Shown here: positions 1 through 64,000 of the stretch, piece after piece | How the letters are laid out: each line of letters starts with the position of its first letter | Numbering within the stretch: position 1 is the first letter of the stretch | Assembly (NCBI GenBank): GCA_001871115.1 | Contig: MNUR01000085.1 | Location: 22,060 to 86,059 of the forward strand | Direction: 5' to 3' | From: Elusimicrobia bacterium CG1_02_56_21 | Lineage (GTDB): Bacteria > Elusimicrobiota > Elusimicrobia > Elusimicrobiales > UBA9959 | Length of the DNA: 64,000 nucleotides | Translations under genes and position numbers: made by a program | Notes under the pieces: generated by a model | Told to the model about the DNA's origin: nothing | The model's input: the letters and a program-made list of their open reading frames with translations, nothing else | The model's database searches: none

Positions 1-102
1 CGCGCCGCGGCAGAACCCGGAACTCCGGGCCTGAACAGGGGGATAAACCGCGGCCCCGGAACAGAGACCCCCGGCCTGCGCGCCGGTTTTACAAGCTCCT
101 CA

Positions 103-369
103 ATGCCGGAAGACGAGTTCGCTTCTTTCCTACATGGAAAAGCAATACCGTTCGCGGCCACCATCTTCGGCTTCGGCGGCGGCCTCTACCAGGTATATAA
201 ATACCTTAATACTCTGGACAAAGTTCCGTTCCAGACGGAACCAGGGCTGGCGGGCATAGCGCAGTCCCTGGGCTGGTTCCTTGCCGTCACGGTAGGCTGC
301 ATATCGCTTTTCCTGTACGGGCTGTACATGCTGTTCCGCGACCTCTCTAATATCTCCGAAGATAAATAG
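103..369 (+). CDS. Small hypothetical membrane protein with two hydrophobic segments. The frame is open to the left window edge, so it may be the C-terminus of a longer protein.
   Basis: 88-aa ORF with two hydrophobic stretches (AIPFAATIFGFGGGLY and LGWFLAVTVGCISLFLYGLYMLF). Frame 1 has no stop between positions 1 and 102. Confidence 0.3.
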   Translation: MPEDEFASFLHGKAIPFAATIFGFGGGLYQVYKYLNTLDKVPFQTEPGLAGIAQSLGWFLAVTVGCISLFLYGLYMLFRDLSNISEDK

Positions 370-453
370 CCTCCAAGCGGCCAGTGCCTGAATTCCCGCT
401 GGTCCGCCATTTTGCTAAACTTTTTGCCGGAATCCCCAATGCCTGAAAATCCT

Positions 454-479
454 GGAACCTTTTTAGCCTGCCGGTGTCT
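454..479 (+). promoter_or_regulatory. Candidate ECF-type promoter (GGAAC-N17-GTCT) upstream of the sigma factor gene
   Basis: GGAAC at 454-458, a 17-nt spacer, then GTCT at 476-479. It lies about 27 nt upstream of the TTG start at 506 and matches the general autoregulated ECF promoter pattern. Confidence 0.4.
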
Positions 480-505
480 TTTATCAGAGGCCGCTGGAGG
501 CTGCT

Positions 506-1045
506 TTGGATATTGAAGAGCTTTTTGAGAAATACTCGCCCATGGTCTACAACCTGGCGCTCAGGCTGAGCGGCAATAAGAGCGACGCCCAGGATATAGC
601 CCAGGACGCTTTCATAAAAGCGGTGCGGGGGCTTGGGAATCTGCGCGAACACTCGGCCGCCGGGACCTGGCTGTACCGCATCACAATGAATGTCTGGAAG
701 AACCGGGTGCGGGGAGAGAAGCGCAGGTCTTTATGGAAGACCCTGTCCCTGGACTGGGGGAGCGACGGCGACGAAACGCCGGCGCTCCAGGTTAAGAGCC
801 CGGAAGAACCGGCCGGAACGGCCATAGAGAAGCAGGAAGAAAAAGAAGCTCTTGAAGCGGCTATGGCTCAGCTGAACCCGGAAGAACGGGCAATGCTGAT
901 CTTGCGGGAAATTGACGGCCGCTCCTATGCCGAGATAGCAGAAATAACGGAGAAGCCGCTGGGCACGGTGAAATCTGGCATTTCCAGGGCGCGCGAAGCC
1001 CTGAGACTTAAGATGAACGCAGTACTGAACGATCATGGATCATAA
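506..1045 (+). CDS. ECF (sigma-70 family, group 4) RNA polymerase sigma factor
   Basis: Region 2 motif DAQDIAQDAFIKA and WLYRITMNVWKNRVR. Region 4 HTH motif ILREIDGRSYAEIAEITEKPLGTVKSGISRAREAL. TTG start. Overlaps the next gene by 11 nt. Confidence 0.85.
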   Translation: MDIEELFEKYSPMVYNLALRLSGNKSDAQDIAQDAFIKAVRGLGNLREHSAAGTWLYRITMNVWKNRVRGEKRRSLWKTLSLDWGSDGDETPALQVKSPEEPAGTAIEKQEEKEALEAAMAQLNPEERAMLILREIDGRSYAEIAEITEKPLGTVKSGISRAREALRLKMNAVLNDHGS

Positions 1046-1976
1046 AACCTGCAGAGAAAATATTTCCGCCTTCCTCGACGGCGAACTGCCGGAGGACGAG
1101 TGCTCCGCGCTGGAAAACCATCTTGCCGTCTGCCCTGAATGCAGAGCGGAGCTGAAACAGCTTGGCCGCCTCTCTGCCGTAATAAAGCAGCACGCTATGG
1201 AGCCGGTTCCTCTTTCTTTGAAAGGGCAAGTACTGGGAAGGCGCGGTAAGCAGGCCGCCTATCCCTGGCTCAGGCCGGTGCTGGCTCTTTCCGCGGCAGC
1301 CGCCGGGGTCCTGGTAGTATTGAACCTGGGGAAAAATCCTGAACAAACCGCGCAGCTGCGGCAGGAGTCTTTCAGCGCGGCCATGCCGATGCATAAAACA
1401 GAGAAAGCCTCTCCCCCCCGGACCGCAGAAGAACCCGCCGCGCCCGCCGGGCGCCTTTACGGTGAACTTGAAAACAAAGCGCAGGCGCCCGCAACCATAG
1501 CCGCCGCCCGCGGCTCTTATGGCCAGGCGAAATTCTCCCGTAATACCGGCTCAATAAGCGCCGCGGCGGCCGGGTCCGGCAGCGGCGCCGGGCTTTCCTC
1601 CCTTGCCGGGGCCAAGGAGAAATCGGCCGGCAGCGCCGAAGCTCTCTATGCGCGGGCTGCAAAAAAGCGGGCCGCGGCGGAATTCCGCGGCCCCGTCTGC
1701 CTCCGCGTCTATAAACCCGCATCTCTCAACGAGTCGGACTCAAATATGCACAAAGCCTTGCTCGAACTCAGGAAGAAAGGGACCAGGATAGTTGCGGCGG
1801 TACCCGGAAACCTGGTCTTCGTAAAAAACGACGGCTCCCGGATAACCCTCACAGAAAAAGACTGCAGCTACGGCTTTATTTTCTTCGACGGAAAGCAGGA
1901 CCCGCTGGTAGTAACAGACCTGGCCGGCATAAACGACAAATATAACGCCTACTTCCAAAGCCCCTCCCGGCCCTAG
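1035..1976 (+). CDS. Anti-sigma factor with an N-terminal zf-HC2 zinc finger, one TM helix and a C-terminal domain of unknown family
   Basis: N-terminus CRENISAFLDGELPEDECSALENHLAVCPECRAEL is the H-x3-C-x2-C pattern. TM helix LRPVLALSAAAAGVLVVLNL. Translationally coupled to the ECF sigma gene. Confidence 0.7.
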   Translation: MDHKTCRENISAFLDGELPEDECSALENHLAVCPECRAELKQLGRLSAVIKQHAMEPVPLSLKGQVLGRRGKQAAYPWLRPVLALSAAAAGVLVVLNLGKNPEQTAQLRQESFSAAMPMHKTEKASPPRTAEEPAAPAGRLYGELENKAQAPATIAAARGSYGQAKFSRNTGSISAAAAGSGSGAGLSSLAGAKEKSAGSAEALYARAAKKRAAAEFRGPVCLRVYKPASLNESDSNMHKALLELRKKGTRIVAAVPGNLVFVKNDGSRITLTEKDCSYGFIFFDGKQDPLVVTDLAGINDKYNAYFQSPSRP

Positions 1977-2100
1977 CGGCTGACCGCCAACAATCCACGG
2001 GCCATTGGGCCTATTTCATTTATTCCCATTGTACCCTGAATTTTATTCCGGTTTCGGCCTATCCTATTATTACGGCTAGACAGATGCGGAGGGTTACTAT

Positions 2101-2676
2101 ATGAAACCACTTATTTTCCTCGCTGCGGCAATGATAACGGCCCCGGTATTTTCCTTCGAACTCATCGGCTTGAGCCTGAAAGACATCCAGGGCAGCAATG
2201 CCGTAATGGCCGAACCTGTCCCTGAGATGGTCCCCGGTTCCGAGGACGCGCTGGACGGACAGTTTATCAGCGACAAGTCGGCGCCGTTCTATACCGTAAC
2301 CACAGCCCGGACAAATGTCTGTTCAGACGGACAAAAACTAAGCGCAGCCGACAAGAAACCCTGGGTTGAATATCAGAGGAAAAACGGCTTTGAAACCGCC
2401 TGGAAGGACGATTCTCATCAGGATGAAACCGCCACAGGAAAGGTAAACGCAATAGAAGTTCCCTATGTAGTAGTCCCCAGGAATCACAGGGAACTGCTCC
2501 GCAAAAAAGCGGAAGTCTGCGTAGTTGCCACCGGCAAATGCGTAAAAGCCGAGGTCCGGGAAATAGGCCCGGCTTTCGGCGAGGTTTCAGTAGCGGTCAT
2601 GATGGGCCTCGGGCTTAACGCCCACCCGGACTACGGCCGGCACAACGGCAAGGTCACCTACAAGTTCTACAAATAA
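2101..2676 (+). CDS. Secreted protein of unknown function with weak GH75 chitosanase-like resemblance
   Basis: Signal peptide MKPLIFLAAAMITAPVFS. The segment VPYVVVP...VCVVATGKCVKAEVREIGPAFGEVSVAVMMGLGL resembles the PYVV...GD.GP..GE.S..LA core of GH75 proteins. The family call is tentative. Confidence 0.45.
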   Translation: MKPLIFLAAAMITAPVFSFELIGLSLKDIQGSNAVMAEPVPEMVPGSEDALDGQFISDKSAPFYTVTTARTNVCSDGQKLSAADKKPWVEYQRKNGFETAWKDDSHQDETATGKVNAIEVPYVVVPRNHRELLRKKAEVCVVATGKCVKAEVREIGPAFGEVSVAVMMGLGLNAHPDYGRHNGKVTYKFYK

Positions 2677-2693
2677 AATCAGCCCTGCAATAA

Positions 2694-2725
2694 AAGAAGG
2701 CCGCCAATGGCGGCCTTCTTTATTT
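2694..2725 (+). terminator. Rho-independent terminator
   Basis: Hairpin aagaaggccgcc/ggcggccttctt followed by a T-rich tail, 18 nt after the stop codon at 2676. Confidence 0.75.
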
Positions 2726-2793
2726 AGCCGGGGATAAACAAATCCCCGCCCTATTCCTTAAAACATCTTTCTCCGCTTGAACATCCAGATTTC

Positions 2794-3162
2794 TTACCCG
2801 GCAATAATTACGAGCATCGCAGTCACGGCGCTGAAAGCCATTTTATTTTCCGCGCCGGGGATTCCGCCCGCGTTTATGCCCGGCAGGCCGGTTATAAGCC
2901 CCGGCGGCAGGAAGACAGCCGCCGCTACAGAAAGCAGTCACATTGTTTTGCTCATATACCGGGACAATTTATTATTAAGTTCTTCCTGGCTTATGAAAGC
3001 GCGGTCCCGCGCTGAATCTATATCCTCTATATAGCGCGCTGTCCTTTCAGCTACCTCCCGCATCTTCCCTCTCCGGGCCGCCATTGCCATGAACTTGGCG
3101 GTGGTAACCGGGCCCTTCCCGTCCAGGATAAAACCGAAAACAAGCCCGTTTTTCCCAGTCAT
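2794..3162 (-). pseudogene. Degraded ZntB/CorA-family divalent cation transporter remnant with an in-frame TGA and a large internal deletion
   Basis: The 74-aa ORF ends at TGA (2938-2940). The same frame continues as LLSVAAAVFLPPGLITGLPGINAGGIPGAENKMAFSAVTAMLVIIAG to TAA at 2794-2796. FLPPGLITGLPGINAGGIPG matches the ZntB signature [20 protein letters not shown]. The total is about 121 codons, against about 330 in full-length family members. Confidence 0.6.
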
Positions 3163-3192
3163 GATATTTTTTCCTTTTCAAAAACTTTCCCT

Positions 3193-3924
3193 TTAACGCA
3201 GGGCCCTGGCCGTAAAAACGCAGCCTTTACCCGCGGACGCTTTATGTTTTCCGTCCCCCGGCGCAAGAATAAGTTCTCCCTGCCCGCCGGCAAGGGTTTC
3301 AGAACCCTCTTTAAGAAGCAGGGTATACTGCAGCAGGAAAGTTCCGTCTATCCCTGAACTTTTGGGAAGGAGGCCTACCATAAACTTGCGCACAGTCTCG
3401 TATTTCTCGGTGTAAAGCACGGCGCTGTACTGCTCGTCTGGCAGGTAGACGAAGCTTGCCGGATAAGAATCTCTTCCGCACTTAAGGCTGGTTTCTATAC
3501 TTCCGGACCTTTGCCCCCGGCTTTTCTCCCCGGCTTCACCCTGGAGCTCGAGTATAAATTTCCAGCCTCCGGCTGCGGCGGCCAGCACAGGCTTGCCCGG
3601 GCGAAGCAGGATCTTGCCCGCAGCCTGGAAAGGCGGCCTGGCCCGCTGCCGGCCGGTGACCTCCACCTGGTAATCCAGCCTGTACAGGCCGTCTTCCTCA
3701 GGATTGAGGAAGGAGTTAAAAATTATTTCGCGCGCGGGACCGCCGCCTCGCATTTGCGGCTTGCCGGAAAAGTCTGCCTGTTCCCCCAAATTTATCTTCT
3801 GCGTATGGGAATAGGCCTCCCTGCCTTTTACGGCTTTCATCTTTACCGTCCAGGCCTCGGCTCCGGCCGCGCCGGCCGGGCAAAGCGCAAGACAGAAAAA
3901 AAATAATAATCCCGAAATCTTCAT
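3193..3924 (-). CDS. Secreted hypothetical protein
   Basis: 243-aa ORF with signal peptide MKISGLLFFFCLALCPAGAAGAEA. No recognisable family. Confidence 0.5.
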   Translation of the reverse strand: MKISGLLFFFCLALCPAGAAGAEAWTVKMKAVKGREAYSHTQKINLGEQADFSGKPQMRGGGPAREIIFNSFLNPEEDGLYRLDYQVEVTGRQRARPPFQAAGKILLRPGKPVLAAAAGGWKFILELQGEAGEKSRGQRSGSIETSLKCGRDSYPASFVYLPDEQYSAVLYTEKYETVRKFMVGLLPKSSGIDGTFLLQYTLLLKEGSETLAGGQGELILAPGDGKHKASAGKGCVFTARALR

Positions 3925-3949
3925 TGATTTTAATACCGGGGCTGACCTG

Positions 3950-4062
3950 GGAGCCTGTCCGACATAGGCAATTTCGCCTGCAATTGCCGCTTTTGTCCTG
4001 CGCTTCGGCTCGGCTCCAAAATAGACAATTTCGTCATGAAAGCCTAATGTCGGACAGGCTCC
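3950..4062. repeat. Nested palindromic intergenic repeat, family A, copy 1 (short form)
   Basis: 16-bp perfect terminal inverted repeats GGAGCCTGTCCGACAT / ATGTCGGACAGGCTCC. Inner palindrome GGCAATT...AATTGCC. Second copy at 57925-58089. The right end overlaps the TAG stop of the upstream response regulator gene. Confidence 0.8.
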
Positions 4063-4442
4063 TAGTGCCGGCAGAAGCGGGAGACCAGCGAGGTTAACTC
4101 TTCCACGCGCGAGGGCTTATAGAGCACGTCCACGGCCCCGATAGCCGAAGCCTTCCCGTCCATACCGGGCATGCCGGTAATAATAGCCACGGGGATAGCG
4201 GCCAACCCGGGGTCTTCCTGCTGAACTTTCCTGAATTCCCAACCGGTCATTACCGGCATCATCAGGTCCAGCAGGATAAGACCCGGGGGCAGGGCGGAAC
4301 CTCTGAGGTAGTCCAGCGCTTCTTTCCCGTTGCCGGCAACTGCGGTCTTATAGCCCTGGCCAACCAGGGTAGAGCTGATCAAGTCGCAGACATTCTTATC
4401 ATCGTCCACTACAAGAACTGTTGAATTCCCCGCTTTCGTCAT
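4062..4442 (-). CDS. Single-domain response regulator (CheY-like receiver)
   Basis: VLVVDDDKNVCDLI...LILLDLMMPVMTGWEF...YKPSRVEEL receiver motifs. The ATG at 4442 is preceded by GAGGG. The longest ORF extends to 4484. Confidence 0.85.
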   Translation of the reverse strand: MTKAGNSTVLVVDDDKNVCDLISSTLVGQGYKTAVAGNGKEALDYLRGSALPPGLILLDLMMPVMTGWEFRKVQQEDPGLAAIPVAIITGMPGMDGKASAIGAVDVLYKPSRVEELTSLVSRFCRH

Positions 4443-4580
4443 GGGTTTACCCTCATACCGGTATGATAACAAAAACCAAACCATTTTTCAGCGCAGGAAA
4501 AATCCGTAAGCCTTCCCCTGATTTCAGCCTCAGAGACAAAAACCAGACAACGGCCGCAGAAACACTCCTAATAGCATTTC

Positions 4581-6329
4581 TTAGCGGCCGCAGGCCCAGG
4601 CAGCCGCCTCTTCCAGGCCCGGCAAAGCCGGGTCCAGCGCTACGCTCACGCAAGTTTGGCCATCGGCCAGCCTGGCCAGGCGGTACCAGCGGTTCAGGAA
4701 ACCGGCCACCGGGTCAAAATGGAAAGCTTGTTCAAAGGCCGGCAGGGATTTGTAGTTTTGCTTCAGCCCGCTGCGCTCATAGGTCCGGTCCGGAAGCGGA
4801 ACTATCTTTATAGCGCCGTCCTCCACCATTGCGCCTCGGTATTCGGCGAGGGACTCGGTAGCCAGGGACAGAACCTGTACGCCAAGGATTTTGCCGCAAT
4901 CCCTGAGGCAGCCCGCGGCAGCGGAACTAACCGGCGCGTCAGTCCAGATCACCCCGGACCGCGCCGAGGAAAGGGCAAAATCACCTGAAGCGTTGCTCCC
5001 CGCGCGCGCAGCGGCTATTACTTCGCGATGCTCCGGGTCATAAGCAGAAAGCCAGAGCTGCACAGCCCCGCCCAAAGTCTGCGGGGCTTCGGTGAAACCA
5101 AGCAGCAGTGAGCCGCTCCCGGAGCCGTAAGCGGCCACGGCGCAAACAGTGGAACCCGCCACCTCGCTCAGCTCCCCCGGGCCTACTCCTGTAAAATGCA
5201 CTCCGCGGTCGTCGGCTATCCAGTAGGTGCGGGTCTTCTCCGGTTCATCGCCCGGCAGCGAAACCATCAGAACTCTGAAGGGCCATCTCTTCCAGGAACA
5301 GGACAGGGCCGCAACCGTAGCGGAACGGAAAAGTTCGCCCTCGGAAATACGGAACCCCGGGTCCAGCCTGTCCAGGGCCGCGGCCGCAAGCCAGCGGTCT
5401 GCCTCGCCGGGAGCGGAGAGCAGACCCTGAAAAACGGGAACAGCCAGGTCCGCTATGGCTCCGCCGCGGGGCAAAGCGCTGACTGCCGCAAAAGATACCG
5501 CAGGCAGGACGCGCCCGAGTTTACCCGCGGCAGCGGCCGCCTCCGGGGACTGGGCCCGGCTCTGCAGCGCCGGTGCCGCGGCCTCTCCTGCCGCGCGCAC
5601 TTTGGGCCACAAAAAAGCAAGCAGGCCGGCCCCGCCTACCAAAAGGGTCAGCAGAAACCACGAGCGGGCCAGTGAAGGCGCTGCCGCGCGGCTGCCGGGC
5701 TTGCTGAAATCAAAGCGCACGGGCAGCGCTTTTATAATGCGCAGCCGGTACAGTAGCGGGCTCAGCCCGAAAGCCAGCCCGGAGACGGTCATATAAAACA
5801 GAGACCAGAGCATGACCAGCGCGGTCAGCGCCGTCATCAGATAACCCCAGCCGCCTGAAGCGAATAGCTCCAGTACGCGGTGGAATTCCAGCAGGGCAGG
5901 ATAACGCGCAAAAGACGGAGCCCTGGCCAGGAAGAGATAAGCGCAGACCCCGAACAGGAAAGCGACCGGTGTATGTGGCTTGAGCTTCCTGGTGCGGCGG
6001 TCTGTAAAAGTGACTCCCAGCATGACATACATAAAACCAAAGCCGCAGACCTCACGCCAGAGCAAAGAGGGGTGCCACTGCCCCTGCACGGCCGTATTAA
6101 AAATCATCGCGGCGTAAACAGAAGAGAGGACTAGATAGTAAAGGATGCTCAGCAGGGTGCTGATCTCCTCGAATAAAACGCGCCTGAGCGCGGCTACGAG
6201 CAAATTAGCCAGGCGCGCCAGCATCCAGAACATAGCGCTTATGCTGCCCAAGGTACGCAAAGGGCTCAGCCAGGCCTGGAAATCGGGCGAGCCCCAGAGC
6301 GCGAAGGCCTGCGCCAGGTAAGATTCCAT
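4581..6329 (-). CDS. Large polytopic membrane protein with a C-terminal soluble domain, unknown function
   Basis: 582-aa ORF. The N-terminal roughly 250 aa hold multiple hydrophobic helices. No family recognised. Confidence 0.5.
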   Translation of the reverse strand: MESYLAQAFALWGSPDFQAWLSPLRTLGSISAMFWMLARLANLLVAALRRVLFEEISTLLSILYYLVLSSVYAAMIFNTAVQGQWHPSLLWREVCGFGFMYVMLGVTFTDRRTRKLKPHTPVAFLFGVCAYLFLARAPSFARYPALLEFHRVLELFASGGWGYLMTALTALVMLWSLFYMTVSGLAFGLSPLLYRLRIIKALPVRFDFSKPGSRAAAPSLARSWFLLTLLVGGAGLLAFLWPKVRAAGEAAAPALQSRAQSPEAAAAAGKLGRVLPAVSFAAVSALPRGGAIADLAVPVFQGLLSAPGEADRWLAAAALDRLDPGFRISEGELFRSATVAALSCSWKRWPFRVLMVSLPGDEPEKTRTYWIADDRGVHFTGVGPGELSEVAGSTVCAVAAYGSGSGSLLLGFTEAPQTLGGAVQLWLSAYDPEHREVIAAARAGSNASGDFALSSARSGVIWTDAPVSSAAAGCLRDCGKILGVQVLSLATESLAEYRGAMVEDGAIKIVPLPDRTYERSGLKQNYKSLPAFEQAFHFDPVAGFLNRWYRLARLADGQTCVSVALDPALPGLEEAAAWACGR

Positions 6330-6411
6330 CAGTTTTACGCCTTAGTCATTTTTAAGAAAAGAATTCCGGGAAATACCGGACCCGGCTCTAAATTCTACCT
6401 TTTACAATCCT

Positions 6412-6774
6412 TTAGAAACAGAGCCGCCGGGTTTCCCCGGCGGTTTTAGTCGCGGCCGCGGTCAGGGCGCCTATGCGCTTAAAGAAGGCCGGGAACAGCG
6501 AGCCCATCACCATCATAACGGCCGTAACCAGGCCGGTTATCCGCACCGCCTCCAGAACCAGGGAAGCGTCATACCTGCCCACTACCAGGTTTATCACAAA
6601 GCCGAAAGGGATAACCACAAAGTTGCAGCCGATAAAGTTTACCGACGGGCTCTTAGACTTATTGAACAAATATATACCAAGAAAGCAGGAGGCGAAGTAA
6701 CCACGAAGACATTGTTTTCCACAGCGATATTTTACCAAAACAAAAAGCCACCCGTAGGCGGCCTGAGTACTGGG
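6412..6774 (-). CDS. Small polytopic membrane protein, possibly a truncated Bax-inhibitor/YccA-like fragment
   Basis: The ORF from the internal ATG at 6774 avoids overlap with the kinase gene. It has hydrophobic segments only. Its last 10 codons run through a terminator-like hairpin, which suggests a truncated gene. Confidence 0.3.
   Translation of the reverse strand, partial: PSTQAAYGWLFVLVKYRCGKQCLRGYFASCFLGIYLFNKSKSPSVNFIGCNFVVIPFGFVINLVVGRYDASLVLEAVRITGLVTAVMMVMGSLFPAFFKRIGALTAAATKTAGETRRLCF
6421..6447 (-). terminator. Terminator-like GC hairpin
   Basis: gccgccggg-tttc-cccggcgg with T-rich flanks on both strands, at the end of the kinase/membrane-fragment unit. Confidence 0.4.
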
Positions 6775-6811
6775 CATCTGCACTGTGCTTAAGGGGCCAA
6801 GATCAGCTGAC

Positions 6812-7504
6812 CTATTTGACCAGCGGCAGGGACACGGTAATTTTAGCGCCGCCGCCGGGGGCGTTTTCCGCTTTGGCGGTTCCGCCATGCTGCTCAAAGT
6901 ATTTGCGCGCTATAGTAAGGCCCAGCCCTATGCCGCGCGGCCTGGTGGTAAAGAAAGGCTCGAAGGCCTTTTCTCCGTCGCCGTCAGGCAGCCCGGGGCC
7001 GCTGTCGGTAACGGATAAATACCCCGTCTTATCGTCATGAGTGCATTCCAGTGTTACTGTTCCGCCTTCCGGCATGGCCTGGACCGCATTGGCCATCACA
7101 CAGCGCAGCGCGTAGCGCACTGCCTCAATATCAACAATTACGCGCGGATCTCCCGCGTCGGGAGCCGTTTTAAGGGTGATTCCGGGCGGCAGCGGGTACG
7201 ACCCGGCCAGGTCGTCAATGCCGGCGTTCATATGGGCCGGCGCGAGGATCAGCTCACGCGTGCGGGTGAAAGCCAGGATCTCCTCCATAACATCATTACT
7301 GCGCTTTACCTCGCCCTCTATTATGCCCATATGCTTGGTGACCTTGGGGTCTACAGCCGCCCCGCCCGCGGCCAGCCTGGTCTTAATAAAATAAAGCGAG
7401 TTGGAGATGATAGCCAAAGGGTTGCGTATTTCATGGCTGACCACGCTGGCCATCTGCCTGAGCAGGTCCGGCTTGTCTTTTTTATCCGCATTGTTCATTG
7501 ACAT
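6812..7504 (-). CDS. Soluble histidine kinase core (HisKA + HATPase_c) with no sensor domain
   Basis: H-box VVSHEIRNPL, N-box ANAVQAM, G-boxes DSGPGLP and GIGLGLTIARK. Confidence 0.85.
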   Translation of the reverse strand: MSMNNADKKDKPDLLRQMASVVSHEIRNPLAIISNSLYFIKTRLAAGGAAVDPKVTKHMGIIEGEVKRSNDVMEEILAFTRTRELILAPAHMNAGIDDLAGSYPLPPGITLKTAPDAGDPRVIVDIEAVRYALRCVMANAVQAMPEGGTVTLECTHDDKTGYLSVTDSGPGLPDGDGEKAFEPFFTTRPRGIGLGLTIARKYFEQHGGTAKAENAPGGGAKITVSLPLVK

Positions 7505-7542
7505 ATAATATCCCCTATCTTTTACTAATTCCGCGCCGGCGG

Positions 7543-9297
7543 TCAGGGCTTATCAACCTTGGAGAAATCCATATAACCGTTGCTGTAGTACAGCCAGTTG
7601 TCGGACTGCGTACCGGTGATGCCCTTGCGGAAGGCCATGAATTTATTGGCAGAGTACAGCAGGATGAACGGCGCGTCCTCCGCGTATATCTCATCCATCC
7701 GTGCGAACAGCTTTTCCCGTTTATCGGCGGGCGTAAGCAGGGTCTCCTCGCATAGCTTGTCTATCTCCTTGCTGGAATACCCGGTGTACTTGGACATGGG
7801 CCCTTCGCTATAGAGCATAACATACGCGTAATTGTAATTATCCGGGTAAGCCGGCGCATAGCTGGTCCAGTTCAATGGCATCTGGAGCGCCAGATTTTCA
7901 CCGTTGGCTATAAAATCCTCCAGCGTACGCGGGGCAGGCTTCAGGACGAACCTGGGGTTTATTTTAGCGAATGCCTCGGCTACCTTTTCCCAGAGCTGCT
8001 GGCTGAGATCGTCGCCCTGCACGAAAGGGACACTGAGTTCGAACCCGGACTCCCAAAGCTTGCCGCCGAACGCTTTCTTAAAATGCTGCTCCGCCTTGGC
8101 GTGGTTATAAACATAAGGAGACACGGCCGGCGCTCCGGGGCGCGGTATGGGGCTGGTAATGCGCTGGGCCTTGTAGCGCGCCACCTCCAGCAGGATCTTT
8201 TCATAATCCAGGGAGTACGCGAATGCCTTGCGCACGTCTTTATCCGAGAAGAAATCGGCAGGGATCCCCTTGCCGTCCAGCTTGCCGCTGCCGATGAACG
8301 GATTATCCTTCGGGGCTACCTTGAACTTGTAAATAAAAACCGTTACGGCCTGGCTGGCAGGGCCTTCCTTGACGGTGAGATTCTTCATGTCGGCGAGGTC
8401 GTTCAGACAGGAACGGGAAAGGTCGGCGTAATCCACATCCCCCATCTCCAGCATGGAGAGCCGCGTGGTCTCCTTTTCCATCGGGGTGAAAATCAGGCGT
8501 TCCAGTTTGGCCCGCGCTCCCCAATAGTCCTCGTTCTTAACAAGCGTCACGCGTCCCGTCTTCTGGTCTACGGTATCCAGCCTGAATGGCCCTGTACCGT
8601 TGGCCTTGGCCCGAAGCCCCGACTTATTGGCTTTTACTCCGAAGTGTTTCTTCCACGTAGCTTGAGTCCCGTCCCATTCACCGTTGGCGGCTGCCCAGGC
8701 CCGGGAGATAATCATCGGCTTTGACGCCAGCAAAGACAGGAAAGGCTGGTAGGGTTCTTTGAGCGTGATTACAAGCTTGTCTTCGTCCGCCTTTACAGCT
8801 TTGGCGATATCGGAGTAAGAGACAGCGAAAGCGCCGTCCTTGCCGCGTATGGAGTTGAGCCCCAGGATGGGTTTTACGAACAGGCTGTTGTCGCTGGTTA
8901 TAATGGCCCTCTGCAGGGAGTAGGCGGCTTCGCCGGCGGTAAGCGGCGTTCCGTCATGGAACTTTACGCCTTTACGAACAGGGAAAGTATAAGTTAGTCC
9001 GTCTTTGGAGAGCAGGCCGTTGTCCTTTGTGGGAACCTCGGTGCTGAGCACCGGCACAAAGCCGGAGTCCGGGGATTTGCCGGCAAAAGCTACGAGCGGC
9101 TCGTAAATATTGAGCGCGATCATAGAACCCTGGCGGTCCATGTCCCCGGAGGGGTCCAGGGTAAACGGAGCGGTTACGGTGGCCATCACAAAAGTCCCCC
9201 CAGCCGAAGCCGGGACCGAAGCCGCAAGAAGCAGGGCGGCTACCGCTAAGCTGCGGGCTATTACAAGGCTGCCGGAAAGAAAGTGTATTTTTTTCAT
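7543..9297 (-). CDS. ABC transporter substrate-binding protein, family 5 (peptide/nickel type). It is an orphan with no adjacent permease.
   Basis: Signal peptide and SBP_bac_5-like motifs (VKFHDGTPLTAGEAAYSLQRA). The ATG at 9297 is preceded by GAGGA. The longest ORF starts at 9312. Confidence 0.8.
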   Translation of the reverse strand: MKKIHFLSGSLVIARSLAVAALLLAASVPASAGGTFVMATVTAPFTLDPSGDMDRQGSMIALNIYEPLVAFAGKSPDSGFVPVLSTEVPTKDNGLLSKDGLTYTFPVRKGVKFHDGTPLTAGEAAYSLQRAIITSDNSLFVKPILGLNSIRGKDGAFAVSYSDIAKAVKADEDKLVITLKEPYQPFLSLLASKPMIISRAWAAANGEWDGTQATWKKHFGVKANKSGLRAKANGTGPFRLDTVDQKTGRVTLVKNEDYWGARAKLERLIFTPMEKETTRLSMLEMGDVDYADLSRSCLNDLADMKNLTVKEGPASQAVTVFIYKFKVAPKDNPFIGSGKLDGKGIPADFFSDKDVRKAFAYSLDYEKILLEVARYKAQRITSPIPRPGAPAVSPYVYNHAKAEQHFKKAFGGKLWESGFELSVPFVQGDDLSQQLWEKVAEAFAKINPRFVLKPAPRTLEDFIANGENLALQMPLNWTSYAPAYPDNYNYAYVMLYSEGPMSKYTGYSSKEIDKLCEETLLTPADKREKLFARMDEIYAEDAPFILLYSANKFMAFRKGITGTQSDNWLYYSNGYMDFSKVDKP

Positions 9298-9319
9298 ATA
9301 GTTTGTCCTCATGCAGACT

Positions 9320-10042
9320 TCAGCGCAGGCGCGACCCGTAAGCGTTATAGGTCAGCGTCAGAGGCTCATACTCACCGAATGAGTTGGGACCGCCGGACTG
9401 GGTGACTCCGAAGGTGATCTCCCCGTTGTAAAGCGTCTGCACGTCCTGGGCGTAAGCGTTGTTGAGAGTTTCATATACCGCGCTCCAGAAGAAAGCGCCG
9501 TTACGGTCGTATTTCCAGAGCTCGGCCCTGGCCTGGTTAGCCCTTTTAACTGTAAGAGCCACATAGATATTGTCCTGTTTATCCGCGGCCAGGGCCACGG
9601 GAGCGGCCCCGGGAGTGTCGCCGATAACTTCGCGGAGGAGGAAATTATCAAATGAATAATATATCAGCGAGAAGGAGCGCTCCTTCCCGGCCCTGGTGGC
9701 AGCCAGGATCACCAGCCCCCCGGAATGAGCCACCATGCCGACGGGTTTAAGGTCCGTACCTCTGTCGTAATTCCCCTGCCAGACCATATTCCCGTCCAGC
9801 CCCATCTTGGAAATATGCAGATATTCATTGCGGTTATTATACCGGCTGGAGACAAAATAAATATCGCCCCTGGCGTCCCTGGCCACTATCCTGGACTCCT
9901 GCGCCCATAAAACCGGGCTGAACAGGATAAGAGCGGCAAAAGAACAAAAGGCCAGGAGAACCGCTTTGACGGCATGACCGCCGCCGGGTTTAACCACGCC
10001 TCCGGGCAAGCCGGGATAATTTGTATGTTCTCTGGGTTTCAT
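9320..10042 (-). CDS. Secreted hypothetical protein, possibly beta-propeller-like
   Basis: 240-aa ORF with a hydrophobic signal/anchor (AVLLAFCSFAALILFSPVLWA). No confident family. Confidence 0.45.
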   Translation of the reverse strand: MKPREHTNYPGLPGGVVKPGGGHAVKAVLLAFCSFAALILFSPVLWAQESRIVARDARGDIYFVSSRYNNRNEYLHISKMGLDGNMVWQGNYDRGTDLKPVGMVAHSGGLVILAATRAGKERSFSLIYYSFDNFLLREVIGDTPGAAPVALAADKQDNIYVALTVKRANQARAELWKYDRNGAFFWSAVYETLNNAYAQDVQTLYNGEITFGVTQSGGPNSFGEYEPLTLTYNAYGSRLR

Positions 10043-10450
10043 AAATTATAGAGCGTCCTTGCTTGATATCCTGCAGTTTACCCGCGCGGCGAATACGCCG
10101 GCATTCCAAATATAATACATCTTAACAAATCAGAGCATTTGTGTGACGGTCTGTCGGAATAGGCTGCTGCTTACGTTCAAGGTTCAAGCACATTGACCGC
10201 TTAAATAGCGGCGTAATATGATAAAATCCTCCTCGGGTAAGCTTAAGGTGGAGAAATGGCAAAGGCCGGGGAGCGGCGCGCGCTGAAGGAATTGCTGGGA
10301 CGCGGCAGGGACTCAGTTGAAGTAATACGGAAGTTGCCTGCCGCATTTACCATACCCCTTGCGCCGCTGTGACCCGGCTACTATACTAAACGTGTTCCAC
10401 GCGCCGCCCGGCAGGATAAGCTGTTTTAATTCCCAAGGAGAAGACATTGC

Positions 10451-11119
10451 ATGCTTACACTTCTCGTAATATTCATAGTCCTGGCCCTGGCCGGGACTGG
10501 TTTGACCTATGTGGGGTTGCGCGGCCTGCTGAGCAGGCGCGTAACTATCTATTCGGGAAGATGGCTGTTGGCCCTTATCGCCCTGTGCTTCCTGCCGCAG
10601 CTCATAAACGGCCTTAAACTGCTGGGCTCAGCCACCTCGCTGGCTATAATAAACATCATACTGTACCTGGGCATAATCCTTGTCTTCTGGCTAGTCACCA
10701 AAGGCCATATCCTTTTCGGAGTTTCTGAGGAAACGGCCACGGAAGCGTTAAAAGCCGCGCTGGACAAACTGGGCGTCAAACACGAGCAGCTGCTGGGCTC
10801 CGTTAAGCTGGAGGACGGCGGTATCTTCCAGGTGTCCATACAGGACTGGGTAGGAACCATGCAGCTAAAACCCAAAAATCCCGCGGCGTACCTGAGGTCG
10901 GCCCAGCTCGTAGCCGCGCTTGCCGAGCATTTTTCCGCCTCTACCGCCCCGGTGCGCTTCATGCCGTACTGGATCTACGCTTTCTGCGGCGGTTTACTGC
11001 TGGCCTCGCTGCTGTTCCTGGCCGCCCTGGTAGTGAAACACCCCGGCCACAGGACCCCGCAGCAGCCAAAGCCAAACGCTACCGCCTGCGCACAACAGCA
11101 GCCAGCGCCGCCGCTATAG
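10451..11119 (+). CDS. Hypothetical membrane protein
   Basis: 222-aa ORF with about 4 TM helices flanking a soluble central segment. GGAGAAG Shine-Dalgarno upstream. Confidence 0.5.
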   Translation: MLTLLVIFIVLALAGTGLTYVGLRGLLSRRVTIYSGRWLLALIALCFLPQLINGLKLLGSATSLAIINIILYLGIILVFWLVTKGHILFGVSEETATEALKAALDKLGVKHEQLLGSVKLEDGGIFQVSIQDWVGTMQLKPKNPAAYLRSAQLVAALAEHFSASTAPVRFMPYWIYAFCGGLLLASLLFLAALVVKHPGHRTPQQPKPNATACAQQQPAPPL

Positions 11120-11149
11120 CGATAGCCGCCTGAACCCGGCAATTATGTT

Positions 11150-11857
11150 ATGTGTCTCCCTATCAGGTGCTTAGGAAAATACTTCCGTTTCCTGTTTGCC
11201 GCGCTGCTGGCGGCCGGCCTGGGCATGGCCTTAATTCACATGGCGCAGAAGCCCGGCAGTATTATAAATCCCCCTGCCGCGCCATTAGCCGCCGCGCCAG
11301 AAACGCCGCCCTTTACGGCCGCGAGCAAAACGCTGCCCGCCCCGGCCGCCCCGGCCATACAACCGCTCGGCAGAAGCCTTGAAGGGATCACCACCCGCTA
11401 CAGGAATATTAAACCCAGCTGGATAGAGCCCATAATCTCGGGGCCCCTCGAGGGCGGGACCGTAAGAAAATATACCACCGGCTCCGGCACCGACGACCTG
11501 TACACCCTGGGCGGCGAAGTATACCGCCGGGTAATGTCCTTCCGGCTGGCCGAAATACTGGAACAGGTGGAGGGAACGCACGCCAATTTTTCCGGGCTGG
11601 TTTTCACCTACGGGCTTTACCCTAGCGCCTTCGATAAAGAATATGACGCCTCGGCCATACCGCCCGAGGTAAAGAAGCTGGCAGACGCCTACGGCGAAAA
11701 ATGCGGCGCGCTTGCCGAACCCGGCGCCCGCACAGCGGAACACCGCGAAACGCACGGCGGCTACGTTTTCTACTGCACCAACAGGGACACCACCAGGCTT
11801 ATCTACGGCGTCTGCTCCGAAGGCCTGCTAGCTGCCGGGACCGCAGCCGCAAAATAG
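11150..11857 (+). CDS. Hypothetical membrane-anchored or secreted protein
   Basis: 235-aa ORF with an N-terminal hydrophobic segment (FRFLFAALLAAGLGMALIHMA) and a Pro/Ala-rich linker. Confidence 0.45.
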   Translation: MCLPIRCLGKYFRFLFAALLAAGLGMALIHMAQKPGSIINPPAAPLAAAPETPPFTAASKTLPAPAAPAIQPLGRSLEGITTRYRNIKPSWIEPIISGPLEGGTVRKYTTGSGTDDLYTLGGEVYRRVMSFRLAEILEQVEGTHANFSGLVFTYGLYPSAFDKEYDASAIPPEVKKLADAYGEKCGALAEPGARTAEHRETHGGYVFYCTNRDTTRLIYGVCSEGLLAAGTAAAK

Positions 11858-11882
11858 CCAGCGCGCCCCCTTTCCCAAAACA

Positions 11883-11908
11883 AAACCGCCGGGGAGTCCC
11901 GGCGGTTT
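11883..11908. terminator. Bidirectional rho-independent terminator between convergent genes
   Basis: aaaccgccggg-gagt-cccggcggttt, flanked by an A-run on the left and a T-run on the right. Confidence 0.6.
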
Positions 11909-11954
11909 GACGCGACTTGGCGGATAATCAAATAGTCAACAGCGATTCTTAGCC

Positions 11955-14900
11955 CTACGCCTTACCGGCTGCAATTAAGTTGTGTGTCACCTTATCAACA
12001 TAAGCCAATAACCCTTTAGCAGGCTTTTTGTATACTTCCGCTATTATGGAGAGGTAGTTCTTCATCTGGGCGGTGTGCTTGGCGGTGTTTTCCTGGCCGG
12101 TTTTGAAGTCGATGACGGTGACGGAGGCAGGGTCTACGAGGACGCGGTCCATGCGGAAGAGGGAGCCGGTTTTGTCTATAAATTCGGCTTCTGTCAAGAC
12201 TTCGCGGCCCGGCGCGGTGTCAAATAAAGGGGCGGCGGCGGGGCTTTGCAGGAAAGACAGCAGGCCGCCAACCACCTTGGCTTTATCGAACTTGAAAGGG
12301 AAACCGGGGGCGAGGTCTTCGTAGGCGGCTTCGAGGGCCGGCTGCAGACCGGCAGGGAGTTCTATGAAGCGGGCCAGGATATTGTGAACCAGTTCCCCCT
12401 CGGCGGTCCCGAAGAAACTGTTATAGGTAGGCTTCTGGGCTTCGAAGCGCCGCTCGGGGCGGGCTTCGCCCGAGATTATTTTTACCGGGGCCGAAGGCTT
12501 GCGGCGCCCGGGCTTACGGGCGGCGGGCCTGCCCTGCTCATATTTCTCGAATAGATCCAGGAGTTTGGCTGTTTTGGCTTCGCTCTTGCGGGCTTTGCGG
12601 AGAATCAAATTGTAAAGCTCGTGCCTGGCGCGGGTGCTCACCACATAGAGCAAGTTCAGGTCCTGCACATTGGAATCTGTCTTATAGTTTTTATATACGC
12701 ACCCCAGATTAACACAATTCTCGGCCGCGGCTTTGGTGATGTGATAAACATTAATAGCGCCGTCTTTTTCCTCAAAATACATAGGGTCGCTTTGCCCCTT
12801 CTCTTCGTACATCAAATTTATCACCACCGAAAACCCCAGGCCCTTGCTCTTGTGGAAAGTCATTACCCGCACCGCGTCTATATACTCGGGCAGGGCTATG
12901 GTAAAAACCTTAGCTTTATCCTCGTCGGCGCCGGAGGCGTACTCAATAAATGAGCGCGGGCTGGCAACGCCCCCGGCCTCCAGAGTGCAGGCAGCGTCAA
13001 GGAAGCGGGAAAGGAAAGCCGACTCCTCGGGGAAATTCTCGAACAGCTCGAACTTGGCGTAGACCAGAGAGACCAGCTCGTAGAGCGGAAGATAGCCCAC
13101 TTTGCGGAAACTATCGTTAAGATAATCCTCCCAGTAAGCGCCGTACTTGGGATGATTGCGGAATTCGGCGTAAAGCAGGGCGCTCCGGTCTTTAGCGCGG
13201 GCCTCTAAGATAAATGCGTTCACCTCGGCGCGTTCTAGGCCGGTAAGCCTGTTGAAAATGTCACCGGCAATGAAATCAGCGAAAGAAAGATCGTCCGAAG
13301 GGGTTTCCAGGAACTTAAGGTAGCTCACCAGCTCGGCCACCACTTTGCGCTTACGGATATCCAGGGAACTAAGCGAAGCCACAGGGATCTTGGCCTCGGT
13401 CAGCCATTCCACCACCGGCTCTATGCGCTTATTCTTGCCCACTAAAATAGCTATCTCGCCCAGCGGGTAACGCTCCGCGGCGCTTTTAACCGCGTCCAGC
13501 AGCCATTCTTTCTGCCCGGCCGGGTCGGCCAGGTCTTCCAGCTCCAGAACTCCGGTCTTAACATAACCGTCTTTAACCCGGTCTGCCTGCACGCTCTGCT
13601 TATAGGTGGTCAGCTCGGTAATATCTTCGCCTATCAGGCCGGGAATATTCTTAAGCTTATCCTTGAAAATCCTGTCCACGTAGGCAAGAACCTCGCCATC
13701 CGAGCGGTAATTAACCGGCAGGTTCACGTATTTAAGCTCATTATCCAGCGATTCCAGGCTGATATTGGCGGCTTCTTCTTTTTTTCCCTCGGCTTTATCC
13801 AGCAGGTCCCGCATTATCTTGTAATCCGCGTTGCGGAACATATAAATAGCCTGTTTAATATCCCCCACCACGAACAGGGAACCGCTCCCGGAGAGACCTT
13901 CTTCCACCAGCGGGCGGATCACGTCCCATTGCAGGCGGTTGGTGTCCTGGAATTCGTCAATAAGGAAGTGGGAGATGCGCTCGCCTAGTTTTAGGTAGAC
14001 CTCAGGCACATTCTCTTCTTTAATGTAGGCCGCGAGCTTCTTGGCTATATCATTAATATGTATAACATCGGTCTTGCCGCGCTTTACTTTTTCAAGCTCG
14101 GTCTTGAAGAGGTCGTAGATGCCTACATAAGGATGATAATAAGCCACGGCGTTCAGCTCGGTCAGCTCTATCACCAGATCGCTTAAATGGGCTATGTCTT
14201 TTTCCCAGCCCGCGGGGAACTTGCCCTTCTTAACGCCGTTAAAAACGCCGAAGGTAAAACTGTAAGCGGCCAGGAAATCCGTTAAATTAGCGGCCTCTAT
14301 GGCTGCGGCGGCTTTCTCTTTAACGTATTCTTCCCCGAAATGTTTTATAAGGCTCTCTGTATGCTTTAGCGCGGCCTTGAACTTTACTTTGAGCAGGGCT
14401 TCATGGTCCCCGGGGGAACTTTTTATAAACCCGGTGGTTTTCCCTTCCTGGTTTAAAAAATTATTAAAATTATCTTTAACCCGCTGGGCCGGGTTCCACG
14501 GATAAGAGCCGGTCTTGGGCAAAACCGCCAGGAACTTATCCACCGTCCCGGCCGGCAGCTCGCTCTTGCCTATCTTCGAGAACATTGAATAAAGCGCCAG
14601 GTCTATAAGCACGTCATAGGCCATTGTGATCTCGGCTTTGAGGGGCAGTTTAAGCTCGTCTACGGAAGCGCTCATAATACGCGCCAGGAAGCTGTCTATG
14701 GTCTGTATATGGAAATCCGAATAGTTGGCTATTACCCGGTCTACAAGCTCGCCGGCGCGCTTATGGGCCTCTTCCCGGGAAAGGGAGACCAGTTGAAGGG
14801 TCTCGTCCATTTTCCGGCAGTTCTTATCCAGCGCCAGCTCTTTAAGCCAGGCCAGAATGCGGGCTTTCATTTCTTTAGCGGCGTTATTTGTAAAAGTGAC

Positions 14901-15080
14901 CGCTAGTATACCGGTAAGGTCGTTGCCGGGGACTTTCTCGGAAAGGAGGAACTGCACATAGCGCCGGGTGAGGGTATAGGTTTTGCCCGATCCTGCCGAG
15001 GCGCTTATTAAAAGGGCGTGCGGGAACTTAAGGGTTTTATCCCCCTCCAGCACAGGCCCGGCTTTTACGGTTTTCCCCAT
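11955..15080 (-). CDS. UvrD/Rep-family helicase fused to a C-terminal PD-(D/E)XK nuclease (AddA/RecB-like)
   Basis: Walker A SASAGSGKTYTL, motif DEFQDTN. C-terminal nuclease motif MDRVLVD...VIDFKTG...QMKNYLSII. Confidence 0.85.
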   Translation of the reverse strand: MGKTVKAGPVLEGDKTLKFPHALLISASAGSGKTYTLTRRYVQFLLSEKVPGNDLTGILAVTFTNNAAKEMKARILAWLKELALDKNCRKMDETLQLVSLSREEAHKRAGELVDRVIANYSDFHIQTIDSFLARIMSASVDELKLPLKAEITMAYDVLIDLALYSMFSKIGKSELPAGTVDKFLAVLPKTGSYPWNPAQRVKDNFNNFLNQEGKTTGFIKSSPGDHEALLKVKFKAALKHTESLIKHFGEEYVKEKAAAAIEAANLTDFLAAYSFTFGVFNGVKKGKFPAGWEKDIAHLSDLVIELTELNAVAYYHPYVGIYDLFKTELEKVKRGKTDVIHINDIAKKLAAYIKEENVPEVYLKLGERISHFLIDEFQDTNRLQWDVIRPLVEEGLSGSGSLFVVGDIKQAIYMFRNADYKIMRDLLDKAEGKKEEAANISLESLDNELKYVNLPVNYRSDGEVLAYVDRIFKDKLKNIPGLIGEDITELTTYKQSVQADRVKDGYVKTGVLELEDLADPAGQKEWLLDAVKSAAERYPLGEIAILVGKNKRIEPVVEWLTEAKIPVASLSSLDIRKRKVVAELVSYLKFLETPSDDLSFADFIAGDIFNRLTGLERAEVNAFILEARAKDRSALLYAEFRNHPKYGAYWEDYLNDSFRKVGYLPLYELVSLVYAKFELFENFPEESAFLSRFLDAACTLEAGGVASPRSFIEYASGADEDKAKVFTIALPEYIDAVRVMTFHKSKGLGFSVVINLMYEEKGQSDPMYFEEKDGAINVYHITKAAAENCVNLGCVYKNYKTDSNVQDLNLLYVVSTRARHELYNLILRKARKSEAKTAKLLDLFEKYEQGRPAARKPGRRKPSAPVKIISGEARPERRFEAQKPTYNSFFGTAEGELVHNILARFIELPAGLQPALEAAYEDLAPGFPFKFDKAKVVGGLLSFLQSPAAAPLFDTAPGREVLTEAEFIDKTGSLFRMDRVLVDPASVTVIDFKTGQENTAKHTAQMKNYLSIIAEVYKKPAKGLLAYVDKVTHNLIAAGKA

Positions 15081-15189
15081 TCTATATGTAATTATAAGAT
15101 ATTACCCCGCTAAGGGCATCGAGTTTAAAAAAAGAAGCGCTGCCTTGGCGACTTTTATATAATTGAGTAAGGAAAACAGGAAATCAACT

Positions 15190-15912
15190 ATGAAAAAACT
15201 ATTAAGCTGCGCTATTTTAATCTCTCTCGCTTCTTCCGCCATAGCGCAGGAGGCCCCCGCGCCTAAAAAGTGGAAAGACGCTTCCGAACTTTCATATGTT
15301 CAGACCTCAGGGAACTCCAAGACCTCCACCCTGGCCGCCAGGAATCTTTTCAATTACAACGGTGAAAAATCCGCGCTGGAAGTGGCCGCAGGCGGCCTGG
15401 GCACGGAAAGCGAAAAAGTAGTGACCGCTGAGCAGTACAACGCTTCTGCCAAGGTCAGCCAGAAGGTTTCGGATAAAAACTATACCTTCGAGAAGCTGGG
15501 CTGGGACAAGAACCGCTTTGCCGGTATCCTGGACCGCTATGACCTGGCTGTCGGTTTAGGCCGCAATTTGCTGGACCTGCCTAATGATAAACTTTCACTT
15601 GAGGCCGGCGGCGGTTATATCTTTGAAGACCGGATCGGCTCCAATAACCAGTCTTTCGGAACCTACCGCGGCTATGTCAGGTACACCCGCACGCTCTCAC
15701 CCACGGCCAATGCCGGCCAGAATTTTGAATATCTGGGCAATATGCAGGACGCCGGCGGCTACCGCATAACCTCAGAGACCTCGCTGATTTCCAATATCAA
15801 CAGCCATTTCTCACTTAAAACATCTTACCTCTGGAAATACGCAAACAGCCCCGCCGCGGGTTTCGACAAGACCGACACTATAACTGCGATGTCGATAATA
15901 GTTAATTATTAA
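15190..15912 (+). CDS. DUF481-family (YdiY-like) outer-membrane beta-barrel protein
   Basis: Signal peptide MKKLLSCAILISLASSAIAQ. SYVQTSGNSKTSTLAA is typical of DUF481. Alternating beta-strand pattern. The longest ORF starts at 15163. Confidence 0.65.
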   Translation: MKKLLSCAILISLASSAIAQEAPAPKKWKDASELSYVQTSGNSKTSTLAARNLFNYNGEKSALEVAAGGLGTESEKVVTAEQYNASAKVSQKVSDKNYTFEKLGWDKNRFAGILDRYDLAVGLGRNLLDLPNDKLSLEAGGGYIFEDRIGSNNQSFGTYRGYVRYTRTLSPTANAGQNFEYLGNMQDAGGYRITSETSLISNINSHFSLKTSYLWKYANSPAAGFDKTDTITAMSIIVNY

Positions 15913-15933
15913 GCCGGGGAAATAAAGGCGAAA

Positions 15934-16377
15934 ATGTTCAAGGACTTTAAACAGTTTATAATACGCGGCAATGTGGTGGACATGGCCGTCGGCGTAATAA
16001 TAGGCGCGGCCTTCGGCAAAATAGTGTCCTCACTGGTCAACGACATAATAATGCCGCCCATCGGGAAACTGCTTGGCGGGGTGGATTTCACCAACCTCTA
16101 CGTTAACCTCTCCGGCGGCATTTATCCCAGCCTGGCCGAGGCACAGAAAGCAGGGGCCGTAACTGTAAACTACGGGGTTTTCCTTAACACCGTAATCAGC
16201 TTCCTGATAGTGGGCGGCGCGCTATTTCTGATGATCAGCCAGATCGATAAGATAAAAAAGCGCTTCGAGGCGCCTGCCGCGGCCGCGGCGCCTGTCACCA
16301 AAGAATGCCCGCTCTGCCTTTCCACAATACCGCTTAAGGCCGTAAAATGCGCCCATTGCGCCTCGTCCCTTAGCTGA
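15934..16377 (+). CDS. mscL: Large-conductance mechanosensitive channel MscL with a C-terminal CxxC...CxxC extension
   Basis: MFKDFKQFIIRGNVVDMAVGVIIGAAFGKIVSSLVNDIIMPPIG is the canonical MscL N-terminus. The tail is KECPLCLSTIPLKAVKCAHCASSL. Confidence 0.95.
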   Translation: MFKDFKQFIIRGNVVDMAVGVIIGAAFGKIVSSLVNDIIMPPIGKLLGGVDFTNLYVNLSGGIYPSLAEAQKAGAVTVNYGVFLNTVISFLIVGGALFLMISQIDKIKKRFEAPAAAAAPVTKECPLCLSTIPLKAVKCAHCASSLS

Positions 16378-16401
16378 ACCGGAAGGCCGGGCGCAAAAAA
16401 C

Positions 16402-16432
16402 GAGAGCCCCCGAAAACGGGGGCTCTTCATTT
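16402..16432 (+). terminator. Rho-independent terminator of mscL
   Basis: agagccccc-gaaaac-gggggctct followed by tcattt. Confidence 0.7.
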
Positions 16433-16733
16433 GGCACAATGGCCGGTACTGCACAGCGCACACTGGGGGAGGCTGGAGACCAGAGACGCAAACCGCCCCG
16501 GGACCAGGCCACCCGCCGGACGGACCGCCGACCGGGCCCCGGGCAGCCGCAGCGCCCTGGGGGCGGACACGGACCGGGGAAAAAGCGCCGGGGCCGGGAC
16601 CGACCCGAAACCCGCCAACCGCACCGACGGCGCACCAAAAAGAACAAGACTACGTATCGAGTATAACAGCCGTTTCTTGACTTGTCAAGGGGGGCGGGGT
16701 CAAAGGAGAAAAATATTTCCGGCGGGCGCCGGT

Positions 16734-17585
16734 TTACCTGAGTGAAAAGCCGTCCAGCTTTATAAAGTTATAGCCGCGCCTGCGCAATTCGGGCACGGCC
16801 AGTTCCAGGGCTTCCCTGTTCGGCCATTCGGGATGGTTAAAATGCATTATGACCACGGCGCCGTGCCGGGCGCCTTTAAGAATATTGCGGCTCATCTTTT
16901 TAGCGGAGAAGCGGTTGGCGTCACCGGCCAGAATATCGTAGCTTACTACTTCCATGCCTATGCGCCCCGCCACCCTCAGCGAGAGCTCGTCGGTATAAGC
17001 CGTGGCGGAGCGGAAGAAAATAGGGCGGCGGCCGGTAAGTTCGTATATATAACGCGCGCCCAGTTCCATCTCGTCAATAACCCCGCCGAGGTCCCTGGTT
17101 GCGCGTACCCCGTATACGGTTTTGCCCTCAGTAGAGCAAAGGCGGTGCCTGAGGCCATGGTTCTCTATTTCAAAAAGCGGGTCCGCTGCCAGCTCCGCGA
17201 ACACTTCCTTGTTCTTCTCTATCCAGACCCCGGTCACAAAAAGAGTAGCCGGGATCTGCTCGCGGCGCAAATACTCTATCAGCTTCATATTGTAGCCGTC
17301 GCTGCGCCCCCCGCAGGCGTCGAAGGTGAAAGCCATAACTTTATGGTTCTCGTCCCCCGCTTTGTCCCTGGGCACCCTGGCATTCTTAACAAATTCGCTG
17401 AACCGGCCGGGGCCGGCTTTTTTAAACTCGCCCATTATGCGCTTCTTGAAAGCCAGGTATTCTTCAGTATAATAGGATTTAAAAACGTCGGACTTCTCTT
17501 TAACCGGAAGGGCCGCCGAGTAAGAAGCCAGCAGGCAAAGCGCGGCTGCGGCGGTAATCTTAAGTTTCGGCACGGTGATGCGCAT
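16734..17585 (-). CDS. Secreted polysaccharide deacetylase (NodB/CE4 family)
   Basis: Signal peptide. FTFDACGG...ATLFVTGVW...IENHGLRHR motifs. Confidence 0.8.
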   Translation of the reverse strand: MRITVPKLKITAAAALCLLASYSAALPVKEKSDVFKSYYTEEYLAFKKRIMGEFKKAGPGRFSEFVKNARVPRDKAGDENHKVMAFTFDACGGRSDGYNMKLIEYLRREQIPATLFVTGVWIEKNKEVFAELAADPLFEIENHGLRHRLCSTEGKTVYGVRATRDLGGVIDEMELGARYIYELTGRRPIFFRSATAYTDELSLRVAGRIGMEVVSYDILAGDANRFSAKKMSRNILKGARHGAVVIMHFNHPEWPNREALELAVPELRRRGYNFIKLDGFSLR

Positions 17586-17627
17586 AAATAATCAACCTGC
17601 TGAAGCGGGAGCGGCCGCCGAGCCGGG

Positions 17628-19304
17628 CTACTTCGTAAAATACGGGTGCTCCAGGTACGGCTTCTTCTCGGGCTTAACCTCGGTCTTCTTTATTTCCATC
17701 TCGCTGACCAGAATAGAAGGCGTAACTATGGTCCCGGGCGTGGTCCAGGCCAGATTATAAACATAAGCCTCTTTTGAGACCGCCGTTATGTCGCGCAGGG
17801 CCCGCAGGCTGGTTCCGGTGAACTCTATGCCGTGCACCGGTTCCTCCCGGCCGTCCAGGTATACCTTATAGGCGGTGAAAGGGCCGGCGAGGTCGCCCAG
17901 ACCGTCGAGCCTTATGCAGTATTCAAGTTCAACCTCCCGGCAAAGGTCCAGGAACTTTTTCTTAAGTTCCGTCAGGGAGACTACCCTGGCCGGATTGTCT
18001 TCCGGCAGGATAAAAACATTGGAAGGAGAGCCGGCGGGATATTCGCTGAAAGAAGCCCGGCCGTGGCCGTTGGATTTCTTAAAATCACGGGTAGCCGCCC
18101 TCGACATATAATAATCGGTCAGCTTGCCCTTCGTGACCAGGTTTATTTTCTGCGCCGGCACGCCTTCTTCGTCCGCCTCATAGAAGCCGGACAGCGGCAC
18201 GCCCTCATAATAGCGGGCGGAAGGGTCATCCACGACATTGATAAAAGGCGAGGTAACGCGCATCCCGAGGCGCTCGATAAGTTCCCCCGCCCTGCGGAAA
18301 ACGGTGTCGTTGGACCAGCGGTTCTTCTCGGTCCAGACCTCGCGCGGATTGGCCGCATTATTCACCAGCAGGGTCTCGAAAAACTTGCCCGCGGCGTCTT
18401 TTTCAAACAGCACCGGGCCTATATAAGCCTTTACCGGTTCCGACTTGCTCATCCGGGTCAGGTCCTGCCCCAGCAAGTCCGCCTCGGCCAGAAGCTTCTC
18501 CAGGGCGGGAGCGTCCTTGGCCAGGCAGAAGTCGTCGGTGCGGGAAGACCTGAGCCTGAACCCGTCCCTGGCGTAGCCGGCGGCCGCTATGGACACGGCC
18601 CCGGCGCAGGAAGGCTGGCTGTAGGCCGAACCTTCGCTGTTAAGATAGCGAACCCCGCCGGAATTAAAGTTCAAACGCACCGAGGAATACTTCACCTCCG
18701 GGTATTTAAGGAAGACCGCGGAAACCTTGCGGACGTTTTCCCGCCAGACTTCTTCATCCAGGCGCTCGGCCTTGAAAGCCCGGTACAGTTCAGACGGGGC
18801 CTGCGGCGCCATGTCTTCGTAGAGCTCGGCCATGTTCTTGGATTCCACGAACGCTTTTTTCTTGGACAGGGTCTCAAGAGCTTTTTTATAGGCTTTATCG
18901 GTAGCCGACCACACTGCGAAGCGCAGCGCGTCATAGTCGTCTTCGAGTGAAACAGACCAATCCGTTTCCGTCCGGTAGCCTTCCCAGGAAATAGGGGCGT
19001 AATGGCTATTGTCGAATTTGGGGCTGCCGGTGCGCAGGTCCACCTTAAGGCGGCGGTAATCCACGGAGTTCAGCGCCTCTACGGCTCCGAAGCCGGCCGA
19101 AACGCTGAAAGAATGCCCGTCACCGATATGATAGGACAGGAAATATGGCTTGCCCAAATTGTCCATATTCAGCTTTTCCATAGAGCGGGACATTTCGTCC
19201 TTCATTGCGGCAAAAACTTTATCTCCGGCCGGGGGAGCCGCGTTTACGCGGGCCGCGCAGGGCGCAGCGGCCAGGGCTAAAGAGAGCATTATTGTTTTTT
19301 TCAT
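17628..19304 (-). CDS. PmbA/TldE-like subunit of a TldD/PmbA-family metallopeptidase, with signal peptide
   Basis: The ATG at 19304 gives MKKTIMLSLALAAAPCAARVNA, preceded by AAGGA. Length and C-terminal core resemble TldD/PmbA, and the gene is paired with the upstream HExxxH protein. The longest ORF starts at 19391. Confidence 0.65.
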   Translation of the reverse strand: MKKTIMLSLALAAAPCAARVNAAPPAGDKVFAAMKDEMSRSMEKLNMDNLGKPYFLSYHIGDGHSFSVSAGFGAVEALNSVDYRRLKVDLRTGSPKFDNSHYAPISWEGYRTETDWSVSLEDDYDALRFAVWSATDKAYKKALETLSKKKAFVESKNMAELYEDMAPQAPSELYRAFKAERLDEEVWRENVRKVSAVFLKYPEVKYSSVRLNFNSGGVRYLNSEGSAYSQPSCAGAVSIAAAGYARDGFRLRSSRTDDFCLAKDAPALEKLLAEADLLGQDLTRMSKSEPVKAYIGPVLFEKDAAGKFFETLLVNNAANPREVWTEKNRWSNDTVFRRAGELIERLGMRVTSPFINVVDDPSARYYEGVPLSGFYEADEEGVPAQKINLVTKGKLTDYYMSRAATRDFKKSNGHGRASFSEYPAGSPSNVFILPEDNPARVVSLTELKKKFLDLCREVELEYCIRLDGLGDLAGPFTAYKVYLDGREEPVHGIEFTGTSLRALRDITAVSKEAYVYNLAWTTPGTIVTPSILVSEMEIKKTEVKPEKKPYLEHPYFTK

Positions 19305-19314
19305 GGCCTTGTCC

Positions 19315-21015
19315 TTATTTGGCCGCCCTGGGGGCGCGCGCCGGCGGTTCCAGCACCGGCGGTTTCTGCTGGGATTTCTGGGATTTCTCAACCTCCATCT
19401 CGGTTATCAGCACGCTGGGAGAAATGGCCGAAACGGGGACCCAGCCGGATTCCGCGCCGCAGGTTCCGTTGAACACCGCGTCGTCGTCGGCCGCGGCGGC
19501 TATCTTGGCGAAGCTGGTTATAGGCGTACCCACAATATCCACGCCGCGCACCAGCTGGTCCGGGCGGCCGTCGGTGTAAACCCTGTAGACCAGGAGAGGC
19601 AGAACCTTGAAAGACTGGCCCGACCCCCTGCCGGTATTAGTGAAGCCGCCGGAGATATCCTCAAAAACCAGGCCGAAAGGCTTGCCCTGCTTTACGCATT
19701 CCTCAATAAGCTGCTTGTGCAGCTCCGGGTAGGTGCTGGTGACGGAGGCCGTCATCCTGAGGTTGCCCATCCGCGACACCGTAGGAAGCCCGGAAGAACG
19801 CCGGCCGTGGCCGTTGGAAGCCGGGAAGCCGCGTATCGGAGAGCGGTTCATCAGGAACCCTTTCAGCACGCCGTTCTCTACCAGGCTGGCGCGCTGGGCT
19901 TTAACGCCTTCGTCGTCGTAACGGTAGAAACCGCGCAGCGGGATGCCGCGGAAATCCCTGATAGCAGGGTCGTCGTAGAGAGTAATAATGTCCGAGGTCA
20001 CTTTCTGCCCCACTTTCTTGGCGAAGGTCTGGCCGGAATCTTCAAGCTTCTGGCGGTGCCCTTCCAGGCGGTGGCCTATGATCTCGTGGAAATAAACGGC
20101 GGCCGCGCGGGCTTTTAAGATGGCCGGCCCGCTGTAAGGCTCAACAACGGGGGCGTCCTTAAGCGCCTTTAATTCCGCGATGGAGCGGTCGATATCGGCA
20201 TTGACCTTTTCCTCCGAGGGCAGGCCGGCGAATGAGTCCGCGGCATATTGCTCGCCGCGGCTTATCTCCATGCCGTCGGTGGTGCGGCTGGTAAGAAAAT
20301 AATTAAGCGTCAGATAATTGTTCCCGGTTTTTATCCTCGTCCCTTCGCTGTTAACCAGGTAGCGGTTCTCGTTCTCGTAACTTAAGGTCGCACCGGAATC
20401 GTAAATATACGGATAGCCGGCCAGGCGGGCGGAATGTTTTTTCAGGCGCGCGCTCCAGGCGGCCTTGTCCGGGGCCGGGAGGGTTACGGTTTCGTAAAAA
20501 ACCTCGGCGGCGGCCGGGGAGAAGTCGGGGGAGGGATCGTCCTCGGCCGCGGTCACGGCCTTGTTCATCTTAACCTTGGTAAAACTCTCCTGCGCTTTCT
20601 TGTAGACTTTATCGGTGTATTCCCAGATGCGTGCCCGGAGCGCGTCCTCATTGCCTTCAAGCGCCACGGGCAGGTCCGCCGTCTCCGCGTAGTTCTGCCA
20701 GGCCGCCCCGCCTTTTACCTGGTGGGTATTATCCAGCTCCATATTGTTTATGCGCAGGTCTATATCCAGCTTGCTGGTCTCAAATCCGGTTTCATAGTCC
20801 AGGGCCCCCAGTTTGGAGGAGAGATACCCGACTTTGGATTTTGTCAGCTCATAGCCGAGATAGTAAAGCGGGACTTTTTCCGCTTTTTTAAGCCCGGAAA
20901 ACGAGCGGTCAAGTTCTTTGACCAGGGCGTTCATTACCAAGTCTTTGCTTTGTTCGGAGGCTGAAAGGACCGAAGGGAAGATAAAAATACAAAATGACAG
21001 GAACAGTTTAAACAT
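19315..21015 (-). CDS. TldD-like zinc metallopeptidase, with signal peptide
   Basis: HEIIGHRLEGHRQ matches the TldD HExxxH motif. Signal peptide MFKLFLSFCIFIFPSVLSA. Confidence 0.75.
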   Translation of the reverse strand: MFKLFLSFCIFIFPSVLSASEQSKDLVMNALVKELDRSFSGLKKAEKVPLYYLGYELTKSKVGYLSSKLGALDYETGFETSKLDIDLRINNMELDNTHQVKGGAAWQNYAETADLPVALEGNEDALRARIWEYTDKVYKKAQESFTKVKMNKAVTAAEDDPSPDFSPAAAEVFYETVTLPAPDKAAWSARLKKHSARLAGYPYIYDSGATLSYENENRYLVNSEGTRIKTGNNYLTLNYFLTSRTTDGMEISRGEQYAADSFAGLPSEEKVNADIDRSIAELKALKDAPVVEPYSGPAILKARAAAVYFHEIIGHRLEGHRQKLEDSGQTFAKKVGQKVTSDIITLYDDPAIRDFRGIPLRGFYRYDDEGVKAQRASLVENGVLKGFLMNRSPIRGFPASNGHGRRSSGLPTVSRMGNLRMTASVTSTYPELHKQLIEECVKQGKPFGLVFEDISGGFTNTGRGSGQSFKVLPLLVYRVYTDGRPDQLVRGVDIVGTPITSFAKIAAAADDDAVFNGTCGAESGWVPVSAISPSVLITEMEVEKSQKSQQKPPVLEPPARAPRAAK

Positions 21016-21101
21016 TTAACCTCCGTGGCGGGGCTTGCTATCAATAACCGGCCCTTTAGGTAAATTGTATAAAATCCCACCCCTCCTGAGTCTTAATAAT
21101 C

Positions 21102-21479
21102 TTGCCCCGCAACCCGACAGCCCCTTGTCGGGCTCGTCTGCTATGCTATATGAAGTTAATGACGCAGGGGACAGGGGGGTTTATGAAATGGAATGTTAAA
21201 GAATGGGTTACTGAAAGCTACCGCGCGCGCAAAACGGGCGCGCTTACAGCGTATATCTACCGCTCTCTTAAATGGCCGGACTTTTACAGCAGCTGCGCGC
21301 CGGCTTACGAAGTAAGGTACGGGGGCGCGGTAATAGCCATTATCAGGTTTGAGGGAAAAGGCGCCACGGTGCGGTCCCTGGCCGCGGCCGGAAGCTTCCC
21401 CGAGATAACAGACCTGGATTTGGTTGAAATGGCGCTCTGGGTGAGCAAGCTGCGGGCGGCCTGCTCAGGCCTTAACTGA
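21102..21479 (+). CDS. Hypothetical protein
   Basis: 125-aa ORF only. The start is uncertain and it converges on the rhomboid gene with a 15-nt overlap. Confidence 0.3.
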   Translation: MPRNPTAPCRARLLCYMKLMTQGTGGFMKWNVKEWVTESYRARKTGALTAYIYRSLKWPDFYSSCAPAYEVRYGGAVIAIIRFEGKGATVRSLAAAGSFPEITDLDLVEMALWVSKLRAACSGLN

Positions 21480-22142
21480 GGCTTTATCTTCGAAAAGGCA
21501 GGAGGGCAGGGTGAAACCGAAGATGATGCCGGCAGCCAGGCCGCCGAAATGGGCCCAGTTGTCCACATAGGGGGTAAGTACGCCCATCAGAAGCTGGAAA
21601 GCCCCCCAGCCCAGCAGAGCGGCGCCTATGCGCCGGTCCCGCACGTGGAAAGAGCCGCGGTAGCGGTAGAAGAAAACTATAGCAGCGCCCATCAGCCCGA
21701 AGATGGCACCGGAAGCGCCTACTGCCGGCTTGGGCTGCATAAAGGCGCTTACAAAAGAAGCGGCCAGGCCGCTGAAAAAGTAGATATAAAGGGCGCGCAT
21801 ACGGCCCCACGCGCGCTCGGAGGCCAGGCCCAGCACATAAAGCGCCAGGCAGTTGCCTAAAAGGTGGCCGTAGCCGCCGTGCAGGAACATCCCCGTGGCC
21901 AGGCGCCAGCTCTGGCCGGAAAACACCTTTTCCCCGTAAATAGCCCCGGCGGCTATTATAGCCGCCTTGCTTTTAAGCGCGCCCGCCTTAAGCTCCCAGG
22001 CGAAAGCCAGGATATTGGCGGCTATAAGCGCCAGCGCAAATACCGGCGTGGCCGACATCCCTTTCTCAAAATCTATCCGGGAAGGCCTGAAAGGGTCCTC
22101 GGCCAGCATATCCGGAGTTATCTTCCTGGGAGGCTCAGGCAT
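21465..22142 (-). CDS. Rhomboid-family intramembrane serine protease
   Basis: Catalytic GASGAIFGLMGA and downstream WAHFGGLAAG, plus LHGGYGHLLGN. Confidence 0.85.
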   Translation of the reverse strand: MPEPPRKITPDMLAEDPFRPSRIDFEKGMSATPVFALALIAANILAFAWELKAGALKSKAAIIAAGAIYGEKVFSGQSWRLATGMFLHGGYGHLLGNCLALYVLGLASERAWGRMRALYIYFFSGLAASFVSAFMQPKPAVGASGAIFGLMGAAIVFFYRYRGSFHVRDRRIGAALLGWGAFQLLMGVLTPYVDNWAHFGGLAAGIIFGFTLPSCLFEDKASVKA

Positions 22143-23047
22143 CAGCGCTTCTCCCCGGTGTCCAGCATTATGCCCAGGGCCAGGGAGATGCGCCGGTCCA
22201 TAGAGCGCAGGGAATCTGAAGACAGATCCAGCACATAGCGGTCAAGTATAGTCAGCTTGCGGTTAAACTCGCCCACCATGTTCCCGGCCCGGTTATATAT
22301 TATGAAGTCGGTGCGGAGCAGTCCGAAGAAACTCCCCAGGAAACGGCGGAGTATGGACAGGATCATCGAGTCCTCTTTAGCTATAAAGCGGGAAGTTCCG
22401 CTGCTGTCCTGGCAGTACCAGCGTTTGCGGAAGATATTATGGAGGCGCTTTTTTACCAGCCTTACCACCGGGGCGCTCTGCGTGTCCAGCACGGTGAAAG
22501 CGGCGGTCAGTATCTGTATCTTGCTGTCCTGCAGTATAGTAAGCAGGATCTCGGCCTTGCTTTCATCGCGATAGACGGTGATATGGCGCTTTTTAGCCAG
22601 CAGCGCCGCCGTAAAATAAATTACGGGGATAGCGCCGAAAACGGCCCAGAATGATAAAAAAACAAGGAGTAAAGGGTCCCCGCCGCCGCTTTTAAGGACG
22701 GCCCGCACTGCGGCCGAGCCGAAAAAATTAAGCAGTCCGGCGAAGATCCCGGCGAAGATTGCGAGCACATTGAGAAAGATATAGCGGGGCCGCTCTACGT
22801 ACATAAGCGGGGCGCCGGCTTCGTCCGCCACGCCGTATTTCTCGCGGATAGCCATATGCTTCTGGTTAAGCAGGAATTTATCGCGGGCGAAGGCGGGGTC
22901 GCCTTCCTGGGCGTGCACCGGGGGAGCGGGAGGAAGTGCGGGGACCTCTATGCCTGCGCCGCACTTGGGGCAGGCCAGCGAGGAACCGGCGTATTCGTCT
23001 TTAAGATTATAGGCCGCGCCGCAGGCGCAGTTTACGTTAACGGACAA
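22142..23047 (-). CDS. Zinc-ribbon protein with a scramblase/LURP-one (tubby C-terminal-like) domain interrupted by TM helices
   Basis: N-terminus CACGAAYNLKDEYAGSSLACPKCG. YxjI/scramblase-like strands (FLLNQKHMAIREKYGVADEAGAPLMYVERP; DFIIYNRAGNMVGEFNRKLTILDRYVLDL). Its stop codon overlaps the rhomboid start by 1 nt. Confidence 0.5.
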   Translation of the reverse strand: MSVNVNCACGAAYNLKDEYAGSSLACPKCGAGIEVPALPPAPPVHAQEGDPAFARDKFLLNQKHMAIREKYGVADEAGAPLMYVERPRYIFLNVLAIFAGIFAGLLNFFGSAAVRAVLKSGGGDPLLLVFLSFWAVFGAIPVIYFTAALLAKKRHITVYRDESKAEILLTILQDSKIQILTAAFTVLDTQSAPVVRLVKKRLHNIFRKRWYCQDSSGTSRFIAKEDSMILSILRRFLGSFFGLLRTDFIIYNRAGNMVGEFNRKLTILDRYVLDLSSDSLRSMDRRISLALGIMLDTGEKR

Positions 23048-23094
23048 GGCACCCCCTTAGTGCTCCGCTGTCACCGTGACGGCGGCTGAAAATA

Positions 23095-25029
23095 TTAAAC
23101 AAGCTGTTTTATCCTGGCAACCAGGTCCGTAATAGATTCTGTCATCTTGGAACAATCGATGTAGGTCTCTAAATTAAGTTTCTGCCTGCCGTCCGGAGAG
23201 CACCAGAAAACCCGAAAGAGCAGGCCTTCTTCGGTAAGCTCGGCGTGGGCGCCCAGCGGGGTGGCGCAGCCGCCTCCGAGGGTAGCTAGGAAAAGTCTTT
23301 CGCATTCGGCGCAGATGCGCGTGCGGGCATGGTCCAGCCGGCGGACCAGGCGCATGGTCTGCAGGTCGGCCGTGGCGGCCTCTACGGCTATAATTCCCTG
23401 GCCGGGGGCCGGAACAACTTCATCGGCGGTAAAAACCTGGGTGATCCTGTTTTCAAGGCCCAGGCGCTTCAGGGCGGCGTAAGCCACCACTATTGCGTCG
23501 CACTCGCCGCGGTCCAGCTTGGCCAGGCGGGTGTCCATATTGCCGCGCAGGGGGCAGAACACAGCGCCGGGCTTGAGCCTGGCTATCTGGAAGCGCCTCC
23601 GGGAAGAGCCGGTGGCGATCTTCGCCCCGGGAGGCAAATCCGCCAGGCTGCAGCCGGTGCGGGTAATAATAGCGTCGCGCGGATCCTCGCGCTTTAAATA
23701 AGCCCCTATCCTCAGGCCTTCGGCCAGGTCGCCGGGCAGGTCTTTAAGGGAATGCATGGCCAGCTTTATCCCGCCGTCCAGGAGGTCTCGCTCTATTTCT
23801 TTTACAAAAAGGCCTTTACCGTCCGCGGCTATAAGCTTCTCCACCGGATCGGTCAAAAAAATGTCGCCGCTGGTCTTTATGATCTTCTGGCTTATCTCTA
23901 CGCCCTCTTTCCTCACCAGGTCGCAAATGATATTAGTCTGCGCCAGGGCCAGGCGGGAGCCGCGGGTCCCTATCCTCAGGGGCTCGGTAAAAACCGCGGG
24001 GTCCACGGAGGAATCCTGCGAGAACTTCTCCCAGATCTCCGCGCTCTTGGCGTCTATTATGCCCTGCGCCTTCTTTATTTCCTCCGAGAGCTGGGCCAAA
24101 TTCTCGGCCACTATCCGCTCCAGGTCGTCGATATTGTAAAGGTAAACATTGGAAAGGCTGCCCACCTCGGGCTGGATATTGCGGGGCACCGAAATGTCCA
24201 CCAGGAAAATAGGGTTGCCGTGGCGCAGCGCCATTATCTTCTTCATCCCGTCTTTGGTTATTACGGGCTCGGAAGAAGAGGTGGAAACCAGGACCACGTC
24301 GGCTTCGGAGAGGGCGGTCTCGAGGTTCTCCCAGGGTACGCTCTGCGCCGAAAACTTAGCCGCCAGCTCCTGGCCTTTGGCCCGGGTACGGTTGATAACA
24401 GTAAGGGCGGCTTTCTTTTCAGCGAAGGCCGAGGCGGCGGCTTCGGCCATCTCGCCGGCGCCCAACAGCAGCACCTTGGCTTTGTCCAGGTCGCCGAAGA
24501 TGCGGCCGGCGTACTGCACGGCCACAAAAGCCACCGAGCGGCCGCCCTGGCTTATCTTGGTATTCGCGCGCACATGCTTGCCCACGCCTATAGCGCGCTG
24601 AAAAAGGGTATTGGTCAGGCGGCCGGTGGTTCCCGCGCTTTTGGCCCCGTAGTAGGAATCTTTAAGCTGGCCCAGGATCTCGTTCTCCCCCACCACCATC
24701 GAGTCCAGGCCGCAGGCCACATTGAGCAGATGGTCCATGGCCTCTTTGCCGGTCTTGCTGTACAAATGTCCGCCTGAAGACTTATTGTCGTCGTACTGGG
24801 ACTGGTCGCTTAAGAACCCTATCAGGGCCGTTTCGCAGTCTTTCTTTTTTCCCACGGCGTAAAGGTCCACGCGGTTACAGGTGGAAACCCAAACCAGCTC
24901 TTCCGCCGCCAGCTTGCCGCTGGCCAGAGCCCTGAGCAGCAGGCGCTTGCGCTCGGGGCTTATGCTGAAAGCCTCCCGTGTTTCCACGGTACAGGTTTTA
25001 TGAGAAAGGCCGACAAGAACTAGTTCCAT
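23095..25029 (-). CDS. hemA-hemC: Bifunctional glutamyl-tRNA reductase / hydroxymethylbilane synthase (HemA-HemC fusion)
   Basis: HemA: VSTCNRVDLY and NADPH site LLLGAGEMAE. HemC from about residue 347: LRIGTRGSRLALAQT...KTSGD...GNMDTRL...GGGCATPLG. One uninterrupted 644-aa ORF. Confidence 0.9.
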   Translation of the reverse strand: MELVLVGLSHKTCTVETREAFSISPERKRLLLRALASGKLAAEELVWVSTCNRVDLYAVGKKKDCETALIGFLSDQSQYDDNKSSGGHLYSKTGKEAMDHLLNVACGLDSMVVGENEILGQLKDSYYGAKSAGTTGRLTNTLFQRAIGVGKHVRANTKISQGGRSVAFVAVQYAGRIFGDLDKAKVLLLGAGEMAEAAASAFAEKKAALTVINRTRAKGQELAAKFSAQSVPWENLETALSEADVVLVSTSSSEPVITKDGMKKIMALRHGNPIFLVDISVPRNIQPEVGSLSNVYLYNIDDLERIVAENLAQLSEEIKKAQGIIDAKSAEIWEKFSQDSSVDPAVFTEPLRIGTRGSRLALAQTNIICDLVRKEGVEISQKIIKTSGDIFLTDPVEKLIAADGKGLFVKEIERDLLDGGIKLAMHSLKDLPGDLAEGLRIGAYLKREDPRDAIITRTGCSLADLPPGAKIATGSSRRRFQIARLKPGAVFCPLRGNMDTRLAKLDRGECDAIVVAYAALKRLGLENRITQVFTADEVVPAPGQGIIAVEAATADLQTMRLVRRLDHARTRICAECERLFLATLGGGCATPLGAHAELTEEGLLFRVFWCSPDGRQKLNLETYIDCSKMTESITDLVARIKQLV

Positions 25030-25042
25030 TGTTTAGTATTGC

Positions 25043-25906
25043 TCAGAAGAATTTATGATAAGCGATTACCCGGCTAGACAGCACCAGGGTTGCGGCTATA
25101 AGGATAAAACCGGCCACATTCGCCCAGGCGGCCTTGGTCCCGCGCCAGTCTCCGTACTTCCGGAGCGCCAGGTACAGGCCGTAAACGGCCAGGGTGGCCA
25201 GCGCCCCAAGTTCTTTAACGTCGGAGCCGGGCAGGCGGGAATACTTTACGTAAAGCTGCACGCTGGCAATTACAAAGCCGGTCAGAAAAAGAGGGAAACC
25301 TATTTCCACCAGCCGCCAGATAAGTTTATCCATGTCGCCTATGGAAGGCAGAGCGAAAGCCGCGTCATGGGATTTGCGGGTTCTGAGCTCCCTGTCCGAA
25401 AGCAGCAGGGAGGAACTAGCCCCGAAAGCGTTTATGAACAGGGCGTAGGAAACTATGAACAGGACATTATGCAGGGCTGAAAGGCCGCTCCTGGCCTGAG
25501 ACGAGAAAGCTTCAAGTCCGGGAACCGCGGTAAAAAGCGGGAACGCCAGCGCGATCAGGCTCCAGGGCAGGACGAAAACAAAAGTAAGGCCGGTACCCCT
25601 GCGCAGCTCAAGCAGCAGCAGCAGGGCGTTTACGCAAAGGCCGAGCGCCAGAACCATCCCCCGCGGCGTATTGAGCGGGGTGATATATAAATTCTCGGGG
25701 ACGATCCAGAAATAAAGGGTCAGCGCTATGAAAGCCGCCGCCTGGAGGATAACCGCGCCTCCCAGAAAAGCCAGCGCGGCTTTAAAAACTTTTTCTATCC
25801 GGTTGAAGACAAAGAATATCCCCGTAGCCAGGGCCAGTAGCGTAAAGCCGAAAGCCAGCCTTACGCAGAAGGAAGAGATCGCCGAAAAATCAGGAATATC
25901 GCCCAT
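25043..25906 (-). CDS. CcsA-family / HemX-like cytochrome c assembly membrane protein
   Basis: Polytopic protein with a CcsA-like C-terminal third. It sits next to hemA, as HemX does in hemAXCDBL operons. The ATG at 25906 lies 4 nt from the upstream stop. The longest ORF starts at 25999. Confidence 0.65.
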   Translation of the reverse strand: MGDIPDFSAISSFCVRLAFGFTLLALATGIFFVFNRIEKVFKAALAFLGGAVILQAAAFIALTLYFWIVPENLYITPLNTPRGMVLALGLCVNALLLLLELRRGTGLTFVFVLPWSLIALAFPLFTAVPGLEAFSSQARSGLSALHNVLFIVSYALFINAFGASSSLLLSDRELRTRKSHDAAFALPSIGDMDKLIWRLVEIGFPLFLTGFVIASVQLYVKYSRLPGSDVKELGALATLAVYGLYLALRKYGDWRGTKAAWANVAGFILIAATLVLSSRVIAYHKFF

Positions 25907-25910
25907 TGTA

Positions 25911-26663
25911 TCAGCGCTTGAACGCGGTTTTCCCCAGGATAACTGCGTAGCTGTAGCCGGAGCCGAAATCTTTATCTTTGGCAACGGTGCCGCGGGCAAT
26001 CACGGTCTCGCCCACTTTAACTACTTCGGAGGTGGTGGCCAGCAGGTCGTGAGTGGCGGCTTTAGCGTCGCCGGAACCGTCCTGGATATGCACCCAGTTG
26101 CGGTCCATGATCTCCGTGGACACCTTTACCACTTTCCCCCTGACGGAAACTGTCTTGCCGTCCAGTTCTTTCCGCTTGCTGAAGATTTCGGCGACGGTAT
26201 AACCGTCCTTACCTTCGGCTTTGGAGATCCTGACGGAGAGCTGGCCGGAGACTTTTCCATGGGAAGCCGCAATCTGGGCTGCCTGGGCCATATGCCCGCC
26301 CTGTGCGCTGCCGTCCGAGAATATGATCTTTTTAAAAGTCCGGTTCAGGGTCTTGCTGCGGAAGTCGTTCATTACTATGCCGCCGGCAAAATAAACTTCT
26401 TCGCCTACTTTCACCTTGCGCTGGGCCGTAGCCACCCAGACTGATTCCGTCCCCTGGGCCAGCCTGATATAAGTGTATCCGCCGGAATCCATGGTCTCGG
26501 CCACTTTGCCGGTCACGGTCTCCTGCGCGGCAGCGGGCATCATAGCTTCCGAGTGACCGGCTTCCCGGGCAGGATCCACGGCTTTGTCTTTGGCCCGCAG
26601 GAAAGTCATTACCGCAAAGCCGCAGACCGCGAAAACCACGGCAAAATAAATATTACGGCGCAT
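25911..26663 (-). CDS. Membrane-anchored protein with two OB-fold-like repeats, possibly NrfJ-related
   Basis: TM anchor IYFAVVFAVCGFAVMTF. Two repeats of the type GKVxxxxDSGGYTYIRL...VxxG / GKVVKVSTEIMDRNWVHIQDGSG. AGGAGG-like Shine-Dalgarno before the ATG at 26663. Confidence 0.45.
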   Translation of the reverse strand: MRRNIYFAVVFAVCGFAVMTFLRAKDKAVDPAREAGHSEAMMPAAAQETVTGKVAETMDSGGYTYIRLAQGTESVWVATAQRKVKVGEEVYFAGGIVMNDFRSKTLNRTFKKIIFSDGSAQGGHMAQAAQIAASHGKVSGQLSVRISKAEGKDGYTVAEIFSKRKELDGKTVSVRGKVVKVSTEIMDRNWVHIQDGSGDAKAATHDLLATTSEVVKVGETVIARGTVAKDKDFGSGYSYAVILGKTAFKR

Positions 26664-26695
26664 AAGTTCCTCCGGTGAATAGTACTTCTTAGATC

Positions 26696-27535
26696 TTAGC
26701 TTCTGCCATAACTGTGCAGGCCGGACATCAGGTAATTGACTCCGAAATAGGTGAACATAACCAGGACAAAGCCCCACAGCATAAGGCCGGCGAACTTCTT
26801 GTCTTTCCAGCCCTTGGTCCTGCGCAAATGAATAGCCACCGCGTAATAAAGCCAGGTTATCAAAGACCAGGTTTCTTTAGGGTCCCAGGACCAGTAAGAG
26901 CCCCAGGCCGAGTTGGCCCAGACCGCGCCGGTGATTATTCCCAGGGTAAGCAGCCAGAAACCCACCAGGCAGGCCCGGTAAACAAGAGATTCAAGGCTAA
27001 TTTTCTTCTCATCATGCTTTAACTTGCCCATGAAAGAATAAACCGCGGCCCCGAGAAAAGAAAGCAGCAGAGCGCCGTAACCGGTCATAACGGTGCTGAC
27101 ATGGATAAGCAGCCAGTTGGACTGCAGCGCCGGGACCAGCGGTGAGATATCAGATTCAAGGAAGGAAGCTCCGCCCAGGCTTAGCACAGCGACCAGGGCT
27201 GTCCAGGGGGCCAGCCACTCAATAGCGCGCCCGGGGACGGCCGCGTGCTTATGCCCTTTCCCGGCTTTTTCTACAGCGGAAAAATGCCAGAACAGCAAAT
27301 AGGCGCCTACAAAGGCCCACACCAGGAAAACCATGGATTCGTACTGGTTGGAGAGCGGCGCCCGGCCGGCAATATACCAGCGCGCGCCTATATGATAGGT
27401 GCTGGAAAGAAAACCGGCGAAGAGCGCGAAGATAGAGTATCTGAATTTCCCGGGCATGCTGAAAAGAAAACCGGTCAGCGTAGCCGCCATAGCCACCGCG
27501 TAAAAAACAAAAGAAGCTTTAAGTGATATTTCCAT
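26696..27535 (-). CDS. ccsA: System II cytochrome c biogenesis protein CcsA/ResC
   Basis: WWD motif WGSYWSWDPKETWSLITW and conserved His residues. 1-nt TAATG overlap with ccsB. Confidence 0.9.
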   Translation of the reverse strand: MEISLKASFVFYAVAMAATLTGFLFSMPGKFRYSIFALFAGFLSSTYHIGARWYIAGRAPLSNQYESMVFLVWAFVGAYLLFWHFSAVEKAGKGHKHAAVPGRAIEWLAPWTALVAVLSLGGASFLESDISPLVPALQSNWLLIHVSTVMTGYGALLLSFLGAAVYSFMGKLKHDEKKISLESLVYRACLVGFWLLTLGIITGAVWANSAWGSYWSWDPKETWSLITWLYYAVAIHLRRTKGWKDKKFAGLMLWGFVLVMFTYFGVNYLMSGLHSYGRS

Positions 27536-28584
27536 TATTTCATCTCCTTCCAGAACTCCATGGTAAGCCCAAGCATCAGCGCGGCAAAACCGGAGTAGAT
27601 GAAAATTACACTGGGGTCTTTAGAAATCTGGATGCTGGAAAAACTAAGGTTCTTCGGGTCGTAACCTGACTGGTAAAGCCTATAGCCTTTGAAGCTGGCC
27701 GGCGAATTCACATTTATAAGCTTCTCAAACTTCTCAACCCCGTCCTCAAGAAAGGCCAGGCGGCTCTCGAACTGCTTTACCCTGCCGGGCCTGTATTCGT
27801 AGACATACCGCACCCCGCCGGTGTCGGACACTCCGTGAAAATCGGGATGGTTGGCAAAAAGATAACTGGGCTTGGCGGCTTTGGAGCCGGCTATCTTCAC
27901 CGCGAGGGCGGGGTTTTCCCTGTCCTCGCTTAAGCTCACCGGGCCGGCATCGCCTATTGTGAAGCTGGGATAGAACTTAAGCACCGTGATGTCGGCCGCC
28001 TCTGATTTAAAATGAGCCTCAGTGCCCGGCTGAACTTCCACCGATTCCAGGAGGTCTTCCCCGCCTTCATGTCCGGGGTCTTCGCGCTTTTTAAGTGCGT
28101 GGATAAAGTGCTTCTCCTGATCATAATAGACTATATTGAAATCTTTGAGCTGTACCGAAAAGGGCATGGCCACCGGGGTTCCGGCGTCGCCCGCGAATTC
28201 GCTCTCGGTCTGCCCGGTTTCCAGGGCCAGGGTTCCGCGTACCGAGAATATACCGTGCACCGCGCCTCCCACAAACATCAGCATAATCCCGAGATGGCTC
28301 AGGAAAACCCCGGGGCGCAGTTTAAGAACTTTCCACTGCCTTACGGTGCAGGCCAGCATGTTCAGGAAGCCGCCGGCCATCAGGGCCAGGAACCAGAAAC
28401 TGGAGAAAACATTATTGAACCGTAAATAAACGACCCAGTTGCCGCCTATGGGGCCGAACATCTCCTGGTAAGCCTGGTGGGACTCGCCCTGGGGAACCAC
28501 GCCGCCTATTATGAATGCCGCCAGCATCAGGCCCGAAAGAACAAAGAAGAATTTTATTGAAGAGAGGGGCTTTATAAGTTTCAT
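27535..28584 (-). CDS. ccsB: System II cytochrome c biogenesis protein CcsB/ResB
   Basis: ResB-like topology: N-terminal TMs, a large periplasmic domain and a C-terminal TM. Placed immediately upstream of ccsA. Confidence 0.8.
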   Translation of the reverse strand: MKLIKPLSSIKFFFVLSGLMLAAFIIGGVVPQGESHQAYQEMFGPIGGNWVVYLRFNNVFSSFWFLALMAGGFLNMLACTVRQWKVLKLRPGVFLSHLGIMLMFVGGAVHGIFSVRGTLALETGQTESEFAGDAGTPVAMPFSVQLKDFNIVYYDQEKHFIHALKKREDPGHEGGEDLLESVEVQPGTEAHFKSEAADITVLKFYPSFTIGDAGPVSLSEDRENPALAVKIAGSKAAKPSYLFANHPDFHGVSDTGGVRYVYEYRPGRVKQFESRLAFLEDGVEKFEKLINVNSPASFKGYRLYQSGYDPKNLSFSSIQISKDPSVIFIYSGFAALMLGLTMEFWKEMK

Positions 28585-28752
28585 CGCTACATTCCTTAAG
28601 CAAGCAAGTCTTATTCAGGCGCCGGAACCGGGGAATTTAGGAAAGTACTGCACCACAATTATATCAAAACGGCGGGTTTGGCCGCAAAATGAATAGGGCA
28701 GCGGTTTGGAGGATTTTTCGTCGCATCCGCTGCCCCTCCAGGCTAAAGTCTG

Positions 28753-29406
28753 CTACTGATGGCAGCCTTTGCAGGTTTCTTTATAATCTTTCCTGAGCGG
28801 AACCTTTTTATGCCCGCCTATATCGTGACATTTCACGCAGCCCATCATTTCGGCGTGGGCCTTATGCGGCATTGTTTTGCCGGAGATGGCCGCTATGCCG
28901 TTGGAGGCCGGGACCTTGACGGTTTCCGGCGGGACCTTCACGCCCACCGCCTGGTGGCACTGGGTGGCGCAATAGGAACCGGAAAGAAGCGGCTCGGCCG
29001 AGATATCGGTCAGTTCGACGGCAAGGGCGCGGCCGGTTTCGCCCAGCGCGCGGTCGGCTTCGCGCATGATCAGGGAGGCGAGGTATACATTGTGCTCGCC
29101 GTGAGCCGCCGACAGGAACTGCTCCAGCCTGAAGGCGTGGGCCAGTGACAGGCGCGCTTTTTTAAGCTCGACCTCCGGCTTGGAGGACTTGGCCAGTTCG
29201 CCCTTCGCAGCTTCTATCTTGGCAGCCAGCTGCTTCAGAGAGTTCCTAACATCGTCCTTCACATGGCCCCAGGTCCCCTTGAACTTCTCGCCATGGCATT
29301 TCGAGCAGGCCTGCTCCGAGGCTTTCTGGGTATGGCCGCTGTAGCCGCCGGCCTCGGATTTGTCCTGGTAATGGCAGCCTATGCAGTTGACGCCGGCCTT
29401 GAACAT
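28753..29406 (-). CDS. Multihaem c-type cytochrome (4 CxxCH + 1 CxxxCH), apparently 5-prime truncated with no signal peptide
   Basis: CIGCH, CSKCH, CATQCH, CVKCH, CKGCH. The frame stays open upstream to a TAA at 29497-29499 that is followed at once by CH-QDKH, which looks like the tail of another haem motif. Confidence 0.6.
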   Translation of the reverse strand: MFKAGVNCIGCHYQDKSEAGGYSGHTQKASEQACSKCHGEKFKGTWGHVKDDVRNSLKQLAAKIEAAKGELAKSSKPEVELKKARLSLAHAFRLEQFLSAAHGEHNVYLASLIMREADRALGETGRALAVELTDISAEPLLSGSYCATQCHQAVGVKVPPETVKVPASNGIAAISGKTMPHKAHAEMMGCVKCHDIGGHKKVPLRKDYKETCKGCHQ

Positions 29407-29644
29407 CGGGCTGGCCAGCTCGGGCAGCGAAGAGCCCTTTATATCCGCCGGGAGCCTGCCGGAATAGAGTTCCAGCTGCGTAAAATGCTTGTCCTGGTGG
29501 CATTAAACCTGTTCCAGAAAGGAGGACCGGCTATAAATTCACGACGGAACCACGACGAGTGATTTCAGGCTCATTCTTGGATTAGAAAATGCTGCCCGCA
29601 CTATTTGCATTTCAGGGAACTCAAATATACATGCGGGCCGCGGC

Positions 29645-29684
29645 GAAAAAACAGGCCCGCAACTTTAGTTAAAGCCGCGGGCCT
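29645..29684 (-). terminator. Rho-independent terminator after the MtrB-like gene
   Basis: On the minus strand, aggcccgc...gcgggcct followed by gttttttcg, about 30 nt after the stop at 29715. Confidence 0.6.
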
Positions 29685-29714
29685 ATCCTGACAGCCGGTC
29701 TGTTATGCGGCCTT

Positions 29715-31826
29715 TTAGAACTTATAGGCCAGCGAGGCGGTCAGCGTGTGGCCGCTACCGGACAGGGAAGAATACTGTTTGTCCTGGTAACGGTCAAAGG
29801 CGTACCGGCCCTTGATAGAGACGTCCCTGGCGTAGGCGTAATCCGCGCCGACGGAAAGAACGTGCAGATAATTATCTACGGCGCCGTCGTTAGTGGAAGC
29901 CAGCTCGGTGGCGATAAGGCCGCTGGCGATATCCCCCTCGGAGCGGCTGAGCGCGTAGCCGCCAGTCAGCTTCAGGTTCTCTTTCACCTGCCAGTCGGTA
30001 TCCATGGCAAGGGTGGTCGTGTTGATCAGGGACTTGGACTTACCGTGGTTAGTGAACAAGAGCGCTGTTTCATAGCGGCGTTTATTGCTGGTATTATAGA
30101 AGTTCTGAAAGTCGCTCTGGTTCCAGTCTACGCTGACGGATGAGTTGGTTTTGGCGGTAAAAGCCGCGCTCAGGGAAGCGCCGGCAGAATGCAGCACATT
30201 GTGAATGTTTTGCGACATGGTATTATTAGTTACCGCCCCGGTCATAGCTGTATAATCAAGCCCGGTATTGCGGGTGCGGCTATAGCTGTAATAAAAACCC
30301 AGCACCTTGCCGCCCGCAGTTACATAACTGGCATCCGTCTTGACATTAAGAGCTTCCTGCGCCTCTGCCACGGTACCCACCTTAGCCGCTTTCTGATAGG
30401 AAGGGGTCAGGTGTAAAACCAGGCCGTCTACAGGCCGCATAGCGCCTTTCAGGAAGACAGTATCGGATTCGGAATCCGCTTTATAAAGGATTCTCTGGGA
30501 AGGGATGCTCACGCCGGCATTGGTACCCAGAAGGAAGCCGCGTTTCTTTGTTTCATGCTTCCAGCCGGCGCCAAGGCTGTTTTTAGAACCGGCGGGCCGC
30601 AGCGTGGCGTTAAATCCATACTCCGCAGACTTAATGGAAGTCAGTTTCAGGTCCAAAGATTCCTTGTTGGTTGGGTCGTTAAACAAACCGGCGGCGTACC
30701 GGGTAGAATTATTCCACCTGTTTGCGGTTTTCACATAAGCTTCTGTCTCTACGGAGGGGATAGCCAGGCACTTGCCGCTGAGAAAGAAGTTATTGGTGGC
30801 TATCTCGCCTTTTTTATAGTTATTGTCTGTCTGTTTGGTAGCGAAAGAATCCTGGGAAAGCACAGACATCCCGTAGCCGGCCGCCAGGGAAGAATTCTTA
30901 AAAGTCTTGGAGAGCCTTAAAGAATTGGAGTTCAAAGTGCTGTCCTGGATGAAGTGCAGGGGTTTGCTCTGGTTCGCGGCGGTCATCGCGGGATAATACG
31001 CGTCTTTGAAATCCCCGATCGTATAGCCCCTTGCCTGATTTTCGAACTTCTCGAAAGACGCGTCGTAAGCTAATTGGAACCAGTTAAGAGGAGAGGCTGT
31101 AAAGTTAGCTGAAGTCCGGCCCATGAGCTCGTTGACGGGCTTATCGTAACCATGCCAGCGCCTGAGAGGAAAACCACTTTGGAAATCTCCCCCCCCGGAT
31201 ACCCAAGTAGCATAGGTGTTCCCAGTTCTGTTATAGCCTTCATGCTTAACCGAGACGGACGGAATATCGCGCAGCGGCCCGGATTTGGATTTAATCCCTA
31301 CGCCGTAATTAGTGCGGTCCAGCCTGAGAGGGGAACCGCCGGAATCATTGTTAAAGCGCGCCACATAGCCGTCGCCCGTGCCGGTATAAGCGGCGTCCGT
31401 GCCGCCGGTAACATTATTGGCCCTATTGCGGTAATCCAGGCCGACCGAGGCCGAGCGGTACTGAGAATAGAACCCGGAAACATTCACCAGCTCCGAGTCC
31501 ATCCGCACCATGCCGGAGTGGGTGTAAAAACCATAACCCTTCCGCTGAATTGCGATAGAATCTTTGCCGTTGGAATAGGAAAGATCCAGGTCCAGGTCCA
31601 GGTAGGCGCCCGAAACACCGCGGTCCGACCATCCTTTCTGGTAGTCGTAGCGCTGCAGGAACCGGGTATCAGCCGCGTTCCCGCCGCCCACATATTCATA
31701 TATAGACAGCTTGGGCGCCAGTGTGCCGTTGAACCAGCCTTTGCCGGCGGCGCCTTCCTGTGCGTTCACTATAGCCGGGCAGAACAGCGCGGCTAGCAGA
31801 AGATTTAGCAGATTTTTGGATTTCAT
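29715..31826 (-). CDS. MtrB/PioB-like large outer-membrane beta-barrel (porin partner of the decahaem cytochrome)
   Basis: 703 aa, signal peptide MKSKNLLNLLLAALFCPAIVNA, Tyr/Gly/Asn-rich alternating strands, C-terminal SLAYKF. It lies 38 nt downstream of the decahaem gene, the same order as mtrAB/pioAB/mtoAB. Confidence 0.65.
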   Translation of the reverse strand: MKSKNLLNLLLAALFCPAIVNAQEGAAGKGWFNGTLAPKLSIYEYVGGGNAADTRFLQRYDYQKGWSDRGVSGAYLDLDLDLSYSNGKDSIAIQRKGYGFYTHSGMVRMDSELVNVSGFYSQYRSASVGLDYRNRANNVTGGTDAAYTGTGDGYVARFNNDSGGSPLRLDRTNYGVGIKSKSGPLRDIPSVSVKHEGYNRTGNTYATWVSGGGDFQSGFPLRRWHGYDKPVNELMGRTSANFTASPLNWFQLAYDASFEKFENQARGYTIGDFKDAYYPAMTAANQSKPLHFIQDSTLNSNSLRLSKTFKNSSLAAGYGMSVLSQDSFATKQTDNNYKKGEIATNNFFLSGKCLAIPSVETEAYVKTANRWNNSTRYAAGLFNDPTNKESLDLKLTSIKSAEYGFNATLRPAGSKNSLGAGWKHETKKRGFLLGTNAGVSIPSQRILYKADSESDTVFLKGAMRPVDGLVLHLTPSYQKAAKVGTVAEAQEALNVKTDASYVTAGGKVLGFYYSYSRTRNTGLDYTAMTGAVTNNTMSQNIHNVLHSAGASLSAAFTAKTNSSVSVDWNQSDFQNFYNTSNKRRYETALLFTNHGKSKSLINTTTLAMDTDWQVKENLKLTGGYALSRSEGDIASGLIATELASTNDGAVDNYLHVLSVGADYAYARDVSIKGRYAFDRYQDKQYSSLSGSGHTLTASLAYKF

Positions 31827-31864
31827 TATATTTTCTCCAGTTATATATTTCCGAATAAGAGCGC

Positions 31865-32704
31865 TTAGTAGCGCAGGTGCTGGTCGAAAGCGCTGCCGTG
31901 TATTCCGCCGTGGCAGGCGGTGCAGTTCCTGAGCGCGGCGCCGGTAATACGCGCGCCGGCTGCCGCGCCGACAGCGTGCCGGTTGTCAGCCAGGGAATGG
32001 CAGCGCAGGCACAGAGCGGGCTGGGCAACCGTCAGCAGTTTCTTTATGGGAGAGCCGTGGGGATTATGGCAGGTAAGGCAGTCTTCGGTAACCGGCGGAT
32101 GCTCCATGGTATAGGGTCCGCGCACCGCCTGGTGGCACTTGGTGCAGGTCTCTGTCTTGGCAGTCAGGGCCTGTTTTTTATCGGTATGGGGGTCGTGGCA
32201 GTCCACGCAGGAGATTCCGCCTTCCTTTAAGGGATGGTGGGAAAACATATTGAAGCGGGCGGTCACTTCCTTATGGCAGGAAGCGCATAAGGCGGAATTG
32301 GCGTCCTTGTATTTTGCCGTGTCCGCGCCCTTTACGACCTTGGGCGTATGGTTGCTGTGACAGGCGGCGCAATTGAGGCCGGCCTTTTTATGGTCGGAGA
32401 ACGCCCAGTTCATCCGGTTGGCGTCTTTTACATGACAGACCTGGCAGGCGGCCGCGCCGGGCCTTGCGGGTTTTGTTTCCGGGCCGGGGTTGGCTAAATG
32501 TTTTTCAGTGCCGCTGTGGCACTTCGAGCAATCCTGCTTGCCGTGCACGCCCCTGGCGTGGGAAGACGAGGCTGCGTCATGGCAGGCTGAACACGCCGCA
32601 TTGGCTGTCGTGTCGGCGCGGGCCGCTGGCGGGTTCGAGAGTATTCCTACAGCGAAAGCCAGCAGGGCAATGACCCCACAGGCCTTTACGTTAATCCTAT
32701 TCAT
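31865..32704 (-). CDS. Periplasmic decahaem c-type cytochrome, MtrA/DmsE/PioA-like
   Basis: Signal peptide plus ten CxxCH motifs in 279 aa (CSACH, CSKCH, CQVCH, CAACH, CASCH, CVDCH, CTKCH, CLTCH, CLRCH, CTACH). The C-terminal CTACHGGIHGS resembles the MtrA family. Confidence 0.85.
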   Translation of the reverse strand: MNRINVKACGVIALLAFAVGILSNPPAARADTTANAACSACHDAASSSHARGVHGKQDCSKCHSGTEKHLANPGPETKPARPGAAACQVCHVKDANRMNWAFSDHKKAGLNCAACHSNHTPKVVKGADTAKYKDANSALCASCHKEVTARFNMFSHHPLKEGGISCVDCHDPHTDKKQALTAKTETCTKCHQAVRGPYTMEHPPVTEDCLTCHNPHGSPIKKLLTVAQPALCLRCHSLADNRHAVGAAAGARITGAALRNCTACHGGIHGSAFDQHLRY

Positions 32705-32872
32705 TTAGTTCTCCTGTTTTTTAAAGACCAAGGTCTTATTTGTACTGCGCGTATGTGCCGCAAAAGGCAATACAGTACCAATACACTAGCAAACATGCGG
32801 CAACCGCGTATTAATGTAAAGCAATTGCCGCATTGATTTAAGTTAACCGGTTTAAGCGCGGTCAGCCGCTAA

Positions 32873-33139
32873 GGGCTTGTTAAAGAATAACTGACGCATT
32901 TGGCTGAGCTGATTTTGGAGCGAGCCGAAGCGGCGTGAAGCGACACGTACTCCATGTACTTTAGCGGAACGCCGCAAAGGCGCAGCCCAAAAGCGGCTCA
33001 GCCCCCCGGGGGAGGCCCATCTTTGAACCGGCTGCCGCGTTGCTCCTCACTCACAGACCACCGGTATGCTCGTTCATCGCGCCTTGCATCCGGATCAAAT
33101 ATGGGCCTCCAAATGCGTCAGTTATTATTTAACAAGCCC
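32873..33139. repeat. MITE-like nested palindromic element, family C. It shares its core with family A.
   Basis: 31-bp terminal inverted repeats GGGCTTGTTAAAGAATAACTGACGCATTTGG (32873-32903) and 33109-33139, with 1 mismatch. Inner palindromes GCTGAGC...GCTCAGC and GGAGGCCCAT...ATGGGCCTCC. The core TTTTGGAGCGAGCCGAAGCG...GCGCAGCCCAAAAGCGG matches the reverse complement of family A. Confidence 0.8.
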
Positions 33140-33852
33140 TAACGCCGTGAAACCTGCTCCAGCCTGGCTTTGTCTTTCACCGCGACGTTCCGGCCGGCGA
33201 CGGAGATCCAGCCTTTCTTGCGGAATTCGGCCAGCAGGCGGCAAAGAACTTCCGGGGAGGTCCCGAGCATTTTGGCCAGGTCTCCCCTGGTCTCCGGGAA
33301 CTGTACGCTGGCAGAGCCCTTGGCAACGGCCCTCTCCACTATATATTTAGCCAAGCGTCCTCTTACGGTTTTAAAGCCGAAGTCCAGCAGCTGCTCCTCG
33401 GAGCGGCCAAGCTCCGCGGCAAAGCGGGTCAGCAGGGCGCGGCAGACCTGAGGGATCTCCAGGAAATTTTTCTCGAAATAGGCCCCGTCCAGGAAACAGA
33501 TCCGGCAGTCTTCCAGCGCTTCGCCAGTGCCCAGATAGGCTTCACCGGCAAGGAAAGAGCGGTCCCCCAGCAGGGCCGGGGCCTCTATCACACGGGGAAT
33601 GCTGGAATGAAGCCCCGTATCCGTCCTTATTATTTTAACCCGGCCTGTACAGAGGAAATACACGCCGAAAGGGCGATTGCCCTCGTAAAAAATAATATTG
33701 CCTTTGCGGTAATCATTGGTTATCCTCTTTTTGCAGAAGCCCTCCCATACCGCGTCAGGAACTGCGGCGAAGACCGGCATTTTCAGCATCGGGCATTTGC
33801 ACTTTGCCGCTTCAAAGGTTTCACACTTACACTTCGGACTGATAGTTTTCAT
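33139..33852 (-). CDS. Crp/Fnr-family transcriptional regulator with an N-terminal Cys cluster
   Basis: cNMP-binding-type beta-roll (IIFYEGNRPFGVYFLCTGRVKI) and C-terminal HTH (RGDLAKMLGTSPEVLCRLLAEFRKKG). N-terminus has SPKCKCETFEAAKCKCP. Confidence 0.85.
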   Translation of the reverse strand: MKTISPKCKCETFEAAKCKCPMLKMPVFAAVPDAVWEGFCKKRITNDYRKGNIIFYEGNRPFGVYFLCTGRVKIIRTDTGLHSSIPRVIEAPALLGDRSFLAGEAYLGTGEALEDCRICFLDGAYFEKNFLEIPQVCRALLTRFAAELGRSEEQLLDFGFKTVRGRLAKYIVERAVAKGSASVQFPETRGDLAKMLGTSPEVLCRLLAEFRKKGWISVAGRNVAVKDKARLEQVSRR

Positions 33853-33882
33853 AACAGTTCTCCTGAATGGTCTTAGTCCGGC

Positions 33883-35058
33883 CTAAACTGCCGGCTTTGC
33901 CGAGATCTCCTCATCAGTAATATAGCAAGCGGGATCGGCTTCCCACATATCGCCGGTAGCGCGAAGCGCGCGCACCCGGAAACCTCCGCCACAAACGTCT
34001 TTCCAGGCACAGGTTCCGCAGCGGCCCTTTAATAGAGGAAGGCGGTTCCTGAGGCCGGCCAGTACGGGGTGTTTCCCCTCCCCCCACACTTTACTGAAGG
34101 GGGTCTGGCGGATATTGGCTATGGTAAGGTCCTGCCAAAACTGGTCCGGGTGTATATTCCCCTTCCAGTCTATATTGGAAAGGGTGACGCCGGAGCCGTT
34201 GGCCCCGCCGCCGTTCCACTGCAGGATCTCGAGAACGGCCGCGGCGCGCTTCGGGTCCTTCTTGAGCAGCTTAAGGTAAAGATAGACCGCGTCGCAGGGA
34301 TTGTCCACGGTGAGGATCTCGGTGGGCTTGGGCTTTTTCGCCAGGATCTCCGCGCGGCGGATGATGGTCTCCATGGCCTTCCGGGATTCGGCGTGGGTGA
34401 GATCGTCGCCGCTGATTTCCCCGCCCCGGCCTGAATAGACCAAATGGTAGAAACAGGCCCTGGGGATCTCCTCGCCTTCTATAAAGTCGAAGATCTTATC
34501 CAGGTTCTCCACATTATGCTTGGTCAGGGTAAAGCGCAGGCCGGTCTTCTGCCCTACCTCTTTAAGGTTGCGCAGGCCTTTGAGCGCGCCCTCGAAAGCC
34601 CCGTCCACGCCGCGGAATTTATCGTTTATCGGGCCGATCCCGTCGAAAGAGATGCCGACATAAGTGATGCCCAGGGACTTGATCTTTTTGGCCATGTCCG
34701 GGGTTATCAGGGTCCCGTTAGTGGAGATAGTAACCCTTATGCCTTTGCCGGTGGCGTAAGAAGCCAGCTCGAAGAAATCCGGGCGGGTAAGCGGCTCGCC
34801 GCCGGAGAAAAGCAGGGCCGAGACGCCCATTTGTCCGACGTCGTCTATCATCACTTTAGCTTCCGCGGTGGTAAGTTCGTCGGTGTCCAGTTCCCCGGTG
34901 GAATTCGCGTAGCAGTGCACGCATTTCAGATTGCAGCGCTTGGTGCTGCTCCAGACCACGATGGGCCTGCGGGCGCCCGCGCCCTCTTTATTGCCGCCGT
35001 AGCGCAATTTCACTGAGGGAGTATCGATGCTGCACCACATTTTTGTTATATCAAGCAT
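33883..35058 (-). CDS. NirJ/AhbC/AhbD-family radical SAM enzyme with a SPASM domain (alternative haem biosynthesis)
   Basis: CNLKCVHCY radical SAM motif. C-terminal CGTCAWKDVCGGGFRVRA. Sits among ahbAB and other haem genes. Confidence 0.75.
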   Translation of the reverse strand: MLDITKMWCSIDTPSVKLRYGGNKEGAGARRPIVVWSSTKRCNLKCVHCYANSTGELDTDELTTAEAKVMIDDVGQMGVSALLFSGGEPLTRPDFFELASYATGKGIRVTISTNGTLITPDMAKKIKSLGITYVGISFDGIGPINDKFRGVDGAFEGALKGLRNLKEVGQKTGLRFTLTKHNVENLDKIFDFIEGEEIPRACFYHLVYSGRGGEISGDDLTHAESRKAMETIIRRAEILAKKPKPTEILTVDNPCDAVYLYLKLLKKDPKRAAAVLEILQWNGGGANGSGVTLSNIDWKGNIHPDQFWQDLTIANIRQTPFSKVWGEGKHPVLAGLRNRLPLLKGRCGTCAWKDVCGGGFRVRALRATGDMWEADPACYITDEEISAKPAV

Positions 35059-35094
35059 ATTTATATTCCTATTTATGTAAAACGCTGTAGTCTT

Positions 35095-36198
35095 TTATTT
35101 TTTAGCTTTTGCCTTGGGTTCATAGAGGCAGTACGGCTCCTGGCCCATGTAGTCGCCGGTGGTCCCGAAAGCCCTGGCCCGGCAGCCGGCGCAGATAACC
35201 CGGTATTCGCAGACCCCGCATTTTCCTTTAAGGGCGTCCGGGTCGGTGATGGTCTTGAAGACCTCGGAGTTCTCCCAGACCTCCCAGAAATTCTGTTTCC
35301 GCAGGTCCCCGGCCGGCACGGGCAGATAACCGCAGGGGAAAACCTCCCCCTTGTGGGAGATGAAGGCGATAGCGCTGCCGGCCAGGCAGCCGCGCATCTG
35401 GGCGGTCCGGCCCGCGAACTCGGGGCTGGAAGCGGCAACTTTCTGGCGGACTATCCTGGTCTGGTGCGGCGCGCAGGTGGCGCGTATCTCCATGCCGCCG
35501 GGCGCGGGATGAGCGTGACCGTGGCCATGGGCCGGGTGCCCGGCGGCGCCCTGCTGCACCATCAGCCAGTTGAGGAATTCCTCGTAGTTCTCGGCGCCGA
35601 GGCGCATCGCGTCTGGCAGCTCGGCGCCGCAGCCCACCGGGACCAGCAGGAAGAAATGCAGGGCGTCCACCCCCAGCTCGCGGGCCAGTTTCACCACCGC
35701 GTCGCGCTCGGCCACGTTCCTGGTGCTGACCGAGCAGTTGATCTGGGTGGAGATGCCGGCGGCCCTGAAAAGCTTGAGGGCGTTCACGGCCTTGTCGAAA
35801 GAGCCTTTCTGGCCGCGGAACTCGTCGTGCGTGGAAGCTATCGCCCCGTCCAGGCTGACGGAGATCCGGTGCGGGCCGTAGGAGGCCAGCATTTTGGTCA
35901 TCGCTTCGTCCACGAGCGCGCCGTTGGTGGCGATGGCGAAGGGGATGCCTTTCTCCTTGGCGAAGGCGAGCAGCTCGGGCAGGTCTTTCCGCATCAGCGG
36001 CTCGCCGCCGGAAAAGACCACCATCGGCGGGCGGCCTTCGCCTTTGAGCGAGAGCAGGATAGCCTTGAATTCGTCTGTGGGGAGTTCATATAGTTCATCG
36101 CCCCTCTCGGGGACATTGGTCCGGCGGCAGTGCACGCACTGCAAGTTGCAGCGGGAAGTGGTTTCCCAGAAAACTAACCTCGGCGGATTTCTTTTCAT
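35095..36198 (-). CDS. NirJ/AhbC/AhbD-family radical SAM enzyme with a SPASM domain and a His-rich insert
   Basis: CNLQCVHCR motif. C-terminal CGVCEYRVICAGCRARA. Insert GHPAHGHGHAHPAPGG. The ATG at 36198 is preceded by AAGGA. The longest ORF starts at 36225. Confidence 0.75.
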   Translation of the reverse strand: MKRNPPRLVFWETTSRCNLQCVHCRRTNVPERGDELYELPTDEFKAILLSLKGEGRPPMVVFSGGEPLMRKDLPELLAFAKEKGIPFAIATNGALVDEAMTKMLASYGPHRISVSLDGAIASTHDEFRGQKGSFDKAVNALKLFRAAGISTQINCSVSTRNVAERDAVVKLARELGVDALHFFLLVPVGCGAELPDAMRLGAENYEEFLNWLMVQQGAAGHPAHGHGHAHPAPGGMEIRATCAPHQTRIVRQKVAASSPEFAGRTAQMRGCLAGSAIAFISHKGEVFPCGYLPVPAGDLRKQNFWEVWENSEVFKTITDPDALKGKCGVCEYRVICAGCRARAFGTTGDYMGQEPYCLYEPKAKAKK

Positions 36199-36231
36199 GG
36201 TGGTGTCCTTCAAGTAGCGTATCAAAGTCTG

Positions 36232-36361
36232 GGGCCGTCAGGTGTTCTGCCCTGCGAACCCTGGAAGAGGAAACCCTTGCGTCGGTTTTCCCCCGCCCGG
36301 GAAAATTAGGGCGGGGCCCCCTTTCCGCAAAGGGTTCACAGGGCAGAACACCTGCCGGCCC
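36232..36361. repeat. Structured palindromic intergenic element, family B, copy 1 (candidate cis-acting RNA)
   Basis: Outer arms 36239-36254 CAGGTGTTCTGCCCTG and 36339-36354 CAGGGCAGAACACCTG (perfect 16 bp, extendable to 36232/36361 with 1 mismatch). Conserved core GAACCCTGGAAGAGGAAACCCTTGCGTCGGTTT...GGCGGGGCCCCC..TTCCGCAAAGGGTTCA is shared with 41143-41251. Confidence 0.75.
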
Positions 36362-36365
36362 GGGC

Positions 36366-37652
36366 TCATAAAAGCAGGGCCTGTTCCGCGGCTTTCAGCG
36401 TCGCTTCTATGTCCGCGGGCTTGTGGGCCGTGGAAATGAAGCAGGTCTCGAACTGGCTGGGCGGCAGGTAGACGCCGCGCTCAGCCATCGCCCAGAAATA
36501 GTCGGCGTAGCGCTTCGTATCGCAGCCGGCGGCGCCGGTCCAGTCTTTCAGCGGGCCTTTAGAGAAGAAAAGGGTGAACAGCGAGCCCACCCGGTTAAGA
36601 GTAAGCGGCAGGTTCCCCTCCCTTATAATAAGGCGCAGGCCTTTCTCCATGGCCTGGCCGGAAGCCTCCAGCTGTTTATAAACTCCAGGCTTTGAAAGCT
36701 TTTTGATCGCGGCGCAGCCGGCCGCCATGGCCAGGGGATTGCCGGAAAGCGTGCCGGCCTGGTATACCTTCCCGGCCGGGGAAAGGTGCTTCATTATTTT
36801 CTTGCCGCCGCCGTAGGCGCCGACTGGCAGGCCGCCGCCTATTATCTTCCCGAGAGTGGTCAGGTCCGGCTTGATGCCGTACAGGCCCTGCGCGCCGCCG
36901 AAGCCGACGCGGAAGCCGGTGATGACTTCGTCGAAGATGAGGAGAGCGCCGGTAGCGGTGCAGGTCTTCCTCAGCGCGGCCAGGAAGCCCGGCTCCGGAA
37001 GCATCAGGCCCATATTGGCGGCTACGGGCTCCACTATCACGCAGGCGACTTCTTTGCCGCTGCGCTTCATATAGGCCCGGAAGCCTTCGATATCGTTATA
37101 TTCCAGCGAGACGGTATTGCGCGCGAAAGCCGCCGGAACGCCGGGGCTGGAAGGAGAGCCGAAAGTAGCCGCTCCGGAGCCCGCTTTCACCAGCAGGGAA
37201 TCGGCGTGGCCGTGGTAGCAGCCGGTAAATTTGACTATTTTATCCCGGCCGGTATAACCGCGGGCCAGCCGGATGGCGCTCATTACGGCCTCGGTGCCGG
37301 AGGAGACGAAACGCAGCTTCTGGATAGAGGGCAGGGCTTTCTTTATCATTTCGGCCAGCACGGCTTCGGCCTCGGTGGGAGCCCCGTAGGAAGTTCCTTT
37401 GCCGATGGCGCCCGTGATAGCCTTCTGTATGTCCGGGTCGGCGTGGCCGAGTATCATCACGCCCCAGGAAGTGACATAGTCCACATAAGAGTTCCCGTCC
37501 ACATCCTTAAGCCGCGAGCCTTTGGCTTCTTTTATAAAGAGAGGCGTTCCGCCTACGGCGTTAAAGGCCCTGACGGGGCTGTTGACCCCTCCGGCCAGAT
37601 GCTTAAGGGAATAGTTCCAGAGTTTTTTGGATTTATCAGTTTTGAGTTTCAT
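36366..37652 (-). CDS. hemL: Glutamate-1-semialdehyde 2,1-aminomutase
   Basis: Class III aminotransferase with a typical HemL N-terminus (GGVNSPVRAF) and FDEVITGFR. Confidence 0.95.
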   Translation of the reverse strand: MKLKTDKSKKLWNYSLKHLAGGVNSPVRAFNAVGGTPLFIKEAKGSRLKDVDGNSYVDYVTSWGVMILGHADPDIQKAITGAIGKGTSYGAPTEAEAVLAEMIKKALPSIQKLRFVSSGTEAVMSAIRLARGYTGRDKIVKFTGCYHGHADSLLVKAGSGAATFGSPSSPGVPAAFARNTVSLEYNDIEGFRAYMKRSGKEVACVIVEPVAANMGLMLPEPGFLAALRKTCTATGALLIFDEVITGFRVGFGGAQGLYGIKPDLTTLGKIIGGGLPVGAYGGGKKIMKHLSPAGKVYQAGTLSGNPLAMAAGCAAIKKLSKPGVYKQLEASGQAMEKGLRLIIREGNLPLTLNRVGSLFTLFFSKGPLKDWTGAAGCDTKRYADYFWAMAERGVYLPPSQFETCFISTAHKPADIEATLKAAEQALLL

Positions 37653-37683
37653 ATTTTAGCTGCTGCTAATGTGCTGCGCTTCT

Positions 37684-39024
37684 TTATAACTTCAGCGCGT
37701 CTACAAAATCAGCGAGTTCTTTATCGGTTCCGTCGAAAGGGGGCATGGTAGCTGCGGGATTCCTTAAGATGTTCTTCAGCTCTTCTTTGGTGTGCAGCTG
37801 CAGGGGTTTCTCCAGGTTAGGGCCGAAAGTACCGCCTTCGCCGTTATAAGTGTGGCAGACCAGGCAGCCGCGCGCTTCCAGCTCCACTTCCACATCGTGT
37901 TTTGAAGCCGATGGTTTAACCGGCGCGGACTTGGCCGCGGCGGTTTTAACGGGTTCGGGTTTAGGCGCCTGCTTTGCCGGAGTTTTCACTTCTGCGGCAG
38001 CCTTGGTTTCTGCAGCCGCAATCCCGGCTTTTTTAGGCGCGGCTACCAGAGCCCCGGTCATATACATATGCCCGTATATCAAATAAGGCTTCCTGGCCCG
38101 CTCGCGTGTGTAAGCTCCGAATGAAAAAGCTGTGAGCGCGGCCAGGCCGCCGGCGAGCAGAACTTTCCGCTTTGTCTTACGGGAGAGCAGGTAAACGGCG
38201 GAACAGGCAACGGCTATCGTGGCCAGGCTGGCCATGGGCCAGAAGAATTTGGCTACCGGGCCTTTTACTATGCTGTCGAAGACCGCCAGATTTATGTATT
38301 TAAGGGTGAATAAATAAGACAGGCCGCTTAAAGGCTGGAGCAAAATAGCCACGGCGAAGATGGTTCCGCAATAATCCAGCATCCAGGAATAATAGCCGGC
38401 GTCGGCGGCCGGCGCTTTACGCAGTTTAATGAAAGCGTAGATATAGCCGAACATAGCTGAATTTATCAGGCAGGGGAGCAGCACATGGGTGCTGGAGGCG
38501 GCGAAGCTGGGATTAAAGACCGCGTTCATAAGACGGGGATCCTGGAAATAGGTACCCGGGGTCAGCATAAAAGACCAGGCGGCGTTTATGACCAGCGCCG
38601 CGGCTATACCGGAAGCCGCCGCTACCCCGCCTATGAAGATATGCCGGCCTTTATTTGGGTTATCCCAGGTTCCGCCGTAGAGCGCGGTAGAAGCCATCAT
38701 TACCAGGAAGAGAACCGCTTCAAGGAAAAGCGGCCAGAAGAAGATATTGTAAAGTTTTGAAGTGAACTCGGGGAAAAGCCCGATGAGGAGAACCACAAAA
38801 GTAACGCCCAGCACGCCGTTTATCTTCATCATGTCGGAAAGGAAATTTATATAACCTTTCGCGAACCTGTCATGAAAAGCGCTGTTCTTCCTGTAGCCTA
38901 TCCATTCCCCGGTAAAAGCCAGGAAAACACCCCCAACCGCCACGAAAGCGAAAAAAACATGGGTAACAATGACCAGCGCCATTACCAGGGAATTACCGAG
39001 GAAAGGGAAATTTATATGGGGCAT
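37684..39024 (-). CDS. Cytochrome bd subunit I (CydA)-like membrane protein fused to a C-terminal monohaem cytochrome c domain
   Basis: The N-terminus LVMALVIVTHVFFAFVAVGG...FWPLFLEAVLFLVMM resembles CydA helices 1-3. About 9 TM helices, an Ala/Lys/Pro linker, then CLVCH...MPPF. The family call is tentative. Confidence 0.5.
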   Translation of the reverse strand: MPHINFPFLGNSLVMALVIVTHVFFAFVAVGGVFLAFTGEWIGYRKNSAFHDRFAKGYINFLSDMMKINGVLGVTFVVLLIGLFPEFTSKLYNIFFWPLFLEAVLFLVMMASTALYGGTWDNPNKGRHIFIGGVAAASGIAAALVINAAWSFMLTPGTYFQDPRLMNAVFNPSFAASSTHVLLPCLINSAMFGYIYAFIKLRKAPAADAGYYSWMLDYCGTIFAVAILLQPLSGLSYLFTLKYINLAVFDSIVKGPVAKFFWPMASLATIAVACSAVYLLSRKTKRKVLLAGGLAALTAFSFGAYTRERARKPYLIYGHMYMTGALVAAPKKAGIAAAETKAAAEVKTPAKQAPKPEPVKTAAAKSAPVKPSASKHDVEVELEARGCLVCHTYNGEGGTFGPNLEKPLQLHTKEELKNILRNPAATMPPFDGTDKELADFVDALKL

Positions 39025-39063
39025 GTTTTATCAGTTTCCTCCTCTATCCGGGACAGCTATTTC

Positions 39064-39531
39064 TTAAAAGTACGCCATGCTGGTCTTTTTAAATTCTCTT
39101 AAGCTCTCAAGAACCAGGTACTCTTTGGCCCCGGTCTTTTTTACCAGTCCGCTGACCACCTTTAAGATTTCGGCGCGGCTGCGGCCGTGGACCATAGTAT
39201 AAAGGTTATAGGACCAGCCCGGGCGGACAACGCGCTCATAGCAGTGGCTTATGGCCGGGGAGGCTGCGGCGGTCTTGCCGAAAGAAATAGCCCGGCCGGC
39301 CGGGATCTTCCAGGCTACCATAGCGTTGGCAAAATAACCGGCGCGCTTATGCCTGACTATAGCGCGCACGCAGCGCAGCACTCCGGATTTTTTGAATTTC
39401 TTAAGCGCGGCCAGGAATTCTTCCTCTTTAATACCCAGGCCGGCCGCCATCTTTTTAAAAGGCTCGGGCTCAAGAGGGATATCTCCCTGGAGGGCGCGGA
39501 CTATGGCTTCTTCGGTCTTCTTTAATTTCAT
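39064..39531 (-). CDS. Sirohaem decarboxylase subunit (AhbA/AhbB, NirD/L/G/H family, AsnC-like)
   Basis: IVRALQGDIPLEPEPFKKMAAGLGIKEEEFLAALKKFKKSGVLR and SHCYERV. ATGA start/stop overlap with the upstream paralog at 39528-39531. The longest ORF starts at 39669. Confidence 0.75.
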   Translation of the reverse strand: MKLKKTEEAIVRALQGDIPLEPEPFKKMAAGLGIKEEEFLAALKKFKKSGVLRCVRAIVRHKRAGYFANAMVAWKIPAGRAISFGKTAAASPAISHCYERVVRPGWSYNLYTMVHGRSRAEILKVVSGLVKKTGAKEYLVLESLREFKKTSMAYF

Positions 39532-40118
39532 ATGGGAAAGAAAGTCTTTATCTTGAACATTGTTTTCACCGGGAAGGAATAACATTTCTCCACCCCGGGC
39601 AGCCGCCTGAAAACGGCTATCTGCCGGTTCACCCCGGCCATGGTTCCCCGCACTCCTACGGTAAACCAAAGGTTCATTTCCCCCGCCCTTTCATAACAAT
39701 GGGTAACTCCGGGGAATTTAGAAATTTCTTTAGCTACGGCCGCCAGCCGGGAGGGTTTCACCCGCGCACCGGCGAGCGTGGAAGAAAAACCCAGCTTGCG
39801 GGTTTCAAAGCTGCCGCCTATCCTGCGGACCACGCCTTTTTTCTTATAAGTTTTAAGCACTTTAAGGACATCGGCCCCCGTCACGCCTATCCCGGCGCCC
39901 AGGGCTTCAAAAGGGCGGCTGCAGGCGGGAATATCCGTCTGGGCCGCGTCCAGGACCAGTTTTTCTATTCTTGTAGCCCGAATTCCGCTTGCGGAATTCC
40001 CCGCGCAGCGGGCGGAAGGCCCAGCGCTATGCGCGCCCGGCCCGACGGGGCGTATGCCTCCCGCAGGGCGCCCGCTATGCGGGCGGTAAACTTCACCAGA
40101 AGTTTTCAGGCTAGCCAT
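39528..40118 (-). CDS. Sirohaem decarboxylase subunit (AhbA/AhbB family) with a low-complexity N-terminal extension
   Basis: LVLDAAQTDIPACSRPFEALGAGIGVTGADVLKVLKTYKKKGVVRRIG and THCYERA. The only ATG overlaps the hemB end by 13 nt. Confidence 0.7.
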   Translation of the reverse strand: MASLKTSGEVYRPHSGRPAGGIRPVGPGAHSAGPSARCAGNSASGIRATRIEKLVLDAAQTDIPACSRPFEALGAGIGVTGADVLKVLKTYKKKGVVRRIGGSFETRKLGFSSTLAGARVKPSRLAAVAKEISKFPGVTHCYERAGEMNLWFTVGVRGTMAGVNRQIAVFRRLPGVEKCYSFPVKTMFKIKTFFPI

Positions 40119-41092
40119 TTGGCGGCGTCCTTGGCGTGGTAGGTTATTATCATGTCGGCCCCGGCCCTTTTAATAGAGGTCAGGATCTCCAGGACCATGG
40201 CTTTCTCGTTTATCAGGCCTTTCTGCGCCGCCGCCTTCACCATCGAATACTCGCCGCTCACATTGTAAGCCGCGGTCGGGAACTGGAATTTTTCTTTTAC
40301 AGCGCGCAGGATGTCCAGGTAGGCCAGGGCCGGCTTCACCATTACGATATCGGCGCCCTGCCTCACGTCGAGCTCCACCTCGCGCAGCGCCTCGAGATAA
40401 TTGGCCGGGTCCATCTGGTAGGTTTTCCTGTCCCCGAACTGCGGGGCGGACTGGGCCGCTTCGCGGAAAGGCCCGTAGAAAGCGGAAGAATATTTGGCGG
40501 CGTAGGAAAGTATGCCTACGTCCTGGAAACCTTTCCCGTCCAGGGCTTTCCTTATCGCCCCGACGCGGTTGTCCATCATATCGGAAGGAGCGACCAGGTC
40601 GGCGCCGGCTTCGGCGTGCACCAAAGCTTCTTTGACCAGCAGCTCGAGCGTGCGGTCATTGTCCACCAGCATTTCGCCGGCGCGGTTCTTCCTGACGACG
40701 CCGCAATGCCCGTGGCTGGTGTATTCGCAAAGGCAGACGTCGGTCATCACGGCGATATCCGGCACGGACTTCTTTATCAGCCTGACGGCCTCCGGCACGG
40801 GGCCCCCGGGGTCATAGGCTTCTTTCCCGAGCGGGTCTTTTTTAGAGGGCAGCCCGAAAAGTATCAGCGAGTTTATGCCGAGGGCGCGGCATTTCGCGGC
40901 TTCGGCCGCCGCCTCGTCCACGGACAGGTGGAAGCAGCCGGGCATGGAAGAGATCTCTTTTTTGTATTTTTTACCGGGGACCACGAAAAGCGGGTAGACG
41001 AAATTGTCGGCGGTAACGCGGGTTTCCCTGAACATGTCGCGGGCCCATTTCAGGTTCCTGAGTCTGCGAGGGCGGGCTGAATCGGAAAGCAT
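40106..41092 (-). CDS. hemB: Porphobilinogen synthase (delta-aminolevulinate dehydratase), Zn type
   Basis: CLCEYTSHGHCG zinc site, SDMMDNRVGAIR, MVKPALAYLD. Confidence 0.95.
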   Translation of the reverse strand: MLSDSARPRRLRNLKWARDMFRETRVTADNFVYPLFVVPGKKYKKEISSMPGCFHLSVDEAAAEAAKCRALGINSLILFGLPSKKDPLGKEAYDPGGPVPEAVRLIKKSVPDIAVMTDVCLCEYTSHGHCGVVRKNRAGEMLVDNDRTLELLVKEALVHAEAGADLVAPSDMMDNRVGAIRKALDGKGFQDVGILSYAAKYSSAFYGPFREAAQSAPQFGDRKTYQMDPANYLEALREVELDVRQGADIVMVKPALAYLDILRAVKEKFQFPTAAYNVSGEYSMVKAAAQKGLINEKAMVLEILTSIKRAGADMIITYHAKDAAKWLA

Positions 41093-41142
41093 GTGGTCTT
41101 CTCCTTGAAGTCTGGCGGCTGTTAGCCTGCGGGTTCGGGCCT

Positions 41143-41251
41143 CCAGGGAACTTCCCCCGTGAACCCTGGAAGATGGAAACCCTTGCGTCGGTTTCCCCCC
41201 GTCAGGCGGGGCCCCCCCTTCCGCAAAGGGTTCACGGGGGAAGTTCCCTGG
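41143..41251. repeat. Structured palindromic intergenic element, family B, copy 2
   Basis: Perfect 25-bp arms CCAGGGAACTTCCCCCGTGAACCCT (41143-41167) and AGGGTTCACGGGGGAAGTTCCCTGG (41227-41251). Same core as copy 1, different outer arm sequence. Confidence 0.75.
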
Positions 41252-41261
41252 CGGACCTCCA

Positions 41262-42776
41262 CTAACGGGCTTTCTTAAAATATCCCTGCGCCGCTTCCAC
41301 GAGGCCCGGGATAGTGTAATCCTTCGCTTCGAAATCGGGTTTAAAGCCCTCCGATTTCATGGTGCCGGAAGTGATGGGGCCGATGCTGCCCATGGCCACG
41401 CCTTTAAGAAGTTTCTTGTCGGCGCCCTTGAAGCTCTCCATAAAACCGGTAACCGTGGAAGAGCTGGTAAAGGTGACAAGGTTTACCTCCCCTGCCTGCA
41501 GCAGCTTCTTCAGTTCCGGGAAATTGCCCCTGTCGGGAACGGTATTATAGGTGGGGATCTCGGTTACCAGGGCGCCGGCTTTTTTAAGGCCCGCATTAAG
41601 CATATCCCTGGCCATAGCGGCCCGGGGCAGGAGTATTTTCTGACCTTTCACTTTACCCAGCGCTTTCAGAATTGACTCGGAGATATACTTTTCCGGGACC
41701 AGGTCGGCATTTATGCCCCTGGCGCGCAGCGCCTCCGCCGTAGCGGGCCCGATAGCGGCCACTTTCGCGCTCCCGAAGCGGCGCGCGTCCAGGCCGAGCT
41801 TATTAAGCCGGTTAAAGAAAACTTCCACGCCGTTGGCGCTGGTAAAGATTACCCAATTGTAGCCGCCCAGCCCTTTTATTTCTTTATCCAGTGCGGAAAA
41901 AGTTTTAAGAGGTTCTATTCTTATTGAAGGGAAAACAATAACTTCGGCGCCCAGGCCGGTGAATTGCTGAGCAAGGGCGCTGGCCTGCTCCCGGGAGCGG
42001 GTCACCACTATTTTCCTGCCGAAAAGCGGCCTTTTCTCGAACCAGGCCAGCTGCCCGCGCAGGCCGGCCACGCCGCCCACCACGGTGACGGCGGGGGCTT
42101 TTATGTCCGCCTTGCGGGCGAGTTCGGCTATAGTAGAAAGGGTCCCGGAAAGGGATCTCTGCCGGGGCGTGGTCCCGTTGGAAACGATAGCGGCCGGGGT
42201 GGAGCCTTTCAGCCCCGCGGCCATGAGCTTGGCGGAAATGACGTCGAGGCTTGAAACGCCCATCAGGAAAACCAAAGTCCCGCCGCCGGAAGCCAGGCTG
42301 TCCCAGGGGAGTTTAAGCTCGCCATTCTTCTGGATATGCCCGGTAAGGAAGGTCACCATAGGCGCGAAAGAGCGGTCCGTGACCGGGATGCCGGCGTAAG
42401 CCGGCGCGGCCACGGCCGAGCTGACCCCGGGAACTATTTCAAAAGGTATTTTAGCGGCCGCGAGGTCCCTGGCCTCTTCCCCGCCGCGTCCGAAGATGAA
42501 AGGGTCCCCGCCTTTAAGGCGCACTACCGTGCCGCCTTTTTTGCCGAGGCGGACCAGGAGGGCGTTGATATCCTCCTGCTCCATGGCGTGTACCGCGCCG
42601 CGCTTTCCCACATAAAATTTTTTGGCTCTCTCCGGCGCCATGTTCACAAAATCGGGGTTGGACAGGGCGTCGTAAACCACATAGTCGGCCTTGCGCAGGC
42701 ACTCCGCGCCTTTGATCGTCAGCAGGCCGGGATCGCCGGGGCCGCCGCCCACCAGGTACACTTTGCCTTTCGTCAT
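41262..42776 (-). CDS. cobA-hemD: Uroporphyrinogen-III C-methyltransferase / uroporphyrinogen-III synthase fusion (CobA-HemD)
   Basis: N-terminal SUMT motif GKVYLVGGGPGDPGLLTIKG...VVRLKGGDPFIFGRGGEE. The C-terminal roughly 250 aa are HemD-like. Confidence 0.9.
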   Translation of the reverse strand: MTKGKVYLVGGGPGDPGLLTIKGAECLRKADYVVYDALSNPDFVNMAPERAKKFYVGKRGAVHAMEQEDINALLVRLGKKGGTVVRLKGGDPFIFGRGGEEARDLAAAKIPFEIVPGVSSAVAAPAYAGIPVTDRSFAPMVTFLTGHIQKNGELKLPWDSLASGGGTLVFLMGVSSLDVISAKLMAAGLKGSTPAAIVSNGTTPRQRSLSGTLSTIAELARKADIKAPAVTVVGGVAGLRGQLAWFEKRPLFGRKIVVTRSREQASALAQQFTGLGAEVIVFPSIRIEPLKTFSALDKEIKGLGGYNWVIFTSANGVEVFFNRLNKLGLDARRFGSAKVAAIGPATAEALRARGINADLVPEKYISESILKALGKVKGQKILLPRAAMARDMLNAGLKKAGALVTEIPTYNTVPDRGNFPELKKLLQAGEVNLVTFTSSSTVTGFMESFKGADKKLLKGVAMGSIGPITSGTMKSEGFKPDFEAKDYTIPGLVEAAQGYFKKAR

Positions 42777-43324
42777 ATTTGCCTTAGAAGTCTGAAGTAG
42801 GCCTGTTTGTCGGCCTTCGCTTTGGACGCGAGCATTTTAACGCGCAGCTGCCGCAAAGCCTCAACTTTTTCAGCGAAAGCGCCGCCGTAGGTTTTCTCCA
42901 GCTGAAGGCGGATCTTTTTCGCCAGGGCCGGGCTGGCCCCGCCGGTAGAAACGGCTATGGTCAGGGGCCCGTTCCTGAAAACCGCGGGCACTATGAAATT
43001 GCAGAGGGCCGGCCTGTCCACCACGTTCACCAGCGCCCCGCTCCTGGCCGCCGCCTCGCCTACCAGGGCGTTCACTTCTTCGGAATCTGTGGAGCAGACT
43101 ACCAGGGCCGCGCCTTTCAGGTCCGAAAGCCTGAATTTACGCCTGAAAAACCTGACCTGCCCTTTTTCGCCGAGCTTTGCGAAACCCGGGTGTAAAAGGG
43201 GAGCCACGACCTTAACTTGCGTAGCGCCGGACTTAAGCAGCGTTTCCGTTTTGCGGAACGCTACCTCGCCGCCGCCTACCACGAGGCATGGCTTCCCCTT
43301 TATGTCAAGGAACACCGGGTACAA
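42773..43324 (-). CDS. Precorrin-2 dehydrogenase / sirohydrochlorin ferrochelatase-type protein (SirC / CysG N-terminal domain)
   Basis: FLDIKGKPCLVVGGGEVAFRKTETLLKSGA...NVVD...IAVSTGGASPALAKKIR. 4-nt overlap with cobA-hemD. Confidence 0.85.
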   Translation of the reverse strand: MYPVFLDIKGKPCLVVGGGEVAFRKTETLLKSGATQVKVVAPLLHPGFAKLGEKGQVRFFRRKFRLSDLKGAALVVCSTDSEEVNALVGEAAARSGALVNVVDRPALCNFIVPAVFRNGPLTIAVSTGGASPALAKKIRLQLEKTYGGAFAEKVEALRQLRVKMLASKAKADKQAYFRLLRQI

Positions 43325-43332
43325 AAAGGCTT

Positions 43333-43782
43333 TTATTTCGCTTCCTCTTTCTTCTCTTCGCTCTTCTTCCTGTCCACGTCTACGTGGGGGCTGTGGCAGT
43401 CGCGGCAGTCGCGGCCTTTGCCGTTTATCATCTTTTTCTTATCGGCCATGGGGGCTTTCATGTGAAGGCTGCCCGCGCCGTGGCAGGCTTCGCACTGCAC
43501 GTTGGCCATTTCCGGGGTAGCTTCCATGGAGACAAAGCCGCCGGTTTCGCCCATGCCGGTAACATGGCACTTTACGCACTCGGGTTTTTTCCGGTCTTCG
43601 GCGGTAAGAGCATCTATCGCCGTAGCATGCTTCATCTTCATCCAGGTAGCGTGCTGCTTGGAATGACACATTTTGCACTTGCCTGCGCCGAGGTACGTAG
43701 CTGTTGCGGGCGCGTCCTGGGCCACAACTATTCCGGCTATGCCCATGAACACCAGACACCCGAGCAATGATATCGTTTTCAT
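43333..43782 (-). CDS. Periplasmic tetrahaem c-type cytochrome
   Basis: Signal peptide MKTISLLGCLVFMGIAGIVVAQ. CKMCH, CVKCH, CEACH, CRDCH. AGGAGG Shine-Dalgarno before the ATG at 43782. The longest ORF starts at 43866. Confidence 0.8.
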   Translation of the reverse strand: MKTISLLGCLVFMGIAGIVVAQDAPATATYLGAGKCKMCHSKQHATWMKMKHATAIDALTAEDRKKPECVKCHVTGMGETGGFVSMEATPEMANVQCEACHGAGSLHMKAPMADKKKMINGKGRDCRDCHSPHVDVDRKKSEEKKEEAK

Positions 43783-43996
43783 TTTTCCTCCTGAGGATCT
43801 AGAACAGATAAAACAATACTTATTTAGAAATGGTTGCAGGCTGGCGGACTGCCCACGGACTTGCAAGCATTACTCTGATTATACAGTTTTTTTTGAGGTT
43901 ATGCCAAAGAGCCGGACCCGGCCGCTATAGGACCGGGTTCCAGAGCGCTGCCGGGTTAAAAAAGCTTATTGAATAAGGGAAAGCCGAAATTCGGGA

Positions 43997-45319
43997 TTAA
44001 GGGTTTTCGGAGGGAGCCTTGTCGCGGCCCCATCTGCCGGGGGAAACCCCGGTTTTAAGGTTTCCGGACTGGACTGCGGCTTTATCCCCGCTTATCCCGG
44101 CAGAATGCGGCTCAGTATCAGCCTGCAGCCGGCCGGTCAAGATAGGAACGGCTATTTTAAGTATTAAGGTGTAAATAAAGAAACCAAGGGCCCAGATTCC
44201 CGCGCAGATCAGGATTTCGTTATAGGTAGGCAGATATTCGACTATCTCGCCCAGGGGATTGGGAATAAAAGCCGGGATTATAAAACCCATCCCTTTCTCT
44301 ATCCAGACCCCTATTATAGCCAGGACGCAGGCAGCGTTGAGCCATTTAAGTTTGCGGGAAGCCGGCAGCATCAAAAGCAGGAAAGCGGTCACGTTCATCC
44401 CCAGCGCGGTCCAGATCCAGGGAACCAGCGCGCTATGTCCGTGCAGGCCGAACAGGAGATATTTAATATGCGCCACATGCTGGGTCTGCATGTAAAACTC
44501 TTTAAAGACTTCGCTGAGAAAAAGAAAAATATTTATCGCCATCGCTACCTGTACCACGTCCCTCAGCCGCAGCACCGCCCCGTCCAGGATATTATAGGAA
44601 GTATAGCGCCGCACCAGCTGGAGAATGAGAATAAGGAAGGCGGGTCCCGCCGTGAAAGCCGAGGCCAGGAAACGCGGCGCGATAATGGAAGAATGCCAGA
44701 AAGGACGCCCGGCCAGGCCCTGGTAGAGAAAAGCCGTAACGGTATGAATGCTTACGGCCCAGACTATTGAAAGCAGGACAAAAGGGATATAGAGGAGCTT
44801 GAGCGGCTCCCGCTTTAAAAAACGCATATAAAGCAGGTACCCGGCGACATAAGCGTTAAGGAAAAGATAACCGTTTAAGACTATAACATCCCAGGTAAGC
44901 AGGGAGCTGGGCCAGTTAAAATTTCCCAGCGGCGGCGGCAGCATATGCCAGACCCTTTCCGGGCGCCCCAGGTCCACGGTTACGAACAGCATGGCCATTA
45001 TAAGCGTGGCAACGGCCAGGATCTCGCCGAAAACCACCACATCGTGCATATGATGGTCGTGATAGATATAAACCGGGATAACCATCATTACCGCCGCGGC
45101 GGCCATGCCCACCAGGAAGGTGAAATTGGCAATATAAAGGCCCCAGGAGACATGATCCGACATCCCCGTGGTCCCGAGACCGTGCACGAACTGCACGCAA
45201 TAAGCGTTGATCCCGGCCAGGGTAATAAGCGCAAGGGCCGACATCCAGGCGTAATAGCGCCAGTCGCCGTTCAGGACTTCCCCTGCGGAAAGCCGGAAAA
45301 ATCTGAGAAGATTAGACAT
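43997..45319 (-). CDS. NrfD/PsrC-family integral membrane quinol-interacting subunit
   Basis: About 10 TM helices with a NrfD-like N-terminus (WGLYIANFTFLVGMAAAAVMMVIP). The ATG at 45319 overlaps the FeS gene end by 8 nt. Confidence 0.8.
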   Translation of the reverse strand: MSNLLRFFRLSAGEVLNGDWRYYAWMSALALITLAGINAYCVQFVHGLGTTGMSDHVSWGLYIANFTFLVGMAAAAVMMVIPVYIYHDHHMHDVVVFGEILAVATLIMAMLFVTVDLGRPERVWHMLPPPLGNFNWPSSLLTWDVIVLNGYLFLNAYVAGYLLYMRFLKREPLKLLYIPFVLLSIVWAVSIHTVTAFLYQGLAGRPFWHSSIIAPRFLASAFTAGPAFLILILQLVRRYTSYNILDGAVLRLRDVVQVAMAINIFLFLSEVFKEFYMQTQHVAHIKYLLFGLHGHSALVPWIWTALGMNVTAFLLLMLPASRKLKWLNAACVLAIIGVWIEKGMGFIIPAFIPNPLGEIVEYLPTYNEILICAGIWALGFFIYTLILKIAVPILTGRLQADTEPHSAGISGDKAAVQSGNLKTGVSPGRWGRDKAPSENP

Positions 45320-46265
45320 CGGTGTAATAATAGAACCTGGGCACCGTGCCAAGTTCTTCCTTAAAGATATATACGCGCTTGTCGCGGATAATGCTGGAGA
45401 TCTCGCTGTCAGGGTCCAGCATATTCCCGAATTTCCGCGAGCCCGTGGGGCAAACTTCCAGGCAGGCCGGGTATTTCCCCGCCCGCGTCCGCTGCAGGCA
45501 GAAAGTGCATTTCTCCATTGTGCCTTTAGGCCTGGGCCGGTTGGAGAGATAATCTATCTTCGGATTAAAATCTTTTTCAGGCAGATAGGGCTCTTTGAAA
45601 TTAAAACGCCTGGCATGGTAGGGACAGGCGGCCTCGCAGTAGCGGCAGCCGATGCACCAGTTATAATCCACCACCACTATCCCGTCGGGCTCCCTCCAGG
45701 TGGCTTTAACCGGGCAGACCTTGGTGCAGGGCGATGTTTCACAATGATGGCACTGCACCGGCATGTAGTAATGGCCCTCTTTAGGGACCTGGCCCTCGTA
45801 ATCGATGCTGGATTTCTCCACATCGATATTCCCCTTCTCCATCTGCAGCACGCTTATATATTGTATCTGGGGGTCCCGGGACTGGTTATTTTCTTTCATG
45901 CAGGCGTAAACGCATTTCCGGCAGCCCACGCAGCGCCCGATATTAAGGGCGTAAGCGTACTGCACCCCGTCCATAGGCGGAAGGGCGGTCAGTTGCGGGG
46001 CGGCCCCGTATTTTTCCTGCAGCTGAGAGGCTATCCTTTCAAGGACCTCTTTCTTCTGGCCGGGAGTAAGCTCGGTAAAATGTTTTTGCAGCATCTCTCG
46101 CAAAGGAGGGAATCCGCCAAAATCCCTCAGGGGAGAGAGCGCGGCCGCCGCGGCTGCGGCGGCGCCGGCGGCAGCCACGGCGAGGAACTGCCTGCGGGTA
46201 ACGCCGGAGCCATAGGGCTTGGGATGGGAAAAGGGGGCTCCTTGCGGATCTTTTTCTTCGGCCAT
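45312..46265 (-). CDS. Tat-exported 4x[4Fe-4S] ferredoxin subunit (NrfC/PsrB/DmsB-like)
   Basis: Twin-arginine signal VTRRQFLAVAAAGAAAAAAAA. Cys clusters CVGCRKCVYAC, CHHCETSPCTKVCP, CIGCRYCEAACP, CTFC...CLEVCP. TAATG overlap at 46265. Confidence 0.85.
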   Translation of the reverse strand: MAEEKDPQGAPFSHPKPYGSGVTRRQFLAVAAAGAAAAAAAALSPLRDFGGFPPLREMLQKHFTELTPGQKKEVLERIASQLQEKYGAAPQLTALPPMDGVQYAYALNIGRCVGCRKCVYACMKENNQSRDPQIQYISVLQMEKGNIDVEKSSIDYEGQVPKEGHYYMPVQCHHCETSPCTKVCPVKATWREPDGIVVVDYNWCIGCRYCEAACPYHARRFNFKEPYLPEKDFNPKIDYLSNRPRPKGTMEKCTFCLQRTRAGKYPACLEVCPTGSRKFGNMLDPDSEISSIIRDKRVYIFKEELGTVPRFYYYTDV

Positions 46266-46873
46266 TAATGAGTCTCTCCCGGAGTATTGTGTTTTAACGG
46301 GGCCGGAGCGGCCTTCATCGGCTTGAAAGCCGGGGAGTGGGGGTCGTGGCAGGCAATGCAGACCAGGTTCTTTTGCTCGCCAGCGGTTTTGTCCCAGTAA
46401 CCATTGCGGCGCCCATGGGTCCCTCTCTGCCAGTCCCTGTACGTGGGGCCGTGGCATTTAGCGCAAAGCGTTTCCACTTTGGAAAAAGGTATCTGCCCGC
46501 CGCCATTGGCCGCAAAAAAATCCCGCTTGCCGTTATTATGGCAGTTGAAGCAGCGGTTGTTCGAACCGTGCTTTAAAACCACCTTATTATGTATTTCGGG
46601 GGCTGTCCTGGGGTCCTGGTCGGTGGGGTCCGAGTGGCAGTCTCCGCAGGCCATGCCCATGGTCCCGAGTTTTTTTCCTACTGTCCTGACGGGGGAAATA
46701 TCGTAATACTCGGGCTTCATTACAAAAGCGCGGGGGCCCTGCTCAGAGGTGTGCCTGTTGGTATAGAAGAACCAGGCTGCCGCAACGCAAGCCGCGCCTA
46801 CCGCTATAAGCAGCAGCGTGGGGATTTCCGTATTACGGAAAGCGTCGGTTTTTTTCCAGTCTTGCTCTGACAT
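46265..46873 (-). CDS. Membrane-anchored tetrahaem c-type cytochrome
   Basis: N-terminal TM IPTLLLIAVGAACVAAAWFFY. CGDCH, CFNCH, CAKCH, CIACH. Confidence 0.8.
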   Translation of the reverse strand: MSEQDWKKTDAFRNTEIPTLLLIAVGAACVAAAWFFYTNRHTSEQGPRAFVMKPEYYDISPVRTVGKKLGTMGMACGDCHSDPTDQDPRTAPEIHNKVVLKHGSNNRCFNCHNNGKRDFFAANGGGQIPFSKVETLCAKCHGPTYRDWQRGTHGRRNGYWDKTAGEQKNLVCIACHDPHSPAFKPMKAAPAPLKHNTPGETH

Positions 46874-46949
46874 TTTTAAACAAATCTAAACGCTCCGGAT
46901 AACCGGAATTCAAGCGCAAAGAGAAAACAAAGGCTGCGCTCTTCCCGGT

Positions 46950-47291
46950 TCAGGGCTTTTGCGCAGCGCCGGGAGTTTTTACAAATTTAACCAGTTCCGC
47001 TATCTGCTTGTCGCTCAGCTTATTTTTAAAGGCGGGCATTTTCCCTTTCCCGTCATGAATCGCCTTTGCTAGGTCAGCGTCAGCCTTTGCCTGTACTTCC
47101 TCGCTGGTAAGGTCCATCTCCGAGGGAGCTACTTTAAAGACTTTAGTCATTGCAGGGACGCCTTTTGCGTCTTTGCCGTGGCAGGAAACGCAAAGGCTTT
47201 TATAATTCCGGGAGGCTTCAGCGGCAAAAGACGGCATAGCCTGCCCGCAAAGCAGCAGAATTCCCGAGATCGCGGCCGTTCTTTTTATCAT
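46950..47291 (-). CDS. Monohaem class I c-type cytochrome
   Basis: Signal peptide, CVSCHGKDAKG and a distal Met in GKMPAF. Confidence 0.85.
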   Translation of the reverse strand: MIKRTAAISGILLLCGQAMPSFAAEASRNYKSLCVSCHGKDAKGVPAMTKVFKVAPSEMDLTSEEVQAKADADLAKAIHDGKGKMPAFKNKLSDKQIAELVKFVKTPGAAQKP

Positions 47292-47439
47292 GATGTTTTT
47301 CTTGCCGACTATTTAAAGCGTAAAGCCCTGCTGTCCGGTCAGGCAGATATCAGCAGGTTCCGGAACATTTTTAAATTATACAATTTCATCCCCTCCAGGT
47401 AAAGAGAACTTCGATATAATCACTACTAATATTCTGCTA

Positions 47440-48195
47440 TTACGCCGCATTCTCGCCCAGCGGAGGGCGCTGACCGCCTTTGCCGGCAAACCTTGATATC
47501 CAGATGCTCAGCTCGTAAAGGACCAGCATAGGCGCCGTAAAAAGAAGCATGTTAAAAATATCGGAGGTAGGGGTGATAACGGCCGCAACTATAAGTATCG
47601 CTACTATCGCGTAACGGTATTTGCTTCTCAGCAGGCGGTGGTCGATGATCCCCAGCCTTGTAAGTATATAGCTTAGAACCGGCATTTCAAAAACGAGGCC
47701 GCAGCCCATAACGGTCCAGGTGACGAAAGAAATATAGTTCTGGGCCGAGATTAGCGGCTGAAGCTCTTCTCCCGCAAAGCCGATAAGGAAAGCGATAGCC
47801 GGAGGGATCAGGATAAAATAAGAGAACAGGACTCCGAGCGAAAAAGAGAGCATTACCCCCCCCACAAAGACAAAAACATTGCTTTTCAGTTTCGAACCGG
47901 CGGCCGGCTCTATGAATTTCCAGGCCTGGAACAGCAGAAAAGGCATGGACAGTATCAGGGCGGAGATAAATGAAATATTAAGGTAGACCGCCAGGGCTTC
48001 GGTAGGCGAAAAGAAGACCAGCTTGTCCACTACCCCTGAGATAGGCTGCTTTATGACCTTAAACAGCAGCGAGGAATAATTGAAGGACAAGCCGAAAGCG
48101 CAGGCGAAAAAAGCGAGCGAATACAGCAGCCTGCGTCTTAATTCATCCAGGTGGGACGGTAAAGGAAGTACGGGGTCCATGAGGAGTAAAGACAA
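47440..48195 (-). CDS. tatC: Twin-arginine translocase subunit TatC
   Basis: HLDELRRRLLYSLAFFA..., six TM helices, typical TatC layout. Confidence 0.9.
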   Translation of the reverse strand: MSLLLMDPVLPLPSHLDELRRRLLYSLAFFACAFGLSFNYSSLLFKVIKQPISGVVDKLVFFSPTEALAVYLNISFISALILSMPFLLFQAWKFIEPAAGSKLKSNVFVFVGGVMLSFSLGVLFSYFILIPPAIAFLIGFAGEELQPLISAQNYISFVTWTVMGCGLVFEMPVLSYILTRLGIIDHRLLRSKYRYAIVAILIVAAVITPTSDIFNMLLFTAPMLVLYELSIWISRFAGKGGQRPPLGENAA

Positions 48196-48246
48196 AAAAA
48201 CCGGGGCGGAAGCTTTAGCCTGGCCTTTATCTATACCTGCTTTAAA

Positions 48247-48432
48247 TTATTTCAGCAGTTTTTCGTCAGCCGGGGATTTCTCTTCCGTGGTTTCCCTCAT
48301 GCCTTTTTTGAATTCTTTTATGGTCGTGGCTACGGACTTGCCCAGCTCGGGAAGCTTGTTGGCGCCGAAAAGAAGAACGCAGATAAACACTATAAAAAGC
48401 ATTTCCGGCGTATCCATTCCTAATATTCTCAT
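48247..48432 (-). CDS. tatA: Twin-arginine translocase subunit TatA/E
   Basis: LFIVFICVLLFGANKLPELGKSVATTIKEFKKG. Confidence 0.85.
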   Translation of the reverse strand: MRILGMDTPEMLFIVFICVLLFGANKLPELGKSVATTIKEFKKGMRETTEEKSPADEKLLK

Positions 48433-48474
48433 AATAACCTCCGGCCACTAAAAACTGTCATCTAACTCCCTATA

Positions 48475-49938
48475 TTATACCTCTTTCCGCAGGGCTAATG
48501 AGCGGCGCCTTATCTCCAGCGCGATACCCCGGAAGATCAGGACATGGGCCGGGTAAAGGGAGTACCAGTAAAGATTGCCGAACAGGCCGAAAGGCTCAAA
48601 ATACGCGGTGATGCGGAAGATAGAAGCCCCCCGCACATCCGGGACCGCCTCAAACTGCAGCCAGCCCTTGCCCGGCAGCCGCATCTCGGCGCGGAGCAGC
48701 AGCATTCGCCCCTCTATAACCCGCTCTACGCGCCAAAAATCCAGAACCTCTCCCTGGCGCACGCTGTCCGGGTTGCGGCGCCCGAGGCGCATCCCTATGC
48801 CGCCTATCAGCCTGTCCTGCAGCGCTTTCAGCGCCCAGAGCCACTGGGCATAGAACCAGCCCCGCTCTCCGCCTATACCGGAGAAAACCTTAAAGACGGT
48901 CTCGGCGGGCGCTTCTACTGACAGAACATGGGCGTGGCGGATAAGACCTTCCCTGTCCTCAAAAGTATAAGACTTGGCGTAGGAAGGCGTAAAAGCGGCT
49001 GTCCAGGAAGTTTCAACTTTATGCTCGCTCAGGCGTATCAGCGCGTATTTCACGGCCGTATCATAGTCCAGCGGCTTTATCCCGGGGAAAAATTCCTCCG
49101 CCTCTTTCCCGCTGCAGGTAACCTCGCAGAGCAGGCTTTCTATAAGGGGGCGGGCAAAAACTCTGGGTACCGGGGTTATCAAACCCACTATCGCGCTGCC
49201 GAATCCTATATTTCCGTAGCGCAGGTCTATAAACCGGCGCTTCAGGCCCCTGATATCGGCGTAAATGCGCAGCAGGTCCTCGTAGGGATGCGAGGTAGCC
49301 CCGCCTATCTCTATTATACGCCCGGCGGTTTCTGGTTTTTCAAGAGAGGTTACAAGGTAATTCAGGGCGTCCCGTACCGCTATCGGCTGGCAGCGGGCCT
49401 TGAGCAGCCGGCTGGTGGGAATTACCGGCAGGCGCTCTACCAGGTAGCGGATCATCTCAAAAGAGATGCTGCCGGAACCTACTATTATAGCGGCCCGAAA
49501 TTCGGTTACCGGGGTACCCAGGGATTTAAGTATCTCTCCCACGCGGTGACGGGAGTTCAGGTGCTTTGAAAGCCCGGGGCCTTCTTTGCCCATCCCCCCC
49601 AGATAGATTATCCTGCCGCAGCCCGCCGCGGCCGCGGCTTTGGCGAAATTCAAAGCGGAGGCGGCCTCCATTTTCTCAAAACCGGGCACGTCGGCCATGG
49701 AGTGCACAAGGTAATAGGCGGCGTCTATCCCGGCCAGGGCTTTGTCCAGGCCTTCGTTCTTATAAACATCGCCCTTGATTATCTCTACGCTGCCTGCCCA
49801 GGGGCGCCCGTCCAAGTGCTCCGGGTTCCGCGCCAGGCAGCGCACGAAATAACCTTTAGCAATAAGGCGCGGAATAAGCCGGCCGCCTATATACCCGGTG
49901 GGGCCGGTAACCAGAATTTTTTTATTTGTTCGGTCCAT
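48475..49938 (-). CDS. NAD(P)-binding (NmrA/SDR-like) protein fused to a DUF2867-like C-terminal domain
   Basis: KILVTGPTGYIGGRLIPRL Rossmann motif. The C-terminal half resembles DUF2867. Confidence 0.65.
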   Translation of the reverse strand: MDRTNKKILVTGPTGYIGGRLIPRLIAKGYFVRCLARNPEHLDGRPWAGSVEIIKGDVYKNEGLDKALAGIDAAYYLVHSMADVPGFEKMEAASALNFAKAAAAAGCGRIIYLGGMGKEGPGLSKHLNSRHRVGEILKSLGTPVTEFRAAIIVGSGSISFEMIRYLVERLPVIPTSRLLKARCQPIAVRDALNYLVTSLEKPETAGRIIEIGGATSHPYEDLLRIYADIRGLKRRFIDLRYGNIGFGSAIVGLITPVPRVFARPLIESLLCEVTCSGKEAEEFFPGIKPLDYDTAVKYALIRLSEHKVETSWTAAFTPSYAKSYTFEDREGLIRHAHVLSVEAPAETVFKVFSGIGGERGWFYAQWLWALKALQDRLIGGIGMRLGRRNPDSVRQGEVLDFWRVERVIEGRMLLLRAEMRLPGKGWLQFEAVPDVRGASIFRITAYFEPFGLFGNLYWYSLYPAHVLIFRGIALEIRRRSLALRKEV

Positions 49939-49954
49939 GGCGGAGGCAGGACGA

Positions 49955-51460
49955 CTAGACCGGCAGAATTGAACGCTCTTTGGCCCAGTTGCGCAGAAAA
50001 TCCACGGCCTCCGCTTTTATAACGGAGAGAGGGCGGGTAAGTTTCAGCTGCTCGAGAACATGTTTAGCGGAGATCTTTTCATTTGCGCCGGAGGCGCTGT
50101 ACAGGGCCGAGATAACGGCCTGCTCTATCTCGGCGCCGCTGAACCCGGCGCAGTTTTGCGCAAGACCGGGCACGTCGAATAATTCAGGGTCCAGGCCGCG
50201 CTTTTTAAGATGGATCTTCAGTATGGCCTCGCGCACCGGGGCCTCAGGCAGATCGGCAAAGAATATTTCATCAAAACGGCCCTTTCTCAGAAGCTCGGGC
50301 GGCAGGTTATTTATATCGTTGGAAGTAGCCGCGATAAAAGAGCGGTCTTTGCGCTCCTGCATCCAGGTGAGCATGGTCCCCAGGACGCGCTTGGACACGC
50401 CGCCGTCTATCTCCCCCGAAGAGGAAGCGAAGATCTTTTCTATCTCGTCTATCCACAGGCAGACCGGGGCCAGGCGCTCCACAGTGGCCAGCGCTTTGCG
50501 CAGGTTTTCTTCGGTTTCGCCGATATATTTGGAATAAAGCCGGTTCAGGTCCAGGCGGTAAAGCGGGATGCCGAGCTCGCCGGCTATAACCTTGGCGGCC
50601 AGCGACTTGCCGCAGCCCTGCACTCCCAGCAGCAGCAGGCCCTTGGGCGGAGGGAGAGGGCCTTCGCTGAAGAAAGAATTCCTGCGGTCTTTTACCCAGC
50701 GCTTAAGGCTGCCGAAGCCCGCTATAGCGGCATTATGCTCGGAGCCGAAATACTCAAGTATCCCGTCCTGGTCGAAAGCTTCTTTCTTGAATTTCTCCAG
50801 CTCGGAAATATCGCTGGCGTCAAAACAGCTGTCTTTTAACAGGCAGAGGTTTATCGCGTTCCTGACCTGCTGCAGGGAAAGGCCCTTCAGCGTTTTAATA
50901 ACGCGCTTCAAAGACTCGGGCGGCATATTGATAACCAGATGCGCCGAAGTCGTCTTGAAATCGGAAATCATCTTATTCACCTCGGACATTATCTGCTTCT
51001 CGTCCGGGTAGCCGCCGGAGATACGCGCGGCCAGCGGGGCTATGTCGGGCGGCAGTTTAACCTCGGTCCCCACCAGGACCACGGTGGTAGGGGTCCCCTT
51101 TATACGGTTGAGCATGTCCTTGAAAAGCCTGGCCGCCGCTGCGTCATTGAGGAAGCGGTCCAGGTCCGAAAAAGCGAAGACAGCGCTGTGCGGGTCTTTT
51201 ATCAGGTCATTGGCGATGCGCAGCATCGCGGCGGGATCCCCGGTTTTATAAAAGGAATTTTCATTCTTGCCTATGCGCAGCCCCTTGGTGAGCGACCAGG
51301 TATAAAAGGTGAGGGACTGCGCCTGCGCCACGCTATGAAGCTGCCCCAGGATATAGTTCTCGTCTATAGCGTCCACCAGCACAAGGGGATAGCGGGATTT
51401 GATAAGGAGTGATATTTCTTCTTCGAAATTCATAAGGCGGCGCAGGGACCGGCTAAGCAA
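49955..51460 (-). CDS. Stand-alone AAA+ ATPase (classic clade) with an uncharacterised N-terminal domain
   Basis: Walker A GVQGCGKSLAAK, Walker B LWIDEIEK, second region of homology SNDINNLPPELLRKGRFDEI. Confidence 0.85.
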   Translation of the reverse strand: MLSRSLRRLMNFEEEISLLIKSRYPLVLVDAIDENYILGQLHSVAQAQSLTFYTWSLTKGLRIGKNENSFYKTGDPAAMLRIANDLIKDPHSAVFAFSDLDRFLNDAAAARLFKDMLNRIKGTPTTVVLVGTEVKLPPDIAPLAARISGGYPDEKQIMSEVNKMISDFKTTSAHLVINMPPESLKRVIKTLKGLSLQQVRNAINLCLLKDSCFDASDISELEKFKKEAFDQDGILEYFGSEHNAAIAGFGSLKRWVKDRRNSFFSEGPLPPPKGLLLLGVQGCGKSLAAKVIAGELGIPLYRLDLNRLYSKYIGETEENLRKALATVERLAPVCLWIDEIEKIFASSSGEIDGGVSKRVLGTMLTWMQERKDRSFIAATSNDINNLPPELLRKGRFDEIFFADLPEAPVREAILKIHLKKRGLDPELFDVPGLAQNCAGFSGAEIEQAVISALYSASGANEKISAKHVLEQLKLTRPLSVIKAEAVDFLRNWAKERSILPV

Positions 51461-51779
51461 AACCCTGCCGGAGCCCGACGCTTACGCAGCGCGGAGGGCG
51501 AGGCTGGGAAGGGCGGGCACGGTGTGCGGGTGGCCGCAGGCCACTGCAGTGACCCTGTTTTTGCGTTCCGGTCCCCACGCCGCCCCGGCACCGAATAAGA
51601 ACAGACTAACCCTACAAGAGTCGGATTGATCGCGCCCGGCAGTCGGTCACAGGCTCCCGGACCTCCGTCGCTCACCGGGACCTTCGACCCCGGCTCCGCG
51701 TGCTCGCTCCGCCGGTCCGCCTTTCGATTCCTGCCGCGGGACATAATTATGTCCCGCTCCGGGTTCCTTAGAACAGAAA

Positions 51780-51854
51780 TGGTGCGCCCGGCAGGAATCG
51801 AACCTGCACTAGAAGCTTCGGAGGCTCCTGTGATATCCATTTCACCACGGGCGC
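51780..51854 (-). tRNA. tRNA-Arg (anticodon CCG) with encoded CCA
   Basis: The reverse complement folds as GCGCCCG-TG-GTGA..ATCAC-A-GGAGC-CTCCGAA-GCTTC-TAGT-GCAGG-TTCGATT-CCTGC-CGGGCGC-A-CCA. The acceptor stem is 7 bp and the anticodon loop is CT-CCG-AA. Confidence 0.9.
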
Positions 51855-52090
51855 GCTTGTCGCACCCCGCATACGCGGGGCGGATTAACCGCCGGCCCTC
51901 TAAAGGAATCCGGCCGGTGCTCTACAGGGGGGCTAAGCTCCCCTTTGTCGCTCGCTTTTCACGCCATTAAAGACGTAACCGCTCGCTGAACCCCTCTTAA
52001 GAGGTCCCCGCGCTCGCTAAAGAAGGTAAAGCGCGGGCTTATCTTAAAATACAGCACAAAACTTATTTTACCTTATTTCCGCCGTACACA

Positions 52091-54739
52091 TTAAACATGC
52101 TTCTTCGCTATTTCAACCAGGCTTTTTTCAAAAGCCTTCAGGTCAGCTGGGATCTCCCCCCCGCCCTGCGCGAAGTCTTTGCGGCCGCCGCCGGAACCGT
52201 TGACGGCGTCGGCTACGCTCTTGGCTATGGCCGAAGCGTCAACTTTCACATCCCCCGTATGGGTGATTATAAAAGAAAACTTGCTCTCCGACCTGGAGTA
52301 AATAAAAAGCAAAGTGGACCTCAGGTCTTTCTTGACCTCGTCGGACAGTCCGCGCAGGTCTTTCATGCCAAGCGCGCCAGCGTCATAAACCAGGAAACTT
52401 GAGCCGGAACCGTCTATCCCCTCGACCAGGAGTTTTTTTCCGTCTTTAGCCGGAACCGCTGGGGCGGACTTCGCTTTGCCCGCTTTCAGCTCTTTGATAT
52501 TCTCAAGCAGCTGGGCCACGCGCGCCGGCAGGTCCTGCGGCGGGATAGAAAGCCTGGAAGCGGCGGCTTCGGCGAAACCCGCAAGCCTGGAAAGATGCGT
52601 CACGGCGGCCGGACCGGCCACCCCTTCTATACGGCGAACTCCGCGAGAAACGGAGGAATCCTTGAGGATCTTGATCACTACGAGCTCGCTAAGGGAATCT
52701 ATATGGGTCCCGCCGCAGAGCTCCAGGCTGTAGCGGTCCCTGGCCGCGTCCCAGCCGCCGCTGTTTATAAGCACAAAACGCGCGGGGTCCTGGTATTTTT
52801 CTCCCAGCAGGGTAGTGGCGCCGAAGTTCCCGGCGTCTTTAAGAGGCCGCTCCATCTTAAAAACCCTGAATCTTTTTTTTATAGCTTCGTTCGCTATCTT
52901 CTCCACCGCGGACAGCTCCTCTTTGTTCGGAGTTTTGGTGATGGTATAGTCGAACCGGAAACGCTGGGAATCCACGTCCGAGCCGGCCTGCCGGGTGCCG
53001 TCCCCGAAAACTTCTTTAAGAGCGGCGTTCACCACATGCACCGCGGTATGGTTGCAGGCGATATCATGCCGGGACGAAGAAACCCGGGCCAGAACTTTCA
53101 TTCCCTTTTTAATTTCGGAGACGGGTTTCACATAGTGGAAATAGACTTTGGCCACCGGTTTCTGTGTATTGGCTACGCCCGCGACCTCTATCCCGCCGGA
53201 GATTAAATGCCCGGTATCCCCCACCTGGCCTCCCGATACTGCGTAGAACGGGGTACTATCCAGCACCGCGTAACCGTCGGCTCCGGCCGGCAGGGTATCT
53301 ACTATATTCCCTTTCAGGTCGACCAGGCCGAGAATTTCTGATTCTGTTTCTGTGACTTCGTAGCCTTTAAAAACGGTCGCGGGGAATTTTTCCTCGGCGG
53401 TCTGGAAGATAAAACCGTCCTTCTCCCCGGAATCTTTCCAGTTGGCGCGGGCCGTTTCCTGGGCGGACTTCCGGGCGGCTTCGAAGCCGGTTTCGTCCAG
53501 CGGGATATTCTTTTTAAGCGCAAGTTCGCGCGTCAGCTCTATGGGGAAACCGTAAGTTTCATAAAGTTTGAAAGCTTCCTTCCCGGGGACGCCGCGCGGA
53601 TATTTTTCCAGCAGGTCGGAGAGGAATTTTTCGCCGGTCTCCAGGGTCTCTATAAAACCCTGCTCCTCGAATTTGAGGGCGGCCGAGATCTGCTTTTCGG
53701 CCAAGATCACTTCCGGGTAAACATCCCTGAAGATTTCATGGACCGATGGGACCAGGGCGTGCAGGAAAGGGTCTTTGGCGCCGAGGATGCGGCCGTAGCG
53801 GGCGGCGCGGCGGATAAGGCGGCGCAGCACGTAGCCGCGTCCTTCATTGGAGGGCATAATACCCTCGGCTATCAGGAAAGAAGAAGCCCGGAGATGCTCG
53901 CTGATAATACGGTAAGCCGAGCCGGCCTCCCCGGAAGAACCCGGCTCCACTTTAAGAAGTTTCGAAGCCGCCTGCACTACAGGCTGGAAAAGCGAGGTTT
54001 CGAAAGGCGATTCTTTGCCTTCTACTATAAAAGTAAGGCGCTCCAGGCCCAAGCCCGTGTCTATATTCTTGCGGGGCAGCGGCTTAAAAGTCCCGCCGGC
54101 CTGCTTGTCGAACTGGGTGAAAACATGGTTCCAGATCTCTATATAGCGGTCGCATTCGCAGGCCCCGGGGCCGGCGCAGCCTTTATGGTCGTATTTCTCT
54201 CCGCGGTCCCAGTAAACCTCGGAGCAGGGACCGGAAGGGCCGGTATCGCCCATGGCCCAGAAATTATCTTTATCTCCCAGCTCTATTATATGGGAGCGCA
54301 GGTTCGCGGGGAGGATGCTTTCCCAGATAGCGCGGGCTTCCTCGTCGCGCGGCGCCACGCCGCCTTTATAAATGGAAGGGTAAAACCGCTCCGCCGGCAG
54401 GCCCAGTTCCTTGGTGAGGAATTCCCAGCCCCAGGAGAGGGATTCTTTCTTGAAATAATCCCCGAAGGAGAAATTCCCGAGCATCTCGAAAAATGTCAGG
54501 TGCCTGATGGTCTTGCCTACATTATCGATGTCGGTAGTCCGGAAACTTTTCTGGCAGGAAGCCGCCCGCTTCATATCCGTCTTAAGCCCGAGATAATAAG
54601 GCTTGAACTGCACCATGCCGGCCGAGGTAAAAAGCAGCGAAGGGTCCCCCTCCGGTATCAGCGGGCTGGATTTGACTACGGGGTGGCCGTTCTTGGCGAA
54701 GAAATCCAGAAAACTTTTGCGAATCTCGTAGCTTTGCAT
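52091..54739 (-). CDS. alaS: Alanine--tRNA ligase
   Basis: MQSYEIRKSFLDFFAKNGHPVVKSSPL... is the canonical AlaRS N-terminus. Editing-domain HxxxH/CGGTH present. The longest ORF starts at 54784. Confidence 0.97.
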   Translation of the reverse strand: MQSYEIRKSFLDFFAKNGHPVVKSSPLIPEGDPSLLFTSAGMVQFKPYYLGLKTDMKRAASCQKSFRTTDIDNVGKTIRHLTFFEMLGNFSFGDYFKKESLSWGWEFLTKELGLPAERFYPSIYKGGVAPRDEEARAIWESILPANLRSHIIELGDKDNFWAMGDTGPSGPCSEVYWDRGEKYDHKGCAGPGACECDRYIEIWNHVFTQFDKQAGGTFKPLPRKNIDTGLGLERLTFIVEGKESPFETSLFQPVVQAASKLLKVEPGSSGEAGSAYRIISEHLRASSFLIAEGIMPSNEGRGYVLRRLIRRAARYGRILGAKDPFLHALVPSVHEIFRDVYPEVILAEKQISAALKFEEQGFIETLETGEKFLSDLLEKYPRGVPGKEAFKLYETYGFPIELTRELALKKNIPLDETGFEAARKSAQETARANWKDSGEKDGFIFQTAEEKFPATVFKGYEVTETESEILGLVDLKGNIVDTLPAGADGYAVLDSTPFYAVSGGQVGDTGHLISGGIEVAGVANTQKPVAKVYFHYVKPVSEIKKGMKVLARVSSSRHDIACNHTAVHVVNAALKEVFGDGTRQAGSDVDSQRFRFDYTITKTPNKEELSAVEKIANEAIKKRFRVFKMERPLKDAGNFGATTLLGEKYQDPARFVLINSGGWDAARDRYSLELCGGTHIDSLSELVVIKILKDSSVSRGVRRIEGVAGPAAVTHLSRLAGFAEAAASRLSIPPQDLPARVAQLLENIKELKAGKAKSAPAVPAKDGKKLLVEGIDGSGSSFLVYDAGALGMKDLRGLSDEVKKDLRSTLLFIYSRSESKFSFIITHTGDVKVDASAIAKSVADAVNGSGGGRKDFAQGGGEIPADLKAFEKSLVEIAKKHV

Positions 54740-54868
54740 GGCTTGAAGCGTCCTTTGCTCTCTTATATATTCAGGATTATACAATTTTGTCCCGCTGCCG
54801 GGCCCCTAAAGAAAAAGTCCGGGAGGTTTGTCCTTCCGGGCTTTCTCAGGAAACGCGGACCACTTTGT

Positions 54869-55867
54869 TTAGAACGCAATTGCCGCAAGTTTGTAGAAGC
54901 CGGCCGCTATAAGCGCGGCGGCGGGAATGGTGAATATCCAGGCCCAGACTATCTGGCCGGCCACTCCCCACTTAACCGCGCGTATGCTCTTGACCATTCC
55001 AACGCCCACTATTGAGCCGGTTATGGTATGGGTGGTGCTTATGGGCACGCCAATGGCGGAAGCCCCGAACAGCACCAGCGAAGCGCCGAACTCGGCGCAG
55101 AACCCGTCCACCGGGCGCAGCTTGGACAGTTTATTGCCCATGGTCTTAACGATGCGCCAGCCGCCGGACATAGTGCCCAGAGCTATTGCCGCATGACAGG
55201 ACAGGACTATCCAGAGCGGAATATGGAATTCCGTGCCCAGGTAACCGGCGCTGAACAGCAGCCCGGCTATTATACCCATGGTTTTCTGCGCATCATTACC
55301 GCCATGGCCCAGACTGTAAGCCGCCGCACTAAGCAGCTGCCCTTTGCGGAACAGGTGATCAACCTTGGATGGAGTTGAGCGCGCGAAAAGATTATAAATA
55401 ATCGTGGCCAGCAGCATCCCCAGCAGCATTCCTACTACGGGAGAGATGACTATGAAAGCCACGGTCTTTATTATTCCTTTCATCACCAGCGCCGTCGGTC
55501 CGGCTTTTACAAGCGCGGACCCTATCAGCCCGCCCACCAGGGCATGCGAAGAGCTGGAAGGGATACCGTAATACCAGGTTATCACGTTCCAGGAACAGGC
55601 GCCCATCAGCGTGCCGAAGATAATATAACTGTCCACCTGGGCTATATCAACTATACCCTTGCCTATTGTTCCGGCCACATGCAGGCCGAAGAAGAGGAAG
55701 GCGATGAAGTTGAAGAAGGCGGCCCACAATACCGCGTACTTGGGAGAAAGCACGCGGGTAGCCACTATGGTGGCTATAGAGTTGGCGGCGTCGTGGAAGC
55801 CGTTCGAAAAGTCAAAGAACAGCGCCAGAGCGATCAGAAAAATAATGGCTATGAACGTACTATCCAT
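54869..55867 (-). CDS. pit: Inorganic phosphate transporter, PiT family
   Basis: NGFHDAANSIATIV and GHGGNDAQKTMG signature repeats. Confidence 0.9.
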   Translation of the reverse strand: MDSTFIAIIFLIALALFFDFSNGFHDAANSIATIVATRVLSPKYAVLWAAFFNFIAFLFFGLHVAGTIGKGIVDIAQVDSYIIFGTLMGACSWNVITWYYGIPSSSSHALVGGLIGSALVKAGPTALVMKGIIKTVAFIVISPVVGMLLGMLLATIIYNLFARSTPSKVDHLFRKGQLLSAAAYSLGHGGNDAQKTMGIIAGLLFSAGYLGTEFHIPLWIVLSCHAAIALGTMSGGWRIVKTMGNKLSKLRPVDGFCAEFGASLVLFGASAIGVPISTTHTITGSIVGVGMVKSIRAVKWGVAGQIVWAWIFTIPAAALIAAGFYKLAAIAF

Positions 55868-56486
55868 GTTTCACCAGTATGGACTCGATCACTTTGGCTG
55901 CATGCTCGCAGTTATCCAGCGTGGCTTCGGCCACTTCGAACATCTCTTTCCACTTTATCACCATGATAGGGTCTTTCTCGGTCTCGAACAACCGGCTTAT
56001 GGCCGTTTCCCGCACCAGGTCGCCCATATTCTCAAGGCGGTTGACCTCTATGCAGTGGTCCAGAACGCGGCGGGCGCGCTTGGTATCGTGCATATGATTT
56101 ATTGCGTTGGAAAGGGCGATGGCGGACTGGTCGATAAGATCGATGAACTGGGCGAAGTACTCGTTGCCCGGGTCCAGTTTATAGAGCTTCATGCGGCTGG
56201 CCATAGCGTTGATCATATCCAGCACATCGTCCAGCTGGTTAGCCAGAGCGAAGATGTCTTCCCGGTCTATGGGGGTGATGAAAGTGCGGTTGAGCATGTC
56301 CGTTATCTCGTGGGAGAGGGTATCTCCCTCGTGCTCCAGGTCATGAATATGCCTGGCGGACTCTTCGCTCATCACGCCGTCCTTAAGTATTGATTTAAAG
56401 AAAGCGGAAGCCTTGACCAGATTCTCGGCCTGCAGGTTGAAATAGTCGAAAAACTTTACTTCCTTCGGGATAAAATTAAGTGCCAT
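55860..56486 (-). CDS. DUF47 / PhoU-like phosphate transport regulator
   Basis: FFDYFNLQAENLVKASAFF..., HDLEHEGD. 8-nt overlap with pit, the classic pairing. Confidence 0.85.
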   Translation of the reverse strand: MALNFIPKEVKFFDYFNLQAENLVKASAFFKSILKDGVMSEESARHIHDLEHEGDTLSHEITDMLNRTFITPIDREDIFALANQLDDVLDMINAMASRMKLYKLDPGNEYFAQFIDLIDQSAIALSNAINHMHDTKRARRVLDHCIEVNRLENMGDLVRETAISRLFETEKDPIMVIKWKEMFEVAEATLDNCEHAAKVIESILVKHG

Positions 56487-56561
56487 ATTTTCTCCTTGTC
56501 CGCGTTTTAGTTGCGCTTCCTTTATAGTTTAAGAAAAGCGCTTGAAGCTGTAATGAAGCCT

Positions 56562-56579
56562 GTGTAAAATGTGTGTAAA
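56562..56579 (-). promoter_or_regulatory. Candidate Pho-box-like direct repeat upstream of the DUF47-pit operon
   Basis: The minus strand reads TTTACAC-ACAT-TTTACAC, two 7-mers with 11-bp periodicity, 76-93 nt upstream of the ATG at 56486. Confidence 0.35.
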
Positions 56580-56606
56580 CGGAACAAAACCCTGCGGCTT
56601 TTTCCC

Positions 56607-57845
56607 TTAGAATTTAATATTCAGGTCGGCCTGAAGCAGCCGCTCGCTCTTCAGGTTCCCGCTGAGAGGCTTTGCGGAGTAGTAATCAAACTCCAGCCCC
56701 GCCCCGCGCGTAAGGCCAAGCGCCAGCCGCGCCTCGTGGCCTTTAACGCTGGTGCTGCCGCCGTAATAGTCAGAATCCGGGTAATTATCCAGCCAGGCGT
56801 CTTTTTCAAGCCTGCGCAGGGAATAGCGCAGCTGCCACTCTCCGGGCGCCTCAACCTTTCTCTGGCCTATTTTCAGGCCTCCTATCCAGCCGGAATTATT
56901 ACTGCCGTGATCAAGAGAACGGACATAATTCCCGAAAACGCCGAGATAAGAGACTTTACACCCGAGCGCGCCCAGCAGCCGTACCGGATTACGGATATTG
57001 GCGTTAATTTCAAATTCCGGACTAAAAGCGTCATAGCCGTATTTATAGTTTCCAGCGTCCAGCGTATTAGCCTGCTGATAGCCTTCTGCCACGGAGGGGC
57101 GGTAGGCAAGTGCGGCCGAATGCTTTAAATGGCTGAAGGCGTAAACAGCCGCAGCCGCCTTGAAATCATAAACGCCGCCGGCGCTCTTCCAGCTTAGCCC
57201 CGGCTGGGCGAACAGCAGGCCAGGATCCTGCGGGTCATTTGAAAGCTCGTTAAGCACCAGGTACCCGGCATTGCCGAAGAACTTCCAGTTGCCGCCTAAA
57301 GCTGAAGTCACCCTGGCGCTAAGGCCCTCCGGATTAATATCCCCGTCCCAGAGCAGGTCATTGGTAAGCCACAGCGGGTTTTTAGAGCGCCCCGCCGTAA
57401 CAGATAGGGTGTCGGAAGCTTTATATTCTGCGAAAGCGTAATCAATATAAATATTTTTCTTTCCGTGATTGTCGGTAAAGGTCAGCATTGTGGAACGCGG
57501 ATCGGCGCCGGAGCCGCTGGCAAACCCGAAAGCTCCCGAAACGCGGTCGTTTATTTTAGCGTCAAAGCCCAGGCGCAGCCGGTAGCGGCCGCGGTGCCTG
57601 GAGTACTGTTTGTTCTCGTTATCATTTAACTGGTAGCGCATCCGCATGTCCCCGCGCAACTTCAGCGCCTGCTGCGGGGGGAGGGCTGCCGCGGGAGGAG
57701 CGCTTGCCCGTATTTCGCCGGCCTCGGAGCTGTTAATTATATTTTTCTCAACAAGCCGGTCCAGCAGGGTATCCATCTCTCCGGCGCTGGCGGGCGGGAC
57801 CGCCGCAAAAAACAACAGGCTAAGCATGATTTTCTTCAAGGTCAT
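56607..57845 (-). CDS. Outer-membrane porin, possibly phosphate-regulated
   Basis: Signal peptide, N-terminal LLDRLVEKNIINSSEAGEI helix, beta-strand-rich body, C-terminal DLNIKF. Confidence 0.6.
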   Translation of the reverse strand: MTLKKIMLSLLFFAAVPPASAGEMDTLLDRLVEKNIINSSEAGEIRASAPPAAALPPQQALKLRGDMRMRYQLNDNENKQYSRHRGRYRLRLGFDAKINDRVSGAFGFASGSGADPRSTMLTFTDNHGKKNIYIDYAFAEYKASDTLSVTAGRSKNPLWLTNDLLWDGDINPEGLSARVTSALGGNWKFFGNAGYLVLNELSNDPQDPGLLFAQPGLSWKSAGGVYDFKAAAAVYAFSHLKHSAALAYRPSVAEGYQQANTLDAGNYKYGYDAFSPEFEINANIRNPVRLLGALGCKVSYLGVFGNYVRSLDHGSNNSGWIGGLKIGQRKVEAPGEWQLRYSLRRLEKDAWLDNYPDSDYYGGSTSVKGHEARLALGLTRGAGLEFDYYSAKPLSGNLKSERLLQADLNIKF

Positions 57846-57876
57846 GCTATAAGTTTAGGAAAAACGCTTAACGCCT

Positions 57877-57894
57877 TGATAAAAACCGTGTAAA
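57877..57894 (-). promoter_or_regulatory. Candidate Pho-box-like direct repeat upstream of the porin gene
   Basis: The minus strand reads TTTACAC-GGTT-TTTATCA with the same 11-bp spacing, 32-49 nt upstream of the ATG at 57845. Confidence 0.3.
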
Positions 57895-57924
57895 TTATGG
57901 GTAAATTTGAGGATCAGAGGACTA

Positions 57925-58089
57925 GGAGCCTGTCCTACATAGGCAATTTCGCCTGCAATTGCCGCTTTTGTCCTGCGCCTTCGCGCCGCTCAACTCACAA
58001 CCTCCGTCGAGAGTGCTCGTCTCGCGGCGCTTTGGCTCGGCTCCAAAACAGACAATTTCGTCATGAAAGCCTTATGTCGGACAGGCTCC
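57925..58089. repeat. Nested palindromic intergenic repeat, family A, copy 2 (long form)
   Basis: Same termini as 3950-4062 (GGAGCCTGTCCTACAT / ATGTCGGACAGGCTCC, 1 mismatch) and the same flanking modules, plus an additional central segment of about 52 bp. Confidence 0.8.
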
Positions 58090-58166
58090 TGGAAGGCGAG
58101 AAGACTAGAAAGACGAGGAGCTCCTTACGGACCAATCCGCCAGTCTTCTATTCCTCAAATTCTCTA

Positions 58167-59522
58167 TTATTTCGGGATGGTGAACCAGAAGGAAGAACCG
58201 CGGCCCTCGGAACTTTCTACGCCGACACTGCCGCCATGAAGTTCTACCAGGTGTTTAACTATGGAAAGCCCCAGGCCCGTGCCGCCTATTTCGCGCGACC
58301 TGGCCTTGTCTACGCGGTAGAAACGCTCGAAGACCCTGGCTAGATGCGCGGCAGGGATGCCGGGGCCGGTATCCTCTACGGAAATCTTTACGCTTTCTTC
58401 GCCGGCAGAAGCGGATATTTTTATGCTTCCGCCTTCGCTATTGTACTTTGCGGCATTATCCAGCAGGTTTATAAGAACCTGCGAAAGCTTGTACCGGTCG
58501 GCTTTCACCTCAAACCCGGCCGGAACCAGGTTAAGGACGGAAACCTTTTTTTTAGCCAGAATAACCGTCAACCCGCTCGCGGCGTCATCTACCCTGTCCT
58601 TAAGGTCAAACGGCTTTATTTCAAGCTGGGCCTGTGCGGACTCCGCGTAAGACAGCTTCAGCAGGTCGTTTACCAGATTATCCAGCCGGAGCGCCTGCTC
58701 GTGTATGCTGCGGGCGAAGCCGGGCCCGTGCTCCCGGTCTTCAAGCGCGCCGTTAAGCAGGGTTTCGGCACAGCCCCTTATGGCGGTAAGCGGGGTTTTC
58801 AGCTCGTGCGAGACATTGGCCACAAAATCCCGCCGCATATTTTCCAGCTTGCGCGGCCCGGTGATGTCCCTGGCCACCAGGACGCAGCCGCCTATAACCC
58901 CGTTCTCAGCAAGAGGAGAAGCGCTCACGCTCAAGACCGTGCCGGGAAAGGCCTCCGGTTCTATCTCAAAAGAAACAGGCCGGCCGCTGGAAAGAGCCTT
59001 GATGGCCGCGGAAGACAGTTCCGGGCCGGCGGGCATACCGGAAAGGCGCATTCCTTCGGCGTCAAAACTCCGCGCCCCCATCAGCTCGCGGGCCCGCGGG
59101 TTTATCCGAGTTATAACGCCTCCGCCGTCGGTGACCACGATAGCCTCGGACATATCCCGGAAGGCCGCCTCCAGTTCAAGACGCCGCAATTCCGCCTCGC
59201 GTATCCTGACGTTGATCTCGCCCGCCATATAGTTAAGCGTTTCAGAAAGTTTTTTTAGTTCGCCGGAAGACCCTGCCGGGATCCGGTAGTCGAAGTCTCC
59301 GGCCGCAAAGCGTTTTGAACCCTCTATTATCTTGCCGAACTGCCTGCCGATAAGCAGGACTCCCGCCAGACCTATGAGCAGAACGGAGAAGGATGACAGA
59401 TAGAATGAAAGTGTTATATTGCGGCTCAGGTCCGAAAATAAAAAAAAGGCTGAAAGCGCCAGGACGAGGACCAGCAGACAGGAGAAAAGCGCCCTGAACC
59501 TGAAGGTGGAGAATATATTCAT
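58167..59522 (-). CDS. PhoR-like sensor histidine kinase (TM-HAMP-PAS-HisKA-HATPase)
   Basis: H-box FVANVSHELKTPLTAI and G-boxes DTGPGIP and GTGLGLSIVKH. Placed next to an OmpR/PhoB-type regulator. Confidence 0.8.
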   Translation of the reverse strand: MNIFSTFRFRALFSCLLVLVLALSAFFLFSDLSRNITLSFYLSSFSVLLIGLAGVLLIGRQFGKIIEGSKRFAAGDFDYRIPAGSSGELKKLSETLNYMAGEINVRIREAELRRLELEAAFRDMSEAIVVTDGGGVITRINPRARELMGARSFDAEGMRLSGMPAGPELSSAAIKALSSGRPVSFEIEPEAFPGTVLSVSASPLAENGVIGGCVLVARDITGPRKLENMRRDFVANVSHELKTPLTAIRGCAETLLNGALEDREHGPGFARSIHEQALRLDNLVNDLLKLSYAESAQAQLEIKPFDLKDRVDDAASGLTVILAKKKVSVLNLVPAGFEVKADRYKLSQVLINLLDNAAKYNSEGGSIKISASAGEESVKISVEDTGPGIPAAHLARVFERFYRVDKARSREIGGTGLGLSIVKHLVELHGGSVGVESSEGRGSSFWFTIPK

Positions 59523-60209
59523 TTAAGACTCGAACCTGTACCCGTAGTTCTTTACCGTCACTATGCGCTTACCCTCGGCCCCGAGTTTTTTGCGAAGGGT
59601 GCCTATATGCACGTCCACCGTCCGGGTCTCCACTTCTATAGAAGCGTCCAGGCCCCAGGCTTTCTCCAGCAGGGCCTCGCGCGAAAGCATTTTCCCCCCG
59701 GCCGCCATCAGGGCTTTTAAAAGCTCGAATTCCCGGGCTGTTATGTTCCTGGGCTTTCCTTTTAGCAGCACAAGCACGCGCGAGCAGTCCAGCTCGAGCC
59801 CGCCGGCGCGGTAAATTTCAAGTTTTTCCACCGCGGCGGCAGAGCGGCGGAGCACGGCTTTCACGCGGGAGAGAAGTTCCTTTACGCTGAAAGGCTTTGT
59901 TACATAATCGTCGGCGCCCATCTCAAGGCCCACAACCTTGTCGGACTCTTCGCCCTTGGCCGTAAGCATTATTATCGGGATGGAGGCGGTTTTCGCGTCC
60001 ATCTTAAGGCGGCGGCAGACCTCCAGGCCGTCCAGGCCCGGCAGCATCAGGTCCAGGATTATCAGGCGTGGCCGCTCTTTGGCGGCCAGCAGCGCGGCAG
60101 AGGACCCCTCGTGCGCGAGCACGGTACGGTAGCCCTCTTTTTTAAGATTATAGTCCAGCAGCCTGGCTATGTCTTTTTCATCCTCTACTACCAGTATCTT
60201 CTCGTCCAT
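59523..60209 (-). CDS. OmpR/PhoB-family response regulator
   Basis: MDEKILVVEDEKDIARLL...ILDLMLPGLDG receiver domain. C-terminal winged helix VDVHIGTLRKKL...VKNYGYRF. Confidence 0.85.
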   Translation of the reverse strand: MDEKILVVEDEKDIARLLDYNLKKEGYRTVLAHEGSSAALLAAKERPRLIILDLMLPGLDGLEVCRRLKMDAKTASIPIIMLTAKGEESDKVVGLEMGADDYVTKPFSVKELLSRVKAVLRRSAAAVEKLEIYRAGGLELDCSRVLVLLKGKPRNITAREFELLKALMAAGGKMLSREALLEKAWGLDASIEVETRTVDVHIGTLRKKLGAEGKRIVTVKNYGYRFES

Positions 60210-60270
60210 ACAAAAATATGATAGCAAAACAAAAAACAGGGAGCGGGAGCTTTTTTATTATAATTCCATT

Positions 60271-61023
60271 ATGCTTTCAAAAAGGTCGGCCACGATGAGC
60301 CTGTGGAACAAGGTCATGGCGAACGCGCGCAAAAGACGGCTTTTCGCGGACGGGGACGCCATACTCCTGGCCGTTTCGGGAGGGCCGGACTCCGTGGTCA
60401 TGCTTGATTTCTTCGCGGGGCAGGCAAGAAAGCACCGCCTGAAGCTTTATATCTGCCATATCAACCACAACCTCCGCGGCAAGCTGGCCGACGCTGACGC
60501 CGCTTTTGTAAAAAAGCTGGGCGGGGCATACGGCATTGAGACCTTTATACTTTCAGCCGACGTCAAAACCCTGGCCAGGAAGGCCGGGACCGGTATAGAG
60601 CACGCCGCGCGCAAAGCCCGCTACGGGCTGCTGTCCGCCACGGCTTTAAAGAAAAAATGCCGCCTGGTGGCCACCGCCCACCATTCGGATGACCAGGCCG
60701 AAACCATCCTTTTGAATTTATTGCGGGGCACGGAACCGAAAGGCCTGCTGGGCATACCCGGAAAGCGGGAACTTTGCCGCAGGGGCAGGACCAGGGTGGA
60801 CCTGGTGAGGCCCCTGCTCGCGGTTACGCGGCTGGAGATAGAAAACTACGCCGCGGCAAACGGCCTGGCGTCCAGGAAGGACCATACCAACGACGATGAG
60901 TACTATACCCGCAACTGGGTACGCAAAACCCTGCTGCCCCTGATGCTGAAAAAGCAGCCCCGCCTGCGGGAACATCTCTCTGAAATGTCCTCAAAGCTCT
61001 CCGGCGTGTTGAAAATCCGATAA
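60271..61023 (+). CDS. tilS: tRNA(Ile)-lysidine synthase, short form (PP-loop ATPase domain only)
   Basis: LLAVSGGPDSVVML PP-loop motif and TAHHSDDQAETILLNLLRG. The start is ambiguous: ATG at 60271 or 60295, with the longest ORF at 60169. Confidence 0.85.
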   Translation: MLSKRSATMSLWNKVMANARKRRLFADGDAILLAVSGGPDSVVMLDFFAGQARKHRLKLYICHINHNLRGKLADADAAFVKKLGGAYGIETFILSADVKTLARKAGTGIEHAARKARYGLLSATALKKKCRLVATAHHSDDQAETILLNLLRGTEPKGLLGIPGKRELCRRGRTRVDLVRPLLAVTRLEIENYAAANGLASRKDHTNDDEYYTRNWVRKTLLPLMLKKQPRLREHLSEMSSKLSGVLKIR

Positions 61024-61053
61024 ATAATTTAGGGCGGCGGGGAACGCCGCCCT

Positions 61054-61467
61054 CTATATCTTAAGGCCCGGCTTTCCCGCGGGGGAATCATAATCCCCGA
61101 AGAAAGGCAGGTCGGTAACTTCGTCTATGGCCTTGCGCAGGGCGGCCAGGCTAAAAGGCTTTTTAAGGAAACGCAGCTTAGGGTCGCTCTCCGCGAGGGA
61201 ATTGCCCTTTTCCAGCTCCAGGCCGCTCCAGAGAATAAACGGTGAAGCGGAATATTCCGGCATGGTGCGGGTTTTTTTATAAAGCTCTATTCCGTCGAAG
61301 CCCGGCATATTGATATCCGAGATCATCAGGTCCGCGCGGGTCTCTTTGATTTTTTTCAGGAACTCCGCCCCGTCGGCGGCCAGCGTAATCGCATGGCCCT
61401 CATGCTCCAGGTAGGGGACCAGCATGTCCAGCAGGTTCCGATCGTCGTCGGCTATGATGATATTCAT
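61054..61467 (-). CDS. Single-domain response regulator (CheY-like receiver)
   Basis: MNIIIADDDRNLLDML...LMISDINMPGFDGIEL...KKPFSLAAL. Confidence 0.85.
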   Translation of the reverse strand: MNIIIADDDRNLLDMLVPYLEHEGHAITLAADGAEFLKKIKETRADLMISDINMPGFDGIELYKKTRTMPEYSASPFILWSGLELEKGNSLAESDPKLRFLKKPFSLAALRKAIDEVTDLPFFGDYDSPAGKPGLKI

Positions 61468-61469
61468 GT

Positions 61470-62201
61470 TCAGGTCCTCCTTGCCTCGTCTATAAGTTTG
61501 GCCGGGTAGCCTATGGGCAGAACTTTTATAACCCCGGTATTTTTCTGGGCATGGGCCGCCATCAGACCGGACTTGGCAAAGCCCAGGGTAAGCGTCAGCC
61601 TGGCTATTATAAAAACCCCGCTGTGGTGCCCCGTGTCGGCGCTCAGCCCGGACGGCAGGTCCACGGCGACTATAGGCCGGCCGCTCTTATTCATAAGCTG
61701 TATGACCCGGTGGACCGGGCCGGCAGGCTTGCCTACCGCGCTTATTCCCAGCAGGGCGTCGACCAGCAGATCGGCGCCGGAGAAAGCGGCGGAAAGGGCG
61801 TCCAGGCCTTCTTTTGCTGTCATCTCCACGGGAACCCCGGCGGCTTTGGCGGCCGCCAGGTTCTTTACCACAAGCTCTCCATAGCCCGTTTCTTTGGGCG
61901 GAAGGATGAAAACTTTAACCTCTGCCCCGGCTTGTTTTAAATAACGGGCGGCAGTCAGGCCGTCCCCTCCGTTATTTCCCTTTCCGCAGCAGACCACGGC
62001 TTTTAATCCGGCGGGCCGCTTGCCCAGCCCTGCTGCCGCGAATTCCACGACGGCCTGCGCCACGGCGCGGCCCGCGTTCTCCATAAGGACATCAGAAGCA
62101 ACGCCGTACTCCATCGAAGCCTTCTTGTCCAGGTACTTCATCTTTTCGGCGGTGACAACGGGGAAGCCGTCGAACTCTTTAACTTGCGGTATTTTAGACA
62201 T
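61470..62201 (-). CDS. NAD(P)H-hydrate epimerase (YjeF N-terminal domain)
   Basis: VVCCGKGNNGGDGLTAARYL and DALLGIS motifs. Confidence 0.85.
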   Translation of the reverse strand: MSKIPQVKEFDGFPVVTAEKMKYLDKKASMEYGVASDVLMENAGRAVAQAVVEFAAAGLGKRPAGLKAVVCCGKGNNGGDGLTAARYLKQAGAEVKVFILPPKETGYGELVVKNLAAAKAAGVPVEMTAKEGLDALSAAFSGADLLVDALLGISAVGKPAGPVHRVIQLMNKSGRPIVAVDLPSGLSADTGHHSGVFIIARLTLTLGFAKSGLMAAHAQKNTGVIKVLPIGYPAKLIDEARRT

Positions 62202-62219
62202 ATAACTTTCGCCCCCGGT

Positions 62220-62765
62220 TCAGATCACCAGCCAGATCAGCCAGGCCAGGGAATAAACGCAAACGGCGAAGAATACCACGGAAAACCCGGCATAAGGGAG
62301 CCAGACGGAAAGCAGAGCCTTGTTTACCGAGACCGGGTAAAGCCTGCGTACCAGGCGGACCCTGGCATAAATAATAAGCAGCAAGCACAGACAGAACCAG
62401 AGGAAACCGTTAAGTATGTGCAGCTTCGCGAAAAAAGCCAGCGGGACAAGAAGCGCCAGGAAATAATCCGAGCAGCCGAAGGCCAGGAAGAGCCTGGAAG
62501 CGCTGCCTTTAACCCCGGTCAGGTCCATGAACAGGTGTATCGCGGAAGCAAAGAAAAAATTAGCCGCCAGCACCAGCAGGAGCACCATGGAAAAAGACAT
62601 CACTCCCGGAGGGACCGCCGAAAAAATACGCAGGAATACGAACAGGCCCAGGGTGCCTGAAAAGTAACCCAGCAGGCCGGTGCGCCCGAGGCCTTCCGGC
62701 CTCTCCGCTCCGGCCAGCAGTTCCGGCTTGTTTATTATTGTTTCCAAAGCTACAAAAGTATTCAT
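62220..62765 (-). CDS. Polytopic membrane protein, possibly Yip1-like
   Basis: 181-aa ORF with about 5 hydrophobic helices. The family call is tentative. Confidence 0.4.
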   Translation of the reverse strand: MNTFVALETIINKPELLAGAERPEGLGRTGLLGYFSGTLGLFVFLRIFSAVPPGVMSFSMVLLLVLAANFFFASAIHLFMDLTGVKGSASRLFLAFGCSDYFLALLVPLAFFAKLHILNGFLWFCLCLLLIIYARVRLVRRLYPVSVNKALLSVWLPYAGFSVVFFAVCVYSLAWLIWLVI

Positions 62766-62807
62766 CTCTCCTCCAGTCCAGACCTACCCCGCAACCTGAC
62801 CCGGCGC

Positions 62808-63875
62808 CTATTTCCCGTACCAGTGGTATTCCAGGCTGGCCGCGGGGCTGACGGAATCAAATACGGATTTTGCGCCGAATAAAGAAAGCTTGCTGTCCAT
62901 CAGGGAAAGAAAGTTCTCGAACGGGTCGGAGTCGGTGAGCACGCGGGGGTTCTTGCCCAGCCCGCCCAGTTCCCCGGCCTTATCAATAGCGTCCTGGAGG
63001 TCTCCCAGGCTATCCACCAGCTTCACTTCCAGGCCCTGCCTGCCGGTATAAATACGGCCGTCGGCCAGGAGCTTCACCTGGTCCGCCGGCATTTTACGCC
63101 CCGCGGAAACGGCCGTGACGAACTGGTCGTAAGAATCGTCTATCATGGCCTGGAGCAGTTTGCGTTCCTCGGGAGTCATCTCGCGCGAGGCGGAACCGAT
63201 ATCCTTGAACTTGCCGGACTTTATGACCTCGCTCCTGAAGCCTACTTTCTTCATCAGCCCCTCAAAATTACCTACGCTGAAGATCACGCCGATAGAGCCG
63301 GTTATGGTTCCGGGCTGGGCTATTATCTGGTCGCAGGCCGCGGCCACATAATAACCGCCGCTGGCGGAAACTTCTCCGAAGCGCGCGATAAAAGGCTTCT
63401 TGGTTTCTGCCTTGGCCTTAAGAATGGCCGAATATATTTCCTGTACCGCGCCCACTGTGCCGCCCGGGGAGTTTATATCCAGGACTATCGCTTTAACTTC
63501 TTTTTTCCCGGCCAGGGCGGTGATCCGCTTGGCTATCTGCTGGCTGCCGCGCTCCCACGAGCGGGAAGAATTGCCCTGGGAAATAGCGCCGTAAATAGGG
63601 ATGACAGCCACAGCGTCTTTCTTTGACTGGCCGATGCCCGTCAGCTTGGAAAGGTCTAGGTCTTTGGGCTTGGACTTGCGGACGGCGTCCGCTCTGTTGA
63701 TAACAGCTAACGCGGCTATAAGAGAGAGCGCGTAAAGACCGGCTATTATCTTCAGCCAGAGGGCCGCTCCCCTGGGCGACGCCGCCGGGGCCGGCTGAAC
63801 GGAGGGCGCCGGCTGCGCCCCGGGCTCAGGCTGTTCTCCGGGATTTACTCCGCCGAAATTATTTTGTTCTTCCAT
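62808..63875 (-). CDS. sppA: Signal peptide peptidase SppA (S49 family, 36K type)
   Basis: LDINSPGGTVGAVQEI, ASGGYYVAAACD, GSIGV. Confidence 0.85.
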   Translation of the reverse strand: MEEQNNFGGVNPGEQPEPGAQPAPSVQPAPAASPRGAALWLKIIAGLYALSLIAALAVINRADAVRKSKPKDLDLSKLTGIGQSKKDAVAVIPIYGAISQGNSSRSWERGSQQIAKRITALAGKKEVKAIVLDINSPGGTVGAVQEIYSAILKAKAETKKPFIARFGEVSASGGYYVAAACDQIIAQPGTITGSIGVIFSVGNFEGLMKKVGFRSEVIKSGKFKDIGSASREMTPEERKLLQAMIDDSYDQFVTAVSAGRKMPADQVKLLADGRIYTGRQGLEVKLVDSLGDLQDAIDKAGELGGLGKNPRVLTDSDPFENFLSLMDSKLSLFGAKSVFDSVSPAASLEYHWYGK

Positions 63876-63904
63876 TTAGTCCTCCGGACTGTAAAACCGC
63901 AAAG

Positions 63905-64000
63905 CTATAAACTGCCGGCGTCCATCACGCGGTTGCGTCCGCTTTCCTTGGCGGCGTAAAGCGCGGCGTCCGCCCTGGCCACAAGCTCTTCCGGGGCGCG
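63905..64000 (-). CDS. C-terminal end of a GGDEF-domain (diguanylate cyclase) protein, truncated by the window edge
   Basis: The minus-strand frame reads RAPEELVARADAALYAAKESGRNRVMDAGSL*, the typical GGDEF C-terminal motif AD.ALY.AK..GRNR. Confidence 0.6.
   Translation of the reverse strand, partial: RAPEELVARADAALYAAKESGRNRVMDAGSL

Follow-up and report, generated by a model that had tools for sequence, protein, structure and literature searches.

The 267-bp non-coding element at positions 32873-33139 of the window (the whole stretch of 64,000 nucleotides analysed here) is likely to be a non-autonomous MITE which depends on an ISAzo13-family transposase and carries a conserved core module that it shares with other elements. 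An ISAzo13-dependent MITE is a known kind of element; the unusual part is the hairpin module, which occurs throughout the phylum under different ends. MITEs are usually classified by their ends, the interior being taken as filler, whereas in these elements the interior is the conserved part.

Element boundaries and the ISAzo13 partner

The element ends in 31-nt TIRs with one mismatch (Table 1). Its arms, at 32872-32903 and 33109-33140, are 97% complementary, the 32nd complementary base being part of the flanking TAA duplication, and the 31-mer GGGCTTGTTAAAGAATAACTGACGCATTTGG occurs at only two places in the window (with 0 and 1 mismatch), where 0 chance matches are expected. Both results confirm the initial annotation, which had described a 267-bp element bounded by 31-bp TIRs with a single difference. 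The ORFs within the element are short and overlap the hairpins, and the whole element folds more stably than its shuffles (z = -9.1 as RNA and -12.8 as DNA).

Table 1. Window positions and strands of the element's parts, its two neighbouring genes and the family A elements
Feature	Positions	Strand	Basis
Family A element A1, internal-deletion derivative, only the core base kept (3988-4023)	3950-4062	-	R1 29.4 bits, 52 model positions missing
Decahaem c-type cytochrome, 168 bp downstream of the element	31865-32704	-	ORF; ten CXXCH motifs; Pfam Paired_CXXCH_1
Left copy of the target-site duplication (TAA)	32870-32872	+	Direct TAA...TAA around GGGC...GCCC
Left TIR, 31 nt	32873-32903	+	25/31 bases equal to the left TIR of the complete L108 ISAzo13 IS
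Hairpin 1, outer stem GGCTGAGC/GCTCAGCC around the core (core proper 32911-32995)	32902-33003	+	Inverted repeat; covariance model R1 91.7 bits, E = 3e-24; fold
G+C spacer between the hairpins, within palindrome CCCCCGGGGG	33004-33010		Sequence; kept in B-type copies of other genomes
Hairpin 2, diverged second core copy (core 33018-33103)	33011-33110	-	Inverted repeat; R1 35.3 bits on the minus strand
Right TIR, 31 nt, one mismatch to the left	33109-33139	-	23 nt identical (27/31) to the right TIR of the L107/L114 ISAzo13 IS
Right copy of the target-site duplication (TAA)	33140-33142	+	Direct repeat of the left TAA
crp/fnr-family regulator, TAG stop formed by the duplicated TA and the terminal G of the element	33139-33852	-	ORF; Pfam cNMP_binding and HTH_Crp_2
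Family A element A2, full-length core (57963-58050), different ends (GGAGCCTGTCCGAC...)	57925-58089	-	R1 87.9 bits; independent HMM E = 1e-10

A scan of metagenomes with 22 specified bases of the TIR returned 16 loci (loci are given L numbers below), namely 12 MITE copies at about 9 distinct sites, among them a 93-bp derivative that lacks hairpins and a copy that accounts for a chimeric contig end, and 4 ends of full-length IS. The element is therefore not unique to this locus. A complete IS is present in L108, and further IS ends in L107, L110 and L114. The L108 element spans positions 1259-2545 (1287 bp) with TTA on both sides, has the ends GGGCCTGTTAATAAATAACTGGCGCAT and GGGCTCGTTAAACAATAACTGACTCAT, and holds a single ORF of 402 amino acids that matches PF07592, the ISAzo13 DDE domain (1e-141), and NF033519, the ISAzo13 equivalog (4e-177). 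The right TIR of the window element is the same as the L107/L114 IS ends across the 23 outer bases and agrees with them at 27 of 31 positions overall; the left TIR agrees with the left end of the L108 IS at 25/31 positions. Because its TIRs match the ends of full-length IS of this family, we regard the window element as ISAzo13-dependent. ISAzo13 elements are reported to make 3-bp target duplications (PMC10045372), and a duplication of that length, TWA, is found here. In the mechanism that we propose from these likenesses, an ISAzo13-family DDE transposase supplied in trans would move the element. The initial annotation had called it MITE-like, and it is indeed small and non-coding, has TIRs and a direct 3-bp target-site duplication, exists as multiple copies at different sites and shares its ends with an autonomous, transposase-encoding partner.

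Unlike the ISAzo13 IS, which are prokaryotic relatives of the eukaryotic Zator elements, the window element has no transposase gene, and its interior is unrelated to the IS. A search for the core in the full-length IS found none, so the MITE interior is neither an IS remnant nor the product of a simple internal deletion, and for the same reason a derivation of the core from fused subterminal sequence of the parent IS was rejected. An IS5-family or PIF-like origin, suggested by the TWA duplication, was dropped since the full-length partner is an ISAzo13 element. Neither the window nor 566 kb of Elusimicrobia loci yielded a transposase, and the IS-bearing contigs gave no tie to Elusimicrobiota. 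A B-type copy of only 93 bp in L113 has no hairpins and still has a TTA duplication; the core is therefore perhaps dispensable for transposition.

Ends of the B type, of which the window holds one copy only, have the form GG(G)CTYG...AATAA..TG...CATTT, and their outer dozen bases vary, left and right together in each copy. About 33 of 44 B-type copies have TTA/TTA or TAA/TAA flanks, and none of the 44 compared has TTA on one side and TAA on the other, which marks these flanks as a direct 3-bp duplication rather than an extension of the palindrome. The 24-mer of the empty site was absent from the metagenomes, and all of the species' other assemblies carry A1, A2 and B; neither an empty site nor an insertion polymorphism was thus seen in the metagenomes or in this species' contigs, and recent mobility at this locus is unsupported.

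In some copies the two ends belong to different subfamilies: L069 (6896-7117) nevertheless has matching TAA flanks, whereas the copy in L103 and L115 is preceded by TTA and followed by TAA. Such copies may stem from recombination between subfamilies or from a transposase that tolerates unlike ends. A third inverted-repeat family (C), unrelated to the core, is represented in the window at 36232-36361 and 41137-41257 (130 and 121 bp, with 31-nt TIRs at 94%), and a family C-like sequence is nested within a family A copy in L063.

The hairpin core and its distribution

Two palindromes lie inside the TIRs, with 35-nt arms (74%) at 32902-33003 and 25-nt arms (88%) at 33011-33110. The initial annotation had reported both, correctly, and had called them nested, which they are not: they stand side by side. 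R1, a covariance model built on 44 cores, identifies the second palindrome as a further, diverged core hairpin that runs in the opposite direction; the sequence of hairpin 2 was itself in the seed of R1, and non-seed B-type elements of other genomes show the same paired arrangement. R1 has 117 matches in the 566 kb of Elusimicrobia loci, and in every two-hairpin element the second palindrome is a weaker core match on the opposite strand, while one-hairpin elements of either type also occur. The interior of the window element consists of two diverged and oppositely oriented copies of one hairpin module of ~85 nt and is not derived from the IS.

The core is a hairpin of ~85 nt. In an unfitted MAFFT alignment 88.8% of the cells of the proposed helices are paired, against 31-47% when the partners are slid, and the corresponding values in the model-fitted alignment are 81.6% and 28-37%. 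Pairs changed on both sides number 12 in the former and 21 of 26 in the latter. To judge from these alignments the stems of the core covary, the changes separating a handful of subfamilies and amounting to few independent events. Hardly any variation is seen at the base of the hairpin and in its internal loops (GAA opposite RAA, GA opposite GA, GAG/GCG opposite UAA). On the strand reading TTTTGGAGC, the forward strand, purines make up 84% of the loop columns and 51% of the paired ones, and in each of the four full-length core types tested this strand has the better fold, by 6.5-9 kcal/mol; counts of G-U against A-C (114 vs 97) gave no strand preference. When the window was searched against Rfam at gathering and permissive thresholds a tRNA alone reached the gathering score, and nothing significant was returned for the B, A2 and L018 elements at E up to 10, so that the core corresponds to no structured RNA described there. 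A weak match to the core model at 37664-37710 on the minus strand (19.7 bits, E = 0.004), at the end of a coding region and without the upper hairpin, is probably due to chance.

The window contains two elements of a second family, A, which has different ends; the family A 35-mer lies at 3987-4021 on the minus strand, and the longer copy, A2, extends over about 57922-58091. Local alignment of hairpin 1 with the reverse complement of A2 scores 53, whereas 1000 dinucleotide shuffles score 17.6 +/- 2.9 with a maximum of 32 (z = 12.2), and the other orientation gives no signal. An HMM made only from the B-type cores of other genomes recognises A2 with E = 1e-10 and A1 with E = 0.019. The core that the initial annotation had seen in both families thus withstands statistical alignment, and its observation of one core under different terminal repeats extends to at least five end types across Elusimicrobiota. 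The orientation opposite to family A, also pointed out there, is correct as to strand and has no meaning beyond it, because the 267-bp element carries the core both ways. Between A and B the base of the core is about 95% identical, against about 35% in the 40-nt arms, which is near random. Across genomes the cores group by end type, and so there is no sign of recent core swapping.

The ends of family A (GGAGCCTGTCCGACATAAGGC) are flanked by CTA...TAG, which fits either a TA duplication within CTAG or a 4-bp duplication. The latter is favoured by one copy that has TTAG on each flank, and under either reading the target differs from that of B. In a search for an autonomous family A partner only a solo end, in L025, was found, and viral contigs gave no match. 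Core-like hairpins with yet other ends are present in L019, L053 and L081. Copies of family A (window 3947-3949 and 58090-58092; L020, L053, L076, L084) often have CCAG/CTGG in place of CTAG on one flank, that is, a repeated T-to-C or A-to-G change in a CTAGG context, and these flanks may reflect a mutation or repair bias at CTAG.

For a census, one genome per species was scanned for exact matches to the 5' half of the core, which gave 87 loci, about 70 of them real hairpin elements. Nearly all of these are in MAGs named Elusimicrobia or Elusimicrobiota, in at least 17 assemblies with a G+C of about 51 to 69%; matches in other phyla are coincidences in coding sequence and lack the hairpin. The census puts at least about 30 copies in GWA2_69_24 and at least about 17 in WB02no17_58_19, and other Elusimicrobia MAGs hold dozens of B-type copies. 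The gene order of the window is conserved with an Elusimicrobiota MAG at 47-76% amino-acid identity, which suggests an origin of the window in that phylum, and its proteins are identical to those on contigs of the MAGs GCA_002322375.1 and GCA_002793335.1. Scans of viral contigs with core and TIR patterns produced chance matches only, none of them recognised by the model, and plasmid and phage collections yielded no match.

Many copies in GWA2_69_24 (L023, L040, L044, L047, L054 and others) carry, within the 3' arm of the core, a two-hairpin mini-element of 57 bp (CTGCGGCGATAGCGCCGCAGGGACCTGCGGCAGGGAGTAACTCCTTTCCGCAGGCC), and a related 57-bp mini-element is inserted in hairpin 2; these insertions account for copy sizes of 270, 328 and 384 bp. 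In L055 (350-514) the copy is a perfect palindrome, the core's 3' half having given way to an exact reverse complement of its 5' half, as strand switching on an extruded hairpin would produce.

The junction between crp/fnr and the decahaem cytochrome gene

The contact with the crp/fnr stop codon that had been noticed at the outset is real: the element ends with base 33139, which also serves as the G of the TAG stop. Read on the minus strand, CGG CGT TAG is followed at the junction by GGCTTG, and removal of the element with one TAA reconstructs an empty site, CGG CGT TAG CGG, in which the stop is again TAG. We infer that the element entered the TTA of ...CGT-TAG..., a target overlapping the stop codon at the end of crp/fnr, and that it would have left the gene unaltered: the stop would be TAG with or without it because the element begins with a G. 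The contact itself is explained by the TWA target preference. Element A1 likewise provides the G of the TAG stop of a response regulator, and roughly one element in four lies directly against the stop codon of a long ORF, as judged from crude ORF calls. The neighbouring genes, which are few in number and crudely called, are arranged convergently in 16 cases, in tandem in 20 and divergently in 4. In all three elements of the window the forward core runs in the same sense as the adjacent genes, which are on the minus strand. A search of both strands of the element for a G+C hairpin followed by a T-run found no such terminator-like site, and hence no intrinsic terminator.

As had been stated, the element fills most of the region between the two genes (267 of 434 bases, or 61%). 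This filling could mean that it makes or breaks the promoter of the decahaem gene and is chiefly a regulatory insertion, a view further favoured by one promoter-like hexamer pair on the strand of that gene (TTCACG, 16 nt, AATAAT; 33151-33124, minus), which spans the junction from the 3' end of crp/fnr into the right TIR and faces the cytochrome gene. However, the pair is a consensus match only, and a weak one (9/12), of a kind expected 0.4 times by chance in this region; 168 bp of native sequence remain between the element and the cytochrome ATG, and related copies lie in many unrelated contexts. We therefore judge a promoter role highly improbable. The native stretch includes an FNR-like box at 32833-32846 (TTGAT-TTAA-GTTAA, 8/10 against TTGAT-N4-ATCAA), between the element and the decahaem start codon, and the native regulatory region of the cytochrome may be intact downstream of the insertion. 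At this locus the element is probably a tolerated passenger which, by its predicted fold, would add two very stable hairpins to any transcript that reads through from crp to the cytochrome.

On the same strand, upstream of crp/fnr (33883-36225), two radical SAM genes, one of them with SPASM, and an aminotransferase gene adjoin multihaem cytochrome genes.

Possible roles of the core and related elements

The uneven conservation of the core, with its base at about 95% and its arms near random, the compensating changes and the strand-asymmetric loops suggest that the core has a role, and selection would act on a folded single strand of the module. Most likely, the module would serve propagation, either through a host factor or by a fold-back that joins the ends, and we put forward this role in propagation tentatively. 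The core is retained by families that differ in target, which would make any single transposase a less likely client than a host factor or the fold itself. The ~85-nt core could also be an Elusimicrobiota-specific functional folded module, either a structured RNA or a hairpin of single-stranded DNA to which a conserved host factor binds, and several unrelated transposon families would have adopted it separately and would now be spreading it among these genomes; this is possible, though we lean against it. On such a reading the build with two hairpins would give one functional copy whichever strand is read.

Mismatched left and right end types (L069, L103/L115) and nested insertions between families, which are common (L056, L063 and the GWA2_69_24 copies), make recombination between families plausible. 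The core could then be functionless and merely hitch-hike, A and B having come from one ancestral MITE or having exchanged segments, and the youth of MITE copies, which are alike by descent, points the same way. Yet the divergence between A and B is very uneven over base and arms, the upper stems differ yet keep their pairing by changes on both sides, the loops have fixed bases that are rich in purines on one strand, and the clustering of cores by end type leaves no recent swapping to be seen; a functionless core consequently appears rather unlikely to us. Somewhat less probable again is a cis-acting RNA (a 3'-UTR stabiliser, a processing site or a protein-binding hairpin) that MITEs spread and the host keeps, its two hairpins working in either orientation. 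It is consistent with the strand-asymmetric loops and better-folding forward strand, with the position of most elements downstream of genes, and with the common sense of the forward core and the neighbouring genes in the window; but Rfam has no match, G-U is not in excess of A-C, the hairpins lack the following T-run of an intrinsic terminator, and the bias towards 3' ends is explained as well by a stop-codon-like target. Long hairpins and an intergenic position would also fit a REP/REPIN-type element moved by a RAYT (Y1) transposase, and part of hairpin 2 (CCGGATGCAAGGCG) loosely resembles the arms of E. coli REP. Such an identity was rejected and retains hardly any probability, for long TIRs and a direct target duplication are present here and absent from REPINs, and the ends match those of a DDE-type IS, ISAzo13.

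The window element, read as an ISAzo13-dependent MITE with a conserved core, resembles several known systems. Correia/NEMIS of Neisseria, ERIC/IRU and RUP are small, non-coding, intergenic elements with TIRs, a target duplication and a strong fold, and are often co-transcribed with their neighbours. In size, intergenic position, TIRs, target duplication and hairpin fold the window element is like them, but they have one kind of end within a genus, whereas here a single hairpin is combined with no fewer than five kinds of ends throughout a phylum. Pneumococcal BOX elements and BIMEs (alternating REP units) are similarly modular, with a unit in both orientations, as in the one- and two-hairpin versions here; neither is known to have TIRs, a target duplication or a DDE partner, in contrast to the present modules, which travel within true TIR transposons. 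Among eukaryotic MITEs, Tourist elements duplicate TWA (3 bp) and Stowaway elements TA, with the transposase supplied in trans (PMC2213677, PMC4561436). The TWA duplication of Tourist and the trans-supplied transposase are thus points of likeness, while Tourist and Stowaway differ in belonging to the PIF/Harbinger and Tc1/mariner superfamilies, in their eukaryotic hosts and in having no conserved internal hairpin common to both. Our searches of the literature found no description of ISAzo13-derived MITEs and nothing specific on MITEs of Elusimicrobia.

In a poorly studied phylum, represented mainly by MAGs, one hairpin persists with five or more kinds of ends and two or more target signatures. 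Should propagation require the hairpin, a host factor would be exploited by several transposons; if it acts as RNA, it would be an undescribed phylum-wide cis-element. The link to ISAzo13 gives a little-studied IS family a MITE partner. Repeats placed exactly on stop codons matter for the annotation of Elusimicrobia MAGs, and such repeats break assemblies, contigs ending or turning chimeric at them. Among contigs of this species, that of L005 (JGI 3300025805) passes within the right TIR into sequence that flanks another copy, that of L123 breaks at the edge of A2, and that of L121, from a UBA MAG, is rearranged relative to the window near 58.8 kb.

Follow-up and report, generated by a model that had tools for sequence, protein, structure and literature searches.

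Probable MITE-type hairpin repeats at two gene junctions of a haem operon in an uncultivated Elusimicrobia species

Two structured elements lie between genes of the haem operon of Elusimicrobia bacterium CG1_02_56_21, and we consider both, with a probability of about 0.8, to be short, non-coding, hairpin-forming dispersed repeats of the MITE type that populate the intergenic spacers of Elusimicrobia. They came to attention in a 64,000-nt stretch of contig MNUR01000085.1 (positions 22,060 to 86,059), referred to here as the window, in which the original prediction had proposed them as a candidate structured RNA of the haem operon. The operon is without a dedicated structured RNA regulator; what it carries is two mobile-repeat insertions. 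The repeat unit would consist of a subfamily-specific stem of 25-35 bp closed by a nearly invariant three-way junction, made up of a UUGCGGAA strand, a GC hairpin and an AAACC-GACGCAAG-GGUUU hairpin. The searchable literature holds nothing on MITEs or repeats of Elusimicrobia, and the family appears to be an undescribed MITE-type intergenic hairpin repeat with REPIN-like covariation. It is worth recording, as its copies occur in at least 21 species of uncultivated Elusimicrobia and interrupt MAG assemblies, many contigs ending at one.

Results

Two related elements in a sirohaem-dependent haem operon

The ahb/hem operon, which is of the sirohaem-dependent (ahb) type, lies on the minus strand, and the minus strand is the mRNA sense strand for both elements. 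It begins with sirC (42773-43324) and a fused cobA-hemD gene (41262..42776; NCBIfam TIGR01469 and uroporphyrinogen-III synthase models), followed by copy 2 of the element, the porphobilinogen synthase gene hemB (40106..41092; NF006762, E 7e-150), ahbA, ahbB and a cytochrome bd-like gene. Next come the glutamate-1-semialdehyde aminomutase gene hemL (36366..37652; NCBIfam TIGR00713, E 1.9e-184), copy 1 and a gene for an ahbD-like radical SAM haem b synthase (35095..36198; TIGR04545, E 4e-105, below the curated cut-off), all on the minus strand. The ahbD start codon, an ATG at 36198, was set by the 367-aa gene call in identical assemblies. After the ahbD-like gene the operon continues with an ahbC/nirJ1-like radical SAM gene and then a Crp/Fnr regulator.

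Copy 1, a long stem with a three-way-junction tip, occupies 36229..36360 on the minus strand between hemL and ahbD and is matched over its full length by our covariance model R1 (137.4 bits, E 2.9e-29). Copy 2 occupies 41134..41256, also on the minus strand, between cobA-hemD and hemB (123.7 bits, E 3.7e-26). Both are about 130 nt long and identical in 83% of aligned columns, with a conserved core of about 80 nt in common. The claim that two copies share such a core was confirmed by this alignment and by R1 itself, which was built from 44 relatives and finds exactly two sites in the 64-kb window (137 and 124 bits). The distances to the neighbouring genes had also been given exactly: the hemL stop codon (36366-36368) is 4 nt from 36361 and the ahbD ATG 33 nt from 36232, and copy 2 lies 10 nt from the cobA-hemD stop codon (41262-41264) and 50 nt from the hemB start at 41092. 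The element that had been quoted is real, but in the transcribed sense it reads as the reverse complement of the letters quoted.

Read in the RNA sense, the outer stem of copy 1 is formed by a 5' arm at 36331..36361 and a 3' arm at 36232..36262 (inverted repeat I3, recovered also by folding), and that of copy 2 by arms at 41227..41257 and 41137..41167 (inverted repeat I2), all on the minus strand. Each of the arms first described, CAGGTGTTCTGCCCTG and CCAGGGAACTTCCCCCG, pairs with its own partner without a mismatch; the perfectly complementary stem of either copy measures 25-30 bp, and the full arms extend to 31 nt at 94% complementarity. Inside the stem of copy 1 lie the junction hexamer UUGCGG (36325..36330, minus strand), which is invariant in 44 of 44 aligned copies; hairpin 1, in which CCCCGCCC and GGGCGGGG fold around a 10-nt AU-rich loop (36291..36316, minus strand); and hairpin 2, an exact match to the invariant 20-mer AAACCGACGCAAGGGTTTCC (36269..36288, minus strand). 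The 3' tail (CCCCAGACUUUGAUACGC...) that follows resembles the CCCGACU...CAUCUCGCGG tail of relatives without terminal inverted repeats and runs into GAAGGA, the native Shine-Dalgarno sequence of ahbD (36199..36228, minus strand). Copy 2 contains the same 20-mer as an exact match (41175..41194, minus strand), together with a short-loop form of hairpin 1, CCCCGCC UGA CGGGG, identified from the sequence and the alignment (41197..41211, minus strand). Hairpin 1 is the variable-length hairpin of the family, and in relatives its loop may be as short as 3 nt or hold insertions of more than 100 nt. The 20-mer occurs twice in the window against 0.02 occurrences expected, and the element, at about 130-170 nt, contains no ORF.

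Folding of both copies, one of the checks proposed for the element, gave structures well beyond those of shuffled sequence. The minimum free energies are -95.7 kcal/mol for copy 1 and -87.1 kcal/mol for copy 2. Copy 1 has z-scores of -8.7 (minus strand) and -7.9 (plus strand) and copy 2 of -5.3 and -5.9, respectively, and none of 200 shuffles folded as stably. A scan of the whole window with Rfam 15 at the gathering threshold matched a tRNA gene only (51783-51854, minus strand).

The repeat is dispersed among unrelated genes of Elusimicrobia

The 20-mer AAACCGACGCAAGGGTTTCC was scanned against one genome per bacterial and archaeal species, 596 Gb in total, in which about one chance match is expected. 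It was found in at least 119 stretches from at least 21 MAGs, all of them Elusimicrobia among the matches listed, and MAG JACQPH01 accounted for at least 53 stretches with at least 59 copies. Model R1 detects the copies that contain the 20-mer and, in addition, diverged, truncated and rearranged ones. Many copies sit at contig ends, as expected of repeats that break assemblies, and a search for a phage or plasmid origin gave 0 matches in viral contigs, phages and plasmids.

Every copy examined is intergenic. Between co-directional genes, as judged from heuristic gene calls, about 29 copies are in the sense orientation and about 12 antisense, a bias and not a fixed orientation, and some copies lie between divergent genes. 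The adjoining genes include those for AspRS, an M20 peptidase, an AcrB-type pump, EtfB, PurM, a methyltransferase, fumarase, a histidine kinase, FliG and a phospholipase D protein, none of them linked to haem. The family is short, non-coding, multi-copy and dispersed, as MITEs are, and does not show the association with one pathway at orthologous positions that characterises riboswitches.

This distribution bears directly on the proposed link with haem. A haem- or iron-responsive cis-regulatory RNA that tunes the downstream haem genes, either by sensing a metabolite or by binding a regulator, would agree with the strong conservation of the structure and with the presence of two copies within 5 kb in one haem operon, both in sense and both between cistrons. 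These are the only two copies in the 64-kb window, and their clustering in one operon, which exceeds what random scatter predicts, counts against a dispersed repeat. However, the same element adjoins the genes for AspRS, M20 peptidase, AcrB, EtfB, PurM, fumarase, histidine kinase and FliG, occurs in dozens of copies per genome in both orientations, some of them with MITE ends and target duplications, and is missing from the orthologous haem operons of five relatives. The haem link was thus not borne out, and dozens of copies placed regardless of gene function, which had been named beforehand as the finding that would speak against it, are what the related genomes contain. In effect, the haem-responsive reading is refuted by the family distribution and we give it almost no credence, which removes a tempting false lead in this window.

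Some spacers hold a copy in more than one species: four MAGs share an occupied hisS-aspS spacer, and two or three share occupied M20, RND, etfB, purM and fumarase loci. These shared spacers often hold different subfamilies. When the stems at L058 and L100 are compared, 12 of the 25 pairs have both partners changed and no pair has only one, a pattern that re-insertion or conversion fits better than slow change in place. In MAG JAVHRY (L041, L080) a copy is present at both junctions flanking aspS, namely hisS-aspS and aspS-next gene, which makes a second case, like that of the haem operon, of two copies bracketing the genes of one cluster. Loci L041 and L023 carry a nested insertion of about 110 nt in hairpin 1.

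Stem covariation is family-wide and strand-asymmetric

Structure statistics were taken on 44 diverse copies, for which RNAalifold gave a consensus of a 25-pair outer stem, a GC hairpin of variable length and an invariant AAACC/GGUUU hairpin with the loop GACGCAAG. As many as 22 of the 25 outer-stem pairs change on both sides, and 94.3% of the outer-stem cells are paired, a proportion that falls to 36-58% when the partners are slid by 1-3 columns. The observed covariation was reached by none of 500 shuffles. At the pair that closes the tip, G-C (19), U-A (13) and C-G (8) all occur. The covariance-model scan of the window and its relatives, another of the proposed checks, gave the two window sites and the dispersed copies described above.

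Compensatory change in the stem had been taken to argue for selection on structure. That argument is sound within its limits. The covariation is real and extends through the family, but it is not diagnostic of a regulatory RNA. Compensatory changes on the two sides of a hairpin are common in REPINs (PMC3116915), and covariation therefore fails to tell a regulatory RNA and a mobile hairpin repeat apart. For the discovery of RNA motifs, strong covariation in a long stem is, taken alone, no proof of a regulatory RNA.

The exceptions to Watson-Crick pairing are unevenly distributed between the strands. Among the non-Watson-Crick stem cells, G-U outnumbers A-C by 55 to 11, with 25 copies leaning towards G-U and three the opposite way, and tandem A-G mismatches recur at one position of the stem. 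Together, the asymmetry and the A-G mismatches suggest that the fold is maintained in one strand, which in the window is the mRNA sense strand. As the G-U bias is seen also in copies that are antisense to their neighbours, the asymmetry is a property of the family and not of local transcription.

These observations can be set against a purely DNA-level palindrome, in which mutation, through template-switch repair or gene conversion, would keep the arms complementary with no functional single strand. In bacteria, imperfect inverted repeats are known to be corrected by template switching, a well-established mutational process reported by Ripley in 1982 and by the Lovett laboratory, and this offers a precedent for such an origin. 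It would also suit the many copies with perfect 25/25 Watson-Crick stems and the whole-stem swaps without one-sided intermediates seen between L058 and L100. Repair of this kind, however, predicts no strand asymmetry, contrary to the excess of G-U over A-C in both cells and copies; the A-G mismatches tolerated on one strand would be C-T on the other; and the invariant unpaired tip is left unexplained. We therefore regard a palindrome maintained at the DNA level as rather unlikely and prefer a MITE-type repeat. A further helix, stem B (GGAA/UUCC), was considered as a constrained element and rejected, as only 80% of its cells pair and A-U changes to A-G in 20 of 43 cells.

Inverted ends and target duplications mark mobile members of the family

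In JACQPH01 and CAZYFL the element is about 170 bp long and has 14-nt inverted ends, GTAACTRCTCAGGT. Exact 8-bp target duplications accompany copies in these two genomes (CGGATAAA, TATTGTAC, TCATAGTC, CTTGCTTA and GAATAATC); the AT-rich target is duplicated exactly in 5 of 11 full-length copies and nearly exactly in two more. The same ends and duplications also bound unrelated small elements (L020 210-313, L081 787-917) and deletion derivatives that lack the core (L007, L022, L054). One type of end around unrelated contents is the signature of a transposase that recognises the ends alone. Inverted ends and 8-bp duplications in at least two genomes point to a DDE-type transposase and to cut- or copy-and-paste movement, and the duplications argue against a Y1 mechanism for those copies in JACQPH01 and CAZYFL. 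Presumably, an IS66-like partner would fit the GTAA ends and the 8-bp duplication.

At the loci examined, no pair of GTAACTRCTCAGGT ends encloses an ORF that could represent a cognate autonomous element, and about 800 kb of sequence flanking the loci contains neither a cognate transposase nor a multi-copy ORF. A DDE_Tnp_1 gene beside the haem operon in L124 was considered as the partner and rejected, as it has no matching ends. A larger mobile unit in MAG MGUG was likewise dismissed, the conserved sequence upstream of the copies there being another palindromic repeat and not a gene. Two other kinds of element were set aside: integron attC sites by reasoning and not by a formal test, given the 8-bp duplications and the lack of cassette arrays and of R'/R'' boxes, and retron msr/msd, as the element is multi-copy and comes without a reverse transcriptase gene.

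At the window copies, no GTAACTRCTCAGGT terminal repeat was matched even when three mismatches were allowed, and the alignment of filled with empty sites revealed no recognisable target duplication around them. Copies in other MAGs are also without these ends and start near GGAGGGG, and such end-less copies finish in a tail, CCCGACUnnnCAUCUCGCGG, that is homologous to a sub-terminal part of the JACQPH01 element. Possible remnants of the ends are present in L015, L026, L058 and L100. One locus, in front of the M20 peptidase gene, is shared: in JACQPH01 the copy there still has complete ends and is flanked by a duplication, and in two other species the copies seem to keep only fragments of the ends. 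It is plausible that the end-less copies are immobilised descendants of the mobile unit, and the window copies would be among them, their putative membership of the mobile family resting on homology of the interior.

The haem-operon copies are recent and independent

HemL assigns the window to Elusimicrobia bacterium CG1_02_56_21, and both copies are present in three other assemblies of this species, in which HemL is identical. No R1 match was found anywhere in the orthologous haem operons of five relatives with HemL identities of 82-89%. The cobA-hemD/hemB and hemL/ahbD junctions measure 22 and 11 nt in P0002 (89% HemL identity), 78 and 26 nt in P0003 (87%), and 35 and 11 nt in P0007 (82%). 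In P0006 (85%) the junctions hold other inserts that do not match the model, and in P0008 (82%), for which the hemL/ahbD junction alone is covered, that junction spans 50-146 nt depending on the assembly.

Comparison of filled with empty sites places each element between the stop codon of the upstream gene and the preserved native Shine-Dalgarno sequence of the downstream gene, and in L122 and L124 the empty sites can be aligned with the window at the Shine-Dalgarno sequence and ATG of ahbD. The two copies differ from each other in the stem, the type of junction and the loop of hairpin 1, and in blastn comparisons the nearest relatives of each are copies in other genomes, not its partner in the window. 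As they represent different subfamilies with their nearest kin in other genomes, two independent insertion events are indicated. Judged from sequence, the haem-operon copies are young insertions of two different subfamilies, which would have entered two ahb/hem gene junctions independently in the CG1_02_56_21 lineage.

A third novelty of this operon is the cytochrome gene between ahbB and hemL (37684-39024, minus strand), which encodes 446 aa with an N-terminus like cytochrome bd subunit I and a C-terminus like a c-type cytochrome. It is found at this position only in the CG1_02_56_21 species; in the closest relatives only 3-5 nt separate ahbB from hemL (P0002, P0003), or the two gene calls overlap (P0007). 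Since the cytochrome gene and the two repeat copies are confined to this species, the operon has gained three insertions in this lineage.

Junctions of the haem operon are filled by other repeats elsewhere. In the relative with 85% HemL identity (L120 3790-9570), six junctions are each occupied by a different long palindromic or tandem-heptamer repeat, for example GTTATAGGGTTATAGAG..., and one insert has the right end of the JACQPH01 MITE, CTGAGTAGTTAC, as its terminus. With unrelated palindromes at six junctions, gene junctions in these genomes are evidently general landing sites for hairpin repeats. In P0008 the hemL-ahbD junction differs among L126, L127 and L128 despite identical HemL: L127 has a 48-nt insert containing a hairpin that is absent from L128, and L126 has a deletion that removes the start region of ahbD. 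These differences look like a strain-level presence/absence polymorphism.

The tip is conserved beyond the needs of mobility

The tip of the element keeps 96-98% identity between species in which four-fold sites agree at 58-77% and the surrounding spacer cannot be aligned, and across the same range of divergence the 20-mer AAACCGACGCAAGGGTTTCC is identical in at least 21 species. Conservation of this degree is far above what an interior mobilised by a transposase needs, and together with the shared occupied sites it gives a hint of a function beyond selfish spread. Two invariant segments, UUGCG in the 5' junction and CGCAA in the loop of hairpin 2, are complementary, and on this basis a UUGCG:CGCAA pseudoknot is possible.

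Such features could belong to a new functional RNA module, in which the three-way-junction tip, formed by the UUGCGGAA junction, the variable GC hairpin, the AAACC-GACGCAAG-GGUUU hairpin and possibly the pseudoknot, would be spread by the MITE and kept by the host after decay of the ends, the stem needing only to pair. A small self-cleaving ribozyme, an RNA-processing signal and a protein-recognition signal are candidates for such a module. Apart from the conservation amid unalignable spacer and the complementarity of two invariant segments, it would find support in the long insertions at the tip of hairpin 1 and the extra hairpin after hairpin 2 in some relatives, as length expansions at two hairpin tips are seen in many ribozymes. 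The strand-specific G-U/A-C asymmetry with its recurring tandem A-G mismatches, the sites occupied in several species, such as hisS-aspS in four MAGs, and the retention of the interior where the terminal repeats have apparently decayed (L058 and L100 compared with L030) point the same way. Against this, an Rfam scan of the element at E <=10, including self-cleaving ribozymes, HEARO and IS605-orfB RNAs, returned sub-threshold microRNA-hairpin noise only, so that even at this threshold no known ribozyme or RNA family is matched. The pseudoknot has no covariation, both of its sides being invariant in the 44 copies; the diverged copies give no compensatory support, and the diverged, degenerate copy L002 breaks the pairing. 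Furthermore, different subfamilies at shared sites (L058 and L100) fit turnover or re-insertion over long retention, the G-U bias holds in antisense copies as well, and deletion derivatives without the tip persist. We thus consider a functional tip module improbable and of distinctly low standing. If the tip should nevertheless be one, the inverted pattern of conservation, with an invariant tip and a free stem and ends, would be of real interest.

Discussion

The MITE-type reading leaves the question of what two such insertions may do within the operon. One answer would be that they split it into separate transcription units as intrinsic terminators or attenuators, a role for which a very stable hairpin directly after a stop codon is suited. 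The tails that follow the stems, CCCCAGACUUUGAU and CCCGAACCCGCAGG, however, contain no U-tract, a terminator scan calls no site in either element, and copies in antisense and between divergent genes exist, which makes termination a highly improbable role. Promoter-like sites were not called by the scan within either element. A candidate promoter, TTGCGG-16 nt-TAATTT, in long-loop variants was rejected, as it is absent from short-loop variants, including copy 2, and was not called by the scan.

With no promoter, terminator or U-tract, read-through transcription is the simplest expectation. The MITE-type copies would accordingly be co-transcribed with the operon and fold in its mRNA as double-stranded stems of about 30 bp, each beginning 4-10 nt beyond the stop codon of hemL or cobA-hemD. 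Stems of Correia, ERIC and REP elements are substrates of RNase III, barriers to 3' exonucleases and, within about 15 nt of a stop codon, obstacles to ribosomes. In the haem operon, the generic outcome might be a stem that acts as a landmark for RNase III or exonucleases or as an obstacle to terminating ribosomes, and that uncouples neighbouring cistrons in their stability or yield. By analogy, an mRNA-hairpin effect on the output of the neighbouring cistrons, independent of haem or iron, would be the most likely consequence.

Among known systems, the Correia/NEMIS elements of Neisseria and the ERIC/IRU elements of enterobacteria, known from the work of De Gregorio, Mazzone, Di Nocera and colleagues, are MITEs of similar character, being intergenic, non-coding, 100-170 bp long and present in dozens of copies. 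Like them, the Elusimicrobia repeat has terminal inverted repeats and target duplications (here seen in JACQPH01 and CAZYFL), would form one long hairpin over the whole unit if co-transcribed, inserts between cistrons, and occurs in variants with deletions and nested insertions. Unlike Correia and ERIC, it is conserved least at its ends and most at its interior tip when species are compared, and its stem differs by subfamily with full compensation. Correia elements duplicate TA, in contrast to the 8 bp duplicated here, and processing by RNase III or RNase E has been shown for Correia and ERIC. For the Elusimicrobia repeat, such processing would be expected by extension.

The REPs found near stop codons in E. 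coli resemble the window copies in that a stable hairpin lies 4-10 nt after an upstream stop codon in a polycistronic unit. REP sequences reportedly stabilise mRNA in E. coli (Newbury et al. 1987), and REPs within about 15 nt of a stop codon are said to lower translation (Liang, Rudd and Deutscher 2015). The sequence, size and branched tip of the Elusimicrobia repeat are unrelated to those of REPs, and any such effect in the haem operon would be an analogy.

The resemblance to REPINs, the RAYT-mobilised REP doublets, lies in the dispersed intergenic hairpins of about 100 nt with common two-sided compensation (PMC3116915), and in both cases a single-stranded, strand-specific form is thought to matter. 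REPINs, however, are defined by conserved REP arms around a variable spacer, whereas the Elusimicrobia repeat shows the reverse, with arms that vary at 22 of 25 pairs and an invariant centre. Unlike the Elusimicrobia MITE copies, REPINs are not known to generate 8-bp duplications or to carry terminal inverted repeats, and no RAYT gene was seen at the loci examined here.

Several further repeats were noticed in the window and in the related genomes. Where the haem operon ends, shortly downstream of the Crp/Fnr gene, the window contains a MITE-like element (32871-33141) with 32-nt terminal inverted repeats, AGGGCTTGTTAAAGAATAACTGACGCATTTGG, that are 97% complementary and 205 nt apart, and with a second, nested inverted repeat at 33011-33110. 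A third small repeat occurs at 3946-4066 and 57922-58092, its two copies being 90-95% identical with inverted ends AGGAGCCTGTCCGACAT, and the copy at 57922-58092 has about 50 nt extra in the middle of the element. Outside the window, a palindromic repeat of unrelated sequence (...CTCGGCCTCGGCGCTACGCAAGCCTCGGCCTCGCGACGGTTTTGCTTGTCCTACCCCTGCGGTCTCC...) immediately precedes the element in L017 (2740-2900) and is seen also in L084, L094, L103, L037 and L063, so that the element and the CTCGGCCTCGGCGCTACGCAAGCCTCGGCCTCGCGACGGTTTTGCTTGTCCTACCCCTGCGGTCTCC repeat form BIME-like repeat mosaics in several MAGs.

Follow-up and report, generated by a model that had tools for sequence, protein, structure and literature searches.

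A stand-alone CydA-like membrane protein with a tethered periplasmic cytochrome c domain, encoded in a haem operon of Elusimicrobiota

In all quinol-oxidising bd enzymes, the Q-loop is the site at which quinol is bound (Murali, Gennis & Hemp 2021; PMC13189123), and in E. coli CydA glutamate-107 has been proposed as the primary proton donor (PMC13189123). Within the bd superfamily, the branch called OR-C consists of CydA proteins of about eight transmembrane (TM) helices that lack a quinol site and carry haem c, a cytochrome c being the proposed electron donor (Murali, Gennis & Hemp 2021, bioRxiv 10.1101/2021.01.16.426971). Members of this branch have been recorded in Elusimicrobiota, and monohaem forms are common; OR-C1a genes are said to have a paralogue, designated OR-C1b, next to them, and the OR-C1a reference protein keeps H19, E99 and E107, while H186 (F183), M393 and E445 are absent (bioRxiv 10.1101/2021.01.16.426971). 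A CydA homologue is also present in cable bacteria, most of which lack CydB; its role has been called unresolved, and two functional hypotheses are held (bioRxiv 10.64898/2026.01.20.700514; PMC10030654). No biochemical data on OR-C or cable-bacteria-type members were found in the literature searched. In this study, we describe a gene, here termed cydA-c, which codes for a CydA-like membrane protein fused to a cytochrome c domain and is located in a haem operon of an Elusimicrobia bacterium. Its product is 100% identical to a protein from Elusimicrobia bacterium CG1_02_56_21. The window, i.e. the whole stretch of DNA that was analysed, comprises 64 kb. Since the architecture has already been catalogued, both for OR-C and for the CydA homologue of cable bacteria, the protein does not represent a new type of system but belongs to a known branch of the bd superfamily, OR-C.

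The cydA-c gene is preceded by the ribosome-binding site GGAGGA, located 12 nt 5' of the start codon, and is composed of the following parts:

37684-39024, minus strand: CydA-like/cytochrome c fusion gene, 446 aa plus stop codon, ATG start (open reading frame listing)
38038-39024, minus strand: CydA-like membrane domain, aa 1-329 (Pfam, PDB profile, AlphaFold2, Foldseek)
37903-38037, minus strand: Ala/Lys/Pro-rich disordered linker, aa 330-374 (pLDDT below 50; composition)
37687-37902, minus strand: periplasmic monohaem class I cytochrome c domain, aa 375-446 (Pfam, family profile)
37852-37866, minus strand: CLVCH motif of the cytochrome c domain
37735-37746, minus strand: MPPF motif of the cytochrome c domain

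An earlier note on this DNA, made from the sequence alone, had proposed that the N-terminal part resembles CydA, and this was confirmed at the level of profiles as well as of structure. The Pfam family PF01654 (Cyt_bd_oxida_I) matched the product with 65.4 bits (E 4.8e-18; gathering score 26.2) over aa 14-234, which correspond to positions 5-230 of the 418 profile positions, and CydA of Geobacillus (5doq_A) was matched with an E-value of 5.7e-13 by the single sequence and of 3.5e-27 by the family profile. The AlphaFold2 model (mean pLDDT 83.9, pTM 0.80, pLDDT above 90 across the membrane part) retrieved CydA chains as the best ten matches in a Foldseek search of the PDB, with TM-scores of 0.57-0.71. 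The protein is thus a member of the subunit I family of the bd superfamily. About nine TM helices had been expected, but the model contains eight (aa 11-46, 49-83, 85-118, 125-154, 174-203, 206-244, 258-280 and 286-310), and with this number the C-terminus comes to lie on the periplasmic side. An N-out, C-out topology agrees with the Lys/Arg-rich loops present at aa 44-52, 116-127, 200-210 and 279-288, although the TM6-TM7 loop and the segment following TM8, both assigned to the periplasm, are rich in Lys and Arg as well. With this topology, the CxxCH domain is periplasmic.

The linker that had been noticed between the two domains was confirmed by its composition (14 Ala, 9 Lys and 7 Pro among 45 residues); it is disordered in the model, and a comparison of relatives showed that its expansion is limited to the Elusimicrobiota clade. 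The cytochrome c domain, likewise recognized before, found Cytochrome_CBB3 as best Pfam family when searched as a single sequence, with a score (25.6 bits) just below the cut-off of 27, and its family profile matched c555, c552, c551 and NorC with E-values of 4e-14 to 1e-3 and, weakly, CcoP chains. C387, C390 and H391, which form the only CxxCH motif, and the distal M427 are invariant among the relatives. A single CxxCH, a distal Met, a small domain modelled as helical and export to the periplasm are the features of a class I c-type cytochrome. The possibility of a pseudogene or a chance open reading frame was rejected in view of the invariant ligands, a strong ribosome-binding site and homologues that are conserved over their full length.

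Residue conservation was assessed in 58 relatives with identities down to 30%. The positions that correspond to functional residues of canonical CydA proteins are:

38959-38961, minus strand: His22, equivalent to E. coli CydA His19, an axial ligand in the haem d/b595 site (aligns to Geobacillus H21; invariant in 58 of 58)
38719-38721, minus strand: Glu102, equivalent to E. coli Glu99 (aligns to Geobacillus E101; invariant in 58 of 58)
38698-38700, minus strand: Met109, at the position of E. coli Glu107 (aligns to Geobacillus E108)
38485-38487, minus strand: His180, equivalent to E. coli/Geobacillus His186, the axial His of haem b558 (invariant in 58 of 58)
38254-38292, minus strand: short periplasmic TM6-TM7 loop at the place of the Q-loop, aa 245-257 (helix boundaries of the model)
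38233-38235, minus strand: Met264 at the start of TM7, candidate axial Met of b558 (E. coli M393/Geobacillus M325; family profile, weak segment E-value)
38086-38106, minus strand: RERARKP motif, aa 307-313, equivalent to the ExGRQPW motif of CydA (aligns to Geobacillus AEVGRQP)

The conserved His and Glu that had been singled out in the earlier note are H22, located in the sequence THVFFAF, and E102, located in FLEAVLF. Together with H128, E308 and R311, they are invariant in the 58 sequences and correspond to H19, E99, H126, E445 and R448 of E. coli; within the RERARKP motif, R307, K312 and P313 are invariant in addition to Glu308 and Arg311. Profile searches thus show a relation to CydA and the axial-ligand residues are present, contrary to what the note had named as grounds for giving up the assignment. 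Other positions separate the partner-less relatives (see below), which we refer to as the standalone clade, from mainstream OR-C proteins. The Glu107 position is occupied by Leu, Met or Ile throughout the standalone clade but by Glu in most other OR-C representatives, being non-acidic there in putative b-type proteins and a few outliers. Conversely, the His186 position is Phe, Leu or Val in mainstream OR-C, and position 264 is occupied by Met in all 43 sequences of the standalone clade and by Gly in the paired clade. The resulting residue signatures are HE[L/M]HHMGER for the standalone clade and HEEH[F/L/V] for mainstream OR-C. From these alignments, the standalone clade appears to have a signature of its own, i.e. 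retention of the candidate b558 ligands H180 and M264, loss of Glu107 and the lack of a partner.

The earlier note had gone further and interpreted the membrane part as a quinol-oxidising scaffold, and thus the whole protein as a quinol:cytochrome c module. This interpretation is not supported, because the Q-loop is missing. The interval from G234 to F260 comprises 25 residues in the query and 25-41 residues across the family, compared to about 80 between the aligned anchors in Geobacillus, and a comparison of loop lengths revealed no Q-loop between TM6 and TM7 in any family member measured. Moreover, Pro231 aligns with Geobacillus residue 239, which was taken as the counterpart of Asp239, the residue said to anchor the Q-loop in E. 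coli. The invariant residues of the di-haem O2 site would also be superfluous in a protein that only relays electrons from quinol to cytochrome c, and a module composed of an NrfD/DsrP-like protein, a 4Fe-4S protein and a tetrahaem cytochrome, encoded 5 kb from cydA-c, could do the quinol:cytochrome c job.

The genomic position of cydA-c, for which the note had offered no explanation, was placed by it between hemL and ahbA. The location in a haem operon proved correct and hemL is indeed one neighbour, but the gene immediately upstream is ahbB (NCBIfam, 167.6 bits, cut-off 125), ahbA being one gene further upstream. The predicted operon is:

33139-43907, minus strand: haem operon containing cydA-c (assigned from gene identities, the common strand, a promoter-like site and conserved gene order)

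It starts with the best promoter-like site of the minus strand (43907 to 43878, 11 of 12 matches), followed by the genes for a tetrahaem c554-like cytochrome, sirC, cobA-hemD, hemB, ahbA, ahbB, cydA-c, hemL, ahbD, ahbC and a regulator of the crp/fnr family, all of them on the same strand and separated by -142 (an overlap of extended open reading frames) to 169 nt. Intrinsic terminators inside the operon were limited to intragenic, near-background matches (31 found vs 22.5 expected). A search of the 64-kb window for FNR-type operators (TTGAT-N4-ATCAA with at most one mismatch) yielded none, 0.96 being expected, and hence gives no support for tying the operon to O2 sensing. The operon is part of an island of about 25 kb with genes for haem synthesis, cytochrome maturation and cytochromes, which also contains hemA-hemC, the complete set of system II genes (CcsB/CcsA), several further cytochrome genes of ordinary type interleaved with the haem genes, and genes for a decahaem cytochrome of the MtrA/DmsE type and a candidate outer-membrane protein of 703 aa.

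The same gene order was found in 8 further loci of Elusimicrobiota metagenome-assembled genomes (MAGs), i.e. in 9 genomes including that of the window, and the neighbouring genes are 84-96% identical among closely related MAGs. In one locus (L021), the contig of which ends inside the cydA-c gene, the latter directly follows hemB with no ahbAB in between. The linkage to the haem operon is restricted to Elusimicrobiota and absent in all relatives with less than about 60% identity (more than 35 loci from many phyla), which identifies it as a lineage-specific arrangement among closely related MAGs. Tblastn matches to the c554-like tetrahaem protein, searched for as a partner elsewhere, were likewise confined to Elusimicrobiota loci. 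The position of cydA-c is thus largely explained by the haem/cytochrome island, with a linkage confined to Elusimicrobiota.

The absence of an adjacent cydB, which had also been pointed out, was corroborated: the gene is flanked by ahbB and hemL, and tblastn searches of the 64-kb window with the query and with a b-type paralogue from Chloroflexota revealed no other CydB- or CydA-like gene. The combination of a CydA-like and a cytochrome c domain, which the note had suggested looking for in other genomes, occurs in relatives across many phyla, including cable bacteria. The standalone clade has members in Elusimicrobiota, cable bacteria, Zixibacteria, Ignavibacteria, Melainabacteria and others, and no paralogue or cydB was found within 8 kb in its approximately 38 loci. 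When the immediate neighbours of 38 standalone loci were pooled and scanned against Pfam, most families reflected lineage synteny, such as acs in cable bacteria or genes for a Ser/Thr kinase-CHASE2 protein, SecA, RsmB and AIM24. Defence against O2 and reactive oxygen species was the only functionally suggestive theme; it was seen in about 8 of the 38 loci in roughly five independent arrangements, most neighbourhoods being uninformative. A desulfoferrodoxin gene overlaps the start of the cydA-c homologue by 4 nt in L008, genes for AhpC and desulfoferrodoxin adjoin it in L024, and genes for thioredoxin reductase, glutaredoxin, rubrerythrin, rubredoxin and desulfoferrodoxin in L012. Rubrerythrin is encoded next to the homologue in L023, OsmC in L051, and a Fur-family regulator, a flavin reductase-rubredoxin fusion and rubrerythrin in L047, which was scanned individually. 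In L050 and L054, the neighbouring open reading frames have the same sizes as in L047, and three members match Flavin_Reduct plus Rubredoxin in the pooled scan. In L003, the homologue lies beside Rieske/cytochrome b and multihaem genes.

There is in our judgment an even chance that the cydA-c product is a stand-alone, OR-C-like member of the superfamily which scavenges O2 with electrons from periplasmic cytochromes for the benefit of an oxygen-sensitive bacterium, rather than oxidising quinol; this is the reading that we favour. TM1-TM8 of CydA are retained in the protein, the Q-loop and TM9 are deleted, and a monohaem cytochrome c domain is attached on the periplasmic side by a flexible linker. 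Electrons would enter from periplasmic c-type cytochromes at the tethered haem c, with the tetrahaem c554-like protein encoded by the first gene of the same operon as candidate donor, and would be passed on to a b558-type haem held by His180 and Met264 and from there to a di-haem site formed by His22, Glu102, Glu308 and Arg311, where O2 or a related small oxidant would be reduced. The periplasmic electron pool could be fed by the NrfD/DsrP-like, FeS and tetrahaem module and by the many cytochromes encoded nearby. Since Met or Leu takes the place of Glu107 in the cytoplasmic proton path, charge separation is probably not linked to the reaction, and the protein would serve as an oxygen-scavenging or electron-sink device instead of an energy-conserving oxidase. 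No second subunit is encoded nearby, and the protein therefore probably acts by itself or as a homo-oligomer. The anaerobic (Ahb) operon for haem synthesis, which is part of the larger haem/cytochrome island, has captured the gene in Elusimicrobiota, the simplest reason being that a predicted four-haem protein is thereby co-expressed with its haem supply and its cytochrome partners; a further possibility is that AhbC and AhbD, radical-SAM enzymes sensitive to O2, are shielded by it. Several points speak against O2 scavenging. The Glu107 position is non-acidic throughout the standalone clade, and CydB, reported to be essential for the activity of canonical bd oxidases (bioRxiv 10.64898/2026.01.20.700514; PMC10030654), was not found here. 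The clade also seems to keep the His/Met pair of b558, the haem that in canonical enzymes is nearest to the quinol; mainstream OR-C no longer has this pair. Furthermore, the equation of M264 with M393 comes from a weakly scoring segment of the alignment, and O2-defence neighbours accompany only about 8 of 38 loci.

Because the b558 ligands appear to be kept and Glu107 is lost, the opposite direction of electron flow, which is the idea of the earlier note, stays alive as an explanation, albeit an unlikely one. In this case, menaquinol would be oxidised in a CymA-like manner at a reduced site near the b558 haem, and the tethered haem c would deliver the electrons to periplasmic cytochromes, e.g. 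the decahaem/porin conduit encoded nearby. Only this clade keeps both H180 and M264, and it has lost the proton donor needed for O2 chemistry; CymA-like export has been entertained in the cable-bacteria literature for the homologue that shares 35-40% identity, and the genes for the MtrA/DmsE-type decahaem cytochrome and the 703-aa candidate outer-membrane protein in the island, like the Rieske/cytochrome b and multihaem genes beside the relative L003, would suit such a route. Yet export is difficult to reconcile with a TM6-TM7 interval of 25-41 aa devoid of a Q-loop and with Pro231 at the position of the anchor Asp, it leaves the invariance of H22, E102, E308 and R311 unexplained, and a dedicated NrfD/DsrP-like quinol module is already present in the island, while the neighbourhoods with desulfoferrodoxin, rubrerythrin, AhpC and rubredoxin point to the handling of O2. 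The neighbours rubrerythrin, AhpC, OsmC and desulfoferrodoxin deal with peroxide and superoxide and are not respiratory, and canonical bd oxidases are reported to possess side activities towards H2O2, NO and peroxynitrite. A protein with the same scaffold and the same periplasmic electron input might reduce one of these compounds in place of O2, in which case conservation of the di-haem site along with loss of the Glu107 path would reflect a different chemistry; the sequence does not distinguish between these substrates, and we regard this variant as distinctly improbable.

A role in haem metabolism, be it in trafficking, as a sensor of haem sufficiency or redox state, or as a maturation factor, is suggested by the location of the gene in the haem operon of nine Elusimicrobiota genomes and in an island that includes hemA-hemC and ccsBA. 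It has very little probability in our view: the linkage is gone in all relatives below about 60% identity (more than 35 loci), other ordinary cytochrome genes are interleaved with the haem genes in the same island, the complete CcsB/CcsA system is available for haem export, and the product contains neither a WWD nor another haem-handling motif. Haem trafficking or biogenesis was dropped as the main reading on account of the lost linkage outside Elusimicrobiota and the presence of CcsBA. On a further reading, the standalone clade would represent a functionally distinct, partner-less bd-type enzyme whose place in the Ahb operon of Elusimicrobiales is functional rather than incidental; we consider this quite unlikely. 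Such an enzyme may contain four haems (c, b558-like and the di-haem site) and neither a quinol site nor the Glu107 proton path, and it may either reduce O2 non-electrogenically with periplasmic electrons or act as a quinol:cytochrome c relay with a reversed haem chain, a relay that may be of a new kind with a Q-loop-independent quinol site. Its role in the operon of Elusimicrobiales might be to shield the O2-labile radical-SAM haem synthases or to gate haem synthesis by redox state.

The overall importance of these findings is modest. The reduction of O2 by cable bacteria without a recognised terminal oxidase is an acknowledged question, on which the homologue of cydA-c bears. Apparent retention of the b558 His/Met pair, loss of Glu107 and absence of a partner provide a sharp, testable signature that sets the standalone clade apart from mainstream OR-C. 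Genes for defence against superoxide and peroxide, which recur as neighbours, and the wiring into the haem operon in Elusimicrobiota are genetic handles for deciding between O2 scavenging and electron export.

Compared to canonical CydA proteins, represented by those of Geobacillus thermodenitrificans (5DOQ, qOR3) and E. coli bd-I (6RKO, qOR1), the cydA-c product has the same fold, with the TM-scores of 0.57-0.71 given above, and counterparts of H19, E99, H126, H186, E445, R448 and, tentatively, M393. It differs from them by the lack of the Q-loop, by eight instead of nine TM helices, by the loss of E107, by the absence of CydB and CydX and by the additional haem c domain. Subunit II of caa3 oxidases and CcoP of cbb3 oxidases offer an analogy only, in that periplasmic electrons are taken up by a c-type haem domain which is attached to an oxidase in the membrane; the haem-copper catalytic subunit is unrelated to the bd superfamily, and the cydA-c product has no copper site. 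In Chloroflexota and Calditrichota, there are paired OR-C-like a/b genes (e.g. L006, L010, L056-L063), which share 28-34% identity, the two-domain architecture and H180 with cydA-c; unlike the latter, they have a b-type paralogue next to them (24.6% identical to the query), keep E107, and carry Gly and Met at positions 264 and 303, respectively.

With OR-C1a, the cydA-c product shares about eight TM helices, the lack of a quinol site, the C-terminal periplasmic CxxCH domain and the counterparts of H19 and E99, but an adjacent OR-C1b is missing from the window as well as from the surrounding 8 kb in about 38 loci of its clade. In the OR-C1a reference and in most representatives, E107 is present and the b558 His is gone, whereas the standalone clade keeps H180 and M264 and has lost E107, and the residue pattern H, E, M(109), H(180), M(264), E(308) accordingly departs from that of OR-C1a. 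The CydA homologue of cable bacteria (Ca. Electrothrix/Electronema) belongs to the same clade and is among the nearest relatives from outside Elusimicrobiota. It is 35-40% identical over 96-100% coverage, has the HE[L/M]HHMGER signature in common with cydA-c, carries a C-terminally fused cytochrome as well and is encoded by a stand-alone gene, and the same two functional hypotheses apply to it. The two differ in phylum, in the much longer linker of the elusimicrobial protein and in genomic context, an Ahb operon as opposed to acs and unrelated genes. Judged by homology, cytochrome domain, lack of a partner and residue signature, the cydA-c product fits the cable-bacteria type of stand-alone CydA-cytochrome c proteins.

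The open reading frame at 37684-39024 on the minus strand, exactly where the earlier note had placed it, is listed with 446 amino acids and is preceded by a ribosome-binding site (GGAGGA) 12 nt 5' of its ATG. Its product is 100% identical to a protein of Elusimicrobia bacterium CG1_02_56_21, which identifies the window as part of an Elusimicrobia metagenome-assembled genome. The proposed kinship of its N-terminal part with CydA was confirmed by the Pfam family Cyt_bd_oxida_I, which covers aa 14-234 (65.4 bits at a gathering score of 26.2, E 4.8e-18). The only relative of solved structure found by sequence was CydA of Geobacillus thermodenitrificans (E 5.7e-13, improving to 3.5e-27 with a profile from 58 family members). 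An AlphaFold2 model based on the 58-member family alignment (mean pLDDT 83.9, pTM 0.80, membrane part >90) had exclusively CydA chains as its ten best fold matches in the PDB (TM-score ≤0.71), followed by CydB chains. The C-terminal 72 residues contain a single CxxCH motif and the methionine of an MPPF motif; the isolated domain scored slightly below the Pfam cut-off for Cytochrome_CBB3 (25.6 versus 27 bits), and the family profile matched c555, c552, c551, and NorC (E 4e-14 to 1e-3), in agreement with the monohaem cytochrome c domain described before. Together, these sequence and fold matches establish that the CydA/cytochrome c architecture is real, being far stronger than chance would give.

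In the model and by hydropathy, there are eight transmembrane helices (aa 11-46, 49-83, 85-118, 125-154, 174-203, 206-244, 258-280, and 286-310) instead of the approximately nine counted earlier. Lys/Arg-rich loops follow TM1, TM3, TM5, and TM7, which fits with both termini being outside; this charge bias is only suggestive, because Lys and Arg are also enriched between TM6 and TM7 and in the stretch following TM8. Being even, the helix count puts the haem c domain on the periplasmic side. In effect, TM9 of CydA has given way to the cytochrome domain and a linker modelled as disordered (pLDDT <50; aa 330-374, with 14 Ala, 9 Lys, and 7 Pro). In the TM6-TM7 connection, the site of the Q-loop in quinol-oxidising bd enzymes, only 25 residues separate G234 and F260, both invariant (25-41 family-wide), whereas about 80 residues lie between the aligned anchors G242 and M325 of Geobacillus CydA. 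Mapped via the Geobacillus alignment and the residues tabulated by Murali et al. (2021), H22, E102, M109, H128, H180, M264, E308, and R311 correspond to E. coli H19, E99, E107, H126, H186, M393, E445, and R448, respectively, M264 lying in a weakly scoring alignment segment and M109 replacing an acidic residue. Across the 58 relatives, with identities down to 30%, H22 and E102, the His and Glu that the earlier note had singled out, are invariant, as are H128, H180, E308, R311, C387, C390, H391, and M427.

The combination of CydA and cytochrome c has already been described. The OR-C branch of the bd superfamily was defined as CydA homologues with about eight transmembrane helices, without a quinol site and with a C-terminal periplasmic haem c, for which cytochrome c was proposed as electron donor and next to which an OR-C1b paralogue is typically encoded; monohaem members are numerous in the published tables, and OR-C is recorded in Elusimicrobiota (Murali, Gennis & Hemp 2021, bioRxiv 10.1101/2021.01.16.426971). 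The search for the architecture in other genomes, suggested earlier, found it in cable bacteria and many other lineages. An exhaustive profile search gave 234 representative clusters (50% identity, E ≤1e-30), some of which match via repeated cytochrome c domains only; many of those that match over their full length are longer multihaem proteins. The 'CydA homolog' proteins of cable bacteria, which carry a C-terminal periplasmic cytochrome domain and usually lack CydB (bioRxiv 10.64898/2026.01.20.700514; PMC10030654), are among the nearest non-Elusimicrobial relatives (35-40% identity, full length); a few proteins of uncultured Deltaproteobacteria and Melainabacteria are nearer (43-58%). Nine positions were read in 146 aligned representatives.

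Residue patterns at E. coli positions H19, E99, E107, H126, H186, M393, position 303, E445, and R448
Mainstream OR-C (the 8-haem Desulfovibrio type among them): HEEH[F/L/V]..ER; E107 retained but b558 His lost
Paired Chloroflexota a-type: HEEHHGMER; both E107 and the b558 His retained
Putative b-type paralogues (assigned by pattern): HQ[N/G]HH.M[S/A]R; E99, E107, and E445 lost
Clade of the query only: HE[L/M/I]HHMGER; E107 lost, the two putative b558 ligands retained

The loss of the b558 His in mainstream OR-C is consistent with F183 of Murali et al. A further 19 positions, several of them methionines, are fixed differently in the query's clade and the paired clade, and together with the signature they assign the gene to a distinct subclade within or beside OR-C. 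In the alignment of the 58 members, the stand-alone clade has fixed methionines at M15, M65, M66, M110, M264, and M322, M153 being invariant besides, and a conserved Pro184-Cys185 one turn past the b558 His.

For the function, the OR-C proposal of Murali et al., applied to the query's clade, is the best-supported reading: periplasmic cytochromes would reduce the tethered haem c, from which electrons would pass via a b558-type haem (H180/M264) to a di-haem site (H22, E102, E308, R311), where O2 would be reduced. As read from sequence, we consider such periplasm-fed O2 reduction an evenly balanced proposition. It is favoured because the quinol site is missing, because the di-haem site residues are invariant, and because relatives sit among O2-defence genes. 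The pooled neighbours of the stand-alone loci mainly reflect lineage synteny, and O2/ROS defence is the sole recurring redox theme: a desulfoferrodoxin gene that shares 4 nt with the gene start (locus L008), AhpC and desulfoferrodoxin (L024), thioredoxin reductase, glutaredoxin, rubrerythrin, rubredoxin, and Dfx (L012), rubrerythrin (L023), OsmC (L051), and, in an individual scan of L047, a Fur-family regulator, a flavin-reductase-rubredoxin fusion, and rubrerythrin. Neighbouring ORFs in L050 and L054 equal those of L047 in size, and Flavin_Reduct plus Rubredoxin was matched by three members in the pooled scan.

The main evidence against an oxidase is the loss of Glu107, described as the primary proton donor in E. 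coli bd-I (PMC13189123). The same loss argues that turnover, if any, is uncoupled from cytoplasmic proton uptake, which would fit a scavenger or electron sink and not an energy-conserving oxidase, and matches the O2 reduction without energy conservation reported for cable bacteria. Loss of Glu107 with specific retention of the b558 pair would also suit a relay from quinol via b558 and haem c to periplasmic acceptors, as put forward in the earlier note and the cable-bacteria literature; with the quinol site missing and the TM6-TM7 connection reduced to 25 residues, quinol oxidation finds no support in the protein, and we regard this relay as unlikely. Still less probable is a small oxidant other than O2 as substrate of the di-haem site.

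The gene lies in a haem/cytochrome island with every gene on the minus strand. From low to high coordinate, the order is: HemA-HemC fusion; CcsA-like gene, CcsA, CcsB/ResB; a 4-5-haem ORF; a 703-aa candidate outer-membrane β-barrel, a DmsE/MtrA-type decahaem cytochrome, and a CRP/FNR-family regulator; AhbC, AhbD, HemL; the CydA-cytochrome c gene; AhbB, AhbA, HemB, CobA-HemD, SirC; a tetrahaem c554-like cytochrome; a DsrP/NrfD-like membrane protein, a DsrO/NrfC-like FeS protein, a tetrahaem NrfB-like cytochrome; and TatC. HemL and the haem operon are thus as noted earlier, while the immediate upstream neighbour is AhbB and not AhbA. The flanking gaps measure 39 and 31 nt, and the best minus-strand promoter-like site, matching at 11/12 positions, is found a short way 5' of the c554-like gene. 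Further details of the window are as follows.

17628-21015, minus strand: two adjoining PmbA/TldD-family metallopeptidase paralogues (587 and 566 aa), ORF calls overlapping
23095-25029, minus strand: one 644-aa ORF joining glutamyl-tRNA reductase (GlutR_N and Shikimate_DH, aa 6-306) and porphobilinogen deaminase (aa 351-623), which catalyse dedicated steps one and three of tetrapyrrole synthesis
28753-29406, minus strand: 217-aa ORF with ccsB on one side and the porin-cytochrome pair on the other, four CxxCH motifs plus a longer one of the CxxxxCH type; no Pfam family match and no N-terminal signal sequence in the ORF as called
29715-32704, minus strand: DmsE/MtrA-family decahaem cytochrome (279 aa, 10 CxxCH), then the 703-aa protein, which has a signal peptide but matches no family
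33139-33852, minus strand: CRP/FNR-family regulator, encoded last in the haem operon, N-terminal motif CKC-x7-CKC
39064-40118, minus strand: ahbA and ahbB, longest-ORF calls overlapping by 142 nt
43997-46873, minus strand: DsrP/NrfD-like protein (NCBIfam DsrP 423 bits, cut-off 350), DsrO/NrfC-like FeS protein, and membrane-anchored tetrahaem NrfB-like cytochrome

The 703-aa protein is a β-barrel candidate solely by its position next to the decahaem gene; the pair resembles an extracellular electron conduit of the porin-cytochrome type, here in an Elusimicrobium, and is tandemly duplicated in a related MAG (L001, 16828-21317), in which the regulator likewise occurs in two tandem copies. The cysteine motif of the regulator could be a redox- or O2-sensing cluster site; no FNR-type operator (TTGAT-N4-ATCAA) was found in the window. 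As the L001 homologues of AhbA and AhbB have 150 and 152 aa, the true starts are, given the overlap, probably downstream of those listed. No further dsr genes were detected among the window ORFs scanned, and the set at 43997-46873, which immediately precedes the haem operon, resembles a stand-alone quinol:cytochrome module (Qrc/Nrf/ACIII-like).

The gene order of the window recurs in eight more Elusimicrobiota MAG loci, which come from close relatives, because neighbouring genes are 84-96% identical; the CydA-cytochrome c protein reaches just 62-82%. For the Elusimicrobiota MAG loci L013-L019 compared with 33139-43866, the values are 62-74% for this protein, 81-96% for HemB, HemL, AhbC, AhbD, and CobA-HemD, and 73-88% for SirC, AhbA, AhbB, and the c554-like cytochrome. 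Most genes around it thus evolve far more slowly than the CydA-cytochrome c gene, a difference for which the variable linker is only a partial cause. In one of the eight loci, from an Elusimicrobiota-like MAG (L021, 5467-7312), the CydA-cytochrome c gene follows hemB after 194 nt with neither ahbA nor ahbB between, so that its linkage to haem genes survives a rearrangement. Outside Elusimicrobiota, the context changes. Every relative with 35-58% identity stands alone, with neither haem genes nor a paralogue within 8 kb; these relatives occupy about 38 loci in Desulfobulbaceae, other Deltaproteobacteria, Zixibacteria, Ignavibacteria, Brocadiaceae, and Melainabacteria. Nearly all relatives at 28-34% (Chloroflexota, Calditrichota) have an adjacent b-type paralogue, the truncated L064 being left unscored. 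In Anaerolineae (L006, 12597-14485; L010, 12587-14490), a conserved gene for about 227-228 aa, its product matching no family, and one for a Usp/PCP_red-domain protein lie 3' of the paired OR-C a/b genes; either product may be an additional subunit or an accessory factor of the paired enzyme.

The position in the haem operon thus represents a lineage-specific capture in a cytochrome-rich island and not a family property, and a role of the protein in haem metabolism is very improbable. With a predicted need for four haems, a tetrahaem cytochrome encoded in the same operon that could be the electron donor, and an island in which genes for haem synthesis, cytochrome c maturation, and cytochromes are intermingled, we infer that co-expression is a sufficient explanation. 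As a further idea, the protein may shield AhbC and AhbD, radical-SAM enzymes that are O2-labile.

The clade signature and the association with O2 defence are the useful outcome of this analysis and make the role of the protein directly testable. The query belongs, as an Elusimicrobial member, to the clade of stand-alone CydA-cytochrome c proteins that is known in cable bacteria and falls within OR-C or next to it, and the Elusimicrobial proteins differ from the rest of this clade, e.g., those of cable bacteria, by a lineage-specific long linker and the haem-operon context.
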